Virus record (IMG/VR): IMGVR_UViG_2937142334_000003
Source: a virus
Lineage: Duplodnaviria; Heunggongvirae; Uroviricota; Caudoviricetes
Reading direction: 5' to 3' (one strand)
Length of the DNA stretch: 54,109 nt
In this document: positions 1 through 54,109 of the stretch, one piece after another
How positions within the stretch are numbered: position 1 is the stretch's first letter
Layout of the letters: the number at the start of each line of letters is the position of its first letter
Position numbers and translations under genes: made by a program
The notes under the pieces: generated by a model
Told to the model about the DNA's origin: nothing
Databases searched by the model: none
What the model saw: the letters and a program-made list of their open reading frames with translations, nothing else

Positions 1-923
1 ATATTTCCGCACTTATTATGTCTCATTCGTATTTTTGTTTGAGCTGTGACATATTCTCCTAAAACGGTATATGATTCTTCTTCTAACTCATAAACTTCTC
101 TTCGGAATATTTCAGTATTCTTTTTTAAGACCCCAGAGCATTTCGGACACCTGGCTCCCCTTAAAAAGGAATATGGTTTTATTCCCCACTGGTAACCACA
201 AACATTATGTCGCATCATAATCTTATTTTGCGACCTTGTATAGGCTGTCATCACCACATATTCATCACCGACCAAATTCTTAACCTCTTTGCGGAAATAA
301 TCAGTGTCTTTATTTTGAATATTATGTTGACACTTGGGACATCTCACATCACGATGGATGAAATTCGCTGGTCTTATTTTCCATTCATACTGGCAGTAAT
401 TATGACGACATAAAATTGGTGTATGTGCTCCTTTATATTCACCAACAAAGATGTACTCATCTCCAACTAATTTCTTTATTTCTTCATCAAAATCTTGTTG
501 TGATATACACTCATTTTTACGGATGCAAGTGCTACTTGGGCATCGCTTGCCCGATAAAAAGGAATATGGTTTAATCTCCCAAATATTTCCGCACTTATTA
601 TGTCTCATTCGTATTTTTGTTTGAGCTGTGACATATTTATCAAGAGGTGTATACTCATTACCTACAAGATTCTTCACTTCGTATAGAAATTCTTCGTTGG
701 TTTTCTTTGTGTTTCGTCCTAGATTTTGATTCCTACAGTTTGGGCATGTACCATTTTTACTTCTTAGAACACTTTTTGGTGTATTTTCATAGGTAGTCCC
801 ACATTTATGCCAAAATCGGATTTTAGTTGTTTTATTAACGTATGGGCTCAGTCGTTTAACGTCTCCGGCAAAATGTTGTTGTAGTTCTAGATCAAACTCT
901 TCATTGGTTTTTCTTCTACTCAT
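1..923 (-). CDS. Zn-ribbon repeat protein (about 5 tandem 60-65 aa repeats), probable free-standing homing-endonuclease-like protein; 3' end runs off the window
   Basis: Hand translation from ATG at 923 (RBS AGAGG): MSRRKTNEEF...HKCGTTYE..CPNC...RHNKCGNIWEIKPYSFLSGKRCP...RHNVCGYQWGIKPYSFLRGARCPKC, open to position 1. Missing from the ORF track because no stop lies in the window. Confidence 0.7.
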   Translation of the reverse strand, partial: MSRRKTNEEFDLELQQHFAGDVKRLSPYVNKTTKIRFWHKCGTTYENTPKSVLRSKNGTCPNCRNQNLGRNTKKTNEEFLYEVKNLVGNEYTPLDKYVTAQTKIRMRHNKCGNIWEIKPYSFLSGKRCPSSTCIRKNECISQQDFDEEIKKLVGDEYIFVGEYKGAHTPILCRHNYCQYEWKIRPANFIHRDVRCPKCQHNIQNKDTDYFRKEVKNLVGDEYVVMTAYTRSQNKIMMRHNVCGYQWGIKPYSFLRGARCPKCSGVLKKNTEIFRREVYELEEESYTVLGEYVTAQTKIRMRHNKCGN

Positions 924-1006
924 TAATACCTCTCTTTCTCGTTTCAACAATAATGATCATATCATGGACGTGCTTATTTTCGGGCCTTTTTAACAAATTT
1001 CTGAGA

Positions 1007-1678
1007 TTATTTCCAATAAGTAATCCGAATCTTAGGCTTTTTCCAACCATCTGCTGATCCCGCATACCATAAGTATCTGACTCCCGCTGTATCACCAGCT
1101 CGACACGTAATTCCTTTAACACTACCGTCTCTAAAGTTATCTCCAACCCAATTTGGAAGGGTTATCCATTGTCCCTGATCTCTTCTGCTATACCATGCGC
1201 GAGCAACTCCAAAATTGGTTTCAGAATACTTAGATTGCCACCCCGGTGCATTGTGGAGGCCGAACACTCCTTGTCCACCGTTATAATTCATAGAATGAAG
1301 ACAATGCATATAAATTTCGACTTTATCTATTTTGGCTCCTCGAAGTGTATTTTGAATATTACCCCAGTCAAAGTAGATTTGAGCGCTTTCATCGCCCCAA
1401 TCATAGGAGTCATGATACGGACGGTAACAGCCTTGTGTTGGACGATCTGGTCTAACTAAAGCCGACCATCCTTTAGCAGCTCCCCATGACCAGAACGACT
1501 GTACACCGGTACATTCCCAGGTCGTAATTTTACGCTCCTCCAGTAGGTTCAACCATTCATGACCATTCCAAATTCTTGCACGTGGTGGAATCCATGTATG
1601 TCCATTGGAAATGCGAACATTGCCACCACCAAGTTTAATCCACTCTCCGTTGGCTCCTCTATATTTTACAAATGGCAT
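1007..1678 (-). CDS. Putative tail tip / receptor-binding-associated protein
   Basis: 223-aa Trp/Gly-rich ORF directly after a tail fibre gene; short N-terminal 'VKYRGANGEW...ARIWNGHEW' segment typical of fibre-associated proteins. Confidence 0.55.
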   Translation of the reverse strand: MPFVKYRGANGEWIKLGGGNVRISNGHTWIPPRARIWNGHEWLNLLEERKITTWECTGVQSFWSWGAAKGWSALVRPDRPTQGCYRPYHDSYDWGDESAQIYFDWGNIQNTLRGAKIDKVEIYMHCLHSMNYNGGQGVFGLHNAPGWQSKYSETNFGVARAWYSRRDQGQWITLPNWVGDNFRDGSVKGITCRAGDTAGVRYLWYAGSADGWKKPKIRITYWK

Positions 1679-1691
1679 TTATAATCACCCC

Positions 1692-3047
1692 CTAAATACC
1701 AATCCAAACTGATCCTACGGGAATATCTCCGCTGGGCTGTTCGTCTTGCATAAATAATCTTCTATTATGATCACCGATGTAAGGAGAATGATTAAGCTTA
1801 ACCGCTTCATGATTTGCTCCAACAGCAAATTGAGCAACAACTTCAGAAGTATTCCAATTCCCAACTGCTAAAGAACCTTGATCCCAAGTTGGCTTAAAGA
1901 ATCCTACCCCTTTATCAAAGTTTCCGGTCTTTTCATCATATGTCTGGAAATTGAGTTGAGGTTCGTTAGCCCTAATCCAATGACCGCCTCCATATTGGAC
2001 AAAATTTCGATCTTGGTTAAAGGTAAATGGTGGTAATTTATACTCTTTGCCACCTGTTTGAATATGAACATCACCAATATCGGTTGCAACAACTTTAGCA
2101 GTCCAATTATTATTCTTATCAAAAACCAATCCTGTTTCTGTATTTTCGCCATCTTTAATATTGAAATGAATATTCCGTTTGTCCATTCGAAGACCGCTAT
2201 ACTTAGTATCATCGCTATTAATCTTTAAGAAACCTGAGCTGTCAATCCCATCAAGTTTATCAGCATCTAACCCCGATCCACTACCTACATTGGCTTCAGT
2301 AAATATCTTTTTACCATTAAAAGTAGGATTATCATTACCCCAAAAATGTAAGTTAGTGTCTGCATCTCCAATATGGATATTATTATTGTCGTCAATAGAG
2401 GCTAAATTGTAGTCATGACCATTCTTACCTCGAAGTTTGTATTTCGCTCCAAACTTAATTGAAAGATCACCATTAACCGTATCTCCCCACTTGAACAAAT
2501 ATCTATTGTCACTATCTTTTTTTAAGCTTTCCAACCCACTTTGTGAGTTGTCAGATACATTATTTATTTTGGAATTTAACTCATTAATTGCCCCAGTCAT
2601 ATTCTTTGAATCTGTTTGGAGTTTTGAAATATCACCAAGAATATTGTTAATATTCGTAATGGTATTTCGCAAATCAACACCGCCAGATCCCCATCCAGAC
2701 TGATTACTTCGTGAGACAGTATTTTCTAAAATTACTCCGTTAGGACTTATTACTTTATAGAAAGTCAATTCTGGATTGTTCTGATCACCAATTGATGTAA
2801 CTGTCAGAATAGATTCCTTATCTCCTGGAATGTTTCCGGGCAAACCTCCTACTCCTTTAATTCGGTACACCCCAGTATGTTTTATGTCTCTATAATCACC
2901 GCTTGTGATTAGCTTTCCCTCAAAGCCTAATTCTCTAAAAGTTCCAATTTCATTATTATTTGAATCTAGGACTCTAAGAGCCTTGTCGTCCGTTACGAAA
3001 TGATATTCATCATCTGCAACTAAATATTTTGCTCTTTTTACAGCCAT
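1692..3047 (-). CDS. Tail fibre protein
   Basis: 451 aa; knob-like segment (DIKHTGVYRI), coiled coil, GSGLDADKLDG fibre motif, C-terminal 'QPSGDIPVGSVWI' motif. Confidence 0.7.
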   Translation of the reverse strand: MAVKRAKYLVADDEYHFVTDDKALRVLDSNNNEIGTFRELGFEGKLITSGDYRDIKHTGVYRIKGVGGLPGNIPGDKESILTVTSIGDQNNPELTFYKVISPNGVILENTVSRSNQSGWGSGGVDLRNTITNINNILGDISKLQTDSKNMTGAINELNSKINNVSDNSQSGLESLKKDSDNRYLFKWGDTVNGDLSIKFGAKYKLRGKNGHDYNLASIDDNNNIHIGDADTNLHFWGNDNPTFNGKKIFTEANVGSGSGLDADKLDGIDSSGFLKINSDDTKYSGLRMDKRNIHFNIKDGENTETGLVFDKNNNWTAKVVATDIGDVHIQTGGKEYKLPPFTFNQDRNFVQYGGGHWIRANEPQLNFQTYDEKTGNFDKGVGFFKPTWDQGSLAVGNWNTSEVVAQFAVGANHEAVKLNHSPYIGDHNRRLFMQDEQPSGDIPVGSVWIGI

Positions 3048-3061
3048 TTAATACCCTCTCT

Positions 3062-3451
3062 CTACTCTAGCGTTAATGTATTATCGGTTAAATTTCCACT
3101 ATCATCTGCAAATTTAGTAACGCCACCAGTTAACTTATCTTTATCTTCATCGTTAACAACCAATGTTTTCTTTCTTGTTGATCCAGAAGATCCAGTGACA
3201 ATTAGCTCAGCACCATTCCCATACATATCGCAAATTTGAACTATATCGTCTTTACTTACCCAATCATGTAAGTGTTCTGGTAATGTACATGTTTTTTCAG
3301 TGTCATTCACTCTAACAATACATTTATATCCGGCAGGGTCTTCCACCACAACACCAGTTTGAAATTGAGGTCCTGAATTACGTTGTGCTTCATGCTGAGC
3401 TATTGTTCGCATGGCTTCTAATAATCCTTTTTGTTGTTCGCTAACTTCCAT
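3062..3451 (-). CDS. Hypothetical tail/baseplate protein
   Basis: ORF in tail operon; start moved to the ATG at 3451 (MEVSEQQ) behind GGGGTGG RBS. Confidence 0.55.
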   Translation of the reverse strand: MEVSEQQKGLLEAMRTIAQHEAQRNSGPQFQTGVVVEDPAGYKCIVRVNDTEKTCTLPEHLHDWVSKDDIVQICDMYGNGAELIVTGSSGSTRKKTLVVNDEDKDKLTGGVTKFADDSGNLTDNTLTLE

Positions 3452-3461
3452 TCTTCCACCC

Positions 3462-4196
3462 CTAATCAACTATTTGAATTCGATGAATATCTGGATGAAA
3501 TTTATAGTTAGCATATTCTTTAGGAACAACAATTAAATTATGATATGGGAACCAATAATCACTTGCAGCACCTATAGTTGGCTTTTGACCTTGATTATCT
3601 TTTTTAGCAATAAATACTAAATCTAACGGGCGCCAACTTTGACCTTCACGAACGGACACGGCATCACCAGCCTTATAGCTAGTAGCTCCATTCCATTCAC
3701 CCTTAAAAATAGCATTTAATCCTATATCACCCTTGTCACCCTTACTAGATGCTCTTCTATAATGATCGGAATCATTATCTGGTGTATGTTGCCTATCCGC
3801 TACCACATCTTTTGTAACAATATATAGCGCACCTTGATATGTTATAAGATTATGTTTCTTAAACTTCTTCGTTGCGTCCCATTCACCTACATAATCAAAA
3901 TCGTTAACGTAGGTATCCCATTCTTTCTGCTTTTCAAGAATATACTTTCTTACATTCCCATCAAAGAATGTCTCAATTTCTACAATTGCGTCCTGAAGTT
4001 TATTCATGGTTTCAGGTGTAATCATATAATCTTGTAGTTGGGCACTTAATGCGGAAATTTGATTTTGTTCATCATTTGTTAGTGTTGTCTTTTGTTTTAA
4101 TCTCTGCAATTCTAGTGCATTTGCAACTTGATTTGCCGGAAGATCAAATAATTCTCTAAATACATCTATCTTTTGCGGAAAAGTAGATCTCGACAT
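3462..4196 (-). CDS. Tail/baseplate protein with carbohydrate-binding-like W..Y..GD.V repeats
   Basis: 244 aa; GEWDATKKF..NLITY and GEWNGATSYKAGDAV motifs, short GDKGD collagen-like linker. Confidence 0.55.
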   Translation of the reverse strand: MSRSTFPQKIDVFRELFDLPANQVANALELQRLKQKTTLTNDEQNQISALSAQLQDYMITPETMNKLQDAIVEIETFFDGNVRKYILEKQKEWDTYVNDFDYVGEWDATKKFKKHNLITYQGALYIVTKDVVADRQHTPDNDSDHYRRASSKGDKGDIGLNAIFKGEWNGATSYKAGDAVSVREGQSWRPLDLVFIAKKDNQGQKPTIGAASDYWFPYHNLIVVPKEYANYKFHPDIHRIQIVD

Positions 4197-4243
4197 TTAA
4201 TACAACTTCCTCTCATATGTATTAATGTCCTCCTCAATAAAAT

Positions 4244-6340
4244 CTACTCGTCGAACTTAATTTTAAATCCTAATGAATCAGTTGTTGCCGTCTGATTGTT
4301 AAACACATCTTCTGGACTAAGTGGCCTGTCATATAGATTAAGCATATGATTTCCACCAATAGAACATGTGTCTACATCTGTAGGATCATTTAAGAAATCC
4401 CAAATTGGCATCTTTTGCATTTCATCAATTACCTTATCGAAGATTTGACCTGCCGATTCAGTAATAGGTAATGCTTTGTATAGAAAGTTCAAATTTAAGT
4501 TACTTTCTTTTTCTAGTCGCTGAAACATGTCATGAATACCTTTTAAGTCTCCAGCCAAATAATACATAGCACAAGCAATAAGATACGCAGCTACATAGTC
4601 ATCTGATGTACTCTCCCATGTTCCGTTTAGCTGGTTTCTAGCTCGCTTAATTAATGCTTGCTTCTTAGCTTCCCTGCTTTCAAATCCCGTTATCGTTACA
4701 TAACGATCTTTTCCACCATGAAGTAATTCTGCAAATCCTTCTTTGAACCACACAGGCATATCCATCGTCTTAACAGCACCATAGAAATCATTACAAACTG
4801 CATGAAACATTTCATGTCCGAGTACACGATCTGCATAATCACCTTTAGATCTACCAACGTCACCATTTTCATCCTTAAGATTAAGCTTTTCAAAATCTCG
4901 AAGGTCGATTTCTAGTGTTTGATTTCTGGAAGTGTTATATGCGGTTGTCTCTGCTTGCCAACCACCTTCTTCGTCAACAACAAATCGGATACTCAAGTAA
5001 TTCTTTCCATCGGCGGAAATACCATATGCATCTTTAATTCTTTCTTCGGGAAGTGACAGCCATCCTAATTTATTGATACCATTCTTGATAGCTGCAACAA
5101 TTGGCATATCTGCCTCACCATAATCTGGCTTAACAAAGTACATTTTATGAGCATCAATTGACATGATCCCATCGACATCTAAGTCAATTTGGATAGTATC
5201 AATCATATATTGATATACTTTTTTTGTTACAGGATTGGTGACCAGAATAACATCATTAGGTTGTAAGAAGTAAACTGGAGCAACATCAATACTTACTTTT
5301 TCTTGAAAATGTGCCGCCTTCCACATTTCATATCGTGCTTGAGACACACACTGTAAATCATTGGTAAGATCACTATTTTGAATAACTTTTGTTCTAGTTC
5401 CGATAGCATCTATATTAAACTCGCTATTTGTATCAGTAATTTTTACTGAACCTTTAGGTGTATAGCCTGTTTTGGTTGATGTGGACCCAATAACAACAAA
5501 TCTGTTCTTAACGTTCTTTAAGTCGTAACTTTCTTGAAATGATAGGGTGAGATCTGCTCTATCTTGTGAAGTTGCATCAAATTCCCATTTAGGCTTAGGA
5601 ATTTCTTCTTCCTTTTGAATGGGCAACTTACGATATTCAAATTGACCAAGAGAATTATAGCCACAGATAAAATCCATGTACATATCACGAAAGTCTTCAA
5701 TGATATCATTGATTGAAGTTCCCGGTTCCTTTTCGTAATCGTACTGAAGGATTTCTTCACCATTACTGGTGTACATATACCCAAAATCTGTTTCTCCCAC
5801 TAATTCCATGATTCCTCTAATAGCATCACTCATAGGTGTTCCACGCTTTATTTTGAGTTTATTTTCTAGCCCTTGGCCGTCCCATAAGGTCATTTTGTCA
5901 GCTAACGTAACTGATATTTCACGTGTTGTTTTATCAAAACGTAGAGAGGATTCGTTAACCCAAAACGTTCCTAGTAAAAAGTTAACTGCCTCCCTGGGGA
6001 AACGAGATAAATCAACAACTCCTTGATAGACTCTAAACTTCTTATCGAACCAAAAAACACTTTTGTTATTTGGCATATATGAAGGATCAACAACCATCTT
6101 CAAAGTTCCCGTTCGTCGTATCAATGAGGTTGCATCATAATTAATAGTTCCACCAGTTGTTTTTCCAGTAATAGTATCAATTATGGAGCCATCATTATCC
6201 AACACTTGAATAGTTGTTTGAAGGTTGCGAATTGGTTGTCGTAAAACACTTGCTGCTCGACCACTTACTTTTTCTTCAAGCCCATTTACAATATTCGATA
6301 ACGTTTCATTGTAATTGGGCTTTTTGTATTTCAGTGGCAT
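4244..6340 (-). CDS. Tail (hub/Tal-like, DUF5048/YomG-like) protein fused to a C-terminal gluzincin metallopeptidase
   Basis: 698 aa; residues 1-410 resemble tail hub proteins; HEMFH (509-513, nt 4802-4816) plus WFKEGFAE (E534). Confidence 0.7.
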   Translation of the reverse strand: MPLKYKKPNYNETLSNIVNGLEEKVSGRAASVLRQPIRNLQTTIQVLDNDGSIIDTITGKTTGGTINYDATSLIRRTGTLKMVVDPSYMPNNKSVFWFDKKFRVYQGVVDLSRFPREAVNFLLGTFWVNESSLRFDKTTREISVTLADKMTLWDGQGLENKLKIKRGTPMSDAIRGIMELVGETDFGYMYTSNGEEILQYDYEKEPGTSINDIIEDFRDMYMDFICGYNSLGQFEYRKLPIQKEEEIPKPKWEFDATSQDRADLTLSFQESYDLKNVKNRFVVIGSTSTKTGYTPKGSVKITDTNSEFNIDAIGTRTKVIQNSDLTNDLQCVSQARYEMWKAAHFQEKVSIDVAPVYFLQPNDVILVTNPVTKKVYQYMIDTIQIDLDVDGIMSIDAHKMYFVKPDYGEADMPIVAAIKNGINKLGWLSLPEERIKDAYGISADGKNYLSIRFVVDEEGGWQAETTAYNTSRNQTLEIDLRDFEKLNLKDENGDVGRSKGDYADRVLGHEMFHAVCNDFYGAVKTMDMPVWFKEGFAELLHGGKDRYVTITGFESREAKKQALIKRARNQLNGTWESTSDDYVAAYLIACAMYYLAGDLKGIHDMFQRLEKESNLNLNFLYKALPITESAGQIFDKVIDEMQKMPIWDFLNDPTDVDTCSIGGNHMLNLYDRPLSPEDVFNNQTATTDSLGFKIKFDE

Positions 6341-6352
6341 ATTTTATCCCTC

Positions 6353-7393
6353 TTACTTCAAATTATCTCGTTCATATAAGAATGAATTTCTATATCTAGT
6401 TCTAGATTGAATAGAACCATCTTCAGCAATATATTCCTGATTCCACTTAATATTCCCATCTTCATCGTATGTGTAGACAGATTTACCTGCATCAGCAATT
6501 AATCCCGCTTTTTCCATGGTGTTGTAATCTAATTTACCTATTTCAGTGAAATCAAATGTTACCGTAGAAATAGCTTCAAGACTTTCATCTTTCGGAGTAG
6601 TTTTAATATTATGTGTTGCACAAACAATAATATCTCCATCTTCACGACGAATTACCTTTGTTTGTCCATCATTAAGGAAGTCAATAACATTAGTTCTATT
6701 AATGTATTCGGCGTGTGGATCAATTTCGTTTTCATAACCAAATTCTTGTTGCGGAGTAAGTGGTAAGAACGAAACTGTACCAGTTCGATAGTTTGCATTT
6801 CCAAACGTCACTATTGGATATTGACCATTAAGCGGCACACTGGTACTCGTGTTAGAATTCCAAACTAAATCCGAGAACTTGAAGTCGATGTTCATTGAAT
6901 AATTCGAACCTAGATTAGAAATAAAGGAGCCATAAAACTTGCTATCAATTGGTGGGCCAACTTGTAAGTCACCTTGAATTTCATTGGCTAATGGAACAAC
7001 TGCATATTCATATGTTTTGCCATTTTCAATGAATCTATCAACTACCGTATAAAGGTTATAATGGTCATCATAATCAAATTGCGCTACTAATTGCCAATCC
7101 GTATTCGTGCTCATGTATTCTCGACGATAACATTGTATTTTGGTGACAATATGACCAGCTCCGTCAATACTCCCAGCTTCAAGAGAATTATTAAACTTAG
7201 CGTCCATAATAGTTTTCAGATTCCATTGAGCTGGTTTGGTTTGTGAATCATCTAAAGTTGTATCCACACTAATAAACATTTCATCATACATTCCAGCCCC
7301 CATCATAACCTCGTCAATCTCAGAGGTTGGAATAGGGGTGTCATAAAATTGTTGGTCAAATCCATAGTTAAAATAATCGACACCTATAATCAA
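6353..7393 (-). CDS. Tail tip / distal tail component
   Basis: 346 aa, TTG start with GAGG RBS; position downstream of tape measure; Ig-like 'YEYAVVP' strand. Confidence 0.55.
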   Translation of the reverse strand: MIIGVDYFNYGFDQQFYDTPIPTSEIDEVMMGAGMYDEMFISVDTTLDDSQTKPAQWNLKTIMDAKFNNSLEAGSIDGAGHIVTKIQCYRREYMSTNTDWQLVAQFDYDDHYNLYTVVDRFIENGKTYEYAVVPLANEIQGDLQVGPPIDSKFYGSFISNLGSNYSMNIDFKFSDLVWNSNTSTSVPLNGQYPIVTFGNANYRTGTVSFLPLTPQQEFGYENEIDPHAEYINRTNVIDFLNDGQTKVIRREDGDIIVCATHNIKTTPKDESLEAISTVTFDFTEIGKLDYNTMEKAGLIADAGKSVYTYDEDGNIKWNQEYIAEDGSIQSRTRYRNSFLYERDNLK

Positions 7394-7411
7394 AAGACCC
7401 TCACCTCTTCA

Positions 7412-9043
7412 CTATTTATATTTTTGTAAATAATCATTGTAAAGCTCTTGAAGACCATCTAATGTCAGCTTAGTATCATTAAAATCAATTACTTCACGTA
7501 AAATAAAACTATATACAAGGCTGTATTGGGTTAGTTTCAATCGACCATCATCAAGCGTCATAGCACCACTTTTAATCTCCGATAAGGTATCATTAATTCT
7601 TTGCTCATATTCGGTACGATAGATTTCATACTTAGCTTCAGACTCACGTTCTGCCTTTGCTAATTCCTTCCAGTAGTTAATCATTTCAGTATTTTCAAAG
7701 TAGTCCCAATATTGGTCGTCAATTTCCATCACTCGATCGCGTAGTTCATTTTGTCCTAAAATACGTGCTCTGGCGTCAGATATTGCTTGCTCTACCTTAG
7801 TGATGTATTGTTGCCAATGTTCATCGTGGATTTGTTGGAGCCTTTGTCTTGCAGCGTTAATTTTTGCTTCTGCTGCGTCTATCATTTGTTGAGTTTCTTT
7901 AGTTATTTCACCGTACTGAGACAATTCTTCTCTGGATAACTCTTCATTCCAATCATCATCTTTGAATGTCTGATCAGGAACTATCTTTATTTCAACTCGA
8001 TATTCCTTAACATATACAAACATATAGAAAGGACGCAGTTTTAAATCCTTAATTACATTAGAACGTGTCCTGGATTTAATCTGTCCAAATTCTTTTTCAC
8101 AGGTAATATAATCATCATGTTTATAGAACTTTATATGCTGTCCTCTATCTTCGGCTGGCGAGAAGTCTAGGAATAATCCATTCTGAACATTCATTACCCA
8201 GAACTTTCCGATCCAGTCACTCGCTTTTGCCATTGCTAACTTGGTATAAATTAAAGGATTTTCTTTTGGCACAAAAACATAGTCATCTTTCCAATACGTA
8301 TAATTGTCAGCATTATCATTCTTCCGTTTAGGAATGTAGGCACGAGCTGACGTTCCCAACAATTGTTTTAGGAAAAGGTCAACAACTATTTGTCCGTCAT
8401 CTTTATTCATTGTTGGCTGAATAATACCCGATACAGATGGCGTGATATATTGAGCGGTAAACTCTTGAAGTTGCTCATAAATAATTCCGTGCTCTGTTAC
8501 TACCTTCAATCCAATGTAATATAATTTACCTTTTTTTATATTTGAAACACGTTCTGAAAATCTTGTTGGAGAATTTCTTTCCGGCTTCCGAATTGGATAT
8601 TTAACTAAAGCAACATGTCTTTGATCGTAAAGAGTATATTGATATGACGTAACAGGCTCATTTTGTGCTTGCGTATAAATAGCCGACATTAATACATCAT
8701 TCGTATAGATAAATTGATGTTGGTCAATCGTATCAAATAGAATTCGTGGTGTTGTATAACACGTAAATTTAATCTCTGGTGACCACTCAGAATAGCCATC
8801 TTTGAGTTTAACGCGAACTTTTGCTAGATATGCCGTGCCATTGTTCAGAGTTGTACCTAGTAAAATGTGGTTTTTATCTAGCGACACTTGATCCTTTTCA
8901 TAGACAGGTTTTGTTCCCGGTCCATCTTCACGAATTGATAATGTATTCGTTGTCGTATGCTCTGCGCCCAAATACGTAAACGTGAATGTATATGAATTCT
9001 TCGCATCGTAATTAGACGCCTGATTTAGTATTGGTTGCGTCAA
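7412..9043 (-). CDS. Distal tail protein-like (YomH-like) with C-terminal coiled-coil extension
   Basis: ORF track 7412..9082; start reassigned to TTG at 9043 (MTQPILNQ) behind AAAGGAG RBS; first structural gene after tape measure. Confidence 0.55.
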   Translation of the reverse strand: MTQPILNQASNYDAKNSYTFTFTYLGAEHTTTNTLSIREDGPGTKPVYEKDQVSLDKNHILLGTTLNNGTAYLAKVRVKLKDGYSEWSPEIKFTCYTTPRILFDTIDQHQFIYTNDVLMSAIYTQAQNEPVTSYQYTLYDQRHVALVKYPIRKPERNSPTRFSERVSNIKKGKLYYIGLKVVTEHGIIYEQLQEFTAQYITPSVSGIIQPTMNKDDGQIVVDLFLKQLLGTSARAYIPKRKNDNADNYTYWKDDYVFVPKENPLIYTKLAMAKASDWIGKFWVMNVQNGLFLDFSPAEDRGQHIKFYKHDDYITCEKEFGQIKSRTRSNVIKDLKLRPFYMFVYVKEYRVEIKIVPDQTFKDDDWNEELSREELSQYGEITKETQQMIDAAEAKINAARQRLQQIHDEHWQQYITKVEQAISDARARILGQNELRDRVMEIDDQYWDYFENTEMINYWKELAKAERESEAKYEIYRTEYEQRINDTLSEIKSGAMTLDDGRLKLTQYSLVYSFILREVIDFNDTKLTLDGLQELYNDYLQKYK

Positions 9044-9080
9044 CCAATTCAGCTCCTTTCTTTTTATTTTTGATATGTAC

Positions 9081-9102
9081 AACCAAGAAGTAAATCTTGG
9101 TT
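9081..9102 (-). terminator. Hairpin after the membrane-protein cassette
   Basis: AACCAAGA-N6-TCTTGGTT perfect 8-bp stem; no clear U-tract. Confidence 0.45.
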
Positions 9103-9127
9103 AAATTAAATATGTTTACGTTATGAA

Positions 9128-9649
9128 TTAGTCTATGTTAACTGATGTAGTTTTATGGATTTCACCTGGCAACTCTTCATTTTTATTGTTGGAATCATAA
9201 CTTCCAATCCAATTCTCACCCTTTTTTATCTGATGTGAGTAACCATCATCAAGATCACCAGTTCCAATAATTAATTTATTCCCATCTTTTACAATATATT
9301 TCTCAGCCCTATCAGAGAATTCCTTATTGTATTTATCTTTATTATTCAATATTTCTTTTACTCGTTTTATTCCACCATTGTGCTGATAGACAGTAACCAC
9401 CTCGTTTCGATGTTCTTGGTTACCGAAAATATAATAGAACGTACCTTCTGTCCAAGGTCCTCTATACGGTTTTTCTCTAAAATGATATTTATAAACCTTG
9501 TTTACTAAAGGATGTTCTGTGTAAAACTGTTGTTGTTCCCTATACTGGTCTATAAAATCTTTTCCACCAGCAATCGCACATATTAGTATAAGAAAACAAA
9601 GAACAGTCATAATTTTATGGTCAATCATAAACTCTTTTATTTTTTTCAC
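9128..9649 (-). CDS. Moron-like membrane-anchored protein (possible superinfection exclusion)
   Basis: GTG at 9649 behind GGAGG; one N-terminal hydrophobic helix (IMTVLCFLILICAIAGG) followed by a soluble domain; inserted between tape measure and distal tail gene. Confidence 0.6.
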   Translation of the reverse strand: MKKIKEFMIDHKIMTVLCFLILICAIAGGKDFIDQYREQQQFYTEHPLVNKVYKYHFREKPYRGPWTEGTFYYIFGNQEHRNEVVTVYQHNGGIKRVKEILNNKDKYNKEFSDRAEKYIVKDGNKLIIGTGDLDDGYSHQIKKGENWIGSYDSNNKNEELPGEIHKTTSVNID

Positions 9650-9738
9650 TTTTAATTCCTCCATAGAACAAATAATGTACCTTTAACATATTCCCATATC
9701 TAATACAGAAAAGGAATAAAAGATTAAAAATTATGTAC

Positions 9739-9759
9739 AACCAAGGTTGTCCCTTGGTT
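9739..9759 (-). terminator. Hairpin after tape measure gene
   Basis: AACCAAGG-N5-CCTTGGTT stem 8 bp downstream of the TMP stop; no clear U-tract. Confidence 0.45.
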
Positions 9760-9766
9760 AGTTTGA

Positions 9767-12700
9767 CTACATTTTCTTCGTTGCGTATTGTTTTGCTACT
9801 TGAGGTAATGTCTTAAGAGCCTCTGCAAAATCATTGGCATCCTTAACATTAGGTAATTCAAGATTGATAGTATCGATATGAACCGATTTATCATTTCCAT
9901 CACCATATGCATTGCGAATACCATTTGGTAGATTAAGAGCTTCTCTTAATTGCTTTCCAAAAATCTCGCCTAGATCTTTTGATACAGCTTTAAACTGATC
10001 TCCAAATCCTTTAACGATTGTTTCATAGCCTTGTGTTACCTCTGGCTTAACGCTTCGTTTGTAATCATTAATTATGTCGCTATTCTTCTTTTCATAGTCA
10101 TTGTAGGCTTTGATAATATCCTCAACTTTTGCAATATCAAAAGTAGGAATATCTTTAAGAATAAACTTATATGAATCATTTAACTGTTCGAGCCGTTTTC
10201 GAGCTTCTTCCTGATTAATCGAACCGTCTTTGATACTATTAATAGTTTCACTGACTTTTTGAATGTAATCATTTCGGTTGGAAATCTTAGACTCTTCAAG
10301 AGCTTGTTTTGCAGAGTTGACAGCTCTTTGTGCCTCTTCTACATTTGCTTGGTCAGCAATGTATGTCCAGTTAAACTTGCCGTCCTTATCTTTTTCAAGG
10401 TAACGGACGTCTTTTTTATTTATAGTGTTATCAAGTTTTTGTTGAGCAAGTGCCAAATCAAGTTGCTTGTCAACGTAATCAGCTTCCGCCTTAGACATTC
10501 TCTCTTGGGCGTCGAGAGCAGCTATACGTTTTTCAACCGTCTTATCTTCCAACTCAACAATCTTTAACCGCATTTCCTCAAGACGAAGTTCTTTTTGCAT
10601 GGGGTTATACCATACATCTTGGTCAAACTTAGCCTGATCAGCAGTCATTCCCTTGTTAACGCTCTTTTCGAATTCCTTTTGAATGGAGTCAAGAGTTTGG
10701 CCAAACTCGTTTTTACTTATATCCATAAGCGAAGACATAGTGCTATCAAGTGAAGTTTGATATTCGTCAATCATTGCCTTCAATTGATTGTATTCATAGG
10801 AATTCTTTTCGTATCCAGATAATTCGTCCCGAAGTCTTTGAAGCAAATCAAGGTAATTATTGTACTCACGGTAAGTGGAAGCATATTGCTGATTTATAAT
10901 GGCCGCCTGAGTAGAACCCTCTAAGTGAAGGGTGTCGGCAATACTTACCAAAGTACTTATTGTGTCACTAGCACGTTTATACTCATCAATTTGCTTATCA
11001 ATAAGAGACTTTTCATACTCAAAACGATTCTTAACAGCGTCCTTAATGCTATTTTGGGCATCAATAACATTCTTTTCGTACTCTGCAATTTGGTCAGTTA
11101 TCGTTTTAAGCTGTTCAGTAGTCATATCTGGATTCTTAGCTTGTTCACGTAAATCATTGATCGCCTTTTGATCGGCTTCAATCATGGACTTGTAAACTTT
11201 TTCCTGGAGTTCTAATTGCTTATAGATCATTTCAGAATTAATTGCTTCTTTTTGTTCAGCAGTATTAGCTTTGCCCATTAAACGGTTGTACTCAGCCTTT
11301 AATTCATTCATTTCTTTCTGATAAGCAATTGAGGACTGTACATACTCTTGGTTATGAGTAAGATTAGGAACTTCAATCTTGTCAGATTCAACAGATACAT
11401 TGTATTTAACATCAATAGCTCCAACTTCATTACGCGTACCTCTAGCATAGTTAATTGCCATCGAAAGCATATCGTTATACTTTTGTGCCTCAATTTGAAG
11501 TTGATCATTAGCTACTTGGGCTGTTCTATCAACATTCTTTCTCGCAAATTGATCTAGAGCATTATCTAATTGACGTTCTAATGAAATCTTGTCGGCGACA
11601 CTCTTTTCATAAGCAGATTTTTGATTGAGGTTAACAACATCAAAATTACTACTCATAAGGTCGTTATAAGATGTTCCACTTAATAAACCATCTTGAAGAT
11701 TTGTTACATTATTCTTTAGCCGGTCAATACTATTGCTGAGGTTATCAGTATATTTAGACAAGCTTTCAATAATAGAATTAAGTTGAATATCACGAATACT
11801 CTTCTTCAATTCATCAATAGAATCAAGATTTTCCATGATCGCATCACGAATTTGACTTAAGGAATCAGCTAAATTCTTTGCATTATCGGCATCTTTTGTA
11901 CCAACAAAATTAGCAACACTTAATTGATTAAATTCAGCCAACAACTGTTGAACCGCCTCGGACTTAGCATAGATCTGATCAGAATCATTCTTTAACTTCA
12001 TACGATAATCACTATCTTCTAGTGAATTACCTTCACGTTCAAGAATATTTTTCTGATTATCAATAGCAGTAGTCACAAGCTCTAATTCACGTTGTAACTT
12101 TTCAACCATCTTTTGATCTTTAGTGTTGTTGTAATCTTGTTGATTCTTACCCTGTTGCCAAATATCTGTTTGCAACTCATCAATCTTCTTTGTAGCCTCA
12201 GAAAAGTTTTGATAAGCAGTTTGATATTTACCAAGTAATTCATCAACTTTACTTGCATTATCACCTGTAATATCCCTTGCATGGTTCAGATTAGTAATCT
12301 GATTCCCATTTGTTTGGAAACCATACTTATGCAATTCATTAAGTACATCAGTAATTTGTTGCTGGTAGGCGCCCTGCATAGTTCTTTGATATGCAATTTG
12401 CTTATTATCTAAGTCAATTCTCTGCTTTGAAAGATTAATAAGTTTGTCCATGTCTTCATCAGCTTTAGTTACTGCATTTTCAAGGTTTTGAACTTTTTCA
12501 TCAAGTGGCAAGCCTGTGTAAAGTTCATTCCCCATGTAACGCCAATAATCTTCGCTAACTTTTTGGGTAGAATCAGAACGATCCGTTGTGGCAATTCCAC
12601 TTACTTTGTCACCATTAGTTGCAGAATTTGTATCAACACCCATATTAGCAGCACCATTATCTACGGCCATATTCATAGCGGTATTTCCTGCAACGACAGA

Positions 12701-15700
12701 CATAGAAGTCATAGGACTGACTGGCTGTGAATTTTCTGGGGTAATAGCCATTGATTTGGACTTGCTACTCTTACTACTTACCGTAGTTTCATTCTTTACA
12801 ACATTAATATGGACTGTTTTATCAGGGATACGTGCTAAAGCACCTCTAACTTGGCTAATGCCGGCCATTGCTGCACCAACATCGGCTTTAATATGAATAG
12901 TTTTATCCTTCAAAGAGTTTCGAGCAGACTTAACTCTATTAATTGGACCAGTAGCATTATCGTTAGCTGTTATAGTAATAGCCTTATCATGAAGAGCAGA
13001 TAAAGAACTCTTAACTTGATTAATTACTTGCTGGGCATTTCCAGAGGCGGTGATATTAATCTTTGCGTGAATTCCACTAACAGCACCCTTAATCTTTGAT
13101 ACTAATCCACTAGTATCAGCAGATACTTTTACTTTGGCATTTATGCCATGGACAGCACTGGTAATCTTACTCTTCAAGCTACCAGTATCAGCATCGATTT
13201 TTACTTTTGCCTTTGTATTTTTACCTATACCTTTAAGCTTACTTTCTGCACCTTTTGTATCTGCGTCAACTTTCACTTTAGCTTTGGCATTTTTCCCAAT
13301 ATGTTTTATTTTGCTTTCAGCACTCTTAGTATCAGCATCTGCTTTAACTTTAACTTTATTGTTTTTATTTCTGCTAAAGGATTTAAGTTTTTTATCTATT
13401 TCTTTTGTGTCGGCGCTAACTTTAATTTTCGCCTTATTGTTTTTACTTTTACTTAATGTTTTTAGTTTCTTCTCAACGTCTTTTGTATCAGCATCAACCT
13501 TAACCTTAGCCTTACTTTTGCCTTTGCCAAGATCTTTAACTTTCTTTTCGGCAGATTTAGTGTCGGCATCAACTTTTACTTTGTTGTTTTTACCACCCTT
13601 ACCAAAAAGTTTATCTAAGGATGCCTTCATACCTTTAATTGGGTCATTCTTACTTCCCTTAAAAAGGTCTCCCAAACCTTTAGGCATCTTCCAGTTTTTA
13701 AATGGATTAGTCATTCCCTTAGGTAGCTTAAAATTCTTAAATGGATTATTAAGCCCTTTTGGTATTTTCCGATTTTTGAACGGATTCGACATGTTTTTAG
13801 GCAAATTAAAGCCTTTGAGGGGGTTCTCTAATCCCTTAGGAAGTTTCCAATCTTTGAACGGATTTTTGAGGTTAAGACCCTTAAATGATTTACTAATGTC
13901 AGGCATTTCAATATTCTTAAAGGCCTTACCTATATCGGGCATCTTAACACCCTTAAACATTTTAGAAAAATCGGGCATTTTACCTTTTAGTCCATCGAAC
14001 ATCTTAGATGGGTTAAATTTCCTAAAAATATTAGGTAATTTGGCACCTTTTATACTTCCATCGGTACCTGCAACTCCTAACTTCATTCCTCCCGTTAAGA
14101 AGCTTTTCCAATCAAAATCTTTTGAGCCATTCTTAACATTCTTCATAAAGTCTTGAAGTTGCTTCTGACCTGCTCCAGTTTTCATATTCCCTAAATTCTT
14201 AAAGAATTTTGATGCCTTAGTAAGTGAATTCTTTCCAGGTGCTTTTTGCTGGTACCATGGTTTGTCGTCTTCTTTGTTTTCTTTTTGGCTTGATTGTTTT
14301 TTAGGCTTATTTCTCTCTCTTCCACGTGAATCTAATTCTTTATCATTATATTTTTGCGCATTGTCTCTTTGCTGTTTTGCTTTCTTTGAGCCTGTTTTGC
14401 CAAAGAAACCATCATTATATAATTGATCAAGAATATCATCTGTCGCTTTTTCCCCATGATTCTTCCTCAGGTTCTGAATAGCATCTTTAACATCTTTGTT
14501 CTTAGTATTACCTTTATTTAACCTAAGCATTAATTGAGCATAACTCAATCCTCTTCCAAATTGCGCGTCACTTTTAATGCTCCCATCGCCCAAAGCATTT
14601 ACTAAGGAATAAGGGTCACTAGAACCTTTTACACCTTTTAAATCAGAAATAAAGTTAGGTAGATTCAACTCCCCTTTTGAATTCATCCAATTATATCCCT
14701 GGAATTGCTTGGATTTCATCATCATAGACCCTTCAATTCGAGCCTGTTGAGTTGTATCTAGAACACCTTGATCATTTATTAATGCTTGTGCAGCTGCCGT
14801 TGGATGCCCTTGCAAGTATTTCGTATTTTGTTCCATGACGGCATTCCATGACTTTCCATAAGTAGCATAAAAGTCAGGATCAACATTTAACAGTTCTCTA
14901 CCATTAATTTGGTTACCCATTATATTGACAAATGATGCCCCAGATCCGTCATACGCTTTAACTCGCTTCTTTGCTGCTGTCGAAGAATAACCATTGGCCT
15001 CCAAGATATCCTGCATTGTTCCTTGTTGTTTTTTTAGGTTATCCTTAAATGACTTTTGAGCGTTATAAAATGCTTGGATTTGATTTGCATTCCATTCTCT
15101 TGTCTTTGAAGAAATTCCCTCAAGTCCTTTAACGTTCTTTGCTAAATACTTTTGCTGATCTTTAGTCAATGTTAATTGATTCTTACCAAGATTGTTATTC
15201 TTATTCATAATCTTATTAACATCGTTCCAGATCTTATTTGCTCGAGCAGCAGCCTGAAGATTAACTGACTGCGCAGACTGCACCTTATTTAATTGTCCTC
15301 TGGTCATTCTTCGATAATCAGACTTATCAAAAACACCAGAGTTTATAGCAGAAGATAATTTCTTATATTGCCCTCGAATGGCATCTCCATAATCCTCATA
15401 ATTCTGCGCCCATTCTTGATATTGTTCAGAATTTCTTGCCTTATTTAACGCCTTAATTCTAGCTTCAGATTCTTTTTTGTCATATTTCCTATCAATATCC
15501 GACGCTTTTGATGGAAGAGAATTATATTTGTCATCTTTACGTTGTTTCTCGAGCCGTCTTTGCTCTTTAAGATATTCATTATTAGATTTGAGAATCTTCC
15601 CTCTTTGTTTTTCCCAATCTAATTCTTTGCCAGCTTTATTCTCCTTGTCAATATCCTTTGTGCCAGCCTTAAGCTGCTCCATATTAACATCGTGAATTGC

Positions 15701-18700
15701 TGACTTAAGATCATTCCATTGACTCCGTAATAGTTCAATATTATTAGTATCTGCTCGAAGTTTAAGTCCATTCGCTTTAGCTATAGAATTAAATTCTTTT
15801 CTAAACTTACTCCAGTCCTGCTTTGAAAGTTGATTAGAACCATCTGTTACCCCGTCTAAAGCTTTCTTCAGTCCTGTTAGACCCTTTGTAGACTTCTCGG
15901 CCGTACCATTAAAAAGTACATTTTTTTGTAGATTCCCATTTGTCTCAGATATGGTACCGTGTATCTTCTGCATAGACTTATCAAAAGCTTCTGCGTTAGC
16001 CTGAGCCGGTTTGATTGCATTCTGGATCAATTTCCATGGATGAACACCCATCATTTCTAAGGCTCCTGATGCAATAGTAATCGCATCAATACCTAAACCA
16101 ACGACGCCAAGTCCACTACCAATTACTCCCAGTACACTACCAGCAACACCCATGACTTTTCCTAATTTAGCAGTTGCTTTAGTTCCTTTAGAAAGAGTCC
16201 CATTGGTGTCTTTTAGTTTTTGTTCTGCTCTACTAATTGCAGGAGTAACATTTGAATATGATTTTGCTAAATCTTCATTCTCTTTTGCAAGTTCCTTTGG
16301 AGCAAAATGAGTTGGATACTTCTTAGATAGACCATATTGTCTTCGGGCTCCACGTCTAGTTTGGAGGACGTTATTCTCTGGAATAGAGTATTTAATTAAA
16401 CCTACGTCTTTACCTGTATACTCTCCCTTGGTTCTTCCTTTTGCATCTCTATCTAGCTTTGTTTTTGACTTAAAACCTTTGGCGTTTAAGCCATCTAATT
16501 CTGCTCTTAATTCACGAATTTTTGCCCTTAATTCAGAAACAGAACTTCCAACATTGGTGAATCTAGATTTAAGACTCTCGATTCCTTTTCCAGCATTTCC
16601 AATACTTGCAAAGCTTTTAACCATTCCCGTTATTGCATTACGTGCCATAACTATACCAGCAGTGATTGCACCCCATCTAATAGCTTGCGAGAATAGCTTA
16701 TTTGAAGCAAGTTTATCTGCGATAGATCCGATGCCATTAAGACTTTGAAGAATTTGGGAAATTCCTTCTCTACCACCAGAGATATTATTTAAGAAGGACA
16801 TCCATGTATTCTTTAATGAAGCTAGTTGGAATTCGATTGATTGTTTCTGTTTTTCAAATTCTTGATATGCAGAACCATGATCTTTATCTTTTAAATCAAC
16901 CTGAGCTTGTGCTTCTTTCATGGCTTTACGCGCGGTTTTCCAATTATCCATTGTAGCTTGGAAAATGTTAGCATGGTTCGCTCCAGCGGCATATTGGGCA
17001 GCGGTGTTTTTGTCTTTACTATCTAACTTATCCCATTGCTTACCTAACTGATCCATAATTTGCCAAGTAGATTTCAACTTTCCATTGCTGTCAGTTAAAT
17101 CAACACCCAACTTCTTAAAGAACGCTGCACGGGTTTGATCCTGCTTTGTTAATCCAGCACCCATTTTAGCAAGACGTGAACCAATCGTCTTATATGCGGT
17201 TCCAATCATATCTCCACCCGCACGAGTACCTTCTTGAGCAGCTGTAATAATACCTGTTAGTTGTGAGAACTTAGTTCCAGTAGCACCAACTGTTGAACTA
17301 GCTTTCTGATATGCAGCCCCCAAGTCATTCATTTCAATGGCATGTTTGTTAGAAACTTGGTTCATTGCGTTAATAATATCTTTGGACTTAATACCTTCTT
17401 TTCGGAAAGCTTTCATTGGCACAGACATATACCTAACCATGTCTTCTACAGGCACTTCACCAACGAAAGAACCCATAACTGACGCCTTTGCAAGACGATT
17501 TGATTGTTTAAGATTATATCCGGCTGTTGCCCATTGTTCTACAGCAGCAGCAAATTCTGGAGCAGTCTTACCAACTTCCGAAGCATCCTTATAGATATTC
17601 TTCTTCCATCTATTTACTGCTGCTTGACTGTCGGGAACAACTTTTGTAACTTTTGTAATGGCCTTATCAACTTCATTTAAGCCATTTACAACAGCAGCGG
17701 CTCCATATACACCATTTTGTAATACGTCCCAAGTGTTTAAGGTATTCACCATACCCGTAAAGGACTTTCTTCCTCGGCGTGCTTTTGCATCTGCTCGATC
17801 TGCGGCCTGAGCTCGCGTCATTCTAATTCTTGCGTCAGAAGCTTCTCTTAGATCTGATGCTTGAGATGCATACTTTGTTTTCCTTATAGCACTTTCAAGA
17901 GATCGCACCTTCTTTTCTGCCGCCCCAGCTTGTCTCTGAACTTCGGCAAATACATTGTCGCCTAAACCACCTTTTGCCAGGGTCATTTGCGCTTTAGTGA
18001 CGTCATTTAATGCACTTTTATATCTCCTAAAGGCTTCTGCGTCTCTTTTTAACTGTTGTTCAATTTCAGTGTTCTTGAGAGTCATGCGAGCTTTGGGTTG
18101 TTCTCTGAAACCAAGAACATTTTTACTAATTTCTGAATCACTCAAGCCAGCCTTATTCGCAGCCATTCTATACCGCATTTCAGCTTGCTCTTGTTGTTTA
18201 GCAACTTGGCTAGCATAATGTTGTATATTTTGTCGAATACGTTCGTCACTAGCCTTAGCAGCCTGATTTTGGAGCTTTAAATACTCTTGTTGTGCTTTTT
18301 CAATAGCACGCTGTTGTGTTCGCATTTCCTTTTGCACATCAACCGCTGCTCGAGAATAATGACTTCTCGGGTTAGTATTCTCTAACTCTTTATTGGCTTT
18401 TCGCCGTGCCTCTTCGATGGACTTATCAAAGTCATGTCCACCCATATCAACGTTTAACTTAATTGGTTCATTTGCTAAACGTCTAATTTCTTTTAATTTA
18501 CTGGACACCCGATTTAATTCGGACATTCCATGTACTTTAACATTTGCGTTTACTCTAAAGTTTTCTTTACCAAGAGCATTTCTTAGTTGGCGTTTGAGAT
18601 TGCCAAGTTTGCCAACTTTTAATTTTACATTTGCGTCAACCTTAATATCCTTTAACCCACGAAGAGAACGTTGAATCTGATTTTCAATTTCTCCTGCTGT

Positions 18701-18745
18701 TGGGAGGTTAACTTTAACTTTTATTGACAGTTCTTTACTTGCCAA
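9767..18745 (-). CDS. Tape measure protein
   Basis: 2992 aa, helical and Ala/Lys-rich; TP901-type core (VDKAITKVTKV...EQWATAGY...NQVSNKHAI..DLGAAYQKASS); TM-like Gly/Ala stretches. Confidence 0.92.
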   Translation of the reverse strand: MASKELSIKVKVNLPTAGEIENQIQRSLRGLKDIKVDANVKLKVGKLGNLKRQLRNALGKENFRVNANVKVHGMSELNRVSSKLKEIRRLANEPIKLNVDMGGHDFDKSIEEARRKANKELENTNPRSHYSRAAVDVQKEMRTQQRAIEKAQQEYLKLQNQAAKASDERIRQNIQHYASQVAKQQEQAEMRYRMAANKAGLSDSEISKNVLGFREQPKARMTLKNTEIEQQLKRDAEAFRRYKSALNDVTKAQMTLAKGGLGDNVFAEVQRQAGAAEKKVRSLESAIRKTKYASQASDLREASDARIRMTRAQAADRADAKARRGRKSFTGMVNTLNTWDVLQNGVYGAAAVVNGLNEVDKAITKVTKVVPDSQAAVNRWKKNIYKDASEVGKTAPEFAAAVEQWATAGYNLKQSNRLAKASVMGSFVGEVPVEDMVRYMSVPMKAFRKEGIKSKDIINAMNQVSNKHAIEMNDLGAAYQKASSTVGATGTKFSQLTGIITAAQEGTRAGGDMIGTAYKTIGSRLAKMGAGLTKQDQTRAAFFKKLGVDLTDSNGKLKSTWQIMDQLGKQWDKLDSKDKNTAAQYAAGANHANIFQATMDNWKTARKAMKEAQAQVDLKDKDHGSAYQEFEKQKQSIEFQLASLKNTWMSFLNNISGGREGISQILQSLNGIGSIADKLASNKLFSQAIRWGAITAGIVMARNAITGMVKSFASIGNAGKGIESLKSRFTNVGSSVSELRAKIRELRAELDGLNAKGFKSKTKLDRDAKGRTKGEYTGKDVGLIKYSIPENNVLQTRRGARRQYGLSKKYPTHFAPKELAKENEDLAKSYSNVTPAISRAEQKLKDTNGTLSKGTKATAKLGKVMGVAGSVLGVIGSGLGVVGLGIDAITIASGALEMMGVHPWKLIQNAIKPAQANAEAFDKSMQKIHGTISETNGNLQKNVLFNGTAEKSTKGLTGLKKALDGVTDGSNQLSKQDWSKFRKEFNSIAKANGLKLRADTNNIELLRSQWNDLKSAIHDVNMEQLKAGTKDIDKENKAGKELDWEKQRGKILKSNNEYLKEQRRLEKQRKDDKYNSLPSKASDIDRKYDKKESEARIKALNKARNSEQYQEWAQNYEDYGDAIRGQYKKLSSAINSGVFDKSDYRRMTRGQLNKVQSAQSVNLQAAARANKIWNDVNKIMNKNNNLGKNQLTLTKDQQKYLAKNVKGLEGISSKTREWNANQIQAFYNAQKSFKDNLKKQQGTMQDILEANGYSSTAAKKRVKAYDGSGASFVNIMGNQINGRELLNVDPDFYATYGKSWNAVMEQNTKYLQGHPTAAAQALINDQGVLDTTQQARIEGSMMMKSKQFQGYNWMNSKGELNLPNFISDLKGVKGSSDPYSLVNALGDGSIKSDAQFGRGLSYAQLMLRLNKGNTKNKDVKDAIQNLRKNHGEKATDDILDQLYNDGFFGKTGSKKAKQQRDNAQKYNDKELDSRGRERNKPKKQSSQKENKEDDKPWYQQKAPGKNSLTKASKFFKNLGNMKTGAGQKQLQDFMKNVKNGSKDFDWKSFLTGGMKLGVAGTDGSIKGAKLPNIFRKFNPSKMFDGLKGKMPDFSKMFKGVKMPDIGKAFKNIEMPDISKSFKGLNLKNPFKDWKLPKGLENPLKGFNLPKNMSNPFKNRKIPKGLNNPFKNFKLPKGMTNPFKNWKMPKGLGDLFKGSKNDPIKGMKASLDKLFGKGGKNNKVKVDADTKSAEKKVKDLGKGKSKAKVKVDADTKDVEKKLKTLSKSKNNKAKIKVSADTKEIDKKLKSFSRNKNNKVKVKADADTKSAESKIKHIGKNAKAKVKVDADTKGAESKLKGIGKNTKAKVKIDADTGSLKSKITSAVHGINAKVKVSADTSGLVSKIKGAVSGIHAKINITASGNAQQVINQVKSSLSALHDKAITITANDNATGPINRVKSARNSLKDKTIHIKADVGAAMAGISQVRGALARIPDKTVHINVVKNETTVSSKSSKSKSMAITPENSQPVSPMTSMSVVAGNTAMNMAVDNGAANMGVDTNSATNGDKVSGIATTDRSDSTQKVSEDYWRYMGNELYTGLPLDEKVQNLENAVTKADEDMDKLINLSKQRIDLDNKQIAYQRTMQGAYQQQITDVLNELHKYGFQTNGNQITNLNHARDITGDNASKVDELLGKYQTAYQNFSEATKKIDELQTDIWQQGKNQQDYNNTKDQKMVEKLQRELELVTTAIDNQKNILEREGNSLEDSDYRMKLKNDSDQIYAKSEAVQQLLAEFNQLSVANFVGTKDADNAKNLADSLSQIRDAIMENLDSIDELKKSIRDIQLNSIIESLSKYTDNLSNSIDRLKNNVTNLQDGLLSGTSYNDLMSSNFDVVNLNQKSAYEKSVADKISLERQLDNALDQFARKNVDRTAQVANDQLQIEAQKYNDMLSMAINYARGTRNEVGAIDVKYNVSVESDKIEVPNLTHNQEYVQSSIAYQKEMNELKAEYNRLMGKANTAEQKEAINSEMIYKQLELQEKVYKSMIEADQKAINDLREQAKNPDMTTEQLKTITDQIAEYEKNVIDAQNSIKDAVKNRFEYEKSLIDKQIDEYKRASDTISTLVSIADTLHLEGSTQAAIINQQYASTYREYNNYLDLLQRLRDELSGYEKNSYEYNQLKAMIDEYQTSLDSTMSSLMDISKNEFGQTLDSIQKEFEKSVNKGMTADQAKFDQDVWYNPMQKELRLEEMRLKIVELEDKTVEKRIAALDAQERMSKAEADYVDKQLDLALAQQKLDNTINKKDVRYLEKDKDGKFNWTYIADQANVEEAQRAVNSAKQALEESKISNRNDYIQKVSETINSIKDGSINQEEARKRLEQLNDSYKFILKDIPTFDIAKVEDIIKAYNDYEKKNSDIINDYKRSVKPEVTQGYETIVKGFGDQFKAVSKDLGEIFGKQLREALNLPNGIRNAYGDGNDKSVHIDTINLELPNVKDANDFAEALKTLPQVAKQYATKKM
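12790..13976 (-). repeat. Intragenic tandem repeats in TMP: 12-aa MPD x3, 13-aa NPFKxxKLPKG x5 (13670-13864), about 24-26-aa KVKVDADTK series
   Basis: Read directly from the translation. Confidence 0.85.
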
Positions 18746-18844
18746 TATATTTCACCCGCCTAAAAGAAATGATTTTGCGTTTGTACCATTCTTCTGCGGT
18801 TTAAATTATAAAATTGTTAATTAAAACTTTATAAAATGGATATT

Positions 18845-19873
18845 TTATTCTGAAAGCAATGCATCGATTTCTTTCAATGTTGCTGTTTCACTCTTCTTTT
18901 CCATATAGAAGCGTGCTGTTGTATCCATTGATTCGTGGTGTGCTAATTGCTTGGCTAATTCAATATTTTTTTGTCCAACTTGGTTTAATCGACTCTTACG
19001 AATACTGTGAGCTCTGAAATCACCGACACCAACAATTTCTCCTATTTTGCGAATACGGATTGACATGGCCTGTTTACTCATATGACCACCTAAACGATTA
19101 ACAAAGAACGCATCTGTATCAATTCCATTATCTTCACGCCACTTAAGGAACTTCTTAATTAATTCCTTGGTTTCATTTGTGAATGGAACTTCCACTCGCT
19201 TTCCGCGCTTTTCTCTGATATCAACGAATTTATTTTCATCAAGTTTCAGATTAGACAAACTTAAGTTATATAATGCCCCGATACGACAAGCACTATAAAA
19301 AGCAATCTCCCAAATCAATCTATCTTGATAATCATATCTTGCTCCCTCAGGTTCTGCTTCTTCTTCAAGAGTTTTATAGATTTGATTAATCTTGTCTTCG
19401 TGTAAAAAGTGAACTGAAATCTTCTTTTCATCTTGAGCATTCTTAATACGGTCTAATTTTCCATCAAAAGGATGACTTCGAATCATTCCTCGCTTAGTTG
19501 CCCATAGGTAGAAACTGGATACAGCACTTAATTTAGTGTTAATGACTTTTTTACCATTACCACATTCATCGGCAAGGAAAGCCATATAGCCTTCCATTAC
19601 ATCGATCATTTCATCTTCTAACATATCTTCATCCAAAAGATAAAAATTGTCCCATTCTTCTGCAATATAACACATGAAGATATTCATATAAGAGTGATAA
19701 ACCTTATATGTAGTATCTTTAACGTCAGAATTGTGAATGATTCGACTCTTAAGATAGCGCTCGTAAATCTTAATGTTTTTAGGATTTACTTTCGCCATTC
19801 TTGCTTTCGTAGCATATCTGACGATTTTTCTATCGCTTTTTGTTTGATACGTTAATCCTTCTTTTCGTTTCAA
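18845..19873 (-). CDS. Tyrosine recombinase (XerC/D-type, YomM-like position)
   Basis: 342 aa with catalytic set R (SACRIG), K, HxxR (HSIR), H (AHH), Y (ARFY). Confidence 0.9.
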   Translation of the reverse strand: MKRKEGLTYQTKSDRKIVRYATKARMAKVNPKNIKIYERYLKSRIIHNSDVKDTTYKVYHSYMNIFMCYIAEEWDNFYLLDEDMLEDEMIDVMEGYMAFLADECGNGKKVINTKLSAVSSFYLWATKRGMIRSHPFDGKLDRIKNAQDEKKISVHFLHEDKINQIYKTLEEEAEPEGARYDYQDRLIWEIAFYSACRIGALYNLSLSNLKLDENKFVDIREKRGKRVEVPFTNETKELIKKFLKWREDNGIDTDAFFVNRLGGHMSKQAMSIRIRKIGEIVGVGDFRAHSIRKSRLNQVGQKNIELAKQLAHHESMDTTARFYMEKKSETATLKEIDALLSE

Positions 19874-19885
19874 ATGTATCCCCTC

Positions 19886-20410
19886 TTATGCGCCAGATAC
19901 TTCAAACCCAGCAGCACGCAGAGCATCAGCAAGGAGTTTAGGAATTATTTCTACATATTTAGAAAAAGCATTATCAAAATAGTGAGTACCTTGATGTGGA
20001 ACAAGTCCGCCACCACCATAGTTAAGGTATGCTGGCATTTCGTCATTGAATGGCTGAGACTGTACCCCCATATGTATTCCCCAGCTTTCAATTCCACCCC
20101 AGTCTCCATTTGCACTATTTCCTGTGCTAGGAGGACTCATACTCATGCGAGAACCATCCATTTCAATAGATAAACTAGTCCCACCACCCGTTACATTGAT
20201 GGCATCTACTAACTCACCAGTTGAAACGTATCCTGGAGAAGCCCGACCTGCCGGCCAATCTTTCTCAACTAATTCTCTTAATATTTGATCTGCTACTTTT
20301 CTTATTTCACCCTGAAGCGCCTTAATACTTACAGAGCGAATTTCTCCTGCCAATCCTTCTAGGCCACTTATGTCTACGGTTAAAGTACCTTCAATAACAA
20401 AACTAGACAT
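19886..20410 (-). CDS. Hypothetical virion/tail protein
   Basis: 174-aa ORF in the tail operon; its native RBS is displaced by the IS607 insertion. Confidence 0.6.
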   Translation of the reverse strand: MSSFVIEGTLTVDISGLEGLAGEIRSVSIKALQGEIRKVADQILRELVEKDWPAGRASPGYVSTGELVDAINVTGGGTSLSIEMDGSRMSMSPPSTGNSANGDWGGIESWGIHMGVQSQPFNDEMPAYLNYGGGGLVPHQGTHYFDNAFSKYVEIIPKLLADALRAAGFEVSGA

Positions 20411-20417
20411 AATAACC

Positions 20418-20620
20418 TGCTATATAAAATGTGAACAAATATAATCATCAATTTGTTTTGATTACACTTGAGAAAGAATTATATAGTTTTCCTTTCTTAA
20501 TTTTATTTACTACCGTCATCATTAGTGTTCTCATATCCTAACAAGAGGGTAATGACATTGACTAACTCTGATAGCTTCAGGGTGTAGCCCACCCCTTTAA
20601 TTTTCCTTATGCCAAAGCCA
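20418..20620 (-). ncRNA. Putative TnpB omegaRNA scaffold (right-end region)
   Basis: About 200 nt non-coding between tnpB stop and right end. Location follows from known TnpB biology; boundaries are approximate. Confidence 0.55.
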
Positions 20621-21758
20621 AAAGATTTTGAACTGCATTCTCATCACGATCCATAACTGCACCACACTCATAACAAATATATTCATTATGTTTGGTGTGA
20701 TGTTTTTGATTACCAGCTAATGTAATCTTATCTTCCTTAGTCTTGATGTGACCGCAGTCAGAACAACGTTGAGTACTAGGGTAGATTCTATCAGCCAAAA
20801 TAAGCTTCCTCCCATACCATTCACACTTATATGTGAGAACTTGACGGAAATAACCAAACATTGACCGTTGTAGTCCTTTAGAGGCCACATGACTCATCTG
20901 CATATTCTTAACTGCCAAGTCTTCAATCACAACTGTGTCATTTTCATTGATTAACTTAGTCGTAAACTTTTGAATCAAATCGTGCTGAATATTAGTAGCC
21001 TTACGATAATCACGTTGCAACTTGGCTTTCGTTACAAGATAATTATTACTTTGACTTGCTTCCTTACCATTCACTATTCGTTTACGGGCTAGTTGACGCT
21101 GATAGTGCTTGATGCGCTCATACAACTTACGCAATCTTTTAGGATAAGTATTAACCTTACCTTCTGTGTAATTCATATGTCCTACGTTGACATCGACAGC
21201 AGTTTTGAAATTAGTTGCAGGCTTTTTAGTGACATTCACTCCAAAAGGTAATGTTGCCCAATATTTATTATTTTCATGAAATACTGAAACAACTTTCAAA
21301 TCACCTTCTAATGACTTCGCGCCAACCATTTTAATATCTGCCCATTCTTTAACGCCTCGAGGTTTATCCAAGCGTAATTTCCCATTGACAACCTTGGCCC
21401 GATCAGTTTTAAAGCCCTGTCTTGGCTCTTTTTTAGACTTGAAATGTGGCATTCCCCAATCTGGCAAAGCTTTATTAAAAAAGTTTTGCCATGCTTTCCC
21501 TAAATCAGAAATTGCGAGTTGTAAGCAACGAGCTGAAAGATTATATTGCCAATCAGCCTTATCTGCCACTAGAGTATTACGTACTTTTCTTTCATTAGGA
21601 TATAATTTTTTGTCATCCATAATCAAAGATTCGTCATACATAGCGTTCCATAAGGCTAACCCTTGATTCCAGCAGTAGCGACGATAATCGCATAGTTTAT
21701 CGAGATGTTTTCTCATTGTCTGATTTGGATATAGTCTCACTATTTCTGTTCGTATCAC
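20607..21758 (-). CDS. tnpB: TnpB RNA-guided endonuclease (IS607 family)
   Basis: 383 aa; N-terminal HTH (RLYPN..MRKHL...RRYCWN), RuvC-I AVDVN, RuvC-II VIEDL, Zn finger CSDC..CYEC, RuvC-III DRDENA. Confidence 0.93.
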   Translation of the reverse strand: MIRTEIVRLYPNQTMRKHLDKLCDYRRYCWNQGLALWNAMYDESLIMDDKKLYPNERKVRNTLVADKADWQYNLSARCLQLAISDLGKAWQNFFNKALPDWGMPHFKSKKEPRQGFKTDRAKVVNGKLRLDKPRGVKEWADIKMVGAKSLEGDLKVVSVFHENNKYWATLPFGVNVTKKPATNFKTAVDVNVGHMNYTEGKVNTYPKRLRKLYERIKHYQRQLARKRIVNGKEASQSNNYLVTKAKLQRDYRKATNIQHDLIQKFTTKLINENDTVVIEDLAVKNMQMSHVASKGLQRSMFGYFRQVLTYKCEWYGRKLILADRIYPSTQRCSDCGHIKTKEDKITLAGNQKHHTKHNEYICYECGAVMDRDENAVQNLLALA

Positions 21759-22071
21759 TTATTTCACCACCTTTTAAGGCAACCCTTCTATCCAAAGCCA
21801 ATTTATTAAGTATATTTAGATCATCAATAAGTTCTGCCTTGTTAGCTGATTCAATCTTATGTAACTCAATCTGTTCCATATCATTAAAATTAGGCAGTTC
21901 GATATGCTTCGACTTACCAATATATTGTAGATATTGTTCTTCTGTATAATATCTTCGATTGGTTGGCGTTCTATACGCTTTTAGAATTCCCTTATTATCC
22001 CAACGTTGAAGTGTCAAAACTGTGACCCCTAACTTTTCAGCCATTTCTTTTGGTTTTAATATCTTGGACAT
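21697..22071 (-). pseudogene. tnpA: IS607 TnpA remnant: MerR-type HTH intact, serine-recombinase catalytic domain missing
   Basis: 124 aa; LKPKEMAEKLGVTVLTLQRWD..G.L...RTPTNRRYY HTH; no YARVS catalytic motif; ELIDDL C-terminal remnant. Confidence 0.8.
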
Positions 22072-22102
22072 AATATTCACCTCACATTTCCTTTCTGCGA
22101 AT

Positions 22103-22111
22103 ATTATATCA
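22103..22111 (-). promoter_or_regulatory. Extended -10 promoter in IS left end
   Basis: TGATATAAT upstream of the tnpA RBS. Confidence 0.55.
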
Positions 22112-22170
22112 CTTTTGATTATATTTGATCACATTTTATTTAATCATTAATAACCTCCTTGTTTAAAATC

Positions 22171-22232
22171 AAAAATAGCGTAAGCAAAAAGATGGACTAT
22201 CTCCTGTCCATTTCATTACTTGCGCTATTTTT
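22171..22232 (-). terminator. Long hairpin / intrinsic terminator
   Basis: AAAAATAGCGCAAGTAA / TTGCTTACGCTATTTTT outer stem plus ATGGAC/GTCCAT inner stem, ending in U5. Confidence 0.6.
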
Positions 22233-22251
22233 ATGTACCATTTTATTTTTA

Positions 22252-22860
22252 TTAACCAGCTTGTTTTTCGGAAGTTTGCGACTCTTCCTCTGGTTTTGCG
22301 TTTGCGTTTTCTTTTTCTTCAGCTTGTTTAATAGCCGTTTCCATCTTAACGATCTTATCTGATTGCTTATTGATCTCTTCGATTTGCTTACGTCCCTCGT
22401 CAGTCTTAGACTGTTTAGAAATAAACATAGCTAAAGCACTATCAGAAATCTCTTCGGTTTGATCTACCATATTACGTAATTCTAGATTATTCTTAAAGTT
22501 CATAATCATTAACGTATAGATATTCGTTACTACACTTGAAAGAACTGATGTAATCAAACTTAATTCCACTGTAGGATTTTCAATAATTTGAGCCATTTCC
22601 TCATCAGTCATTTCTGGATCAATTTCCAAATCTGTAAGAAGAGGAATTAGTTCCTTTAAGATTGTAGTTCCATTAATATCTAATAGATTTTCATCGGCAT
22701 TTTCTTGGTTAAATGCGTCTACCATTTCTTTAAGCTGCATTATCTTATTAACGTCATCTTTTGACGGTTCAAAGATTGTAACAGCACCCGTAGGTGTATT
22801 AATAACCTCAAGAATTTGTCGATTATTTGGATCATTATAAAAACTATTAAATTGTACCAA
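22252..22860 (-). CDS. Hypothetical protein, possible tail assembly chaperone
   Basis: 202-aa acidic helical ORF, TTG start, upstream of TMP. Confidence 0.5.
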   Translation of the reverse strand: MVQFNSFYNDPNNRQILEVINTPTGAVTIFEPSKDDVNKIMQLKEMVDAFNQENADENLLDINGTTILKELIPLLTDLEIDPEMTDEEMAQIIENPTVELSLITSVLSSVVTNIYTLMIMNFKNNLELRNMVDQTEEISDSALAMFISKQSKTDEGRKQIEEINKQSDKIVKMETAIKQAEEKENANAKPEEESQTSEKQAG

Positions 22861-22894
22861 TTGTGTACTCCGTTTCCCGTTCGTACCACACCGA

Positions 22895-22953
22895 TTATTC
22901 TACCAAATTATGCAAGCGCTGTCACAAAATTGCATCTATCGGTAACATTTTTT
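22895..22953 (-). promoter_or_regulatory. Repeated promoter/operator module, copy A
   Basis: GTGACA-N17-TAGAAT with extended TG; 33-bp core nearly identical to copies at 45379 and 46444. Confidence 0.7.
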
Positions 22954-23209
22954 ATTTCTTTTCTGTCTTAAAAGGAACTTCCACAGGCGTTGGATCGCTT
23001 AATACTCCAACCAATCCAAGAATAGTTAAGACTGTATTAGCAAGTCCAACAAAAGCAGTCACATCACCCTTGGGTTGAATTCCAAAGCAGGCAAATACCT
23101 GTTGAACGAATACAATGATTAGTGCTACCAAACCACTAATGATCTTCCCGTTAAGTGTTCCATCTGGCTTAACTACCTTATTTTTAATTAGATTCAATGC
23201 TTTTTTCAT
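22952..23209 (-). CDS. Holin (phiLC3-like)
   Basis: Start reassigned to ATG 23209 (RBS AGAGG); 85 aa, two TM helices, GVLSDPT motif, basic tail. Confidence 0.8.
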   Translation of the reverse strand: MKKALNLIKNKVVKPDGTLNGKIISGLVALIIVFVQQVFACFGIQPKGDVTAFVGLANTVLTILGLVGVLSDPTPVEVPFKTEKK

Positions 23210-23222
23210 TTTATTTACCTCT

Positions 23223-23489
23223 TTAGAATGGCGGGTGAATCCAAGATAAAACTGCAATTGCGGCACTGATAATGGCACCAATGGCAGTTCGTTGTGTCCA
23301 CTTTCGACCTTCCTTAAGTTCTTCAACTGCCGCGGAAAGCTCAACAATTTTTCCTTCATTCTTTTCACTTAAATGAATCGCCTCTTCCGCTTTGCGATCT
23401 GTATCTTCAACTTTTTTCAATCTCTCGTCAATTCGACCGACTTTTTCGTGAATCTCCATTAGTAGTTCAAGCTCTTTATCTTTGTCCAT
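23223..23489 (-). CDS. XhlA/BhlA-like holin accessory protein
   Basis: 88 aa from ATG 23489; N-terminal coiled coil plus one C-terminal TM helix (KWTQRTAIGAIISAAIAVL). Confidence 0.7.
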   Translation of the reverse strand: MDKDKELELLMEIHEKVGRIDERLKKVEDTDRKAEEAIHLSEKNEGKIVELSAAVEELKEGRKWTQRTAIGAIISAAIAVLSWIHPPF

Positions 23490-23605
23490 GCTGTCACCAC
23501 CGATCATAGCCGCCCCTAATTAAGGAACTGTGAATTTCTTAGGCGACGAAATATCCAGTATATTAGGTATTATCGAAAACCAAATATGCTGGTAAAATCC
23601 TTGTT

Positions 23606-23884
23606 TTACTTGATGTCTTTCTTTTCAGGATCGGTAGTTTTTTTATCAGCTTCAATTTCTGCATCGATAGCATCTTGTTGTTCGTATACATAATCTTGGA
23701 ATGCAGAAATATCCTTACGCACGTCTCGCTTGTTTGCGTTATATAAGTCTACATTTTGGACATACTGATTTACTGAGTCTGAACCACCGCTCGTTGATAA
23801 ACTAGCAGTCATGCGTACAACAGTAGTACCATTGATTACTGATTCACCAGTTAGTGATGTTGATTTAGTTTTGCGTAAAGCCAT
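23606..23884 (-). CDS. Hypothetical phage protein
   Basis: 92-aa ORF with GGGG RBS after the tail fibre cluster. Confidence 0.6.
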   Translation of the reverse strand: MALRKTKSTSLTGESVINGTTVVRMTASLSTSGGSDSVNQYVQNVDLYNANKRDVRKDISAFQDYVYEQQDAIDAEIEADKKTTDPEKKDIK

Positions 23885-23905
23885 GCTAATATTCCCCTTT
23901 TCTTT

Positions 23906-24118
23906 TTATTCCTCTGTTTTAGTTTCTTGCTTACTTTTGAGTAGCTGATTTTCATCAGAAAGTTGTTGGTTAGCTTGAGTTAATTGTTGAATTCTTGCAT
24001 TAAGTTCATCGATATCAACTTCGCGATTAACTAATTCAAGTTCTGCTAATGCTAACTTATTGATTAACTTACTTGCTACTTTTTCTGCCTTATCTGATTG
24101 TTGCTGTTGATTATTCAT
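23906..24118 (-). CDS. Small coiled-coil hypothetical protein
   Basis: 70 aa, overlaps the upstream gene's stop codon. Confidence 0.55.
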   Translation of the reverse strand: MNNQQQQSDKAEKVASKLINKLALAELELVNREVDIDELNARIQQLTQANQQLSDENQLLKSKQETKTEE

Positions 24119-24428
24119 TATTTACCTTCTTCTCTGCATTTAAGATGTTGACTAAATCTGGGTCCACACCATTCTCAATGCACAACCTTTTCTGTTCCTT
24201 TATAGCCTCAGCCATAAATGCTTGTTCTTCATCCTTAATTCGTTGTTTAAGTTCCATATTATATATAGGAGAACCATCGTCATTAAATCCTATGATTTGA
24301 GCAGATCCATATATTGCAGTCAAAGGAGATGGCGTTGATCCGTCTCCGTTCAAATCTGCTTGAATTGTGGCTATATTATTTCCATCATTATCTTTAATTG
24401 TTTTAATAAGCCGCACTACTTTATACAT
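24111..24428 (-). CDS. Hypothetical phage protein (fibre-associated)
   Basis: 105 aa directly after the tail fibre gene, GGAGG RBS. Confidence 0.6.
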   Translation of the reverse strand: MYKVVRLIKTIKDNDGNNIATIQADLNGDGSTPSPLTAIYGSAQIIGFNDDGSPIYNMELKQRIKDEEQAFMAEAIKEQKRLCIENGVDPDLVNILNAEKKVNNE

Positions 24429-24434
24429 ATATTT

Positions 24435-27400
24435 TTAGCCTCCATGATTCATTACCGATGCTGTAATATTCCATGCTCCTGTGTCAAGATCCCATGTGGA
24501 TCCAGAGGCAAAAGCTACTCCTGACATAATTCCGCCTTTGTCGTCAAATCTCATAAACGCTGGTTGATCCTGATTATTAAACATTCTTTGATGATGGACC
24601 CAGCCAAACGAGAATCTTAGACCGTTGAACCATATACTTCCAAGATCACTTATATCTCTATCACCGAATGGTTTAATTTGATCCCACAAAAAAGTAACTC
24701 CAGCATGTCCATAGCTATTTGGTCCATATCCTAATCGAATCGTTGGTTGGTACCTATCTGCCTGATAAGAGTTACTCCAATTTACTCGGTGAATCATCAG
24801 AGGATCATTACTCCATTTTCCATCCTCTTGGTCATTATCTCCTACATTGATTTTCTGATAAGATTGCAGGTTTATATCATCAAGGAAGTTAACACCTTTC
24901 CTTTTTCTTGTTTTTCCTAATTGCATATCCTTACTTGTCAATTCAAGTTGATTGATAATGTTACCAAGTTCATTTGGATCGTTATAACCTATATCAAGAA
25001 AATCAGCACCATGAAACTGTTCATTATCGGAACCGGGATTATATCTTATGCCAAGGCCACGACACTTACCGTTCCCTCCCCTAAACATCGCTCCAATATT
25101 GCCTATTGCAATTGGTGAACTTTGATTCATGTTTGGATTCCTATGCATTATGGTTATCATTGAACTGTCTATATTCATACGAAAATCACTCTTATACATT
25201 AAATCCATATTTCCATTACCAAGTAAGATAGAGCTACCATCAGAATTTTTTAACTGAATACCTTGATCACCAGTCATATCAATTAGCCCCTGTTTACCAA
25301 CAAGGCGAACTCTATCAGTTCTTAAATCACCATGGATATCAGTATTACCATCTATAATTATTTTTTTAGATGCAATCTTGATATTATCAGGTGTGATATT
25401 AATCGCAGAAACAATATTTTGAGGATCGGAATCGTACGGAGAAAGGCTCCACGGAGTAGCAACCATTCCATGTTCTAATTTCTGTGACCCCACATGAATA
25501 GTTCCATGATCTCTATTTAGCGCAGGACGTACACACAAATTTCCAGCATTCTTTACATAGAAAGTAGCACTATAATTAATCCATCGATTCTGGTCACCTT
25601 CACGTAACTGAGGTTTGCGAATATCTTGAACTTGAACAGTCCCGTTATACTGACTGTCACCCATATAAGGAACGACGAAATCATTACCGTCCAATCCATT
25701 CAGATATATCTGTGCACTCCATGTATATACACCTGGTGTCACATATACTGTTTGCCCTAAACCGTCCCAGGCAGCGTTACTCCTTCCATAAGCCTTATGA
25801 CCCAAATTATCTGTCCAATTGTCATCGTACCAGTGACCATCACTAATGTGGTTCCAATCATTGGGATTCCAATAGGCTGTCGACTTAAGAAGATTTACTC
25901 CTTTATCTTTATCGTCAAATGGATGTGGTGTCCAAGGAGTAGCAATCGCCCCTCGTTCAATTTTTACATTCTTAATACGAACGTCAAAATTATCTCTAAA
26001 ATAGATTATGAATGCTTGATCGAGCGCCTGAATTGTCCCCGTAACCGAAACTCTAGCCCATTCACTAGGCACGTTTACCCCATTTAACGTGATTGGTGGT
26101 TTTTCTGGTTCGCTTTCATTGTGAACTGTTGAAAATTTACCTGAACCTTTTATATCAAATGAAAATGTATATTGTTCGCCAACTTGAAGTTGTCCGTCTG
26201 GGAACGCTCCACCCCATCGAGTGTAGATACCTCCACCTTTACTTCCCCATAAATGAAAAGCAATAGAGGTATCATCAAATCGCTCAAAGCTTGTATTAAA
26301 ATCTCCATTGAAACCAATTCCAGTAGGCCAACTGAAATCGGCAGTACCTCTTAAAAGATTTTGTCCACTACCTTGATCTTCTGGTGCTGGTTTCCAAACA
26401 GAACTTTGTGTACCTTCCACAATCATTAAATTAGCAATGTTGACTATATTAGAGTTACCTAAAGCAATACTATTTATGTAAAGAGCCTGCCCGTTATTTT
26501 CTATACTGCCACTGGTCTTATAGGTGCGTGTCACATGAGTAATTTCGCCACCCTTTGTGGTAATATTGCCGCCACGTCCATATATAAATGGGCTACCTGA
26601 CGAATCTCCTCTAGCTAAATCAATTATTGCTCCACCATTTGTATCCTCACTTGTTTGCAAATCAAAGCTTATTGTGTAATAAGTGTTCGGCTTTAATTTC
26701 CCCATATCAAAGGGGTAACAAACAACCCACCAAGATGTACTTTTCTTTGTATTGTTTATATGAAGACCTTTGACACCATTTAGAAGAGCTACATCAGTAC
26801 TTACTGATCCATTTCCAGGATCAACCCACCATCCAGCTTTCCCTCGATTGGTTCCAACAGCTAAATTACGTTCTCCAACTTGAGCATTCGTTACACGGTT
26901 ATCAATACTATTTACCTGGTTCTGAATTCCATTCGTAATATTATCCCGAACAGCCTGCAAAGTAATTGCATCACTCTTCATTTGAAACTGTGTCTGCGCC
27001 CATGACTGTGTGGCGTAACCTTTGCCATTCAAGATATCATTAACCTGTGTTTCGGTTACTTTACCTTGAATTTGACCATTAGCTACGTCCCATTTAGTGT
27101 TTAACTCACTGATTTTCTCAGCAACTTGTGGGTTTTGTCTTCTAATATGCGGTTTTGCAATCCATGACGAATTTTCTGTATTGTTTGCTGGCTTATCCAT
27201 CTGGTACCAAGGTTTAGCAAATGCAGCATTAGCAGGGGCTGTTATAGTTCCAGTGTAGTGTTTCCATTGACCCGACTGGTCAGAATTAATTCCCTGCCAA
27301 TTCCAATTTACTTTATCTTTATCTGCAAAGACTAAGCCAAATGCAGTATAGAATGCTGGTGAAGGAGCACACCAGTAATCAACATCAAACTTTTCACCCG

Positions 27401-30400
27401 GCTTAACGGAATACCAAATTCCATCTTCATAACCATCACGAGTATTAGTTTGTAAAACCTTCATTCCGGGCTGCCCTAACTCTGCTGGCGGTGCTGGATT
27501 AGTTGCACTCACAACACCAGTAACAGTCCAGCTACCTTTACTCCCATCTTCAAAATCACTTTTTCTTACCAGTTCAACATCATTTGAGTGTTGTTCTTTG
27601 GCTTCATTTTCAAAGTTATTTTGTCGTGTTGTAATAGAGTTAACTTGAGTTGTAACCCTATCACCAAGATTCTTAACGGAAGCTGTAACCTCAGTTTTTA
27701 CATTATTAACATCACTTATATAGGCACCTTGTTCCCAACCAGACCATGAATTACCAAATAATCTTCGGTACATATGCCTACTGCCAGTATCTTGATAAAC
27801 ATCTTGACGAATGCGGTCATTATTATTCCCTGTTACATCTACATAAACCCAACCATCAATTGGATTTCCTGTAAGATTTCTTACAAAATAATGACCTTGA
27901 GTTTTCATCTCATCAATATTGGCGGAATCAAGGGTTTGAGTATCTATCTTCCTGTTAGTGTTAGTTATTTGTTGATTTACGTCGTCTGGATTAGGACTCC
28001 AACTTCCGGCTAGTTTTCCTTCAACTAATCTTTCATCTTTAACTTGGACTTGACTATTAGCTGGCGCGCCTCCCCCATCAAAAATTACATAAGTCCTTAT
28101 ATACCAGGTGGCTCCTGAAATTTGGAATGAGGCGCTTACTCTCTTATCTTTTTCTCCAGGATAAACATCTGCGCTATGCGTAGCTAGTGGTATGGGAGCA
28201 ATGCTATTTGGGTCTAGAGCCGCTTTATTTTGATCAAACAACCACGTCTCTAATGTGACGTTTTTAGTGGAGTTATTGGTGACAGTTGCAGCATAAGTAA
28301 ACCAATCTCCTCCATGATAATTAGCAGTTGAAGTATAAATATCTGAAGCAGTTGACTGGCATAGATATCCGTCCCCAGTTAAAGTTTTATATTGATCACT
28401 AGTGTTATGAAGTAAATTTCGTGTACCCGTATTACGTAGATTATCTCCCAATCTATCTACATCATTCTTCACATTAGTAATCTTAGTTACCGTTTGTTCA
28501 ATACCATCCGATGTAAATTTCTCGCTGGCTGTTTTAACTTCGTTAACTCGCTTATTTAATTTGTCATCAAATGACGTGGTAAGTTCATTAACGTGAATAT
28601 TAATTTGTTCACTTGCGACTTGAATAGCTGCTTCTTTAGCAGATTTAATTTCCGCGGAGGTATCTTCAGGAGCTGGCGACCAAGATGTTGATTTATTCCC
28701 TAACTCTAATTGTGGGTGATGATAAGTCGTCGCAAAATCCTTACCTTCAATTTTTCCCATATGTCCGGCGTACAACCAGACACTATAACTTGTCCCGTCA
28801 TTAGGGACTGTAAATGTTTTTGAGTGCCGCTTACCATCTGCTGGAAAGTAAAAATTCGCGTTCCCAACTTCTTTATTGCTTGCAGAATTCCAAATTCTCA
28901 CTGAGGCTTCCTGGACACTATTAGTGTTCGTAGCAGAAACAGAAAAAGTATATGTTTCCCCAGGAGTTAAATCCCAATAAATCGCTCGATTACACCAAGC
29001 TGGCCACGCATCCGTTGTTTTGGATTCAATAACGATATCTGTTTCGCTATTTTTTACCAAATTAACTCCGCCAACTTGAACATTATCTACTGCACTCTTA
29101 ATATCCCTTGTTACATCAACAGAGTTTGCTTTAATTGCAACTTCTTTAGCATTCTGCTCAATCTTTGTATTCTGTTTAAGAATTTGTTGGTTAATATCAT
29201 CTGGATTGGGCTCATAAGCTCCATCGTCAATAGAAGATAATCTTGCAGAGAAATTAGTGAAGTACAAATCCCCATTACGTATTAAATGAGCTTTTACTGT
29301 CATGTATTGGGCATCATTACGATCAATGCCTAAACGATACAGTCCACGGTGAACTTTATGATCGTCTAGTAAATTCTTACTTAACCCTAATTCACTTAAT
29401 GTAACGAATCTAAAATCTACACGTTTCTTAGCATCGTTATAGAGTTCTAAAAACAAAACAGATTCATTGTCTAAAGTTGCTTTGTCGCCAGACTTAATAT
29501 CAACGGCAACAGTCACTTTACCCTGTTTGACGTTGAAGTAGTTACTCGTTAATCCTTGAGGATTATCAGTAGTTAATCCCGATTGTGTTAATTCAACCCA
29601 ACATAGCCCATTCTCGTCTTGACGTACATTAGCTTTTGTGGACACATTTTGCCATTGTGCAAAGTCTTCATCTTTATTCTGAAATGAACTATTCCTAATA
29701 AGGTTCAATGTACTATCACTTATTTGACCAACGGCTTTATTCGTATAAGTCTCATACTCAGACTTCATATGGTCCGCAGTTCGCTCTAGATCGCCACGAA
29801 GTTTTGTAATATCACCATTGGTATCTTTTAAGGATTCTGATACTTGTTTAACCCCTTCAGCGGTCTGCGTTACTTCTGTACGTAACTTTTCTTGGGTATC
29901 ACCTTGTTGGCGTTGCTTTTCGGTTAGAGCTTGAATCTTATCATTATAGACATTGAATTGTGCCTCTGATTTTTCTACATAGTCACCGACATCTTCTTGA
30001 TTAGGTTCCCATGGAGTTGATGTCTTTCCAATTTCTAATTGATAACCGCAAACAAAGATAGGATTATTGCTATTCGAGATAATATGAGGATAAATCGTAC
30101 AATCCTCACTTGGAGTAAAGGTTAAGTCATATCTCTTGAAATCAGAGTTGATATCTTCAATATCTTTACGCCACACATCAATTTTGGCATCAAGGCTAGT
30201 ATCAATATTATCCTTGGCAAGGATGATTTGTGGCTTATTACTATCGTCCAAAGTATCCATCTTTGCGAAAAGACTAAAAGTATATGTTGTTCCAGCCTTT
30301 ACGTCATAAGCTTGTTGGATACCTTCAATTGGACTATTTTGTTTGGCGACCAGGAATCCCTTCCAAGGATCGCTACATATTTCAACATGCTCTCGTTGCT

Positions 30401-31274
30401 GCCAGTTATTAGTAGTGAATCTTCTTGTACCTAGTAAAATGTTCGTTTTATTAGTCAACGCCTCAGCGATTTCACCACCGAGTTCATCTTTCTTCACGCT
30501 GATTTCTACACCTTTAGCGGTTTCTTTCAGTTGCGTATCAAGCTTAGAAACAGTGTTGCTTACTGTATCTAAGTCTTGACGACTTGCTTTTCCAAGTAAC
30601 TCATCTTTGGTCTGTTGAACACTGGTTTCTGCTCTTTCAATCTGTTCCTTTAATGGGTCCAAATCTGTTTGCCAGACTTTGTGCTCAAATTTCCCATTAA
30701 TATTAGTTAGCTCGTCATGGATTTTCCCATTATCCATTTGCGTATTTTGTAAATCGGTACGCAGGGTTGACAAGGTCCCCTTAGTGTCTTGTAAATCTTG
30801 ATTCATGCGATCGGCTTCTTTTTGAAGCTGTTCATGCATATTTTGGATGTTGGTATTAAGCTCACTAAAAGTCTTAGTAATTTGCTCGTCTAACTTAGCT
30901 GTCTTATCATTAAGCGCTTCTGCATCAGCTTTGGCTTTATCAATAGACCCCTGCATTTCTTTCATAGCTTGAAGATAAGCTTGTTTTCGTTCTTCCGTTA
31001 ATTGAGCTTCTTCGTTTTGCCACTCAATCCATTGTCGCCTGATTTCCTGTTGATTTTTTACAACATCAGCAATATCTTGGACTAATTGGTCATAACCCTC
31101 TGGTTTTGGAACCTTGCTTGGATCAACATTGCCTCCACCATTCCAAAGTTCGTTGATGGCTTCGACAAGCGTTTCCTTTGAATCAGTCTTTAATTGTGCC
31201 AAATCACCAACAGAGCGAACTGTGGCATAATGGTATTCTCCGTTTTCTAAATACTTAATCGTTTTCTCCATCAA
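24435..31274 (-). CDS. Large tail fibre / host-specificity protein with repeated carbohydrate-binding-like modules
   Basis: 2279 aa; coiled-coil N-terminus; several 'NLL..T/S ... LExGxxATxWxPxPxD' modules; one knob-like domain (KTQGHYFV...WSGWE). Confidence 0.8.
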   Translation of the reverse strand: MMEKTIKYLENGEYHYATVRSVGDLAQLKTDSKETLVEAINELWNGGGNVDPSKVPKPEGYDQLVQDIADVVKNQQEIRRQWIEWQNEEAQLTEERKQAYLQAMKEMQGSIDKAKADAEALNDKTAKLDEQITKTFSELNTNIQNMHEQLQKEADRMNQDLQDTKGTLSTLRTDLQNTQMDNGKIHDELTNINGKFEHKVWQTDLDPLKEQIERAETSVQQTKDELLGKASRQDLDTVSNTVSKLDTQLKETAKGVEISVKKDELGGEIAEALTNKTNILLGTRRFTTNNWQQREHVEICSDPWKGFLVAKQNSPIEGIQQAYDVKAGTTYTFSLFAKMDTLDDSNKPQIILAKDNIDTSLDAKIDVWRKDIEDINSDFKRYDLTFTPSEDCTIYPHIISNSNNPIFVCGYQLEIGKTSTPWEPNQEDVGDYVEKSEAQFNVYNDKIQALTEKQRQQGDTQEKLRTEVTQTAEGVKQVSESLKDTNGDITKLRGDLERTADHMKSEYETYTNKAVGQISDSTLNLIRNSSFQNKDEDFAQWQNVSTKANVRQDENGLCWVELTQSGLTTDNPQGLTSNYFNVKQGKVTVAVDIKSGDKATLDNESVLFLELYNDAKKRVDFRFVTLSELGLSKNLLDDHKVHRGLYRLGIDRNDAQYMTVKAHLIRNGDLYFTNFSARLSSIDDGAYEPNPDDINQQILKQNTKIEQNAKEVAIKANSVDVTRDIKSAVDNVQVGGVNLVKNSETDIVIESKTTDAWPAWCNRAIYWDLTPGETYTFSVSATNTNSVQEASVRIWNSASNKEVGNANFYFPADGKRHSKTFTVPNDGTSYSVWLYAGHMGKIEGKDFATTYHHPQLELGNKSTSWSPAPEDTSAEIKSAKEAAIQVASEQINIHVNELTTSFDDKLNKRVNEVKTASEKFTSDGIEQTVTKITNVKNDVDRLGDNLRNTGTRNLLHNTSDQYKTLTGDGYLCQSTASDIYTSTANYHGGDWFTYAATVTNNSTKNVTLETWLFDQNKAALDPNSIAPIPLATHSADVYPGEKDKRVSASFQISGATWYIRTYVIFDGGGAPANSQVQVKDERLVEGKLAGSWSPNPDDVNQQITNTNRKIDTQTLDSANIDEMKTQGHYFVRNLTGNPIDGWVYVDVTGNNNDRIRQDVYQDTGSRHMYRRLFGNSWSGWEQGAYISDVNNVKTEVTASVKNLGDRVTTQVNSITTRQNNFENEAKEQHSNDVELVRKSDFEDGSKGSWTVTGVVSATNPAPPAELGQPGMKVLQTNTRDGYEDGIWYSVKPGEKFDVDYWCAPSPAFYTAFGLVFADKDKVNWNWQGINSDQSGQWKHYTGTITAPANAAFAKPWYQMDKPANNTENSSWIAKPHIRRQNPQVAEKISELNTKWDVANGQIQGKVTETQVNDILNGKGYATQSWAQTQFQMKSDAITLQAVRDNITNGIQNQVNSIDNRVTNAQVGERNLAVGTNRGKAGWWVDPGNGSVSTDVALLNGVKGLHINNTKKSTSWWVVCYPFDMGKLKPNTYYTISFDLQTSEDTNGGAIIDLARGDSSGSPFIYGRGGNITTKGGEITHVTRTYKTSGSIENNGQALYINSIALGNSNIVNIANLMIVEGTQSSVWKPAPEDQGSGQNLLRGTADFSWPTGIGFNGDFNTSFERFDDTSIAFHLWGSKGGGIYTRWGGAFPDGQLQVGEQYTFSFDIKGSGKFSTVHNESEPEKPPITLNGVNVPSEWARVSVTGTIQALDQAFIIYFRDNFDVRIKNVKIERGAIATPWTPHPFDDKDKGVNLLKSTAYWNPNDWNHISDGHWYDDNWTDNLGHKAYGRSNAAWDGLGQTVYVTPGVYTWSAQIYLNGLDGNDFVVPYMGDSQYNGTVQVQDIRKPQLREGDQNRWINYSATFYVKNAGNLCVRPALNRDHGTIHVGSQKLEHGMVATPWSLSPYDSDPQNIVSAINITPDNIKIASKKIIIDGNTDIHGDLRTDRVRLVGKQGLIDMTGDQGIQLKNSDGSSILLGNGNMDLMYKSDFRMNIDSSMITIMHRNPNMNQSSPIAIGNIGAMFRGGNGKCRGLGIRYNPGSDNEQFHGADFLDIGYNDPNELGNIINQLELTSKDMQLGKTRKRKGVNFLDDINLQSYQKINVGDNDQEDGKWSNDPLMIHRVNWSNSYQADRYQPTIRLGYGPNSYGHAGVTFLWDQIKPFGDRDISDLGSIWFNGLRFSFGWVHHQRMFNNQDQPAFMRFDDKGGIMSGVAFASGSTWDLDTGAWNITASVMNHGG

Positions 31275-31318
31275 CGATTCCCCTTTATAAAATGTTTTTA
31301 AAATCTATAAATTATTGA

Positions 31319-31346
31319 AAAAATAAAGCCCTTATTACGGACTTTA
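31319..31346 (-). terminator. Intrinsic terminator after major tail gene
   Basis: AAAGUCC-N7-GGGCUUU followed by AUUUUUU. Confidence 0.6.
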
Positions 31347-31402
31347 GAATCCATTCATGACCGTATAAATGGATTGTTATAATCTGCTTAGTTGAAAGAT
31401 GA

Positions 31403-31427
31403 ATGGGGAGTCGAACCCCATCCAGCT
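31403..31427 (-). repeat. tRNA T-arm-like hairpin, copy 1
   Basis: AGCTGGATGGGG-TTCGACT-CCCCAT immediately 3' of the major tail gene stop; 23/25 identical to 36088-36112. Confidence 0.75.
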
Positions 31428-31432
31428 AATTG

Positions 31433-32539
31433 CTATTCGATGTATTTGTAAATAGCTTGGTCGTTATTTTCATCAGCTAACAAGTCAAATTCCAATGAAA
31501 GGGAAGTTACTTGTTCTGAATTTTGGTTGAATGTTACATTTGCAGCAGGCTTTACATTAGTAAAGTGAATTTGTGCAAACTTATCTTCACCGTCTTGGGA
31601 ACGAATTACAGCATCGGCGTAAATTTCGTAGTTAGTTGCAAACTTAAGTGCATTGATAGTGTAAGAAGATATACCGTCTTGCTTTACAACGTAGTACACT
31701 GCGTAAGTAGCACCGACAACGGATTCATCAGAAAGTTGAATTCCGTTTCCACCCTGAGTCATCTTGAAGTACAAGCCATTTAAGCTAGCCCCACTAGCAT
31801 TTTCTTGTGCCTTTTGGATTGCCTCTCTAGTTGCCTTAACAGCAACGCCGGCTGCGTGAGTACCTGATGTAGCAGTAGTAATAACTACTTCAGCAGATTG
31901 TACTGATTGTCCCGCTCCATTCTTAGCCACAACTGTGTACGTGTATTTTGTTTCAGGAGTTAAGTTTGAGTCGTTGAATGAAGTACCAGCAGGGTATCCA
32001 ATAGCAACTCCATTTCGGTAAACAACATAACTAGTTGCATTGGCTGTAGAACTCCAAGTAATTGTTGCAGTTGTGTCCTTAGCAGAAACAGCAACATCAG
32101 TTACCATTTGTGGAACTGAACCAGCGTCTCCAGAAACCAACATAGGAATTTCAGTAATATGTTCACGCTTATCCTTGTCGTCTACACGGAACACAGATAC
32201 AGAACCTTCAACTGGCTTTACGCCTAAATCAATTAAGCGATCTCCTTGTAATTGGAATACTTTTCGCTTAAAGATAGTGTTTGTTCCCTTATGCAAGTCA
32301 TCATCACCGGCCATCATTGCTAAGAGCCGAAGATCAAACATTTCAGTTTGAATGGTTAACTTACCAGTCCGTGCAGAGTCCCATGCAATTGCTTGTGTAC
32401 CCTTCTTCTTGGCATATACACGGTTAGATTGCCATTGCGTATTTGTTTGGTTTGCGTAATCAATGTATAAAACGGGAGTAGTAGTACCACGCTTTACAAA
32501 TGTGATATTTGACGCATCCTTCAAACCATAAGTAGACAT
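31433..32539 (-). CDS. Major tail (tube) protein with internal fibronectin type III domain
   Basis: 368 aa after neck genes; FN3 signature (ATITW...SYVVYRNG...NLTPETKYTYTVVAKN) inserted mid-protein. Confidence 0.8.
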   Translation of the reverse strand: MSTYGLKDASNITFVKRGTTTPVLYIDYANQTNTQWQSNRVYAKKKGTQAIAWDSARTGKLTIQTEMFDLRLLAMMAGDDDLHKGTNTIFKRKVFQLQGDRLIDLGVKPVEGSVSVFRVDDKDKREHITEIPMLVSGDAGSVPQMVTDVAVSAKDTTATITWSSTANATSYVVYRNGVAIGYPAGTSFNDSNLTPETKYTYTVVAKNGAGQSVQSAEVVITTATSGTHAAGVAVKATREAIQKAQENASGASLNGLYFKMTQGGNGIQLSDESVVGATYAVYYVVKQDGISSYTINALKFATNYEIYADAVIRSQDGEDKFAQIHFTNVKPAANVTFNQNSEQVTSLSLEFDLLADENNDQAIYKYIE

Positions 32540-32562
32540 ATAATCAATGTCTCCTTTCGTAT

Positions 32563-33366
32563 TTAGTCTTTATTTTTTTCATCAAATTTGATTAGTTTTA
32601 TTTCTTCATTTAGATCAGGCATTTTCATATCTTTCGTATCGAACTTTTCTGATGTATAAATCTGATACTGTTTTTCTGATGAATACTTAGCGGTATAAGC
32701 AGATAAAAGATTTGAAAACTGGTAATAGGTCATACCTTGAATATCAGCAAAGCTAATGTATCCAGGCGCAAATACTTCTAGCTGAAGGATTTGATCTCCT
32801 AATTCCGTTCCTTTTCTTTTCATGGCTTGTTGTAATCGACCTTTGTATGTGTTTTTCCACATTTGAATCTTTCTTGGATTACTTCCCACACCCTTGGGTG
32901 CAATCAAGTCCCTATTGGGCTTTGACAAAGTAACTGCTTTGATTAGGTTAGATAGGTCAATGTATGTTTCCCTGTCGATAATCCAATCCAGTTCTTCGCT
33001 TACGATCTTTTTATTACTCAAGATTTTGTACTGTTCTTCTTTCGTCCTAGTCCAGTACGAAAGCGCTTTCAAAAATTGCCGTAATAAAGTAGCGCCTTTA
33101 CCAAACATGGCCTCTCCAACAAGGTCATTCATTTCATTGTCAAAAGCCATATCCCATAGAGACGGGAATCTTTCTTCTATCAGATCAACCTGCTCAGGAA
33201 CACCACTAAATTGTTCCCGAACCCCTGTTACAAAAACACGAGTACAATCACTAAAGTCATTGTTTTCTGCTTCTGCTAATTCACCAATTGTGGGAATATG
33301 AAAAGTTACCTTATCGTTTATAGGTATATCTTTCCCTAGAATCACATAAGAATAGTTAATTCTCAT
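32563..33366 (-). CDS. Hypothetical tail morphogenesis protein
   Basis: 267-aa ORF between tail completion gene and major tail gene. Confidence 0.5.
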   Translation of the reverse strand: MRINYSYVILGKDIPINDKVTFHIPTIGELAEAENNDFSDCTRVFVTGVREQFSGVPEQVDLIEERFPSLWDMAFDNEMNDLVGEAMFGKGATLLRQFLKALSYWTRTKEEQYKILSNKKIVSEELDWIIDRETYIDLSNLIKAVTLSKPNRDLIAPKGVGSNPRKIQMWKNTYKGRLQQAMKRKGTELGDQILQLEVFAPGYISFADIQGMTYYQFSNLLSAYTAKYSSEKQYQIYTSEKFDTKDMKMPDLNEEIKLIKFDEKNKD

Positions 33367-33378
33367 AGCAGACGTCCT

Positions 33379-33942
33379 TTACTTAAAGTCGTATACTCTC
33401 ATCATTAGTTGGTAGCCGCCAAACTTATTGTTTTGCTCCCATAATTCAGAAAGTTGACCAATTTTTACAGTCCCGATTCCGTATCTTCTAGAATCGGAGA
33501 ATAAGTCATAAATTCTAGCGAGTATTTGATCTTGCCTTTGTCCTTCATCGATATCCATAATTTTGTTATCAACAAGGATAAAGAAGTATAAGTACCCCAT
33601 CACGAAATCACTATCTACGTGATAATGAATTTCTGGAAATGAGAAATTAGAAATCGCCATACCAATAAATGATTGCTGGTCCATAACTACCCCAGGCTTA
33701 TATCTTGTTGGATAAATCCGACGCTTTTCTTCTCCCTCTGTTACCAGTTCATATTTTTGCTCCTCGGTTAAATCAGGACGGCTTAATGCATCAGATGAGT
33801 CATAATAAAGTAATTTTGCTAAATCATCATCCATTGCCATTGTTTCCATCATTTGCTGTTTCCACTCACTAATCTTCATAACTGAAGACACATGTTTTGG
33901 AGCCTCATTTGTAATTTCCTTTGCGGGCACTCTCTCATTCAC
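33379..33942 (-). CDS. Putative tail terminator/completion protein
   Basis: 187 aa, syntenic position. Confidence 0.5.
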   Translation of the reverse strand: MNERVPAKEITNEAPKHVSSVMKISEWKQQMMETMAMDDDLAKLLYYDSSDALSRPDLTEEQKYELVTEGEEKRRIYPTRYKPGVVMDQQSFIGMAISNFSFPEIHYHVDSDFVMGYLYFFILVDNKIMDIDEGQRQDQILARIYDLFSDSRRYGIGTVKIGQLSELWEQNNKFGGYQLMMRVYDFK

Positions 33943-33945
33943 TCC

Positions 33946-35004
33946 CTAGAACTTCTTTATAATTTTTATTGCAATATTTTTTATTTCGTCATTGGCTTTT
34001 GCTGTGATTGTTACTGTTTGTCCAACTAGCTTATAGATGTCTTTCACAGTCACAGTAATGCTATGATTATCTTTTTCTTTTACATAAAATGGAGAGTCTT
34101 CAAGGGTTCCAATCATCCATTCGGAGACATCTGCCTTAGTTCCATCAGAATTCATCGCTGTATAGACATAGGTATGCCCTAGGCGAGCTTTAATTGTTCC
34201 TTCGATATTCCATTCAACTTTTGGCTTTTCGTCCTCAGAATGGCTGTCAGAGCCGTCTGTAGGCATAGTCAACTTAGATACATCTTTTGTGGAATCGTCT
34301 TCGTCTTTACCTCCAGAATCCCAATAATCAGCTATTTCCAAATCAGAATTATCGGTTTCCGGATTCTTTGTATCTTCGTCTAGTAACCAGTTAACTAACC
34401 CCGGTCTTGATACGTAGTCAGCGAATTCAATTTTATAGACTTGACCAGCAATCCAAAGTCTTGTCCCAACTTTTACCGCTCTTGTTTCTGGAACATCTTT
34501 GATGTAAACAGACATTTTCGCATTTGCTAATGCGATATTTTGTCCTGAGAATGACACCCCTAAGGTATATAATGTCTGGTTCTGTACATAAGCAGGCCAG
34601 CCTTTCCCAAAGTTGCAAATCAGCTTACTGTTCTTGTTCATCAACCATTTAAGCCGTCTGTTCGTATGCTTTATCTTTAATTGTTGATGAGAAGGAATCG
34701 TTTTATACTCTTCAGTAAAAACCATCCATGTTTCGTCCGCCCATTCAATATATGAGCCCACACCAACTTCAACTGAATTTGGGACAACAACGTACTTGTC
34801 ATCAGATAAATCTTTATTATTGCTTTGCGAATGATCTTGAAAGACTGCCTGCGTTGGAACACCATCAATAATACAATCATGCTTAGTTAGAGTATCTTTG
34901 TAGTAAAGATTAAAGCCCTCAAGCTGCCGATTATAATTTCTATTAACTCTGTTGTCCCCAATGACTCGTTGCTTTCTGCGGTATGATGTTGCAAAACTAC
35001 TCAT
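33946..35004 (-). CDS. Putative head-closure / neck protein
   Basis: 352 aa, syntenic; beta-rich with C-terminal Ig-like region. Confidence 0.5.
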   Translation of the reverse strand: MSSFATSYRRKQRVIGDNRVNRNYNRQLEGFNLYYKDTLTKHDCIIDGVPTQAVFQDHSQSNNKDLSDDKYVVVPNSVEVGVGSYIEWADETWMVFTEEYKTIPSHQQLKIKHTNRRLKWLMNKNSKLICNFGKGWPAYVQNQTLYTLGVSFSGQNIALANAKMSVYIKDVPETRAVKVGTRLWIAGQVYKIEFADYVSRPGLVNWLLDEDTKNPETDNSDLEIADYWDSGGKDEDDSTKDVSKLTMPTDGSDSHSEDEKPKVEWNIEGTIKARLGHTYVYTAMNSDGTKADVSEWMIGTLEDSPFYVKEKDNHSITVTVKDIYKLVGQTVTITAKANDEIKNIAIKIIKKF

Positions 35005-35459
35005 TTCATTTCACCATACAGTTCTGGATTCGAGTATTCTAATCGATTGATTTGAGCGGTAATCTCCCTACTCAATTGTTTCTCCATAGTCTGGAGACGG
35101 TCCAAGTATTGATATCCCTGAACCGTATTAAAGTCTCGATCACCAATCGCTTTTCGCATTAACTCTTCCGAATTCAGATGTTCACGAACCCACTCAAGTT
35201 TCATTGCCTGTGCAAGTAAAGCAATTTCTACTCTTGTCATCTTGAAGTTAAATCTCTTATTTTCAGGATCGTCATCCATGAAATCTTTAGCTATATAAGT
35301 ACTGAAAAGTAATCGACCTGAATCCATATATCCATATAAGACGCTTTCTAATTCGTCATCATCCATTTGAGCGAAGTCATATGAATCTACTGTATTCAAG
35401 AAAACCTTGTAGACTTCTTCGTAATATGTATATTTAGGGTCATTACTTCCATTTGCCAT
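35001..35459 (-). CDS. Putative head-tail adaptor
   Basis: Start at ATG 35459 behind GGGAG; helical 152 aa; TYYEEVYKVFL N-terminus. Confidence 0.5.
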   Translation of the reverse strand: MANGSNDPKYTYYEEVYKVFLNTVDSYDFAQMDDDELESVLYGYMDSGRLLFSTYIAKDFMDDDPENKRFNFKMTRVEIALLAQAMKLEWVREHLNSEELMRKAIGDRDFNTVQGYQYLDRLQTMEKQLSREITAQINRLEYSNPELYGEMK

Positions 35460-35484
35460 GAAAGACTCCCCTTTCAAATAATAT

Positions 35485-36048
35485 TTAGTGACCTTCTACC
35501 GCTTTAACGGACACATCTACATCCGCCCAGAAATCCTCATCTCTGTTATTAACAAGGTCTTGTTTGTCACGATTTGTTAAGCGTCGTTGTTTATACATCT
35601 CAACCGTTGTCATAACGATCGCATTTCTCAGTGGAGTTTTAAGTGCTTCCTTAAATTCGTCTATATCTGAATCAACTACAAAGTCAGCAAGAGCATCTGA
35701 ATACAATGCTTCCACCTCATCAAATTCGTCTTCATTAAAACCTTCTACAAATTTAAGGTATGAACTATAAACATCTGTTAATCGCAATCCGCGAACAACA
35801 TCCATAATTGAAATATCTTCGTCAGAGTTAACGTCAATTATTAACAGAGACATATTTTCAAAATACTTTTTTAGCTTTCTTGCTTCAGAGTATGTGATGT
35901 ATTCTTCATCACCGTTCTCTTCTAAAACAATTGAAAGTACCCCATTCTTTGATTCGTAAGCAAAAGTACCATAAGTATTATTTGCAACTACTATTTCAGT
36001 TGAGGGGTCAATAATTTTGCGCTTCCGGCGCTTTACTTCACGTGACAT
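35485..36048 (-). CDS. Hypothetical head-associated protein
   Basis: Start reassigned to ATG 36048 (RBS GAGAGG); directly after capsid gene. Confidence 0.55.
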   Translation of the reverse strand: MSREVKRRKRKIIDPSTEIVVANNTYGTFAYESKNGVLSIVLEENGDEEYITYSEARKLKKYFENMSLLIIDVNSDEDISIMDVVRGLRLTDVYSSYLKFVEGFNEDEFDEVEALYSDALADFVVDSDIDEFKEALKTPLRNAIVMTTVEMYKQRRLTNRDKQDLVNNRDEDFWADVDVSVKAVEGH

Positions 36049-36087
36049 TCTCAAAACCTCTCTTTCATATGTTGTCACTATAACTAG

Positions 36088-36112
36088 ATGAGGAGTCGAA
36101 CCCCACCCAGCT
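36088..36112 (-). repeat. tRNA T-arm-like hairpin, copy 2
   Basis: AGCTGGGTGGGG-TTCGACT-CCTCAT immediately 3' of the capsid stop. Confidence 0.75.
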
Positions 36113-36117
36113 TACGA

Positions 36118-37101
36118 TTAGCCTAATTCAGCCATACCGTATACTTTCATTTGAAGAGCCATGATTCCCATACGTTCGATGGTCTTAAAGCCCATTTGTA
36201 AATCATTCCGTCCTGTGTAGTCTGGTTCAACAGTGATAGCGTCACCTTCCATTACCACACCAACGATCTTTTCACCTTCTGGAAGAATCAAAAGCTTGTT
36301 ATCATCAAGGGCGAATTCATCTTTGTTAACCTTAAATGCTTGTGGAATTTCGTTTAACTTCAATCCACGAACAACACCAAGGAAGCCCTTTTCATTTAAT
36401 TCGTTCTTCATATCACCTGAGTAGAGATTTACGTTTGCCATTTCTGCTAACTTGCTTAAAGCAGCCTTGGTTCCATAAATTTCTACATTACGGTTAGCTT
36501 TAACTTGAATACGTTCTGCAAGCTTAACAACTTGATCAAGAGTTGCTTGACCAGTTACCTTGTCAGTAGCATTAAGTAATGAGTAACTGTCATTCAATGC
36601 TTCTGCAATAGTAGATTGAATGTGATTTGTAAATGCTTGCGCCACACGATCAATCAAGTTACTCCAGTCAATAGTTCCAGTCATAAATTGGTGGAGTTCT
36701 GTGTATACAGATGCGCCAAAGTCTTCTGTTTCAATTGAGTAATGAGTGTCCTTGATAGTTTGCCGACGAATATCTTGGTCACCGGCTGCTACGCGACCTA
36801 CCCGAATAGCCTTTGGATCTTGTACTTGGAAAATCGGTTTTTCACCAATAGCAACAGTACGAATGTCAGCAATATTAGCAAATTGGTCCGTTAATAAACG
36901 TGGAACAACTGCGTCAACCGCTTCAGAAATTAATTCGAAAACATCATACTTGTTTTTACCCCAAGAAGTAGGAGTAAATTCTCCACCAAGTGCGTCTAAA
37001 ATAGCGTTACGCATTGCTTCTTGACCTGATACACCGTTCTTGCTAAATTCACGCTTGAAGTATAGGTCGCGAGCAAAATTCATAAAATCGTTTCTTTCCA
37101 T
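36118..37101 (-). CDS. Major capsid protein (SPbeta YonB-like)
   Basis: 327 aa after scaffold and small head gene; 'FELISEAVDAVVP', 'GASVYTELHQFMTG.IDW' capsid-type segments. Confidence 0.8.
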   Translation of the reverse strand: MERNDFMNFARDLYFKREFSKNGVSGQEAMRNAILDALGGEFTPTSWGKNKYDVFELISEAVDAVVPRLLTDQFANIADIRTVAIGEKPIFQVQDPKAIRVGRVAAGDQDIRRQTIKDTHYSIETEDFGASVYTELHQFMTGTIDWSNLIDRVAQAFTNHIQSTIAEALNDSYSLLNATDKVTGQATLDQVVKLAERIQVKANRNVEIYGTKAALSKLAEMANVNLYSGDMKNELNEKGFLGVVRGLKLNEIPQAFKVNKDEFALDDNKLLILPEGEKIVGVVMEGDAITVEPDYTGRNDLQMGFKTIERMGIMALQMKVYGMAELG

Positions 37102-37125
37102 TTGAATATTTACCTCGTTTCCTTA

Positions 37126-37566
37126 TTAGCGAATAGCGATTACAAACATGTCGCCGTAAAATCCTTGATTTTCTTCGCCAATAATTTGTGCGATACCGCG
37201 ACCTTCTGTTTTCTTGAACCCTAAACCATCGTCACCAATGGTTAATCCGTCACCCTTCTTTGCGCCAGCTACTAAGTCTTTAGTCACTGAAATAACATCG
37301 CCCTTTTCCATATGGAAAGCACGACCAGTTTGTCCTGCCTTAGTAACATAGTCTGCAAAATCAGTATTTGGATCATATCTGGTAAAACTTGTAACAAGAA
37401 GAACATCAGCTGTATCTTCTGCCTTTGCCTTTTCCGCTAAACGACGTTCACCGTCTGCGTCAAGAAGGCCTAAAGTTAACCATTGACCGTTCTTTAGATC
37501 TTCTTTGGCTACAACGCTGTCAATATGCGCAGTAGATTTAATCTTTTCTAAAATAACTTCAGCCAT
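37126..37566 (-). CDS. Head decoration / capsid-associated protein
   Basis: 146 aa between scaffold and capsid. Confidence 0.55.
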   Translation of the reverse strand: MAEVILEKIKSTAHIDSVVAKEDLKNGQWLTLGLLDADGERRLAEKAKAEDTADVLLVTSFTRYDPNTDFADYVTKAGQTGRAFHMEKGDVISVTKDLVAGAKKGDGLTIGDDGLGFKKTEGRGIAQIIGEENQGFYGDMFVIAIR

Positions 37567-37596
37567 AGATTTATAAACCTCTTTCTCTCTATCTAA

Positions 37597-39312
37597 TTAT
37601 TTGTGGAATAAAGCATCTGCTGTGCCATATCCGTATTCGCTCTCTTTTTTCGCAGAGAAGTTTGTTGTTGGAACTCCTCCACGCTTTGGAGTAGAAAACT
37701 CATTCTTGTTCTTTGAATAAATTGCGTAGGCAATTTCCTTTTCAACATCTTCGACAGACATTTCTGAGAACTTGCCACGAATATCTTTCATTTGTTCTGC
37801 CGATAACGAAGTCTTAACATCGTTTAATGCCTTTTCCTTTTTAGACATTTCAATGCTGTTCTTGTATTCCGTTAATTCCGCAATTTGTGCTTCTAAATTA
37901 GCTAATTTATTGCGATCTGACTCAATCTTGTTTTTCTCTTCTTGAGTGACATACATTGAGAAAACCTCTGTTTTATCCCCCAACTTGATTGAGTCATCTG
38001 CATTTACGCTGTAATCAATCCGATACAGCTTACTGTCATCAGAACTCCAGTTAACTGACTTGAAGATTCCGTAACCCTCAAAGACTTCAACTGGATAAAT
38101 ATCGGTATTTCCACCAGCGTTAAATTTGTTACGTACCGCTTGTGATAATGCATATTCGCGATCATTAAGATTTAGTTCGAATTGTGCCTTCTTCTTGTTT
38201 TTTTCTGAGCCACAAGCGAACTTGTCTTTATCCTTTTTGTCGTCCCCATCTTCCGTATCGTCTTCGGAATCATCATTACCATCGTCTTTTTTGCAAGCGC
38301 TTTCATTATTATTTAAAGAAATACCATCTTTATCGTCCTTATCACTGGACATTTCTGCATTGTTGTCTTGATCTTCTGTATTATCTCCGCTAGCTGGTTC
38401 GGCACCCGATGCATTAGCTGGCGCAGCCTTATCGGACGTAGAAGTACTGGTTGACGTCACAGAACTAGCCTTTGAACTATCTTCGCTTGCACTTGATGCA
38501 GGCATTTCGGCTGGTTTAGAAGCGCTACTGGTTGACGCAGATGAAGCAGGTGTAGCTGACTTTGCGGTCTCACTAACAGCACTTGATTTTGGTTCCGTAG
38601 CCGTTGAAGTATCAGACTTTGGTTCTTCAACTACCGTTGCTCCGTTTTCTTGTTTTTTCTTAGTCGCCAAAGCTTTTTCTCCTTTCTCAGCCGAAAACTC
38701 GGCTAACATTTCTTTAAAAGTTGACTTAAAGTCTTCTTTACTAAATACTGTTGAAATCGCTGAACCAGTCATTGCTGGCGGTACATCATCACCAAGAATA
38801 CATAATCCAGTGAACATAGCACTTGTAAATACTAATCGCCCTCTGTTGTCTGTATATCCTTCAACGTTTCCCACTTCCATTGATTGCCCTTTAGAACCAC
38901 TTGCATCGTTAAATAGTTCTATAGCGTCAATGAATCTTGTCCAGAGATAGCCATCGGTCACTAGCCATTCTTTGCCACCAGTAACTTCGAAATGAGCATT
39001 ATTATCTTCTGGAACAAACCCATACGCATGAGTATTAAACTTGATCTTGAATTTTCCATCAGTAATGTCCAATGTCTTTTCATGGCCCCTAAAGTCGCTT
39101 TCTCCATTAGAATTTTCACTAATCAGACCCAATATAGGAATATTCGAAAGTGAGGGAATCATATTCTCCAGAACATCTTTGGAAAATACAGAATTATTTA
39201 AATTCTCACCTGTATGAGCTATATAAATCTTCACTTTTTGGAAGCGAGAATCCGTATTAGATTCAAGCTCTTCAAAGTGAGTTGGTAACTTTACTGTCGT
39301 TACTTCAATCAT
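37597..39312 (-). CDS. Prohead protease / scaffold protein (YonD-like)
   Basis: N-terminal domain (IAHTGENLNNS...GQSME...FTGLCILG), low-complexity middle, coiled-coil C-terminus. Confidence 0.7.
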   Translation of the reverse strand: MIEVTTVKLPTHFEELESNTDSRFQKVKIYIAHTGENLNNSVFSKDVLENMIPSLSNIPILGLISENSNGESDFRGHEKTLDITDGKFKIKFNTHAYGFVPEDNNAHFEVTGGKEWLVTDGYLWTRFIDAIELFNDASGSKGQSMEVGNVEGYTDNRGRLVFTSAMFTGLCILGDDVPPAMTGSAISTVFSKEDFKSTFKEMLAEFSAEKGEKALATKKKQENGATVVEEPKSDTSTATEPKSSAVSETAKSATPASSASTSSASKPAEMPASSASEDSSKASSVTSTSTSTSDKAAPANASGAEPASGDNTEDQDNNAEMSSDKDDKDGISLNNNESACKKDDGNDDSEDDTEDGDDKKDKDKFACGSEKNKKKAQFELNLNDREYALSQAVRNKFNAGGNTDIYPVEVFEGYGIFKSVNWSSDDSKLYRIDYSVNADDSIKLGDKTEVFSMYVTQEEKNKIESDRNKLANLEAQIAELTEYKNSIEMSKKEKALNDVKTSLSAEQMKDIRGKFSEMSVEDVEKEIAYAIYSKNKNEFSTPKRGGVPTTNFSAKKESEYGYGTADALFHK

Positions 39313-39326
39313 TTGTTTGACCCCAC

Positions 39327-40892
39327 CTATTGAGCGTCATTGAGCCGGTCAGTGTCATCCGTTGGATTATCTGTTTCTGGTCGGCCAACGTTACCCTTAT
39401 TTGGATTGTTTATATTGCTATTAGGCGCTTTAGGTGTCGCCTTTCCACTGCTATTCGCAGCTTCTTTGCTTGAAATGGTATTAGACGTTGGTTTAACTAC
39501 CATAATTGAGTCAATGTCCAATGCCTGTTGTTCAAAACTTAATTGTGAAATTACCTGATCTGGAGTAAATCCAACAGATGCTAAGTAATCAAGTCTTGAC
39601 CCACCATAACTAAGCTGATCTTTATAGTTAGCAATATCTTCTTTTAAGGTGAAGTTCGATTCTCTAATGAACTTCAAATTCCAAGGAATCTTGTTCTGAG
39701 TCTTAACTTGGCTAAGTTCAAAGTTGTAATATGCTTCAAGCATTGGGAATAAGTTTGTATAAATCCAGTTTGAGTCCTTTTTTACTGATTCCTTTACAAT
39801 ATTTGAACTAGTAGTTTTTCCACCAAATAGTGAGGAACTAATACCCAAGTCGTAAAATAACTGCTCCAGTCCATTATTTACAGTGTCGTACACACCTTCG
39901 TTACCAGACCCTTTTAATGGGACATTATCTAACGAAGATGGACTCGTAATAGAGACAACACCATCTGGTAATCTTGACCTCATTTGATCGTCAAAATTCC
40001 GAGCAGTTTTAAGATCCAGTGTTGGCGCTCCGTTACTATCAGTTGGTAGTTTGGAGTGAATAATTCGGATCGTATCAAGCTTATCTTTAATATCAATATT
40101 ATCTTTAGCAGCATCTAGTGAAAGACTATCTGCTAAAACACTTGCGAATGGTGAAATCGCAACTCCACCGTTATTTATTGCGTTATGGTCAAATGTAAAA
40201 GCAAATCCATCATCTGAGACCATATACCACTTACGGTCATACCAATCTTGATCATCATCGCTAATACTATTGTCATGATATTTATCAAAAGCTTGCTGAA
40301 GTTCATTAGGTAATTCGTCATATTGTTCTTGCTTTAGTTTGGAAACATCGACTCTAAAACGATATACACCATTTTCTAAGTTAGAAATACGACACCACTC
40401 TGGAGGAAGCTTCATGTAAGCTATACCCGTAGAATCTTCAATCTTCACATAGAACGTAACCCCATCAATCAATGTGTCCTTGAAGAACTTAGGAGCCCAA
40501 TAGTTGACATTTAACATATTGAGCTGGTAGGCCATATCTATGTAATCTTGTTGCATATTACCTGCAATAGCATATTGTTTATTACCAAGTACAGGATATA
40601 TTGAATAATTGTATGTCGGGTGTGCTACGTAATAATCTATGACACCGCTTACAATTCCGCTGTTTAAATATGCCTGTCGTAACGTTGCTGCTATTGTGGC
40701 AAAATTATCGGCAGGTCTCTGTAAATAGCTCTTTATATTTTTCTTTTCGGTAGCTGCGTTAGTACTTGGCTTAAACCGGCTCTTGGGATCCGCTAAAACA
40801 GAAGCATATTCAGCGTTTCTTCTACGAATGCTTGCTATATTTCGCTCATAGGTGCGTCGTCTCCCTCGCATATTTCTGCGTTTATTTTTCAA
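39327..40892 (-). CDS. Portal protein
   Basis: 521 aa immediately after terL; typical size and position. Confidence 0.75.
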   Translation of the reverse strand: MKNKRRNMRGRRRTYERNIASIRRRNAEYASVLADPKSRFKPSTNAATEKKNIKSYLQRPADNFATIAATLRQAYLNSGIVSGVIDYYVAHPTYNYSIYPVLGNKQYAIAGNMQQDYIDMAYQLNMLNVNYWAPKFFKDTLIDGVTFYVKIEDSTGIAYMKLPPEWCRISNLENGVYRFRVDVSKLKQEQYDELPNELQQAFDKYHDNSISDDDQDWYDRKWYMVSDDGFAFTFDHNAINNGGVAISPFASVLADSLSLDAAKDNIDIKDKLDTIRIIHSKLPTDSNGAPTLDLKTARNFDDQMRSRLPDGVVSITSPSSLDNVPLKGSGNEGVYDTVNNGLEQLFYDLGISSSLFGGKTTSSNIVKESVKKDSNWIYTNLFPMLEAYYNFELSQVKTQNKIPWNLKFIRESNFTLKEDIANYKDQLSYGGSRLDYLASVGFTPDQVISQLSFEQQALDIDSIMVVKPTSNTISSKEAANSSGKATPKAPNSNINNPNKGNVGRPETDNPTDDTDRLNDAQ

Positions 40893-40907
40893 AACTCCAC
40901 CGCCTAT

Positions 40908-42935
40908 TTAGAGCATGAAGTAAGCATAATTATTAGATGCTTCTTCTTTTAATTCTTTTTCTAATTCATTTGCATAGTAATTACAGTAAGCAATCGAACT
41001 GTACCTATCCTTAGTCGTTGTTCCGACTTCGTAAATCTTGATATATCCAGTTCTAACGGTATATTCAAGGTTTACCAATTCGTTGACCAATGCAGTCGCT
41101 TGAACATATGGATATAAGACCTTAATTTGTTCTTCGGCCGGCAACTTTCGATATTCCTTATCTTCCTGTAATTCTTCGCGCTTTTGAATGTCATTCATAG
41201 GTAATCTGAGTTTTCCAGATTCAATGACATTCTTTAGGGAAACTGCAATTTCGTGGTTGAAAGCCGCATTTGCCTTAACCGTATATACACATTTAATTCC
41301 CTTAGTTTTTGTTCTATCGTTTGTTTCGTCATCATTGATACAAGCCCAGGCTGGATATTCTATATCACGATCTTTATCTGTAAGGACGGTTGTACAAGCA
41401 TCAAATACTCCTAACCCATTACCATTCGCATCCATAACTACATAATCAGCTTCAAAATCGTAATATAGTTGTTTTAAACGAATAGCTAAGTTCTCCGAAG
41501 AAATTGACTCTTGAATACTTTCCAAATAGACAACCTGGCGCTTATATTCATCACCCTCACGAATTAACCTCATCAACGTAAATGCTGATGTATCGTTCTT
41601 AACGAGCTTATTTCCACCCATTAAGGCAATATCAAGGGCTACTATTCTAATTTCATTTACTTTATCGACACGTTTGAAATTCGATAACGTTCTAGGCTTT
41701 GATCTATGCTGATTCTCAACAAATTCTTGATTTGTAGGTGGCCTAAATGTCTTTCCCACCGTTCTAGTCTTGTTCAACGGATCAAGTTTAAAATAGGCTT
41801 TATCACTTTCTCCAACGAATATGGCTTCATATTCCATATCAAAACTTGTTTGATCGAATGTGTCACTTGTTCTTTCAGCATCAACCGCACTTTGTGAAAG
41901 CAATCCACTTTTGATTGACAGCTGATATGGAAGTATGGCAACAAAATAACGCTTATCTGAACTCGTCATCTTGTTGAAATAATTCTTGAATTCGTCCCAT
42001 ATCCAGTGAGATTTATACCAAGCAGACGAAATATAAATCTGCTTGTTCTCTTCTCGCTTTAAATGACTATATTCTGGTTTTGATAAATAAGGTGGCTGAC
42101 GGTAAACATTAAGCATTGGCTTTAGAATCTTGTCCAATGTTTCTTTCTTAATCAGACGAAACTCATCACAGATTAAGATATTACAACGTAAACCACGAGC
42201 ACTTTCACCTGAAGTTGCAGCAAAGATTCTTGATCCATTTTTGAATTCTACCTTTGCCTCATTTATCGTTGTTTTAATATGATCCTTTTTATTACCTATT
42301 TCGTATCTAACTGCTGCTGATTGATCATAAAAATCTACTATCTTTTGTGAAATTATATTTGCTGCCTGTCCTTTTGTTCCGCTCGATAGAACAATCTTTG
42401 TTCCGGGGTACAAAATACACCGAACAATACAGTACAAAGCAATAATCCAACTTTTTCCTTTGATTTTGTTAACATAGATGCTTTTTATCATCTACTTCTT
42501 ATGGTTTCCCATAAGTTCGGCATAACTTTTCACCTACAACGTTACTTGTTTAGGGTGGCGGCCTCGTGGCGATGTTATATTCTCATATGAGGTTCTTTCG
42601 CTATGCTCTGCCCCTGACTAGGTTTTTGATCTAGCCTTCGGTTCTGATTACCATATCATTAGACTTAGGCTTCCAGCTTAATTCCGCCATTCCACACAAT
42701 ATTTCTATTGATCGGGGCAAGGTATTCTTGTTCGCCCCCGAGCAGCTATGTACATGAAGAAATCAACCTTATTCATCATGTAAAACAATAATTTCTGATA
42801 TAGTTTTAGATCTATACCTAAGTAATCTTTTACGAATATCTGCGGATTCCTTCGCCAATATCCGACCCATTTCATTAAGTTTCTTTCTCTCTTTTGAAAG
42901 TAGCTTACTCTTTCCTGTGTCTTCTTAGTCTTCAT
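40908..42935 (-). CDS. terL: Terminase large subunit, two exons (42935-42734 and 42460-40908; 584 aa spliced)
   Basis: Joined Walker A AARGQGKSW; Walker B ILICDE; nuclease motifs VALDIAL, VMDANG, KDRYSS. Confidence 0.9.
42461..42733 (-). ncRNA. Group I intron (273 nt, no ORF) in terL
   Basis: P2 CAAUA-GAAA-UAUUG; P3 UGGCGG/CCGCCA; P4-P6 with AA joiners; P7 GCAUA/UAUGC; P7.1-type extension; P9 CUUAUGG-GAAA-CCAUAAG; IGS CCUUGCCCC. Exact junctions are inferred. Confidence 0.85.
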
Positions 42936-43701
42936 AGAGACTTTCGACCTCCTTTTCAGAGGCCCTTCCAAAAGTTCTCTTCATAGGAATTACAAACCAC
43001 TTATTAATATATTTCTTTAATCCAGCAGTATCTTCGTACTTATCACTGTCTGGTACTGGTTCATTCAGCTCCCAGGCTTGAATTCTTTGCCCTAATGATT
43101 TTCCACTGTCATCATTCCCACTAAGTACAGCATCAAACCCTAAATCCTTTGAATCTTCTGAATATGCTTTACGTAAGGCAGTGATCGCCTTAGAGTCCCC
43201 ATCCATAAACGCCTTATCCAATGCGTCCTTCAACTTTACATTGGCAACATATCTCTGAATCTCAAATGCCGTTGTTGCCGGTTTAATTGCAATAAGACCT
43301 TGTAGCACATTCTCAAAATAAGCATATTCTTCTTCGTTATATCCCTTACCCCATCTACTTTCTAATTCGGGGGTAATGCTTACTGTTTCCTCGGCATGAT
43401 CTGTTGTGAATACAGAATCAGAGAAGGTCTTGAAATTCTTATACGGAGCTATTTTCTTTAAGTATTCTCCAAAATTAGGATTCTTACTTGTTCTCTTTAC
43501 ATCGATGTAAAGGTTCTTGACAAAGGGAACATTTGCGAACTGTGCCATTTCAATAACCGAATCCTCATTACTAAAATCAGCTACCGTATTGGCACAATCA
43601 CGACAAATAGAAAAACCATTGTCGAATAATAAGTTCTTGTGTCTTAAAAGTTGGTTAGACCTTTTTTCTTTACCACAGATGACACATATTTTCCCTGCCA
43701 T
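42925..43701 (-). CDS. Zn-finger protein upstream of terL, candidate terminase small subunit (YonG-like)
   Basis: 258 aa; CxxC...CxxC N-terminus; overlaps terL start. Confidence 0.55.
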   Translation of the reverse strand: MAGKICVICGKEKRSNQLLRHKNLLFDNGFSICRDCANTVADFSNEDSVIEMAQFANVPFVKNLYIDVKRTSKNPNFGEYLKKIAPYKNFKTFSDSVFTTDHAEETVSITPELESRWGKGYNEEEYAYFENVLQGLIAIKPATTAFEIQRYVANVKLKDALDKAFMDGDSKAITALRKAYSEDSKDLGFDAVLSGNDDSGKSLGQRIQAWELNEPVPDSDKYEDTAGLKKYINKWFVIPMKRTFGRASEKEVESLYED

Positions 43702-43713
43702 TGACTCACCTCT

Positions 43714-43884
43714 CTACTTCATAATTGCTTCGTGAGTTTGTGCTAGATTTCTTAATATGTGAGCATACCGGTCAAGGTCTGCCATGTTATGAATTGATAG
43801 TTCTTCGCACGCTTCAATTTCGTCCATTTTTCTAAGCACGAACTCAACATGCTTCTTGAGGGCGACATCAATATCTAACTTCAT
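43714..43884 (-). CDS. Small hypothetical protein (56 aa)
   Basis: Hand translation MKLDIDVALKKHVEFVLRKMDEIEACEELSIHNMADLDRYAHILRNLAQTHEAIMK; RBS GAAGGGG. Confidence 0.55.
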   Translation of the reverse strand: MKLDIDVALKKHVEFVLRKMDEIEACEELSIHNMADLDRYAHILRNLAQTHEAIMK

Positions 43885-43900
43885 ATGATTGTCCCCTTCG

Positions 43901-44028
43901 TCACATAACTTACGCTCGTGTAGTTTTCATAACAGACAATAATCTCAGTTTCATTTTTTATTTGTTATTAAGGAGGTTTTCACTGGTTATTATCTGCTTT
44001 GAAAATCACACGAGCGCTTCCGTGTGAC
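43901..44028. other. About 130-nt imperfect long hairpin
   Basis: Nested complementary arms TCACA/TGTGA, CGCTCGTGT/ACACGAGCG, TTTTCA/TGAAAA, CAGA/TCTG, CAGT/ACTG. Confidence 0.6.
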
Positions 44029-44121
44029 ATTATTTAGTTTGGACTGCTTAACCAACCCAACAGCCCGTTCGATCGTGGGTTTTTATAGCTCCATGGACTA
44101 ACGGATGAACTGTTAACTTAA

Positions 44122-44388
44122 TTATTCAGCAATCTTCTTTGATAAAGTTGCCTTGTGTACGTGATGGGCTGGGACTTCAATCAATTCACCAGTTACACCA
44201 AATACACGCTTGTAAGCTTCTTTGTATTTACTTTCAAACTTTGCAAAGCCTGTAATATTTACTGACTTGTTATCCTTCATAATAGACTTGATACCATCAG
44301 TAAAGGCATCCACAATCTTCTTAGCTTCAACCTTTGTAGTTTCTTGTTGCTTTGCAATAATTTCAATTAAATCTTTCTTGTTTAACAT
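44122..44388 (-). CDS. hup: HU-family DNA-binding protein (divergent)
   Basis: 88 aa; MLNKKDLI..IA...V.ITGFAKF...TGE.IEVPA pattern. Confidence 0.88.
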   Translation of the reverse strand: MLNKKDLIEIIAKQQETTKVEAKKIVDAFTDGIKSIMKDNKSVNITGFAKFESKYKEAYKRVFGVTGELIEVPAHHVHKATLSKKIAE

Positions 44389-44535
44389 ATTTTTCTCTCT
44401 CGCTCTCTTGTTAAAATGTTTATTTTATACGGCGAGGATATGTCAGAGTTGAACTGACTAATACCCTTAATCCTCATAACTCCGCGGTTCGCAACAACCG
44501 CGAAGAAAAATGGTACAAACGCAAGTATTTTACGA

Positions 44536-45258
44536 CTAAGCAGATAATTTATTATCTACTTCCTCATTAAGACCGGTGCACCCCTCCTGTGTGCGCACCT
44601 TTTTTAGTGCGTTTTTACAAATTCTTGTAATTTTTTTTGTAACGTTTTGATGCGTAATTCCATAAATATCGGCTATATCGTTAATCGATCTATCTCCATC
44701 AAAATAATTTAAGAATGTCTTATCAGTATTTTTGGTGCAGCCCATTTGAATAATCATCTGAAGTTTCTTTAATCCCTGAATAGTTCTAAACGAATAATCT
44801 TCTAGATCAAGTCCTTTAAGACTTTTATGCAAACCCATCCTGATAAATCTCCTTAGGTCATTTACTGCAAGATTATCAACACCAAATAAATGTTGGATAT
44901 ACTCGTCTTTATCTGAATAGCGTTCGATCTCATATTTTTTCCACGACAAAGGATCTACCCAAGAATCAAGTTGATCCGTTAGCAGAATTGCTTTAGCCTG
45001 CCCTGTTCTATAATAATCATGATCATTTGCGAAAAAGGGATACTCCGTTTTCCCTGGGTTATCAATATCATGACTATGTACTAAATATTGAGCTATTCTG
45101 TCACTAAACCAGCCAGAATAACTCTCTGCCATTGTTCTCCCCTTGTTGATATCGTCGCGATTAATTTCTTCAAAGAATTCAGTGCTCAATTCTCTATCAA
45201 TATTCTCTTTTCTCTCTTCATACGTCATTAATTCAGTATTAAATAGCGTTTTATTCAA
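44536..45258 (-). CDS. Protein with C-terminal sigma4-type HTH, possible transcription regulator
   Basis: SINDIADIYGITHQNVTKKITRICK HTH near the C-terminus. Confidence 0.55.
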   Translation of the reverse strand: MNKTLFNTELMTYEERKENIDRELSTEFFEEINRDDINKGRTMAESYSGWFSDRIAQYLVHSHDIDNPGKTEYPFFANDHDYYRTGQAKAILLTDQLDSWVDPLSWKKYEIERYSDKDEYIQHLFGVDNLAVNDLRRFIRMGLHKSLKGLDLEDYSFRTIQGLKKLQMIIQMGCTKNTDKTFLNYFDGDRSINDIADIYGITHQNVTKKITRICKNALKKVRTQEGCTGLNEEVDNKLSA

Positions 45259-45351
45259 CTTGTCTTTGTATCCCTTTCTTTATGTAAAATTAATTTATTT
45301 AAATATTTTAGTTGTGATTAATTTTAAAAATAAAAACCGTGTTCGCTGGTG

Positions 45352-45416
45352 TTATTTTACCAAGAATACGGTAGGCAAGTCACAAAACTGCATCTACCGG
45401 TAACGTTTTTTAAAGT
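45352..45416 (-). promoter_or_regulatory. Repeated promoter/operator module, copy B
   Basis: GTGACT-N18-TAAAAT with extended TG; conserved 33-bp core at 45379-45411. Confidence 0.7.
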
Positions 45417-45424
45417 CAAGCTGT

Positions 45425-46171
45425 TTATGCAATTAATTGAATATGTTCCCTTTTGATTTTTGTTTTTATATTATCTCTTAGATTTTCCCAATCAGGAAGA
45501 TCGGCATAATAATATTTACGAACTGTACCTTTTTCTGAGGCACAAAGAAAATAACAAATTAGTTTATTATCCCTCAGCCATTTAAGATGTCGGTCAACAG
45601 TTGTACTAGTTGTATTTAGCATATGGGCAATATATTTTGAATTTTTTTCAACTACAGAGGTGTTTGTGCTTCCCGCATAAACAGTAGATTTCATAGCAGC
45701 ATACACCCCAATATGTTTTAATAAAGCGTCGCCCTTAGAGATTTTAATAATTGATTCTACCGTTACCGGGGAGAGCCTCCCATAGTTATCTTCGACATCA
45801 GGTATAATAATATCTTCTCGGTCTATGTACAACATCGATTTGATAAGTCCAAGACGTTTAAGATGACTTAATGACTTGTTGATTTTACTAATTTTTTCCT
45901 GATAACGTCCTGCTAATTTACTAGTTTTATAAATTAGTTTATATAGGCTTACATCATCTGCGCCAATAACTGTTCTCTTGCCATTATATATAGTTGCTCG
46001 TGAAGACATATAAGACAGATATATAAATAAGCTAATTTCGTCAAAGGTTAGTTTATCATTAACTTCAAGATCGAAATTGATTTGGAATATGGTCTTGTCA
46101 ACGATCCCATATATTTCTGTTTTTGGCAATCCTTCTTTGTAACTATCGTATTTCGCGATTAGATTCATCAA
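45425..46171 (-). CDS. Winged-helix protein, candidate second replication initiator
   Basis: Two HTH-like segments (KISKINKSLSHLKRLGLIK; IAHMLNTTSTTVDRHLKWLRDNKLI); iteron-like repeats upstream. Confidence 0.5.
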   Translation of the reverse strand: MMNLIAKYDSYKEGLPKTEIYGIVDKTIFQINFDLEVNDKLTFDEISLFIYLSYMSSRATIYNGKRTVIGADDVSLYKLIYKTSKLAGRYQEKISKINKSLSHLKRLGLIKSMLYIDREDIIIPDVEDNYGRLSPVTVESIIKISKGDALLKHIGVYAAMKSTVYAGSTNTSVVEKNSKYIAHMLNTTSTTVDRHLKWLRDNKLICYFLCASEKGTVRKYYYADLPDWENLRDNIKTKIKREHIQLIA

Positions 46172-46252
46172 TATCCTCCTGTGATATATGTTCTGAAAAG
46201 CTCCGCCTCCGCGCGGGCTTTTATTTCCCTATTACTCATATACCTTTTCTTA

Positions 46253-46380
46253 TTTATATATTTATATATTAATAAGGACCACGCATTGATAAGAAAATCT
46301 ACACCCTTTCGTGGTCGGGGCGGTAGAAAATCTACACCTTTTCGTGGTCACTTCAACAAAAAAAGATGTAGATTTTCTTA
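46253..46380. repeat. Iteron-like repeats with adjacent AT-rich tract
   Basis: 25-bp direct repeat AGAAAATCTACACCYTTTCGTGGTC at 46292 and 46325; 14-bp inverted copy at 46367-46380; inverted GACCACG at 46277; AT-only tract at 46253-46275. Confidence 0.75.
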
Positions 46381-46417
46381 CCTTTTTGAGTTTGGCGTCA
46401 TATCAACATTCTGGAGG

Positions 46418-46482
46418 TTATCTTACCAAAAATAGCATGAGCAAGTCACAAAATTGCACCTACCGGTAACGTTTTTTTAAAG
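46418..46482 (-). promoter_or_regulatory. Repeated promoter/operator module, copy C
   Basis: GTGACT-N17-TAAGAT with extended TG; core at 46444-46477. Confidence 0.7.
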
Positions 46483-46492
46483 TTAGCGAGAA

Positions 46493-47578
46493 TTAGTAAC
46501 CTAGCTTATACATTGGGATTACAGGCTTTCTTTTTGCCTTTTCTGCACTACGACGTTTGATTTCTTGTAGACGAGCGTAGAACTCTGGATCGTTTTGACG
46601 AATTTCTTCTTCGTCTTTTGCAACCATAGCATTTACTTCTTCTTTGGACATAAAGCGTTTTGCTGGTTTCTTCTTACGGCTAGTAAACGTGTTTTTTACG
46701 TTATTGTTGTAGAAGTTAATCATATCTTGGGCACACTTGTCCCCTCGTTTAAGAGCATTGGTAATGGCAGCTTTGATATATGCGATAGCATTAGTAACCT
46801 TATGACCTTTACTACTTGTAATTACGTAGTTAACCATGTCTTCGTTAGATTGACTGATTAGAGAATGTAGTTCAATAGCCATAGGCTTTGTAATAAAGCC
46901 AAATACATCAACAAATGAACTCTTTATCTTTTCTGGTAAAGAGTGATATGGATTCTTGTTTGATTGATTGGGTTGAATTTCATTTTCTTCACGCGCACAC
47001 GCGTTATTATCCAAACCATTATTATTTAAAAATACATGAGATAAACTAGAGTGAGATAAACTAGTATCGTTTTTTGAGGAGCACGTGGATTCAGAAATCC
47101 GACTCACGTTAATATCAACGTTTTGAGAAGATAATTTAAGATTTTTACAGAATTCAATTTTAGATAAAATAGTCCAATCAGAAGTTATTTTTTGAACAGT
47201 GATAGTGTGATTTTTCCATGGTAAAAGGAGCTCAACATTGTTTGGTGTTTGTTGAACTGGGTAAACATAGATTTTGTAACCCTTTAAACCTTCACGAACG
47301 ACCTTGATCAAGTCTAAGTCAGATAATTCTTTTCGAAAATCTGTTATTTTCTGTTTTGATACATGAAGTACCTTAGCAGCTAATTCATTAGTAAAACGAA
47401 TAAAGACTCCCATATCATCAACGAATGCTGTGTTCCCTAAACGAGCGTTATTCATGGAAGCAGAATAGCGATCAGCGTAAAGAGCGTACAACATCATTGC
47501 ACGGGAGTCTAAGTTTTTATATTTTGGATTTTCTAATAAGTCTAGGTTAATTCCTAGGAATGCTTTGTTGTTATTCAT
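46493..47578 (-). CDS. repA: RepA_N-family plasmid replication initiator with DnaD-like C-terminal domain
   Basis: LDSRAMMLYALYADR..S..N...FVDD.GVFIRFTN..AAKVL..SKQK....KEL...DLI signature; YIKAAI C-terminal motif; start ATG 47578 with AGGAG RBS. Confidence 0.85.
   Translation of the reverse strand: MNNNKAFLGINLDLLENPKYKNLDSRAMMLYALYADRYSASMNNARLGNTAFVDDMGVFIRFTNELAAKVLHVSKQKITDFRKELSDLDLIKVVREGLKGYKIYVYPVQQTPNNVELLLPWKNHTITVQKITSDWTILSKIEFCKNLKLSSQNVDINVSRISESTCSSKNDTSLSHSSLSHVFLNNNGLDNNACAREENEIQPNQSNKNPYHSLPEKIKSSFVDVFGFITKPMAIELHSLISQSNEDMVNYVITSSKGHKVTNAIAYIKAAITNALKRGDKCAQDMINFYNNNVKNTFTSRKKKPAKRFMSKEEVNAMVAKDEEEIRQNDPEFYARLQEIKRRSAEKAKRKPVIPMYKLGY
47037..47064. repeat. 13-bp direct repeat within repA (candidate Rep boxes)
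   Basis: TGAGATAAACTAG at 47037 and 47052; RepA_N origins are known to lie mid-gene. Confidence 0.45.
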
Positions 47579-47668
47579 TGTTTTTCTCCTAATCATTTAT
47601 TTGAAAATGAGTATAAGAAAACAAGCTCAACCTATTGATTAATCGACAAAGTATGGTATTATAAATAC

Positions 47669-47735
47669 ATACAATATATGAATAAAAGTTTTTTTTGTCG
47701 ATCTAACCAAATGCCTAATGGTTGGGTCTTTTTTT
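47669..47735 (+). ncRNA. Putative counter-transcribed antisense RNA controlling repA
   Basis: TTGATT-N16-TATTAT (extended TG) at about 47635-47662; 10-bp stem GATCTAACCA/TGGTTGGGTC plus U7 terminator; antisense to the repA leader. Confidence 0.55.
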
Positions 47736-48096
47736 ATACTCTTTATTCAGTTGTAATAGTTATCAAAGGGTGCCTAATCCTTCTCAAACTTGGTTCGCCT
47801 AAAATACCACTTATTGTGGTATGTAATATAAGATACCATACCCGAATTTAAATAGCAATATAACAATAATGTTCAATATATTTTGCGTGAACCATATTAA
47901 ATCACTTTTAAAGAACACTATCTTGTAAGTAAATACATTGATAGTGATTTATTTTCGGGTAGATATAAAATTGTTTTGTGTTGTAGATTTAGATTGTTTA
48001 ATCATTAACTTACGATTTAAAGATACAACAATGTGTTGAAAAAGTAAACGATTATTTTTTCTTGTCATTACCCGTAGATGGGTTAATTATTATATT

Positions 48097-48265
48097 TTGC
48101 ATTAAACATATAGCAAATAATGCAAAGCAGATAAGAATTATGAATAATGCTAATAATGCAGTGGTGAAAACATAAAAAAGCCTTAACAGTGGGCTTTGTT
48201 TAGGATATAATATTTGTATACATGTAATGCAAAAAATGCAATTAATACTAATATTACTAAAAATA
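48097..48265. repeat. Centromere-like TAATGCWA octamer array upstream of parA
   Basis: Copies at 48097 (inverted), 48118, 48145, 48154, 48225, 48234. Confidence 0.55.
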
Positions 48266-48286
48266 ATGAGGAAATGAGGGAGACGA

Positions 48287-49234
48287 ATGCCTGTTCTAGT
48301 TTATGCTAATTTTAAAGGTGGCGTCGGTAAAACAACCAATTCTGTCATGACTGCATATCAATTAGCCAAGAAAGGTTATAAGACTTTAGTGTGTGATTTA
48401 GACCCACAATCGAATGCAACACATTTATTAACGCGAACATATGCACGTCAAAATAATCAAAGTGAGAAAGAGTTTGTCAAAGAACTTAATAAGAAATCAA
48501 AAGATAAACTTTCGAAGGCAGATATAGATAAAGAAGTTGAAGAGGTTTTTAAGGAAAGAGAAAGAAAACAGCTTCGAATAAAAGAAACAATGATGTTAGC
48601 TCTTAGTGAAGGAGATATAAAGAATGCTATCGTTAAGGTGATGGACAATTTATATTTACTTCCTTCTTCTGATGACTTTACAGAATACCCCGATTTTTTG
48701 GAAATGACATTTATGCCCAATGAAGAAAACTATAAAGAAAAAAGAATTTCCTACTTTGCAAAACAATTAGATAAAGTCAAAGAAAATTATGATTTTGTTA
48801 TAGTAGATGTTCCACCGACTCTATCAGTTTTCACTGACTCCGCAGTTTATGCAGCAGATGATATTATTATTGTTTTACAAACACAACAAGATTCGCTAGA
48901 TGGCGCTGAGGCATTTTTCGTGTACTTACAAAAAATGTTTAATAACTACCCTGCTATTAGTTTCAATATTCTTGGAGTGCTTCCTGTCTTACTTGAAAAT
49001 AGAGCAGGATTGGATACGCAAATTTTGAAAGACGCAAAAGAGTCATTTGGTAAAGATGGAGTCTTTAAGAACATAATTAAACATATGGAGCGTCTTAAGC
49101 GATTTGGTCGTATGGGAATAGCCGATAAAGATGCTGAATATGGGAAGGGTGACTTCCACGATATAAAGGTACATTATGTTTACAATCGGCTAACAGATGA
49201 AATATTAGAACGGTTAAAGAAATTGGAGGGATAA
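48287..49234 (+). CDS. parA: ParA/Soj partition ATPase (type Ib)
   Basis: Deviant Walker A KGGVGKT, DLDPQSN, Walker B IVDVPP. Confidence 0.93.
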   Translation: MPVLVYANFKGGVGKTTNSVMTAYQLAKKGYKTLVCDLDPQSNATHLLTRTYARQNNQSEKEFVKELNKKSKDKLSKADIDKEVEEVFKERERKQLRIKETMMLALSEGDIKNAIVKVMDNLYLLPSSDDFTEYPDFLEMTFMPNEENYKEKRISYFAKQLDKVKENYDFVIVDVPPTLSVFTDSAVYAADDIIIVLQTQQDSLDGAEAFFVYLQKMFNNYPAISFNILGVLPVLLENRAGLDTQILKDAKESFGKDGVFKNIIKHMERLKRFGRMGIADKDAEYGKGDFHDIKVHYVYNRLTDEILERLKKLEG

Positions 49235-49237
49235 ACT

Positions 49238-49648
49238 TTGTCTGATCTATTTAGTGACTTTAATAAAGAGAACAAGAATAGAAGAAAGAAAAATGCTACT
49301 CCAGGAGTGGCAGAAACAAAACCCTCAACTCCAGAAAAGAGATATGATGCTTCTGTTCATCAGAAAAAAACCACCGAAATGAAACCAGAAGTTAAAAAGA
49401 GAGGTAAAGGTAGACCAAGAAAAAATAAGTCTACTAAGATGATTAGGATTAGCGATCAAGCGGTAGATATAATTAATGCCTATAAACAAGTGGCAAATTG
49501 TGAATCACAGGATGATGCTATTATTGATGTATTTAGAAAATATATAGAGAGTGGCGCAATGAGTGATAGCGATGAAAAAGTATTTAGATTACTTCTCGAA
49601 CTTAAAAAAGTAGATAGTTTGATATACGATAAAGAAGAATTGAATTAA
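49238..49648 (+). CDS. Small partition adaptor (type Ib centromere-binding, RHH-like)
   Basis: 136 aa directly after parA; disordered N-terminus, KRGKGRPRK, then strand-helix-helix. Confidence 0.65.
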   Translation: MSDLFSDFNKENKNRRKKNATPGVAETKPSTPEKRYDASVHQKKTTEMKPEVKKRGKGRPRKNKSTKMIRISDQAVDIINAYKQVANCESQDDAIIDVFRKYIESGAMSDSDEKVFRLLLELKKVDSLIYDKEELN

Positions 49649-49649
49649 T

Positions 49650-49694
49650 AAAAAGAACACTTTCGTCATAAAGATGATAGAGAGTGTTCTTTTT
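49650..49694 (+). terminator. Terminator after parA operon
   Basis: AAAAAGAACACT...AGTGTTCTTTTT hairpin. Confidence 0.75.
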
Positions 49695-49696
49695 AT

Positions 49697-49906
49697 TTGC
49701 ATTAAATGTCTCACATAGATTATTTGCAATATGTGAATTATAAAGACTATAAATAATACTAGCATTATTTATAATGCAAAAAATATTGAAACTGTGAAAA
49801 ACAATGGTATAATTTGTTTATGTCAAAAGCAATATTAGTATTATTTGCTATATATTTAATGCTAGTTAAATATGCATTACTTGCAATATAAAGAATATTT
49901 GCATTA
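49697..49906. repeat. Second TAATGCWA octamer array
   Basis: TTGCATTA-type copies at 49697, 49724, 49760, 49772, 49857, 49872, 49881, 49899. Confidence 0.55.
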
Positions 49907-50067
49907 AAAAGGAATGGGATTAACAAATAGTAAATTTGTTAAGTTTCTTAAAGACTAGCTCAAGTTGGTAAATAATATCATAGAAAAACTTAAAATATCA
50001 TATTTGATTGTTTCTATATAATATTAAGTATGATATAATATGATTATGTTATAAAACGGAGGTAAAA

Positions 50068-51282
50068 ATGATGGTTGAGAAGATTATGAAGGTTGCAAAT
50101 GATTTGGGGTATGGTTCTGTAAAAGCAAATGTTGATGGTGAAAATATTAAGTTTCCGTCAGTTATAGCAGCAGAACGTCCACAAGATGTACAAGCTCCTA
50201 TGGAATTTGATTCTAAACAAGATCAAGATATATATATGAAGAACTTTCTTAATAATATGGATGTTAGTGTGTCAAGTAATGCAGTAAAAACCTCTGGAAG
50301 GTTTTTGATTGGTAATGCAGCTATTGACAGTGGTCTATCTATGAGAGCTTTTGATGTTAATGACTTTACTGGTAAATCAGAAACAGATTTAGCAATTATT
50401 CTTACTTTAAGTTTGATAGCTGGAAAGAAAGTAAAAGAAGCATATGAAGCTGGACAAGACTTAAAGGAGACTCTAAAGGTAAAAGTTAATATGGCGACTG
50501 CGTTACCTATTTCAGAAGGTAAGGTTAATAATGCAAAAGATCGTTACAAAGAACGTTACATGGGTAGTACGCATACAGTGACTTTCCATAACTTTAAGGA
50601 CCCAATTAATGTAACTATCGAATTTAATAAGGTATATGTTGCATTAGAAGGTGAAACAGCCCAAATGCTTATTGCCTCCGATTATGATGGATTAACAGAT
50701 AAAATTAAGGAAGACTTTGATAAGAACTATTCAGAAATGAAGGATGAAGTTGAAGCTGACGACCTTATTAATTCACGAAATGTACTTGGAATTGATATCG
50801 GAGAAGGGACTACTGATGTAGTAGCAATCATTAACGGTAAGGCTAATCCAGCAGCATCAGCTTCATTACCACAAGGATACGGAAATGTATTACAAGATGC
50901 AGTACGTGTCCTTCAAGATCAACAAATGAACTTTGAGGAACGTTCACAATTACAGAGTTTCTTATCTGAAAAGGTCAGTCCATTGCGTCGAGCTCGCCAA
51001 GATAAAGTGCGTCAAGTTGTTTACGATCAATTAGAACCATTGGCTGATAAGATTATCGATACAGTTAGTCAAACAATGCGTATCGCTAAGGATACTGAAC
51101 TTGTTTACGTATATGGTGGTGGTTCCATTCCAATGCTAGATGAGAGCAATCTTCGCGAAGTATTGAATGAAAAACTTAAGAGCTTCAGTGGTGGATATGA
51201 CGTTCCAGTAATTTGGATTGATAAGGAATATGCACAATATTTAAATGAATTAGGATTACAAGTAATTGTTGAAGCCTTATAG
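50068..51282 (+). CDS. parM: Actin-like partition ATPase (ParM/StbA/Alp7-like)
   Basis: Phosphate-1 DLGYGSVK, phosphate-2 IDIGEGTTD, adenosine VYGGGS motifs. Confidence 0.88.
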   Translation: MMVEKIMKVANDLGYGSVKANVDGENIKFPSVIAAERPQDVQAPMEFDSKQDQDIYMKNFLNNMDVSVSSNAVKTSGRFLIGNAAIDSGLSMRAFDVNDFTGKSETDLAIILTLSLIAGKKVKEAYEAGQDLKETLKVKVNMATALPISEGKVNNAKDRYKERYMGSTHTVTFHNFKDPINVTIEFNKVYVALEGETAQMLIASDYDGLTDKIKEDFDKNYSEMKDEVEADDLINSRNVLGIDIGEGTTDVVAIINGKANPAASASLPQGYGNVLQDAVRVLQDQQMNFEERSQLQSFLSEKVSPLRRARQDKVRQVVYDQLEPLADKIIDTVSQTMRIAKDTELVYVYGGGSIPMLDESNLREVLNEKLKSFSGGYDVPVIWIDKEYAQYLNELGLQVIVEAL

Positions 51283-51296
51283 AGAGTGTGATTTTT

Positions 51297-51677
51297 ATGG
51301 CGAAAATGATTAGAAAAACTATCCTTATTCCCGAGGATTCAAAAGTTGCAGAATGGGCTAAAAATCAGTCACAATTTTCTCCGGCTGCTATTAGGGCATT
51401 AGAAATGGTAGTTAGGAAATATGGAACTGGTGATCTTATCCAAGCTATTTTAGATAGTGCAAGCTTAGATGGACAGTTAGGTACTATTAACTCAGTTTCA
51501 AAATTAGAAGAAAAGACGTCGGTAGAAGAGAATGATGATGTCGATGTTGAAGAAAAGCCCAAGCGCAAATTAAGGACAAGAATTGGAAATAAGAAAAACG
51601 ATAATGACCCTAAAACTGATGACAGTTCTTTGAGTTCTAAATTGAAAAACAGGCCTAATTTAGATATGTTATCGTAA
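51297..51677 (+). CDS. ParR-like adaptor
   Basis: About 126 aa after parM; N-terminal strand-helix-helix with 'YGTGDLI' motif, acidic/basic tail. Confidence 0.65.
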   Translation: MAKMIRKTILIPEDSKVAEWAKNQSQFSPAAIRALEMVVRKYGTGDLIQAILDSASLDGQLGTINSVSKLEEKTSVEENDDVDVEEKPKRKLRTRIGNKKNDNDPKTDDSSLSSKLKNRPNLDMLS

Positions 51678-51738
51678 TACTTAACCTGATTATATATGAT
51701 TTAATCGGACTCAAACATATAAAGTAATATAAAATGTT

Positions 51739-51778
51739 AAAAGCCACAGTAACAGATAAACTAGTTGCTGTGGCTTTT
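51739..51778. terminator. Bidirectional terminator
   Basis: AAAAGCCACAGTAAC / GTTGCTGTGGCTTTT. Confidence 0.8.
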
Positions 51779-51786
51779 ATTTTAAA

Positions 51787-51890
51787 TAAAAAAAGGATAC
51801 CTTTTCAGGTACCCTCACGTTATACCGGTATGGTTTAAGTAGTCAACTGAAACCGACTAGTACTAGGTATATCTTTCTTATCTTGATATA
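51787..51890 (-). ncRNA. Putative sRNA 1
   Basis: Extended -10 TGTTATAAT (51894-51902); internal hairpin; terminator GGGUACC/GGUAUCC plus U7. Confidence 0.55.
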
Positions 51891-51911
51891 TGTATTATAA
51901 CACATTTTAAA

Positions 51912-52002
51912 TAAAAAAAGGACGCCTATCAGACGCCCCACGTTAAACCGATTCGTGAGCTAGAAAGCACTCACGAGCACACGGCCTAATAATTATCCTA
52001 TG
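51912..52002 (-). ncRNA. Putative sRNA 2 (candidate antitoxin)
   Basis: TTGTAT-N16-TATAAT with extended TG; hairpin TCGTGAG/CTCACGA; terminator plus U7; 15/16-nt and 10/10-nt complementarity to the 52096 ORF. Confidence 0.6.
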
Positions 52003-52095
52003 TATATTATAACATATTAATTCTATGATACAATTGTTAAGCACATTTGTGCGGGCGTAGAAAACCCGATTAGTGCAGAAAGGAGGTAACTCCTG

Positions 52096-52185
52096 ATGTT
52101 GCATTGGTGCCTAGTAATTATCCTTGTGCCTAATAAGCACGTTAAACATTTAATTAAAAAGATTAGTAAGTGGTTACGTAGGTAA
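52096..52185 (+). CDS. 29-aa peptide, candidate type I toxin (Fst/Ldr-like architecture)
   Basis: MLHWCLVIILVPNKHVKHLIKKISKWLRR; SD AGGAGG in an AGGAG-GTAA-CTCCT hairpin; promoter TGATACAAT at 52026-52034; downstream terminator. Confidence 0.55.
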   Translation: MLHWCLVIILVPNKHVKHLIKKISKWLRR

Positions 52186-52196
52186 TCCGTAATTAT

Positions 52197-52232
52197 TTCA
52201 GCGGTGGTATTTATTTGCTATCGCTGTTTTTG
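52197..52232 (+). terminator. Terminator after the peptide gene
   Basis: CAGCGGTGG / CTATCGCTG stem followed by TTTTT. Confidence 0.6.
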
Positions 52233-53301
52233 TTTAAAAGGCTTGTAGAATAGCTATTTCGATAATTTAACTACATAATTGTTGCTCATAAACAATCAAA
52301 ACGAACAATGAATAATGGGGTTAAGAGCTGATTTAGATAAATTAATGTAATTTTGATTTATGCCCCGTCAACTCCATTCTACGTTGGTGTTTGTCTGTGT
52401 TTGAAGAGAAAAATAAGGCGAGGATAGTTACATAAAAATGAAACAGCATTTTTTGATGACTTCACAAGCGACAATAAAAGCAGTGATAGAAAATAGAGTT
52501 TTTTTCCTATTACAATGGATAAATGGCGGCGGAATTATGAAAAATAGTCTGAGTGAAAATAATGAACCAATACGAAACATATAATTATAGGTTCTTAGAG
52601 TAAAAATACCCCGCACCCTTTTTAAGTTTGTGAAATTTTCTGGAATTAGATGTTCGAAACCCCTTGTATTATCGAAGATGTACTAATAAATGTCTCAAGT
52701 GAATAATAATTATAAAAAAGTACTACTAGATCCTATTAAATAGGATTTGGTATTAGTTCATTTTGGGGTAAAAAAATTCAGTGATTTGAGTAAAAATATC
52801 AAAATGAAAAATAGGGAGTTTCGATAGGGTTAGTTACATGAGTAGTAGGGTGCGAAATATTACGATTGATGAATTTTTAGTTTTGTACAATAAGACAGAT
52901 TGTTTCGTAAATAAGTTAGGTGTGCATAAAACGATGTTTTCATAACAATTTTTACTCATATTTTAGTTATTTGGAATTGAATTCTTGAATTAGTGAAGAA
53001 GAATTCACAAAGTATAATTAAATTCAGTAATGTTGCTTGTGTAGAAGTCGAAAGTTTGTGAATTTATGAGTTCCTCATAGGGAGTTTCGAAGATTATTTT
53101 GGCTGCAAATTGGGGTGGTTTTGAGTAATTTTATGAAAATAATTGCCATGAAAGCGAGAGGGTAATTTTCTTTGTTTCAAAAAATGGCTATTTTGGGTGC
53201 GTAATATTTTCATAATTTAGAATAATTGGGTATATGGCATTAAGAACATAAATATAAAAATATACTACAAAGCGATATATGTATCTATTTACTGATAATA
53301 C

Positions 53302-53330
53302 TTGATAAAGAACATTCGTTCGTGTATTAT
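53302..53330 (+). promoter_or_regulatory. sigmaA-type promoter
   Basis: TTGATA-N17-TATTAT. Confidence 0.55.
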
Positions 53331-53372
53331 AACAAGGGAACATACGTTTAATATAAGAATGGGGAAACGACA

Positions 53373-53699
53373 GTGGAGATTATTAAACTAGATACTATAA
53401 TTAAGGAACTATGGGATATATCCAGTTTAGAAAATAGGGACGATAATATTATTTGGACAGCATATTATATATTTGAGAATAAATATATGAATGATGGTTA
53501 TGATGAGCAGTATTACTATTTGATGAGATTAATGCAGCGATTATTAAAGTGTCCAGATGGTCTATACGAAGGGTATATATTGTATGTAATCAGTAGTATT
53601 AACAAGAGTAATATGAGTAAATATAGGGAGTATATTGCTAATTTGGATGATGATATCAGGGTTGGCTTGGAAGAATATATTAATAATGAGATGAATTAG
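53373..53699 (+). CDS. Stand-alone acidic hypothetical protein (108 aa)
   Basis: GTG start behind GGGGA; own promoter and terminator. Confidence 0.6.
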   Translation: MEIIKLDTIIKELWDISSLENRDDNIIWTAYYIFENKYMNDGYDEQYYYLMRLMQRLLKCPDGLYEGYILYVISSINKSNMSKYREYIANLDDDIRVGLEEYINNEMN

Positions 53700-53728
53700 A
53701 GTCTAGGGTAATTCCTAGGCTCTTTATT
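53698..53728 (+). terminator. Terminator
   Basis: GAGTCTAGG / CCTAGGCTC followed by TTTATTT. Confidence 0.7.
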
Positions 53729-54109
53729 TATATTTGAATGGGAAAAAGGAGAGGAGGGGGTAGGGGTATTGTGTTGAAAGATTATGAAAGATATTTTCAT
53801 AGTTTTGAAAAGGGTGAATTTGGTATTAATTTATTGGGATATTTGAGGGGTGATAGGGTGCGAGAAATGGGGTGAATGGAGAAAATTTTGTGGTGTGTGA
53901 GTGAAGCAACTAGTCTAAAAAATACCCTAAAAATTAAGGCGTTTTGAGTAAAATAACCCCCGCCTATTTGCAAATTTAAGACACAATAATAATTGTTATC
54001 GTGTGTAAACGATTACAAGAATATTTTAATATCGAAAAAGAAAGCCCCTATCTTTTGATAAGGACGATTATTATTTATAAGGGGTTACAGTTGTAAACTT
54101 AATATATTT

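Follow-up and report, generated by a model that had tools for sequence, protein, structure and literature searches.

Organization of the locus

The analyzed window is a 54,109-nucleotide stretch of a Caudoviricetes genome (IMG/VR record IMGVR_UViG_2937142334_000003), belonging to a large Limosilactobacillus reuteri phage-plasmid. In this window, a tail module is encoded on the minus strand, in which the tape measure gene is followed by three genes, then by a gene for a 698-aa hub (Tal) protein with a C-terminal protease domain, and finally by a fibre-like gene and three further tail genes (Table 1). The same gene order was found in related loci and in Bacillus and L. reuteri plasmids. The upstream 346-aa and 556-aa proteins could not be identified from PHROGs, Pfam, PDB sequences or the ESM Atlas, hence no Dit could be assigned.

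Table 1. Features of the tail hub gene and of its neighborhood (positions in the window).
Position (strand)	Feature	Supporting evidence
4244..6340 (-)	Whole gene, 698-aa tail hub (Tal) fused to an M101-type protease, stop codon included	ORF list and translation; all homologues are 694-709 aa with the same architecture
6347..6352 (-)	Shine-Dalgarno GAGGGA, 6 nt upstream of the ATG at 6340	Read directly from the sequence
5141..6340 (-)	Residues 1-400, predicted gp27/Mu gp44-type baseplate hub (Tal) domain, including Pfam DUF5048 at residues 306-400	DUF5048 E 1.2e-10; phrog_1887 "tail protein" E 1e-44; Foldseek matches at E down to 1e-15
5111..5140 (-)	Residues 401-410, short, lower-confidence linker between hub and protease	Mean pLDDT 65 in the full-length model, against about 90 on both sides
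4247..5110 (-)	Residues 411-698, flagellinolysin-type (MEROPS M101, M9-like) predicted gluzincin peptidase domain	NF033876 match; AF2 model; structural and profile matches to ColT and ColG
4802..4816 (-)	HEMFH (H509, E510, H513), two zinc ligands and the general base	Invariant in three alignments across tail and flagellin forms; present in 110 of 110 full-length tail fusions
4715..4750 (-)	WFKEGFAELLHG (W531-G542), Glu helix with the third zinc ligand E534 and the "basement" residue A537	E534 and G535 invariant, A537 at least 90% conserved; aligned by profile to the WF(D/E)EG(S/T)AEF stretch of ColG and ColT; E262 and A265 of FliA(H) in the same arrangement (PMC5595980)
4595..4597 (-)	Y582, Tyr 48 residues after E534, candidate transition-state-stabilising residue (catalytic role inferred)	Invariant in the three alignments; aligned by profile to the collagenase Tyr-containing segment
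4352..4372 (-)	DTCSIGG (residues 657-663), C-terminal motif shared by tail-borne and flagellin-borne domains	D/T/G positions at least 90% conserved across both architectures, showing that the whole ~285-aa module is shared and not only the zinc site
9767..18745 (-)	Tape measure protein, 2992 aa, upstream in the same operon	Pfam PhageMin_Tail E 2e-26; PHROG tape-measure families
6353..9664 (-)	Three genes of unknown function (178, 556 and 346 aa) between the tape measure and hub genes	By tblastn, the 556- and 346-aa genes are syntenic with the hub gene in nearly all related loci that reach that far; the 178-aa gene is matched only in the closest relatives; no informative family, PDB or Atlas match
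1007..4196 (-)	Four downstream tail genes, a 244-aa fibre-like protein with a CBM5/12-like segment, then 135, 451 and 223 aa; probably the receptor-binding set	phrog_26419 tail fibre E 1e-34; CBM_5_12 E 3e-5; Bacillus homologue of the 451-aa gene annotated "pyocin knob domain"; syntenic in nearly all related loci that extend that far

An earlier note, made from the sequence alone, had described at 4244-5107 a tail protein fused to a flagellinolysin-like zinc metallopeptidase, with the motif YADRVLG-HEMFH-AVC followed by a downstream Glu. This observation was confirmed, these coordinates covering the stop codon plus residues 412-698. One small correction is that it is the Glu itself (E534) that lies 21 residues after the second His, whereas the motif WFKEGFAELLHG starts 18 residues after it.

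Sequence homology and predicted folds

The C-terminal region matched the NCBIfam flagellinolysin model (NF033876) with E values of 1e-36 to 6.6e-36 over residues 417-694, corresponding to profile positions 44-316 of 384, which is far beyond chance. The same match recurred in the reference element. However, the score (124.6-127.3 bits) was below the curated equivalog cut-off of 205 bits. Apart from the same tail-fusion architecture and its fragments, nearly all of the best hits were bona fide flagellins carrying Flagellin_N and Flagellin_C, at 30-39% identity. In contrast, Pfam found neither Flagellin_N nor Flagellin_C in the 698-aa protein, for which the whole-protein scan gave only DUF5048, and a phmmer search with flagellin termini hit none of the tail proteins. 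Therefore, the protein is not a flagellin or a flagellinolysin proper, although it carries the same peptidase domain.

The fold of the N-terminal 400 residues was predicted to be that of a gp27-like hub, with Foldseek E values of 6e-16 to 1e-9 to Mu gp44, the MuSo2 43-kDa tail protein, T4 gp27, VgrG1, 80alpha Tal and NF5 Tal, and a TM(target) of 0.70-0.73 for the gp44-type proteins. Because the Foldseek search with the full-length model was dominated by the hub, the C-terminal domain was folded and searched alone. This AF2 model was very confident (pLDDT 95.8, pTM 0.93) and agrees with the thermolysin-like two-subdomain fold of gluzincin metallopeptidases (clan MA(E)), with an active-site helix and a Glu helix, its helices 104-121 and 131-142 carrying the zinc-site motifs. 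Its best matches among solved structures were ColT (Z 11.9, 231 residues, 4.1 A), ColG (Z 11.5), lugdulysin (Z 11.1) and Grimontia collagenase (Z 11.0), followed by M1 gluzincins, the first 13 rows being gluzincins of families M9, M30 and M1 with Z from 8 to 11.9. In line with this, Foldseek returned ColH at a probability of 0.97, and a profile search against PDB sequences hit ColT (E 4.5e-4) and ColG, at E 4.5e-4 to 1.5e-3, aligned on the Glu helix. A single-sequence search of PDB sequences gave only chance-level hits, while Pfam Peptidase_M9 (PF01752) scored 14 bits (E 0.032), below its gathering threshold of 26 bits and over residues 111-182 of the domain only. These results indicate a distant relationship with M9 collagenases and not membership. 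The relative orientation of hub and protease is uncertain in the full-length model (pTM 0.66), so that exposure of the active site in an assembled trimer remains an inference. Pfam and NCBIfam scans of the whole protein and of the C-terminal domain gave only DUF5048, the weak Peptidase_M9 match and flagellinolysin, and no recognisable peptidoglycan hydrolase domain (M23, CHAP, NlpC/P60, lysozyme or transglycosylase).

Conservation, distribution and origin of the fusion

The residues H509, E510, H513, E534 and Y582 were invariant across tail and flagellin forms, even at 33-35% identity, and all 110 full-length tail fusions keep HExxH and the Glu. The domain is under strong purifying selection, as illustrated by a dN/dS of 0.02-0.12, the same as for the hub. 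It is also as conserved as the hub, with a mean identity of 52% for the protease against 50% for the hub. We also looked for hub relatives carrying a different C-terminal module. Every near-length relative found had the same ~700-aa architecture or was a truncated copy of it, whereas more distant hubs such as phrog_1887 members, considered as a family and not individually, end after the hub.

Using IMG/VR, GTDB contigs and PLSDB, the syntenic tail module was found in 33 IMG/VR loci and in 11 complete plasmids, on 100-148 kb phage-plasmids of Lactobacillales and Bacillus. In trees that were unrooted or midpoint-rooted, the tail-borne domains formed one clade (SH-aLRT 92-95) next to Bacillaceae flagellins, which suggests a single domain capture. 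No collagenase outgroup was added, as 10-14% identity would not root the trees reliably, and the direction of transfer is hence not proven. The same module is also carried by other surface-displayed scaffolds, namely RTX/BapA giant adhesins and a collagen-like phage fibre.

The nearest L. reuteri genome, which is 99% complete, has no Flagellin_N match, and its only NF033876 match is this tail gene. Therefore, the name "flagellin" given by RefSeq to these tail proteins in non-motile lactobacilli, enterococci and vagococci is a misannotation. A megablast search with the gene and a tblastn search with the C-terminal domain gave no match among 50,697 GenBank phage records, and a Foldseek search of the domain against BFVD viral models found nothing at E <= 1e-3, only weak generic zincin hits. 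Likewise, no paper containing "flagellinolysin" in the library searched mentions phages. In the papers that were read, related elements were described simply as plasmids or a "chromid" and production of virions by this element was not documented. However, the 100-148 kb "megaplasmids" or "chromids" of Limosilactobacillus, Ligilactobacillus, Vagococcus and Bacillus that carry this gene look like phage-plasmids.

A putative protein-cutting enzyme at the tail tip

From these results, the gene is best explained as encoding the tail-tip hub protein of a siphovirus-type phage-plasmid, ending in a complete and, as judged from its sequence, catalytically competent zinc endopeptidase domain of the flagellinolysin family (probability of about 0.6). 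The two predicted folds, the homology, the intact catalytic residues, the strong purifying selection and the fixation of the fusion across a 100-148 kb phage-plasmid lineage of Bacilli rest directly on the computations. In contrast, catalytic activity, location in the virion and substrate are inferred, as nothing has been measured for any tail-borne member. In this view, the hub would trimerise at the distal end of the tail, placing three protease domains at the very tip of the virion, where they would hydrolyse polypeptide barriers on or around the host during adsorption or penetration. Candidate barriers are wall-anchored surface proteins, proteinaceous biofilm matrix or mucus, which would be cut with the broad specificity measured for flagellinolysins, which prefer large hydrophobic P1' residues. 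This would clear the way for the separate receptor-binding proteins encoded downstream and for DNA ejection. Flagellinolysins are Zn/Ca-dependent, broad-specificity endopeptidases that are active when displayed on a filament (PMC5595980, PMC7643111), and the loss of activity upon mutation of the HExxH Glu to Ala has been shown only for FliA(H) and HgrFlaMP. The module was most likely captured once from a Bacillota flagellin hypervariable region.

The interpretation given in the earlier note was supported, since the resemblance to flagellinolysins that it proposed is real homology, the gluzincin fold is predicted with high confidence, the N-terminal part and the gene position are those of a tail protein, and the suggestion that the fusion may be undescribed agrees with the literature and GenBank searches. 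The targets that it proposed (S-layer, surface proteins, biofilm or mucus proteins, peptide cross-bridges) remain inferences, peptide cross-bridges being the least likely of them.

Other roles were considered, all of them less likely. The domain could be a peptidoglycan stem-peptide or cross-bridge endopeptidase, functionally analogous to the M23 or CHAP domains of other Tal proteins and locally opening the wall for DNA ejection. It indeed occupies the position of tail-associated lysins in other Gram-positive siphophages, and Pfam detected no peptidoglycan hydrolase in the tape measure protein, the 2279-aa protein or the other tail genes scanned, so that such a role would fill an otherwise empty niche. 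However, characterised members of the family cut L-polypeptides, preferring large hydrophobic or aromatic P1' residues, and digest casein and flagellins (PMC7643111, PMC5595980). Moreover, no wall peptidase is among the closest solved folds, and the domain stays conserved across hosts of different peptidoglycan chemotypes (Bacillus meso-DAP direct links versus Lactobacillus Lys-D-Asp), making this possibility unlikely. Still less likely, the protease could act in cis or within the virion, trimming the hub, the tape measure protein or another tail protein during assembly or ejection. Recombinant H. gracilis flagellinolysin shows self-digestion and terminal trimming (PMC7643111), Tal of TP901-1-like phages and the S74 chaperone domains of fibres are precedents for self-cleavage, and the hub encloses the tape measure C-terminus in known tails. 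Nevertheless, a full substrate-binding domain of about 285 aa under such selection across very divergent phages is more than a one-off self-cleavage needs, and the same module works on external substrates on flagella (PMC5595980). Besides, the tape measure C-terminus is poorly conserved among relatives (39-86% identity, undetected in distant loci), hence a conserved cleavage target there is unlikely.

A catalytically silent domain, serving as a binding module or structural cap, appears doubtful as well. Many Tal C-terminal extensions are purely structural or receptor-binding and no activity data exist, but the catalytic residues and the basement Ala are kept even at 33-35% identity, binding modules normally diverge faster than the hub whereas the protease is slightly more conserved, and separate fibre/RBP-like genes follow downstream. 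The least likely target is the host flagellum, as a reflection of the origin of the domain in flagellins. H. gracilis flagellinolysin degrades flagellins of another species (PMC7643111) and the Bacillus hosts of the basal branch are flagellated. However, this route is refuted for non-flagellated hosts such as L. reuteri, given the absence of flagellin in the nearest genome, and the domain is nonetheless under strong purifying selection in the Lactobacillales branch.

More tentatively, and somewhat less likely than not, the domain may be an active "protein depolymerase" of broad specificity, stripping wall-anchored surface proteins, proteinaceous matrix or mucus so that the phage can reach its receptor, a class of virion enzyme not yet described for the Tal position. 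By extension, the flagellinolysin module would be a portable weapon that bacteria and phages mount on any surface-exposed scaffold (flagellar filament, RTX adhesin, phage fibre, tail hub), hinting that flagellinolysins themselves act on other microbes' surfaces. Virion-borne enzymes at the tail tip are known as glycanases or peptidoglycan hydrolases. A conserved, apparently active endopeptidase of a protein-degrading family at the hub would add proteins to the barriers that phages digest on entry. It would also give the first functional clue from a second, independent scaffold to what flagellinolysin-type proteases are for, a question open in both published studies. The domain is also a small candidate enzyme, predicted to be well folded, that can be expressed and assayed directly.

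Comparison with known systems

The flagellinolysins (FliA(H) of Clostridium haemolyticum and HgrFlaMP of Hylemonella gracilis), so far described only as proteolytic flagellins, share with the tail-borne module homology from end to end, HExxH, the Glu 21-25 residues later, the basement Ala, an invariant Tyr, the IDxxDF and DTGSIGG motifs, and display on an extracellular polymeric scaffold (PMC5595980). However, the D0/D1 helices of flagellin are absent here, the module being a C-terminal extension of a tail hub instead of an insert in a flagellin. About three copies would sit on each tail tip against thousands per filament, and the host of this element has no flagella. The tail-associated lysins of Gram-positive siphophages, such as TP901-1/Tuc2009 Tal with its M23 peptidase, 80alpha Tal and NF5 Tal, similarly combine an N-terminal gp27-like hub with a C-terminal enzymatic extension, downstream of the tape measure gene and presumably at the distal tail tip. 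Here, the predicted enzyme is instead a gluzincin endopeptidase of a protein-degrading family, and three unassigned genes separate the tape measure and hub genes. The clostridial and Vibrio collagenases (MEROPS M9: ColG, ColH, ColT, Grimontia hollisae collagenase) are the best solved-structure matches and share the WF-EG-AE Glu helix, but at only 10-14% sequence identity, without any collagenase-type accessory domain detected by Pfam and with nothing suggesting collagen specificity. Finally, virion-associated depolymerases (tailspike or tail-fibre glycanases and lyases) are likewise tail-borne enzymes that would degrade a host-surface barrier before irreversible binding, a shared logic that is inferred. 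In the present case, the predicted substrate is polypeptide rather than polysaccharide, and the enzyme is carried by the central hub instead of side spikes and is conserved across the lineage rather than swapped with host range.

Sequence of the gene

The minus-strand ORF found at 4244..6340 was translated into a protein of 698 aa, and its ATG is preceded, at a distance of 6 nt, by a GAGGGA ribosome-binding site located immediately after the stop codon of the upstream gene. The C-terminal part contains YADRVLG-HEMFH-AVC, which brings (i) H509, (ii) E510, and (iii) H513, followed by WFKEGFAELLHG. The Glu (E534) is found 21 residues after the second His and A537 lies three residues further on, which is the same layout as the E262/A265 pair described as third ligand plus hydrophobic basement in FliA(H) (PMC5595980). 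The earlier note had placed this domain at 4244-5107, a stretch covering residues 412-698 plus the stop codon, and its observation was found to be correct. Its reading of the gene as a tail protein fused to a flagellinolysin-like zinc metallopeptidase was supported by the analyses described below, whereas the target of the enzyme is a matter of inference.

Positions of the features considered in the window and in two related loci
Sequence	Position (strand)	Length	Feature
Window	3-950 (-)		HNH endonuclease ORF (phrog_559, E 6e-121), abutting the end of the tail module and running off the window end
Window	1007-9664		Region compared with L. reuteri p53608_1-like records (mosaic)
Window	4244..6340 (-)	698 aa	Tail hub (Tal) fused to a predicted flagellinolysin-type peptidase domain
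Window	9767-18745 (-)	2992 aa	Tape measure protein
Window	18845-19873 (-)		Tyrosine-recombinase (Phage_integrase) gene inside the tail operon, directly upstream of the tape measure gene
Window	20410-22160		IS607/TnpB insertion next to the tyrosine-recombinase gene
Window	24435-31274 (-)	2279 aa	ORF between the major-tail-like gene and the tape measure region; no Pfam match at E <= 1e-3
Bacillus velezensis pBvelV314_2 (related locus L064)	locus 14955-16288		Pycsar effector plus cyclase pair, directly after the tail and lysis genes
L. reuteri FN041 plasmid, NZ_CP102426.1 (related locus L065)	locus 14715-18897		Very large GDSL-type esterase/lipase gene, following the tail module and a LysM protein

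A C-terminal domain related to flagellinolysins

A Pfam scan of the C-terminal domain gave nothing above threshold, Peptidase_M9 scoring only E 0.03 and 14 bits against a cut-off of 26. In contrast, NCBIfam NF033876 (flagellinolysin) matched residues 417-694 at E 1e-36, covering profile positions 44-316 of 384. An exhaustive phmmer search of 1.84 billion cluster representatives then returned 210 relatives at E <= 1e-3. The best dozen have the same tail architecture of ~700 aa or are fragments of it, while most of the others are proteins of 500-1100 aa in which the domain starts near residue 140-330. Pfam and phmmer showed that the latter carry Flagellin_N and Flagellin_C, and they are therefore true proteolytic flagellins. 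Named examples from GTDB genomes are flagellins of ~620 aa from Sporosarcina, Niallia, Metabacillus, Peribacillus and Virgibacillus, which align over essentially the whole module at 32-35% identity (E about 1e-37 to 1e-41). In joint alignments of tail-borne and flagellin-borne domains, H509, E510, H513, E534, G535, G542 and Y582 are invariant, N517, D479, D482, D504, R505, W531 and E538 are invariant or nearly so, and the distal DTGSIGG motif is also shared. Hence, the whole domain, and not just the zinc site, is common to both architectures.

The fold of this domain was then predicted. An AlphaFold2 model of residues 400-698, built with an alignment of 82 sequences, reached a mean pLDDT of 95.8 and a pTM of 0.93. 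When the model was compared with 48,161 PDB representatives using an aligner independent of Foldseek, ColT ranked first (Z 11.9, 231 residues, 4.1 A), followed by ColG (Z 11.5), the M30 protease lugdulysin (Z 11.1), Grimontia collagenase (Z 11.0), and then M1 aminopeptidases at Z 8-10. Foldseek agreed only weakly, with ColH at probability 0.97 and E 0.02. A profile of the domain hit the ColT and ColG sequences at E 4.5e-4 to 1.5e-3, aligned on the WF-EG-AE helix. This is in line with the published view that flagellinolysins are remote relatives of M9 collagenases and form MEROPS family M101 (PMC5595980, PMC7643111).

The N-terminal part and its genomic context

Residues 23-398 matched phrog_1887, annotated as tail protein, and residues 306-400 matched Pfam DUF5048. 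The model of the full-length protein (pLDDT 85) matched Mu gp44, the MuSo2 43-kDa tail protein, T4 gp27, VgrG spikes, hubs of contractile injection systems, and siphophage Tal proteins (80alpha, NF5, Bxb1 and T5), with E-values reaching 1e-15 and a TM normalized by target of 0.70-0.73. A major-tail-like protein with an Ig-like segment is encoded upstream, and no sheath was found among the proteins scanned. Therefore, the particle is probably a long-tailed siphovirus, of which this protein would be the Tal. According to the usual relation between tail length and residue number, the size of the tape measure protein implies an exceptionally long tail of several hundred nm. Its C-terminal 500 aa are only 39-86% identical among relatives whose hub block is far better conserved.

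Three unassigned genes (178, 556 and 346 aa) separate the tape measure gene from the hub gene, and no Dit could be identified among them. Downstream of the hub gene lie a fiber-like protein with a CBM5/12-like segment and three more tail genes, one of which has a Bacillus homologue annotated as pyocin knob. Receptor binding therefore seems to be provided by other proteins. Two relatives carry further genes next to this module. The Pycsar pair of the B. velezensis element indicates that this phage-plasmid encodes an anti-phage defence system, while the GDSL-type esterase/lipase of the L. reuteri FN041 plasmid, a close relative, may be a second virion or lysis enzyme and lies beyond the end of the window.

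Distribution and evolution of the fusion

Word-based searches returned about 110 clusters (90% identity) of the same architecture of 694-709 aa, originating from Limosilactobacillus, Liquorilactobacillus, Enterococcus mundtii, Vagococcus and Dolosigranulum, on contigs of up to 100-135 kb. In IMG/VR, 34 contigs with a relative were found, most of the long ones being 100-145 kb, and in 33 of them the block 556-346-hub-244-135-451-223 keeps its order wherever the locus reaches, down to 35% identity. PLSDB holds 11 plasmid records of 108-148 kb, most of them circular, including plasmids of Bacillus velezensis and B. wiedmannii with the same tail module. The hub gene of plasmid p53608_1 (138,515 bp) of L. 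reuteri ATCC 53608 encodes an identical protein, although the window shares only 42% of its k-mers with that record. Compared with p53608_1-like records, the block from the 556-aa gene to the 451-aa gene is 99-100% identical, whereas the flanking 178-aa and 223-aa genes are only about 60% identical and the tape measure C-terminus 84-86%. The window is therefore a mosaic relative, and this pattern suggests recent recombination around a conserved tail-tip cassette. Published descriptions treat these elements as plasmids or as a chromid (PMC4667477, PMC4165912). L. salivarius pMP1046B (129,218 bp), which carries the hub gene, was published as a putative chromid, but these elements look like phage-plasmids.

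All 110 full-length tail fusions keep HExxH and the Glu. For unsaturated pairs, dN/dS is 0.02-0.12 in the protease, the same as in the hub. The protease is slightly more conserved than the hub (52% against 50% mean identity) and is the more conserved part in 29 of 41 homologues, i.e., it behaves like a core enzyme and not like a swappable host-range module. In maximum-likelihood trees, a single origin is required for the tail-borne domains (SH-aLRT 92-95), the Lactobacillales branch is nested among Bacillus-type members, and the nearest flagellins include those of Bacillaceae. As the root of these trees is not known, a single capture of a Bacillota flagellin insert by a Bacillales phage is the most economical reading but is not proven.

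Possible role of the tail-borne protease

What the computations establish is a Tal hub fused through a short linker (pLDDT about 65) to a complete gluzincin domain, in which every catalytic residue known from flagellinolysins and collagenases is present and which is under strong constraint. The location of the protein in the particle and its activity are, instead, inferred: three copies would sit at the distal tail tip and hydrolyze polypeptides. Characterized flagellinolysins are Zn/Ca-dependent and promiscuous, with a preference for large hydrophobic or aromatic P1' residues (PMC5595980, PMC7643111). Besides, the same M101-type module was found outside flagellins and tail hubs (proteins designated P0183, 3430 aa; P0215, 2900 aa; P0142, 907 aa; P0214, 1249 aa; P0218; and P0231), namely in giant RTX/BapA-type adhesins with Big_6 and HemolysinCabind repeats, in a protein with an S-layer SbsC domain, in a collagen-like protein of the phage-fiber type, and in proteins with phage virion-protein C-termini. 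In this view, the adhesins, the S-layer-domain protein and the phage fiber would all be surface-exposed scaffolds facing external substrates. Cleavage of host surface proteins or of proteinaceous matrix during adsorption or penetration is therefore the reading that we favor, with a probability of about 0.5-0.6.

Other roles could be considered but appear unlikely. Cleavage of wall peptides, the least improbable of them, would fit the Tal position and the lack of another detected lysin domain. However, it fits poorly both with the specificity of the family and with the conservation of the domain across hosts that have different peptidoglycan chemotypes. Internal processing of tail proteins is more doubtful, and a silent binding module is slightly more doubtful still. 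The cutting of flagella, ranked last, is excluded here, because the nearest L. reuteri genome (99% complete) has no Flagellin_N match and its only NF033876 match is this gene.

Comparison with known systems

In the library searched, the papers on flagellinolysin that were examined for the word, including the two primary studies, do not mention phage, and DUF5048 appears in no paper. No GenBank phage record contains the domain, and BFVD has no close model of it. Tail-tip enzymes are already known as a kind, and the protein works, as inferred here, like a Tal carrying an enzyme; what differs is that this enzyme is homologous to flagellinolysin. The protein is nevertheless not a flagellin, since it has no D0/D1 domains and scores below the equivalog cut-off of the flagellinolysin family. 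Hence, the product name flagellin, given by RefSeq/PGAP to this tail hub protein in Limosilactobacillus, Ligilactobacillus, Liquorilactobacillus, Enterococcus and Vagococcus, and seen among others in record NZ_CP102426.1, is a misannotation. Besides, it is neither a member of Pfam M9 nor a Tal of the peptidoglycan-hydrolase type.

What the first reader, a model, noticed from the sequence alone, without database searches (positions are those of the whole stretch)
42461..42733. Group I intron in the terminase Walker A motif with apparently non-canonical splice sites (C at 5' site, terminal A)
Seen: a compact 273-nt ORF-less intron with P2, P3, P4-P6, P7 (GCAUA/UAUGC, normal G-C guanosine site), a P7.1-type extension, P8 and P9. 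There is no U at the 5' junction and no usable terminal G: the nearest G gives AARGRRKS and destroys the P-loop. The guide CCUUGCCCC (42714-42722) pairs perfectly with GGGGC|AAGG, which is the junction restoring AARGQGKSW. That implies a C-G pair instead of U.G and omega-A instead of omega-G. A second register (GG|CAAA, AARGKGKS, omega-U) is also non-canonical. Established: U.G and omega-G are near-universal in group I introns, and terL introns are known in Lactobacillus phages. Inference: either an unusual active intron chemistry (possibly protein-assisted, or a regulatory throttle on DNA packaging) or a splicing-dead intron making the phage-plasmid packaging-defective.
Basis: partly seen in the sequence, partly recalled or inferred. 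Interest (0 to 1): 0.82.

Follow-up and report, generated by a model that had tools for sequence, protein, structure and literature searches.

The report
Terminase intron lacking both hallmark splice nucleotides
A genuine self-splicing-type (group I) intron splits the ATP-binding motif of the DNA-packaging gene of a Limosilactobacillus reuteri phage-plasmid, and it really has C instead of U before its 5' splice site and A instead of G as its last base; relatives show the same oddities, and the gene still evolves like a working gene.

Summary
Window 42461-42733 (minus strand) is a 273-nt, ORF-less group I intron of the phage IA type. It lies inside the Gln codon of the terL Walker A motif, AARG-Q-GKS. 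Rfam misses it (13.7 bits against a 50-bit cut-off). Even so, 17 related introns give strong covariation for P2, P3, P6, P6a, P7.1, P9 and P9.1, and the P7 guanosine-site pair is G-C in all 17.

Twelve intron-less terL alleles I inspected read GGN CAR GGN AAR. The junction is therefore unambiguous: exon 1 ends at C42734, the intron ends at A42461, and exon 2 starts at A42460. One guide sequence (42714-42722) pairs with both exons: P1 with 5 bp and P10 with 4 bp.

The C is forced by coding, because a U there would make a UAA stop codon. It recurs in six independent sequences. The last intron base at this same site is A, U or G in different relatives, and a second intron one base upstream also ends in A. 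Assembly error is therefore excluded.

The ribozyme fold is kept by compensatory changes, and terL dN/dS is about 0.03. I judge splicing without U.G and omega-G more likely (about 0.6) than a dead intron (about 0.2). Each oddity has a published precedent, so this is a new variant of a known kind. This scan has noted other phage introns lacking omega-G on other DNA. No reads or RNA could be checked.

The parts
42734..42935 (-). terL exon 1: 67 codons plus the C of the Gln codon. Ends ...FFMYIAARG + C.
   Evidence: The same start (MKT...) is present in relative L067. Exon 1 homologues in all relatives end in AARG.
42461..42733 (-). Group I intron, 273 nt, no ORF. First base G42733, last base A42461 (the omega position).
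40908..42460 (-). terL exon 2: AA of the Gln codon, then GKSW... for 516 codons, then the stop codon. Spliced TerL is 584 aa.
   Evidence: Pfam Terminase_6N scores 23.1 bits. It is 43-46% identical to SPbeta YonF and to Lysinibacillus phage LC76P1 terminase.
42714..42722 (-). Internal guide sequence CCUU-GCCCC. GCCCC (42714-42718) pairs with exon 1 GGGGC (42734-42738) to form P1. CCUU (42719-42722) pairs with exon 2 AAGG (42457-42460) to form P10.
   Evidence: The guide covaries with the exons in relatives: CUG-GCCU pairs with AGGU|CAG in the type A introns.
42697..42710 (-). P2 hairpin with a GAAA loop
   Evidence: three to five canonical pair types per position
42640..42689 (-). P3 5' strand (42684-42689), P4 (42673-42676 with 42644-42647), P5 (42668-42670 with 42650-42652) and P6 5' strand (42640-42641)
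   Evidence: The Rfam partial match covers P4-P5. Covariation in P3 and P6.
42613..42636 (-). P6a hairpin (42616-42636) and P6 3' strand (42613-42614)
   Evidence: compensatory G-C to A-U change within the clade lacking G
42602..42608 (-). P7 5' strand: G42608, bulged A42607, G42606 and CAUA. G42606-C42520 is the guanosine-binding pair.
   Evidence: this pair is G-C in 17 of 17 relatives, whatever the last intron base
42569..42601 (-). P7.1 (42598-42601 with 42569-42572) and P7.2 hairpin (42582-42591). These are the IA-type insert.
42531..42561 (-). P3 3' strand (42556-42561) and P8 (42531-42555)
42519..42524 (-). P7 3' strand UAUGCC
42474..42515 (-). P9 (42498-42515, GAAA loop) and P9.1 (42474-42495)
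42461..42473 (-). 3' tail GUUAACAAAAUCA. U42463-C42462 can pair with G42518-A42517 (a possible P9.0). A42461 sits in the alignment column where canonical relatives have omega-G.

Best explanation
This is a bona fide group I intron of the widespread Firmicute-phage IA lineage, with P7.1/P7.2. It sits in the terL gene of an SPbeta-like Limosilactobacillus reuteri phage-plasmid, one base into the Gln codon of the Walker A motif AARG-Q-GKS.

Splicing must join C42734 to A42460 to restore the P-loop. The 5' cleavage site is a C-G pair because the exon base is the first base of CAA, and a U would make a stop codon. The 3' site follows A42461, not a G.

I infer that the intron still splices. The 3' site would be placed mainly by P10 (4 bp, contiguous with P1 on one guide sequence) and possibly a 2-bp P9.0, rather than by docking of a terminal G into the normal G-C guanosine pocket. 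Splicing is probably less efficient than in canonical sisters.

Shown: the fold, the homology, the junction, recurrence of both oddities in independent genomes, and conservation of fold and gene.
Inferred: that splicing occurs, and how the 3' site is chosen.
For: 1. Junction. Twelve intron-less alleles of close relatives that I inspected read GGN CAR GGN AAR, giving IAARGQGKS. SPbeta has ASRGQGKTW. No sliding of the boundaries gives the same product.

2. Family membership.
- 214 phage records match the 3' half.
- Canonical sisters in portal and terL genes end ...AACAAAAUUG|.
- A42461 aligns with their omega-G and C42734 with their U.
- Covariation is present across 17 introns.

3. The oddities recur.
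- C at -1: window, L067, L009 (strain YLR001), L014, L068 and L038 (L. ingluviei, where TerL is only 66% identical).
- Last base at this site: A (window, L067), U (L009, L014, L068), G (L038).
- A different intron one base upstream ends in A in L007 (ATCC 53608), L010, L016 and HEG-bearing L019. It ends in G in L030, L031 and L037.

4. The guide sequence covaries with the exons. CCUU-GCCCC pairs with GGGGC|AAGG, and CUG-GCCU pairs with AGGU|CAG. Every intron lacking G has a P10 of 3-4 bp.

5. The fold is maintained inside the type-B clade lacking G. Of 11 variable pairs, 5 are compensatory, 4 are one-sided but still canonical, and 2 carry a mismatch. 62 of 63 pairs are canonical in the window.

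6. terL is under strong purifying selection.
- dN/dS is 0.030 against L067 and 0.034 against L009.
- All pairs with dS above 0.15 fall between 0.01 and 0.10.
- terL dN (0.02) is 6-7 times lower than the introns' own divergence at unpaired sites (0.125-0.15).

7. The structural module of the window is made of long intact ORFs.

8. Precedent. ND5-717 lacks omega-G yet gives perfectly ligated exons in vivo, at more than 10-fold lower yield than a canonical intron (PMC6545197). See also the titles of Raghavan 2007 and Hur & Waring 1995.
Against: From my own knowledge of Tetrahymena and T4 td mutants, a C-G cleavage-site pair slows step 1, and replacing the terminal G with A nearly abolishes exon ligation. 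An intron with both changes and an unaltered G-C guanosine pocket is therefore expected to be poor.

Both independent losses of the terminal G lie in the L. reuteri group of elements. That pattern could equally reflect relaxed selection on packaging in a plasmid lifestyle.

Introns are less diverged than terL synonymous sites: 0.13 against 0.57-0.74 for the window pairs. They have therefore moved between terL alleles, or been converged by gene conversion. This weakens the dN/dS argument, since part of the exon divergence predates intron arrival.

Mosaic recombination between introns could mimic in-situ compensatory change.

The proposed P9.0 is only 2 bp, and its register in the window differs from most relatives.
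Confidence: 0.6

Rival explanations
1. The intron is real but splicing-dead or nearly so. Loss of the terminal G, on top of a C-G 5' site, blocks exon ligation. No functional TerL is made, and the element survives only as a plasmid (packaging-defective, recently disabled).
For: From my own knowledge, omega-G mutants of model introns do not ligate exons. The guanosine pocket is unchanged, G-C in 17 of 17, so there is no compensating change of specificity. Terminal-G loss occurred at least twice, and only in the L. reuteri-type phage-plasmids. These can persist without packaging. Introns spread by homing at the DNA level regardless of splicing: L019 shows co-converted exon flanks.
Against: terL has no stop or frameshift in any of about 10 carriers, and dN/dS is 0.01-0.06. 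terL dN is 6-7 times below the intron's own divergence. Helices in the clade lacking G keep pairing through compensatory changes. The guide sequence still matches both exons exactly. The neighbouring structural genes are intact. Spread of the same intron lacking G into at least four diverged terL backgrounds needs repeated co-residence, which is hard to achieve if carriers cannot transfer. Natural introns lacking omega-G do splice elsewhere.
Confidence: 0.22
2. The intron splices, but the second step uses the nearest real G (G42458, three bases into exon 2) as the terminal G. This gives TerL with a P-loop one residue shorter (AARGRKSW).
For: In every intron lacking G at this locus, a G lies exactly 3 nt downstream, because the exon reads CARGG. 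From my own knowledge, cryptic 3' sites at the next G are what model introns use when the terminal G is mutated.
Against: All homologues keep the 8-residue A-x-R-G-x-G/S-K-S/T spacing, including distant ones. The product would lose the invariant Gly before Lys. P10 and the candidate P9.0 place the site at 42461|42460, not three bases downstream. The exon bases that would be removed (AAG or CAG) are conserved as Gln-Gly coding sequence.
Confidence: 0.06
3. Sequencing or assembly error: the true bases are U at -1 and G at the intron end.
For: None found. Raw reads could not be inspected.
Against: C at -1 occurs in six independent sequences. A non-G last base occurs in ten, from isolates and metagenomes. 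A U at -1 would create an in-frame UAA in the spliced mRNA.
Confidence: 0.01

Closest known systems
Canonical sister introns of the same phage lineage. Examples: the terL intron of Streptococcus thermophilus phage CHPC1042, the portal intron of Streptococcus phage Javan576, the second terL intron of L. reuteri plasmid YLR001, and the intron at the identical site in Limosilactobacillus ingluviei DSM 15946.
   Same: Same core: P3-P9, P7 as G(a)GCAUA/UAUGCC, P7.1/P7.2, the P9 GAAA hairpin, P9.1 and the AACAAA tail. The 3' half is 75-85% identical. They use the same kind of guide sequence, and the L. ingluviei intron sits at the identical C|AR site with the same C-G 5' pair.
   Different: All of them end in G, and all except the L. 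ingluviei intron have U.G at the 5' site. The window intron has neither.
Coxiella burnetii 23S rRNA group I intron lacking omega-G (Raghavan et al. 2007, J Bacteriol 189:6572)
   Same: A natural bacterial group I intron whose last base is not G, described in the paper's title as one of two 'self-splicing' introns (title seen). The detail that the base is A and that it splices in vivo and in vitro comes from my memory of the abstract. The paper was not held.
   Different: It is an rRNA intron of another subgroup, a single fixed case, with an ordinary 5' site as far as I recall. Here a protein-coding phage gene is involved, the base varies (A, U or G) among close relatives, and U.G is also missing.
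Hexacoral mitochondrial ND5-717 group I intron (PMC6545197)
   Same: It lacks the terminal G yet yields perfectly ligated exons in vivo, with lower efficiency than a canonical intron in the same genome.
   Different: It is a giant, vertically inherited organellar intron removed by back-splicing or with host help. It is unrelated in sequence.
Fungal mitochondrial introns with a C.G 5' splice-site pair (Hur & Waring 1995, Nucleic Acids Res 23:4466)
   Same: C-G replaces U.G at the cleavage site, and the paper's title asks whether selection acts at the protein level. Here that is demonstrably so, because U would make a stop codon.
   Different: Different subgroup and host. As far as I recall, those introns keep omega-G. 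The paper was not held.
Lactobacillus delbrueckii phage LL-H terminase intron (recalled from memory, not checked here)
   Same: A group I intron in the large-terminase gene of a lactobacillus phage.
   Different: As far as I recall its splice sites are canonical. I did not compare it here.

Membership tests
Group I intron (catalytic core, phage IA type) | Conserved core helices P3-P9 in the canonical order, supported by covariation | tested here: met
   In the alignment of 17 introns, P2, P3, P6, P6a, P7.1, P9 and P9.1 show two to six canonical pair types per position. 62 of 63 pairs are canonical in the window.
Group I intron (catalytic core, phage IA type) | Guanosine-binding site in P7: a G-C pair next to a bulged nucleotide | tested here: met
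   G42608-C42519, bulged A42607 and G42606-C42520. The pair is G-C in 17 of 17 relatives.
Group I intron (catalytic core, phage IA type) | An internal guide sequence that pairs with the 5' exon (P1) and the 3' exon (P10) | tested here: met
   5 bp of P1 plus 4 bp of P10 on CCUUGCCCC. The guide covaries with the exon sequence in relatives.
Group I intron (catalytic core, phage IA type) | U.G wobble pair at the 5' splice site (a near-universal hallmark) | tested here: not met
   The pair is C42734-G42718. The same is true of five related introns at this site. A U would give a UAA stop.
Group I intron (catalytic core, phage IA type) | Terminal guanosine, omega-G (a near-universal hallmark) | tested here: not met
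   The last base is A42461. Relatives at the same junction have A, U or G.
Group I intron (catalytic core, phage IA type) | Homology to introns with canonical splice sites that interrupt essential genes of isolated phages | tested here: met
   214 phage records match. Splice sites were worked out by reading frame for Javan576, CHPC1042, CB457P1 and YLR001 intron 2.
Group I intron (catalytic core, phage IA type) | Self-splicing started by exogenous guanosine | not testable with these tools
   This needs an in vitro splicing assay or RNA data.
Rfam RF00028 Intron_gpI | Score at or above the gathering threshold (50 bits) | tested here: not met
   13.7 bits, E = 0.72, covering P4-P5 only. The model is known to this scan to miss this phage lineage, so the failure says little about the fold.
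Large terminase (TerL), SPbeta YonF type | Walker A motif A-x-R-G-x-G/S-K-S/T restored by exon ligation, and full-length homology | tested here: met
   AARGQGKSW after ligation. 43-46% identity over 96% of exon 2 to SPbeta YonF and to LC76P1 terminase. Pfam Terminase_6N.

The most novel reading that the evidence does not exclude
In this lineage of phage-plasmid terL introns, 3' splice-site choice has become independent of the terminal guanosine. A, U and G are interchangeable at one and the same junction, and the site is fixed by P10 and P9.0. The 5' site works with a C-G pair. The resulting slow splicing may act as a kinetic brake on terminase production in an element that must avoid cutting its own pac site while it lives as a plasmid. 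The G/A/U sister introns would be a natural allelic series for dissecting step 2 of group I catalysis.
Probability: 0.4. Interest if true: 0.72.

Novelty: new variant of a known kind. Interest (0 to 1): 0.6.

Why it matters
Textbooks treat the U.G pair and the terminal G as the two sequence hallmarks that define group I splice sites. Current resources build them in as filters. The 2025 intron database accepts only introns preceded by U (PMC11835236), and the Rfam model does not see this phage lineage. Such introns are therefore systematically missed, and terL is annotated as two 'hypothetical' fragments.

Here an essential gene of a gut-commensal phage-plasmid depends on an intron that lacks both hallmarks. 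Close relatives offer G, A and U at the same position, in otherwise near-identical ribozymes.

If they splice, they are a ready-made natural experiment on how the second step selects its site without guanosine docking. They would also be a case where protein coding visibly overrides ribozyme optimality. If they do not splice, they mark how a phage-plasmid loses its phage half. Either result is informative, but each single oddity already has a published precedent.

Tried and rejected
Other splice registers. All seven length-preserving registers were enumerated.
- Only C|AA gives Gln.
- The registers ending in G give AARGRRKS or AARGRTKS.
- In YLR001 an in-frame UAA directly upstream of AAGGG forbids any earlier start of exon 2.

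A split TerL translated from the ATG at 42491. Rejected because that ATG is out of frame with GKS in ATCC 53608.

An altered guanosine pocket, meaning an A-U pair that would accept A. Rejected because the pair is G-C in all 17.

The window's own assembly is not held. I used the nearest genome and record instead.

Searches for more relatives:
- The genome-contig scan with TerL gave three loci, none a new intron-bearing one: two duplicate L007 and L038, and L071 is intron-less.
- 401 genomes of the nearest held genome's family gave only intron-less additions.
- A metagenome scan with a type-B pattern gave two useful loci and one chance hit, L066.

Papers. Raghavan 2007, Hur & Waring 1995 and the Coxiella follow-ups are not held, so only their titles could be verified. 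A search for literature on L. reuteri phage-plasmid induction found nothing specific.

RNAalifold did not recover P7 on its own. I imposed P7 by hand and checked it by pair counts.

My first P8 register was off by one and was corrected.

I did not pass long dot-bracket strings to the pair-count tool. The counts were done in Python instead.
Full report
WHAT IS THERE

The large-terminase gene lies on the minus strand. One ORF (42971-42705) reads ...FFMYIAARG and then runs into a stop. The next (42491-40908) contains ...KGKSWIIALYC.

Relatives without any interruption read:
- IIAARGLSKSW (Lysinibacillus phage LC76P1)
- YLASRGQGKTW (SPbeta YonF)
- FIASRGLGKSW (phiCD211)

The two ORFs are therefore halves of one gene, cut inside the P-loop. 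Exon 2 hits Pfam Terminase_6N. The neighbouring structural genes are long and intact.

Close relatives of the element are about 130-kb Limosilactobacillus reuteri plasmids: p53608_1 of ATCC 53608, and plasmids of strains YLR001 and FN041. Earlier notes of this scan call it an SPbeta-like phage-plasmid.

IS IT A GROUP I INTRON?

Rfam gives no hit at its cut-off. It gives only 13.7 bits over P4-P5 when the threshold is relaxed. Folding the single sequence is unremarkable (z = -1.74).

The comparative evidence is strong. blastn finds 214 phage records matching the 3' half at 60-90% identity (mostly 80-90%). In each case I opened, the match lay in a gap inside a terminase or portal gene.

I aligned 17 introns of this lineage. 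The helices P1, P2, P3, P4, P5, P6, P6a, P7, P7.1/7.2, P8, P9 and P9.1 are all present. Most positions show two to six different canonical pair types.

P7 has the classical layout of a closing pair, a bulged A and then the G-C pair that binds guanosine (G42606-C42520). That pair is G-C in 17 of 17. The P7.1/P7.2 insert places the intron with the phage IA type. In the window, 62 of 63 modelled pairs are canonical.

WHERE ARE THE SPLICE SITES?

A TerL search of IMG/VR gave 49 loci. Twelve intron-less alleles of close relatives that I inspected read GGN CAR GGN AAR, which is IAARGQGKS. The spliced product must therefore be AARG-Q-GKS.

In the window only one cut gives this: exon 1 ends at C42734 and exon 2 starts at A42460. 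The boundary cannot slide, because the bases on the two sides differ.

The same cut is specified by the ribozyme itself. The guide CCUUGCCCC (42722-42714) pairs GCCCC with exon GGGGC (P1) and CCUU with exon AAGG (P10), with no gap between the two.

In the alignment with canonical sisters, C42734 falls in the column of their U. A42461 falls in the column of their terminal G. For example, Javan576 reads GGGGGU|GAAAUAG...AACAAAAUUG|AGC, with sites fixed by reading frame.

THE LOCUS IS AN INTRON HOT SPOT, AND THE ODDITIES RECUR

Relatives carry introns in three registers of the same few codons.

Type A, between GGN and CAR:
- Ends in A in L007 (ATCC 53608), L010 (FN041), L016 and L019. L019 carries a homing-endonuclease gene in its P1 loop.
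- Ends in G in L030, L031 and L037.

Type B, after the C of CAR (the window's register):
- C at -1 in all six sequences.
- Last base A in the window and L067, U in L009 (YLR001), L014 and L068, and G in L038 (L. ingluviei DSM 15946).

Type C, between GGN and AAR:
- L026, canonical, separated from a type A intron by a 6-nt mini-exon.

The guide sequence changes with the exons: CUG-GCCU pairs with AGGU|CAG, and CCUU-GCCCC pairs with GGGGC|AAGG. This is independent support for the junctions. In YLR001 an in-frame UAA just upstream of AAGGG rules out any earlier start of exon 2.

These sequences come from different isolates and metagenomes, so assembly error is excluded.

WHY C AT -1?

The base is the first letter of the invariant Gln codon. 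A U would turn it into UAA or UAG. Any intron sitting in this register must live with a C-G cleavage-site pair.

The L. ingluviei sister shows that this state is old, because its TerL is only 66% identical. That sister also shows the state is compatible with an otherwise canonical intron. The title of Hur & Waring 1995 describes the same situation in two other introns. I could not read that paper.

DOES AN INTRON WITHOUT THE TERMINAL G WORK?

This is not shown. My inference rests on four observations.

1. Fold conservation. Within the five type-B introns lacking G, 11 base pairs vary. Five changed on both sides, four changed on one side and stayed canonical, and two carry a mismatch. The fold has therefore been preserved while these introns diverged by 5-15%.

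2. Selection on terL.
- The gene has no stop or frameshift in any carrier.
- dN/dS is 0.030 against L067, 0.034 against L009, and 0.013 between L009 and L014.
- terL dN (0.02) is six to seven times lower than the introns' own divergence at unpaired sites (0.125-0.15). The protein therefore stayed constrained over the time the introns lacking G diverged, provided intron and exons travelled together.

3. P10 length. Every intron lacking G has a P10 of 3-4 bp contiguous with P1. P10 in the sisters ending in G ranges from 0 to 6 bp. A 2-bp P9.0 (J7/9 AG with CU before the last base) is possible in 11 of the 19 sequences tabulated. In the window the register would be GA with UC.

4. Precedent. [quoted passage not shown] Its yield was more than ten times lower than that of a canonical intron in the same genome (PMC6545197). 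A Coxiella 23S intron 'lacks the canonical Omega G' and is called self-splicing in the paper's title.

WHAT ARGUES THE OTHER WAY

The guanosine pocket is unchanged. From my knowledge of Tetrahymena and T4 td mutants, both changes are individually harmful to catalysis.

The terminal G was lost at least twice, and only among the L. reuteri-type elements. That would also fit relaxed selection on packaging in a plasmid lifestyle.

The introns are much less diverged than terL synonymous sites (0.13 against 0.57-0.74 for the window pairs). They have therefore moved between alleles. L019 shows co-converted exon flanks next to a homing-endonuclease gene. Part of the exon divergence thus predates the introns. 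Recombination between introns could also mimic compensatory evolution.

I put a dead or nearly dead intron at about 0.2. Use of the G three bases downstream, which would shorten the P-loop to AARGRKS, I put at about 0.06.

COMPARISON AND NOVELTY

By fold and by descent this is a group I intron. It fails the two near-universal sequence hallmarks and the Rfam threshold.

Each hallmark failure has a published precedent. I found none for a phage intron, nor for one intron lacking both, in the papers I could search. That is a limited search.

Notes from this scan report other phage introns ending in A or C on other DNA. I treat these as leads only. The phenomenon may be commoner in phages than the literature suggests. 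One reason is that current databases require a U at -1 by construction.

I therefore rate it a new variant of a known kind. Its interest is about 0.6, mainly because the G/A/U sisters at one site form a natural test series.

LIMITS

No reads or RNA could be examined, and the window's own assembly is not held. All statements about activity are inferences from comparative data.

Noticed in passing
window 20516-20574 (-): Rfam Transposase-1 RNA (RF03014) at 68.3 bits, full length. It lies just downstream of a 383-aa ORF (20607-21758, minus strand) in the middle of the structural-gene block. This is probably an insertion element inside the phage module.
   Followed up: no
L009:925-2047 (L. reuteri YLR001 plasmid). 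The same split is seen in L012, L013, L014, L022 and L068.: A second terL intron, about 1.1 kb with an 879-nt endonuclease-like ORF. It is inserted after ...LASG, 27 codons downstream of the Walker A site. Its sites are canonical (GGU|...ACUG|). It is absent from the window.
   Followed up: partly
L026:1952-2500 (also L027 and L028): Two group I introns in tandem in the Walker A codons, separated by a 6-nt mini-exon CAAGGU. Both have U at -1 and a terminal G.
   Followed up: partly
L019:352-1452: A type A intron ending in A, with a homing-endonuclease ORF in its P1 loop. The adjacent exon bases (AGAGGT / CAG) match the L. reuteri donors, not L019's own intron-less siblings L020 and L021 (CGGGGG CAA). 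This looks like co-conversion from a recent homing event.
   Followed up: partly
window 42925-43701 (-): A 258-aa ORF immediately upstream of terL, overlapping its start. It has an N-terminal CxxC...CxxC motif and no Pfam hit. By position it could be the small terminase (yonG-like).
   Followed up: no
PMC11835236 and Rfam RF00028: The 2025 group I intron database starts from Rfam hits and accepts only introns preceded by U. This phage lineage, and any intron with C at -1, is therefore excluded by design.
   Followed up: partly

Follow-up and report, generated by a model that had tools for sequence, protein, structure and literature searches.

We describe a lineage of group I introns, inserted in the terminase gene terL of Limosilactobacillus megaplasmids, that probably chooses its 3' splice site without a terminal G, splicing itself being inferred. 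Nine distinct introns ending in a base other than G were found at this same site in L. reuteri megaplasmids and in metagenomes. The copy on which we concentrate lies in the window, by which we mean the whole stretch of DNA that was analyzed (54,109 nucleotides of the Caudoviricetes record IMGVR_UViG_2937142334_000003). A terminal G (omega-G) and a U.G pair at the 5' splice site are near-universal in group I introns, and it appears that this small, ORF-less intron and its natural variants stay under selection without these two requirements.

Boundaries of the intron in terL

The gene is read on the minus strand, as are all the features given below. Exon 1 of terL (42734..42935) opens with an ATG at 42935-42933 that has a GGAGG (42952-48) 12 nt 5' of it, and its N-terminus agrees with that of the full-length homologues P0006 and P0007. 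It consists of 67 codons plus a C, the first base of a Gln codon; its product (MKTKK...FFMYIAARG) ends in ...YIAARG, and its RNA ends in ...GCU GCU CGG GGG C at 42734. Exon 2 (40908..42460) brings the two A's of the same codon, begins AA GGA AAA AGU UGG at 42460, continues as GKSW... and comprises 516 codons plus the stop at 40908; Pfam detects Terminase_6N in it. The intervening 273 nt (42461..42733; GAACAA...AAAAUCA) are an ORF-less group I intron, delimited by intronless alleles and protein consensus. The insertion point falls within the Walker A coding sequence of terL and splits the Gln codon of AARG-Q-GKS after its first base.

We retrieved about 120 terL homologues, many of which are uninterrupted proteins of 564-590 aa, and essentially all of the latter have the P-loop FMYIAARGQGKS[FWY]. 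The family-invariant AARGQGKS is restored solely by the junction GGGGC|AAGG (C42734 + A42460). An earlier, sequence-only reading had proposed this very junction, with AARGQGKSW as its product, and both the homologue consensus and the intronless alleles bear it out. The predicted spliced TerL is 584 aa long and aligns end to end and without gaps to P0006 (584 aa, 87% identity), while the intronless alleles fix the insertion to the base (CGGGGGC|AAGGG in L015, AGAGGT|CAGGGA in L061/L062). Because protein consensus, gap-free product and intronless alleles agree, we take the intron coordinates and the junction to be correct.

Other ways of reading through the region were considered and rejected. 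Canonical U...G junctions can be found in frame (for instance U42724 + G42481, or U42719 + G42473), but they add 9-15 residues to the P-loop and disregard the guide sequence, and the homologue consensus contradicts them. A second register offered by the sequence-only reading, GG|CAAA with omega-U, cannot be maintained either: the relatives L288 and L060 would then read a UAA stop, and the family consensus residue is Q. An internal start, in which the exon-2 ORF would begin at an ATG (42491) within P9.1, is not conserved, being in a different frame in the p53608_1 type. The database search returned no protein spanning the spliced junction of the window allele, only intronless alleles with at most 93% identity, and this absence provides RNA-level support neither way.

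Fold and family

The window intron is a genuine phage-type group I intron of subgroup IA2, Twort-like in its layout. Its architecture comprises P1-P10, with P7.1/7.1a/7.2 and P9.1. We located by coordinates P2 (CAAUA/UAUUG), P3 (UGGCGG/CCGCCA), P4, P5/5a, P6/6a, P7 (GCAUA/UAUGC), P7.1 (with 7.1a), P7.2, P8, P9 and P9.1, so that every helix named from the sequence alone is present; all of this agrees with the earlier group I assignment and is accompanied by covariation in relatives. Covariation was studied in 15 same-site introns, onto which the helices were mapped from the window sequence, using 56 core pairs that cover P3, P4, P5/5a, P6/6a, P7, P7.1, P7.2, P8, P9 and P9.1. A standard pair occupies 95.5% of the cells (56 pairs in 15 introns) and 31 pairs show two-sided changes, whereas in controls where the 3' partner was slid by 1-3 columns the paired fraction was 28-38%, with 6-11 two-sided pairs. 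The six pairs of P3, whose 3' strand CCGCCA (42556..42561) faces UGGCGG (42689-84), are all formed in 15/15 sequences, and a single position may show as many as four pair types. P7.1 (42600-42570, including 7.1a) and P7.2 (42569-42562) also covary.

The catalytic core is conserved where guanosine is bound. The 5' strand of P7 (GAGCAUAG, 42601..42608) is invariant in 15/15 aligned introns, and its 3' strand (UUAUGCC, 42519..42525) is placed by coordinates and by the covariation table. G42608 pairs with C42519, A42607 is bulged, and G42606-C42520 is the guanosine-binding pair; this site, a G-C pair adjoining a bulged A, is likewise invariant in all 15 introns. The P7 of the window aligns to the RF00028 consensus ..AGACUA/..UAGUC, and we take A42607 and G42606-C42520 to be the equivalents of A263 and G264-C311 in Tetrahymena.

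Scanning the window with Rfam at the gathering score (50 bits) leaves the intron unmatched, and in E-value mode it only obtains a partial match of 13.7 bits, limited to P4-P5. This miss is uninformative, because the RF00028 model is insensitive to the subfamily: four canonical relatives (L003, L026, L033 and L001) are missed too, and L002 alone passes, with 51 bits over the whole model. As a consequence of these introns escaping Rfam, terL is split or truncated in public Limosilactobacillus megaplasmid records. BLAST shows that the P7'-P9-P9.1-tail region is common to introns in terminase, portal and other late genes of several phages, among them phages of Streptococcus (S. thermophilus), Staphylococcus (S. 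aureus) and Clostridioides (C. difficile). A covariance model for the 3' domain that incorporates canonical phage introns gives the window copy 100 bits; it detects no second copy in the window, the two matches at E 0.35 being noise.

The two splice sites

At the 5' splice site, the P1 5' strand GGGGC (42734..42738) faces an internal guide, CCUU-GCCCC (42714..42722), of which GCCCC (42718-14) makes P1 and CCUU (42722-19) makes P10. The guide had been recognized from the letters alone as exactly complementary to GGGGC|AAGG, and it is. The U.G wobble is absent from the window intron and, as also anticipated, a C-G pair stands in its place, formed by C42734 (position -1) and G42718 and found again in five relatives (L059, L006, L060, L288 and L033). 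In Tetrahymena and T4 work, the first step is slower when the cleavage site has a C-G pair. We argue that this pair is kept here because a U at this position, the first base of CAA or CAG, would turn the codon into a UAA or UAG stop in the spliced mRNA. A sister sub-lineage (L004, which is the L. reuteri ATCC 53608 plasmid p53608_1, with L011, L063, L014, L026 and L032) is inserted one base upstream, after GGU, and has an ordinary U.G pair. Pattern scans of IMG/VR for the 5' junction were unspecific, and the intron model was found in 0/80 loci scanned from one of them. Since the P7 pocket is canonical, we infer the ordinary exogenous-guanosine mechanism for the first step, in which guanosine would attack and cleavage would occur 3' of C42734 while it is paired with G42718. 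The first two intron bases are able to extend P1, and P10 would later displace this extension.

At the other end, the last intron base (omega, 42461) is an A instead of a G, in agreement with the initial claim, and omega-A recurs in same-site relatives. The omega column contains A in seven introns (the window copy, labeled WIN, L059, L006, L004, L011, L063 and L014), U in two (L060 and L288, the latter from the complete L. reuteri YLR001 plasmid) and G in three (L033, L026, which is L. mucosae pLM1, and L032). Five to six bases separate the AACA motif from omega in same-site introns, which falls inside the range of three to six seen in canonical relatives, and the tail reads AACAAUACUA in L011/L014 versus AACAAUACUG in L250, an intron from an unrelated site. 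Around 50 other distinct introns in IMG/VR with the same P7/P7.2 core have tails that end in G, and non-G ends are therefore peculiar to the Limosilactobacillus terL site.

The simplest objection, a sequencing or assembly error at both splice-site bases, is refuted by the comparative data and can safely be set aside. The same bases appear in independent assemblies and in complete plasmids, including those of L. reuteri; 201 contigs carry an ORF that continues through the omega-A tail of L006-type introns; and the U that an error would have hidden at -1 would make a stop codon. No change in the guanosine pocket that correlates with omega was found. The sole correlate of omega is a distal G.U pair in P7, formed by U42525 in 6/9 non-G introns versus 0/8 omega-G introns, and it probably reflects shared ancestry only. 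The suggestion that ATP could replace GTP as the cofactor is not supported, the G-C pocket of P7 being unchanged. The resolution of the intron tree is too low to tell how often non-G ends arose or when omega-G was lost.

Two pairings lie on either side of omega. The 3' strand of P9.0 (UC, 42462..42463) abuts it and may pair with G42518-A42517 in J7/9; on inspection of the alignment, tail and J7/9 change together in relatives, a CU in the former going with AG in the latter, and UC with GA. Judged from the sequence, this pairing is plausible in the window copy but not proven, because the register moves by one base there. P10 joins CCUU (42722-19) to AAGG of exon 2 (42460-57) through 4 bp and covaries across relatives (AAGG/CCUU, AAGG/UCUU, CAG/CUG, CAG/UUG). 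Because both pairings track the predicted junction, they flank omega precisely where the protein requires the exons to be joined. In all non-G introns, P10 amounts to 3-4 bp at the predicted junction versus 0-2 bp if the next G were used.

This comparison bears directly on the possibility that splicing occurs at that next G (42458), which would shorten or alter the P-loop of TerL (to AARGRKSW here, to AARGGKS in the p53608_1 type). All non-G copies do have a G 3 nt beyond omega, and its use preserves the reading frame. Moreover, exon ligation in Tetrahymena and T4 introns is severely reduced when omega-G is mutated to A, and the next G can then come into use; activation of such a cryptic downstream G is known in Tetrahymena. 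Still, we hold this outcome to be very unlikely: the invariant Gly of GK[ST] would be lost or the conserved Arg shifted, no homologue has such a loop, the product forces a gap in the alignment, P10 is reduced as just described, and nothing would account for the conservation of a Gln codon, CAG or (C)AA, precisely at the junction. The sequence-only reading had already noted that the nearest G destroys the P-loop, which stands, but the peptide it gave (AARGRRKS) does not, because G42458 combined with the same 5' site gives AARGRKSW.

The explanation that we consider likely is that the introns of this lineage are active, with omega no longer constrained to a particular base and the 3' site set by P9.0 and P10. 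In the second step, this site would be placed by P9.0 (UC/GA) and the 4-bp P10 (AAGG/CCUU), not by a terminal G, and omega would be free to be A or U because these two pairings position the junction. The ligated mRNA would then encode a normal 584-aa TerL. Such splicing could be slow, or assisted by a protein; that it takes place, and how efficiently, is inferred. We lean slightly toward the further proposal that this is a natural clade whose exon ligation dispenses with the terminal G altogether, P9.0 and a strong P10 alone placing the 3' site while the G pocket is kept for the first step, and, as part of the same proposal, that the C-G sub-lineage additionally dispenses with the U.G wobble.

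Activity, carriers and known systems

The non-G introns are carried by non-mobilizable plasmids of 108-138 kb with SPbeta-like neighbouring genes. Exon 2 of terL is intact in all non-G alleles, with dN/dS values of 0.015-0.057, and dS between these alleles goes from 0.36 to >2 (saturation). terL is under strong purifying selection. The introns themselves differ from one another far less than do the synonymous sites of the exons around them, and the argument from dN/dS is weakened because this similarity may reflect recent homing. Mobility is also suggested by the family's ORFs: in the P1 loop of the omega-A intron L014 there is an intact double-LAGLIDADG ORF of 279 aa, and the omega-G intron L032 has one of 271 aa at the same place. 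The window intron has no homing-endonuclease ORF, and a tblastn search found no homologue of the L014 LAGLIDADG protein elsewhere in the window (best E 1.7).

These observations can also be read as signs of an intron that is dead, or nearly so, for splicing. terL would then effectively be a pseudogene, the element would live as a plasmid only, and the intron would have spread as DNA by homing. Large non-mobilizable plasmids could persist without packaging, the greater likeness of the introns compared with the exon synonymous sites fits a recent spread at the DNA level, and there is a LAGLIDADG gene in the intron family; in addition, omega-G is nearly essential in the introns that have been studied, and no spliced product came up in the database search. 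Against this, decay should hit the whole ribozyme, and only omega varies in the nine non-G copies. Pairing in their core reaches 96.8%, 12 pairs show compensatory changes, and no variation occurs in P7, P4 or J8/7; P10 and P9.0 still follow the junction; all terL ORFs are intact, with dN/dS at 0.02-0.06 when rounded; and one non-G type occurs on 201 contigs. We thus judge a dead intron to be unlikely.

The sequence-only reading had left the choice between an active and a dead intron undecided. The evidence favors activity, given the preserved core, the way in which P9.0 and P10 track the junction, the selection on terL and the LAGLIDADG copy, and splicing is still an inference. Activity is favored because neutral decay would not single out omega alone, because an omega-A intron (L014) keeps an intact LAGLIDADG gene, and because the mitochondrial intron ND5-717, discussed below, shows that accurate exon ligation in vivo is possible for an omega-A intron. 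What speaks against activity is that there is no RNA evidence, that the G-binding pair is unchanged and that nothing visible compensates for omega-A.

Alternatively, and as a sub-case of active, omega-independent splicing, a protein cofactor (a maturase or a host chaperone) could position the non-G 3' end, in which case the RNA alone would not self-splice in vitro. LAGLIDADG proteins are able to serve as maturases, and L014 encodes a protein of this family. ND5-717 is regarded as dependent on host factors (PMC3679873), and certain phage introns splice in vivo only (PMC11878797). We entertain this possibility only tentatively, since the window intron has no ORF, the tblastn search gave no homologue of the L014 protein in the window and no candidate factor has been identified.

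If omega-independent splicing is true, this would be, to our knowledge, without precedent outside hexacoral mitochondria and would provide a compact (250-280 nt) and genetically tractable model for omega-independent chemistry in the second step. The introns form a natural series at a single insertion site, with G, A or U at omega and U or C at -1, that bears on how an intron finds its 3' site once omega can no longer be read by the G pocket. Non-G ends could possibly serve to avoid hydrolysis at the 3' site or to throttle the production of terminase.

Among the closest known systems are the Twort-like/IA2 phage introns, such as those in terL of S. thermophilus phage CHPC1042 (L002), in terL of S. 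aureus phage IMEP5 (L003) and in the portal gene of C. difficile phage CD1801 (L001). They have in common with the window intron the core, P7.1/P7.2 between P7 and P3', a GAAA-capped P9, a P9.1 with a AUAAAAAG loop, a tail made of GAUAACA and 3-6 nt, a guide of the form ..UGCC(C) and a location in late phage genes. The IMEP5 intron, like that of the window, falls within the Walker A codons of terL, and it carries a GIY-YIG-type ORF. The difference lies at the splice sites, where these introns have a U.G pair and a terminal G while the window intron has a C-G pair and a terminal A.

A group I intron in the large terminase gene has reportedly been described before, by Mikkonen and Alatossava in 1995, in the Lactobacillus delbrueckii phage LL-H. 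It belongs to a different phage type and insertion site, and its splice sites are apparently canonical. Engineered Tetrahymena ribozymes show that exon ligation is possible with a non-G terminal nucleotide: mutants of the G site are said to use adenosine or 2-aminopurine together with a terminal A (work attributed to Michel in 1989 and to Been and Perrotta in 1991). In those mutants, however, the G-C binding pair was changed to A-U, whereas the window intron retains both this pair and the bulged A.

The only natural omega-A precedent that we found is ND5-717 of hexacoral mitochondria, which ends in A instead of G and whose exons are perfectly ligated in vivo (PMC6545197, PMC8146996). That intron is mitochondrial, strictly vertically inherited, very large (it holds OxPhos genes in P8) and of a different subgroup. 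The window intron, in contrast, is compact at 273 nt and of phage type, has a mobile relative and, besides ending in A, also lacks the U.G pair.

Staggered insertion points in the terL gene

The Walker A codons of the window's TerL family are a hot spot for introns, which interrupt them at three or more staggered sites, as seen in the window itself (42734/42460) and in the related loci L004, L078, L068, L098 and L003. The first point lies after the GGU of Arg-Gly, the second directly after the first base of the Gln codon, and the third after the GGU of Gly in GKS. Because the introns at the first two points are closely related and differ in their guide sequences (ACUGGCCU versus CCUUGCCCC), comparison of the sequences suggests that an intron may have been retargeted by one base between these positions.

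Two group I introns can also occupy these codons in tandem, as in the related locus L096 (964-1515; also in L021-L023), where they flank a 6-nt micro-exon, CAAGGT, encoding Gln-Gly. The layout reads ...CGTGGT, intron 1 (275 nt) ending in ...AATAG, CAAGGT, intron 2 (271 nt) ending in ...AACTG, and AAGTCA; both introns have U at -1, the last exon base, and a terminal G.

Some close relatives (TerL identity 96-97%) carry a second, canonical intron approximately 27 codons downstream (L060:~370-1508, L061, L062, L007-L009, L017 and L288), which is absent from the window. It separates ...ASG from T(K/R).., with GGU meeting AAAAG at the 5' junction and AAAACUG meeting ACAAGA at the 3' junction. This second intron is longer and probably contains an ORF.

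ORFs and a P7 variant in the intron family

Double-motif LAGLIDADG ORFs are found in an intron ending in A (L014:126-965, 279 aa) and in one ending in G (L032:149-964, 271 aa). The two are homologous, and each is an insertion into the P1 loop, downstream of the 5' splice site and ahead of the guide sequence.

In the window, 42525 (U222 of the alignment) and G42601 form a G.U pair that lengthens P7 at its distal end. The pair is present in six of the nine non-G introns (same-site relatives ending in A or U), and the position is a G-A mismatch in all eight omega-G introns and also in L059, L060 and L288. Lying five pairs away from the G pocket, it is probably only a lineage marker.

Genomic surroundings

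Elsewhere in the window, the minus strand at 20516-20574 gives a full-length match to the Transposase-1 RNA (Rfam RF03014; 68.3 bits, E 2e-13) above the gathering score of 42.8, and therefore points to a putative IS-associated RNA.

The window's 258-aa ORF (42925-43701, minus strand) extends 11 nt into terL exon 1. Its position resembles that of a small terminase subunit, and it weakly matches the DUF4428 zinc-ribbon (E 0.005). Among the window's sampled 31-mers, 42% are common to the 138.5-kb plasmid p53608_1 of Limosilactobacillus (L.) reuteri ATCC 53608. Non-mobilizable plasmids of 108-133 kb from L. reuteri, L. mucosae and Ligilactobacillus salivarius carry related terL loci (L288, L289, L056, L290), and the records of related loci annotate terL only as fragments. 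The plasmid loci have the same upstream genes, one for a protein of the HU family and one for a protein of 258 aa that overlaps the terL start. Among related loci from metagenomes, the genes beside terL match the YonG/YonD (SPbeta-like) families.
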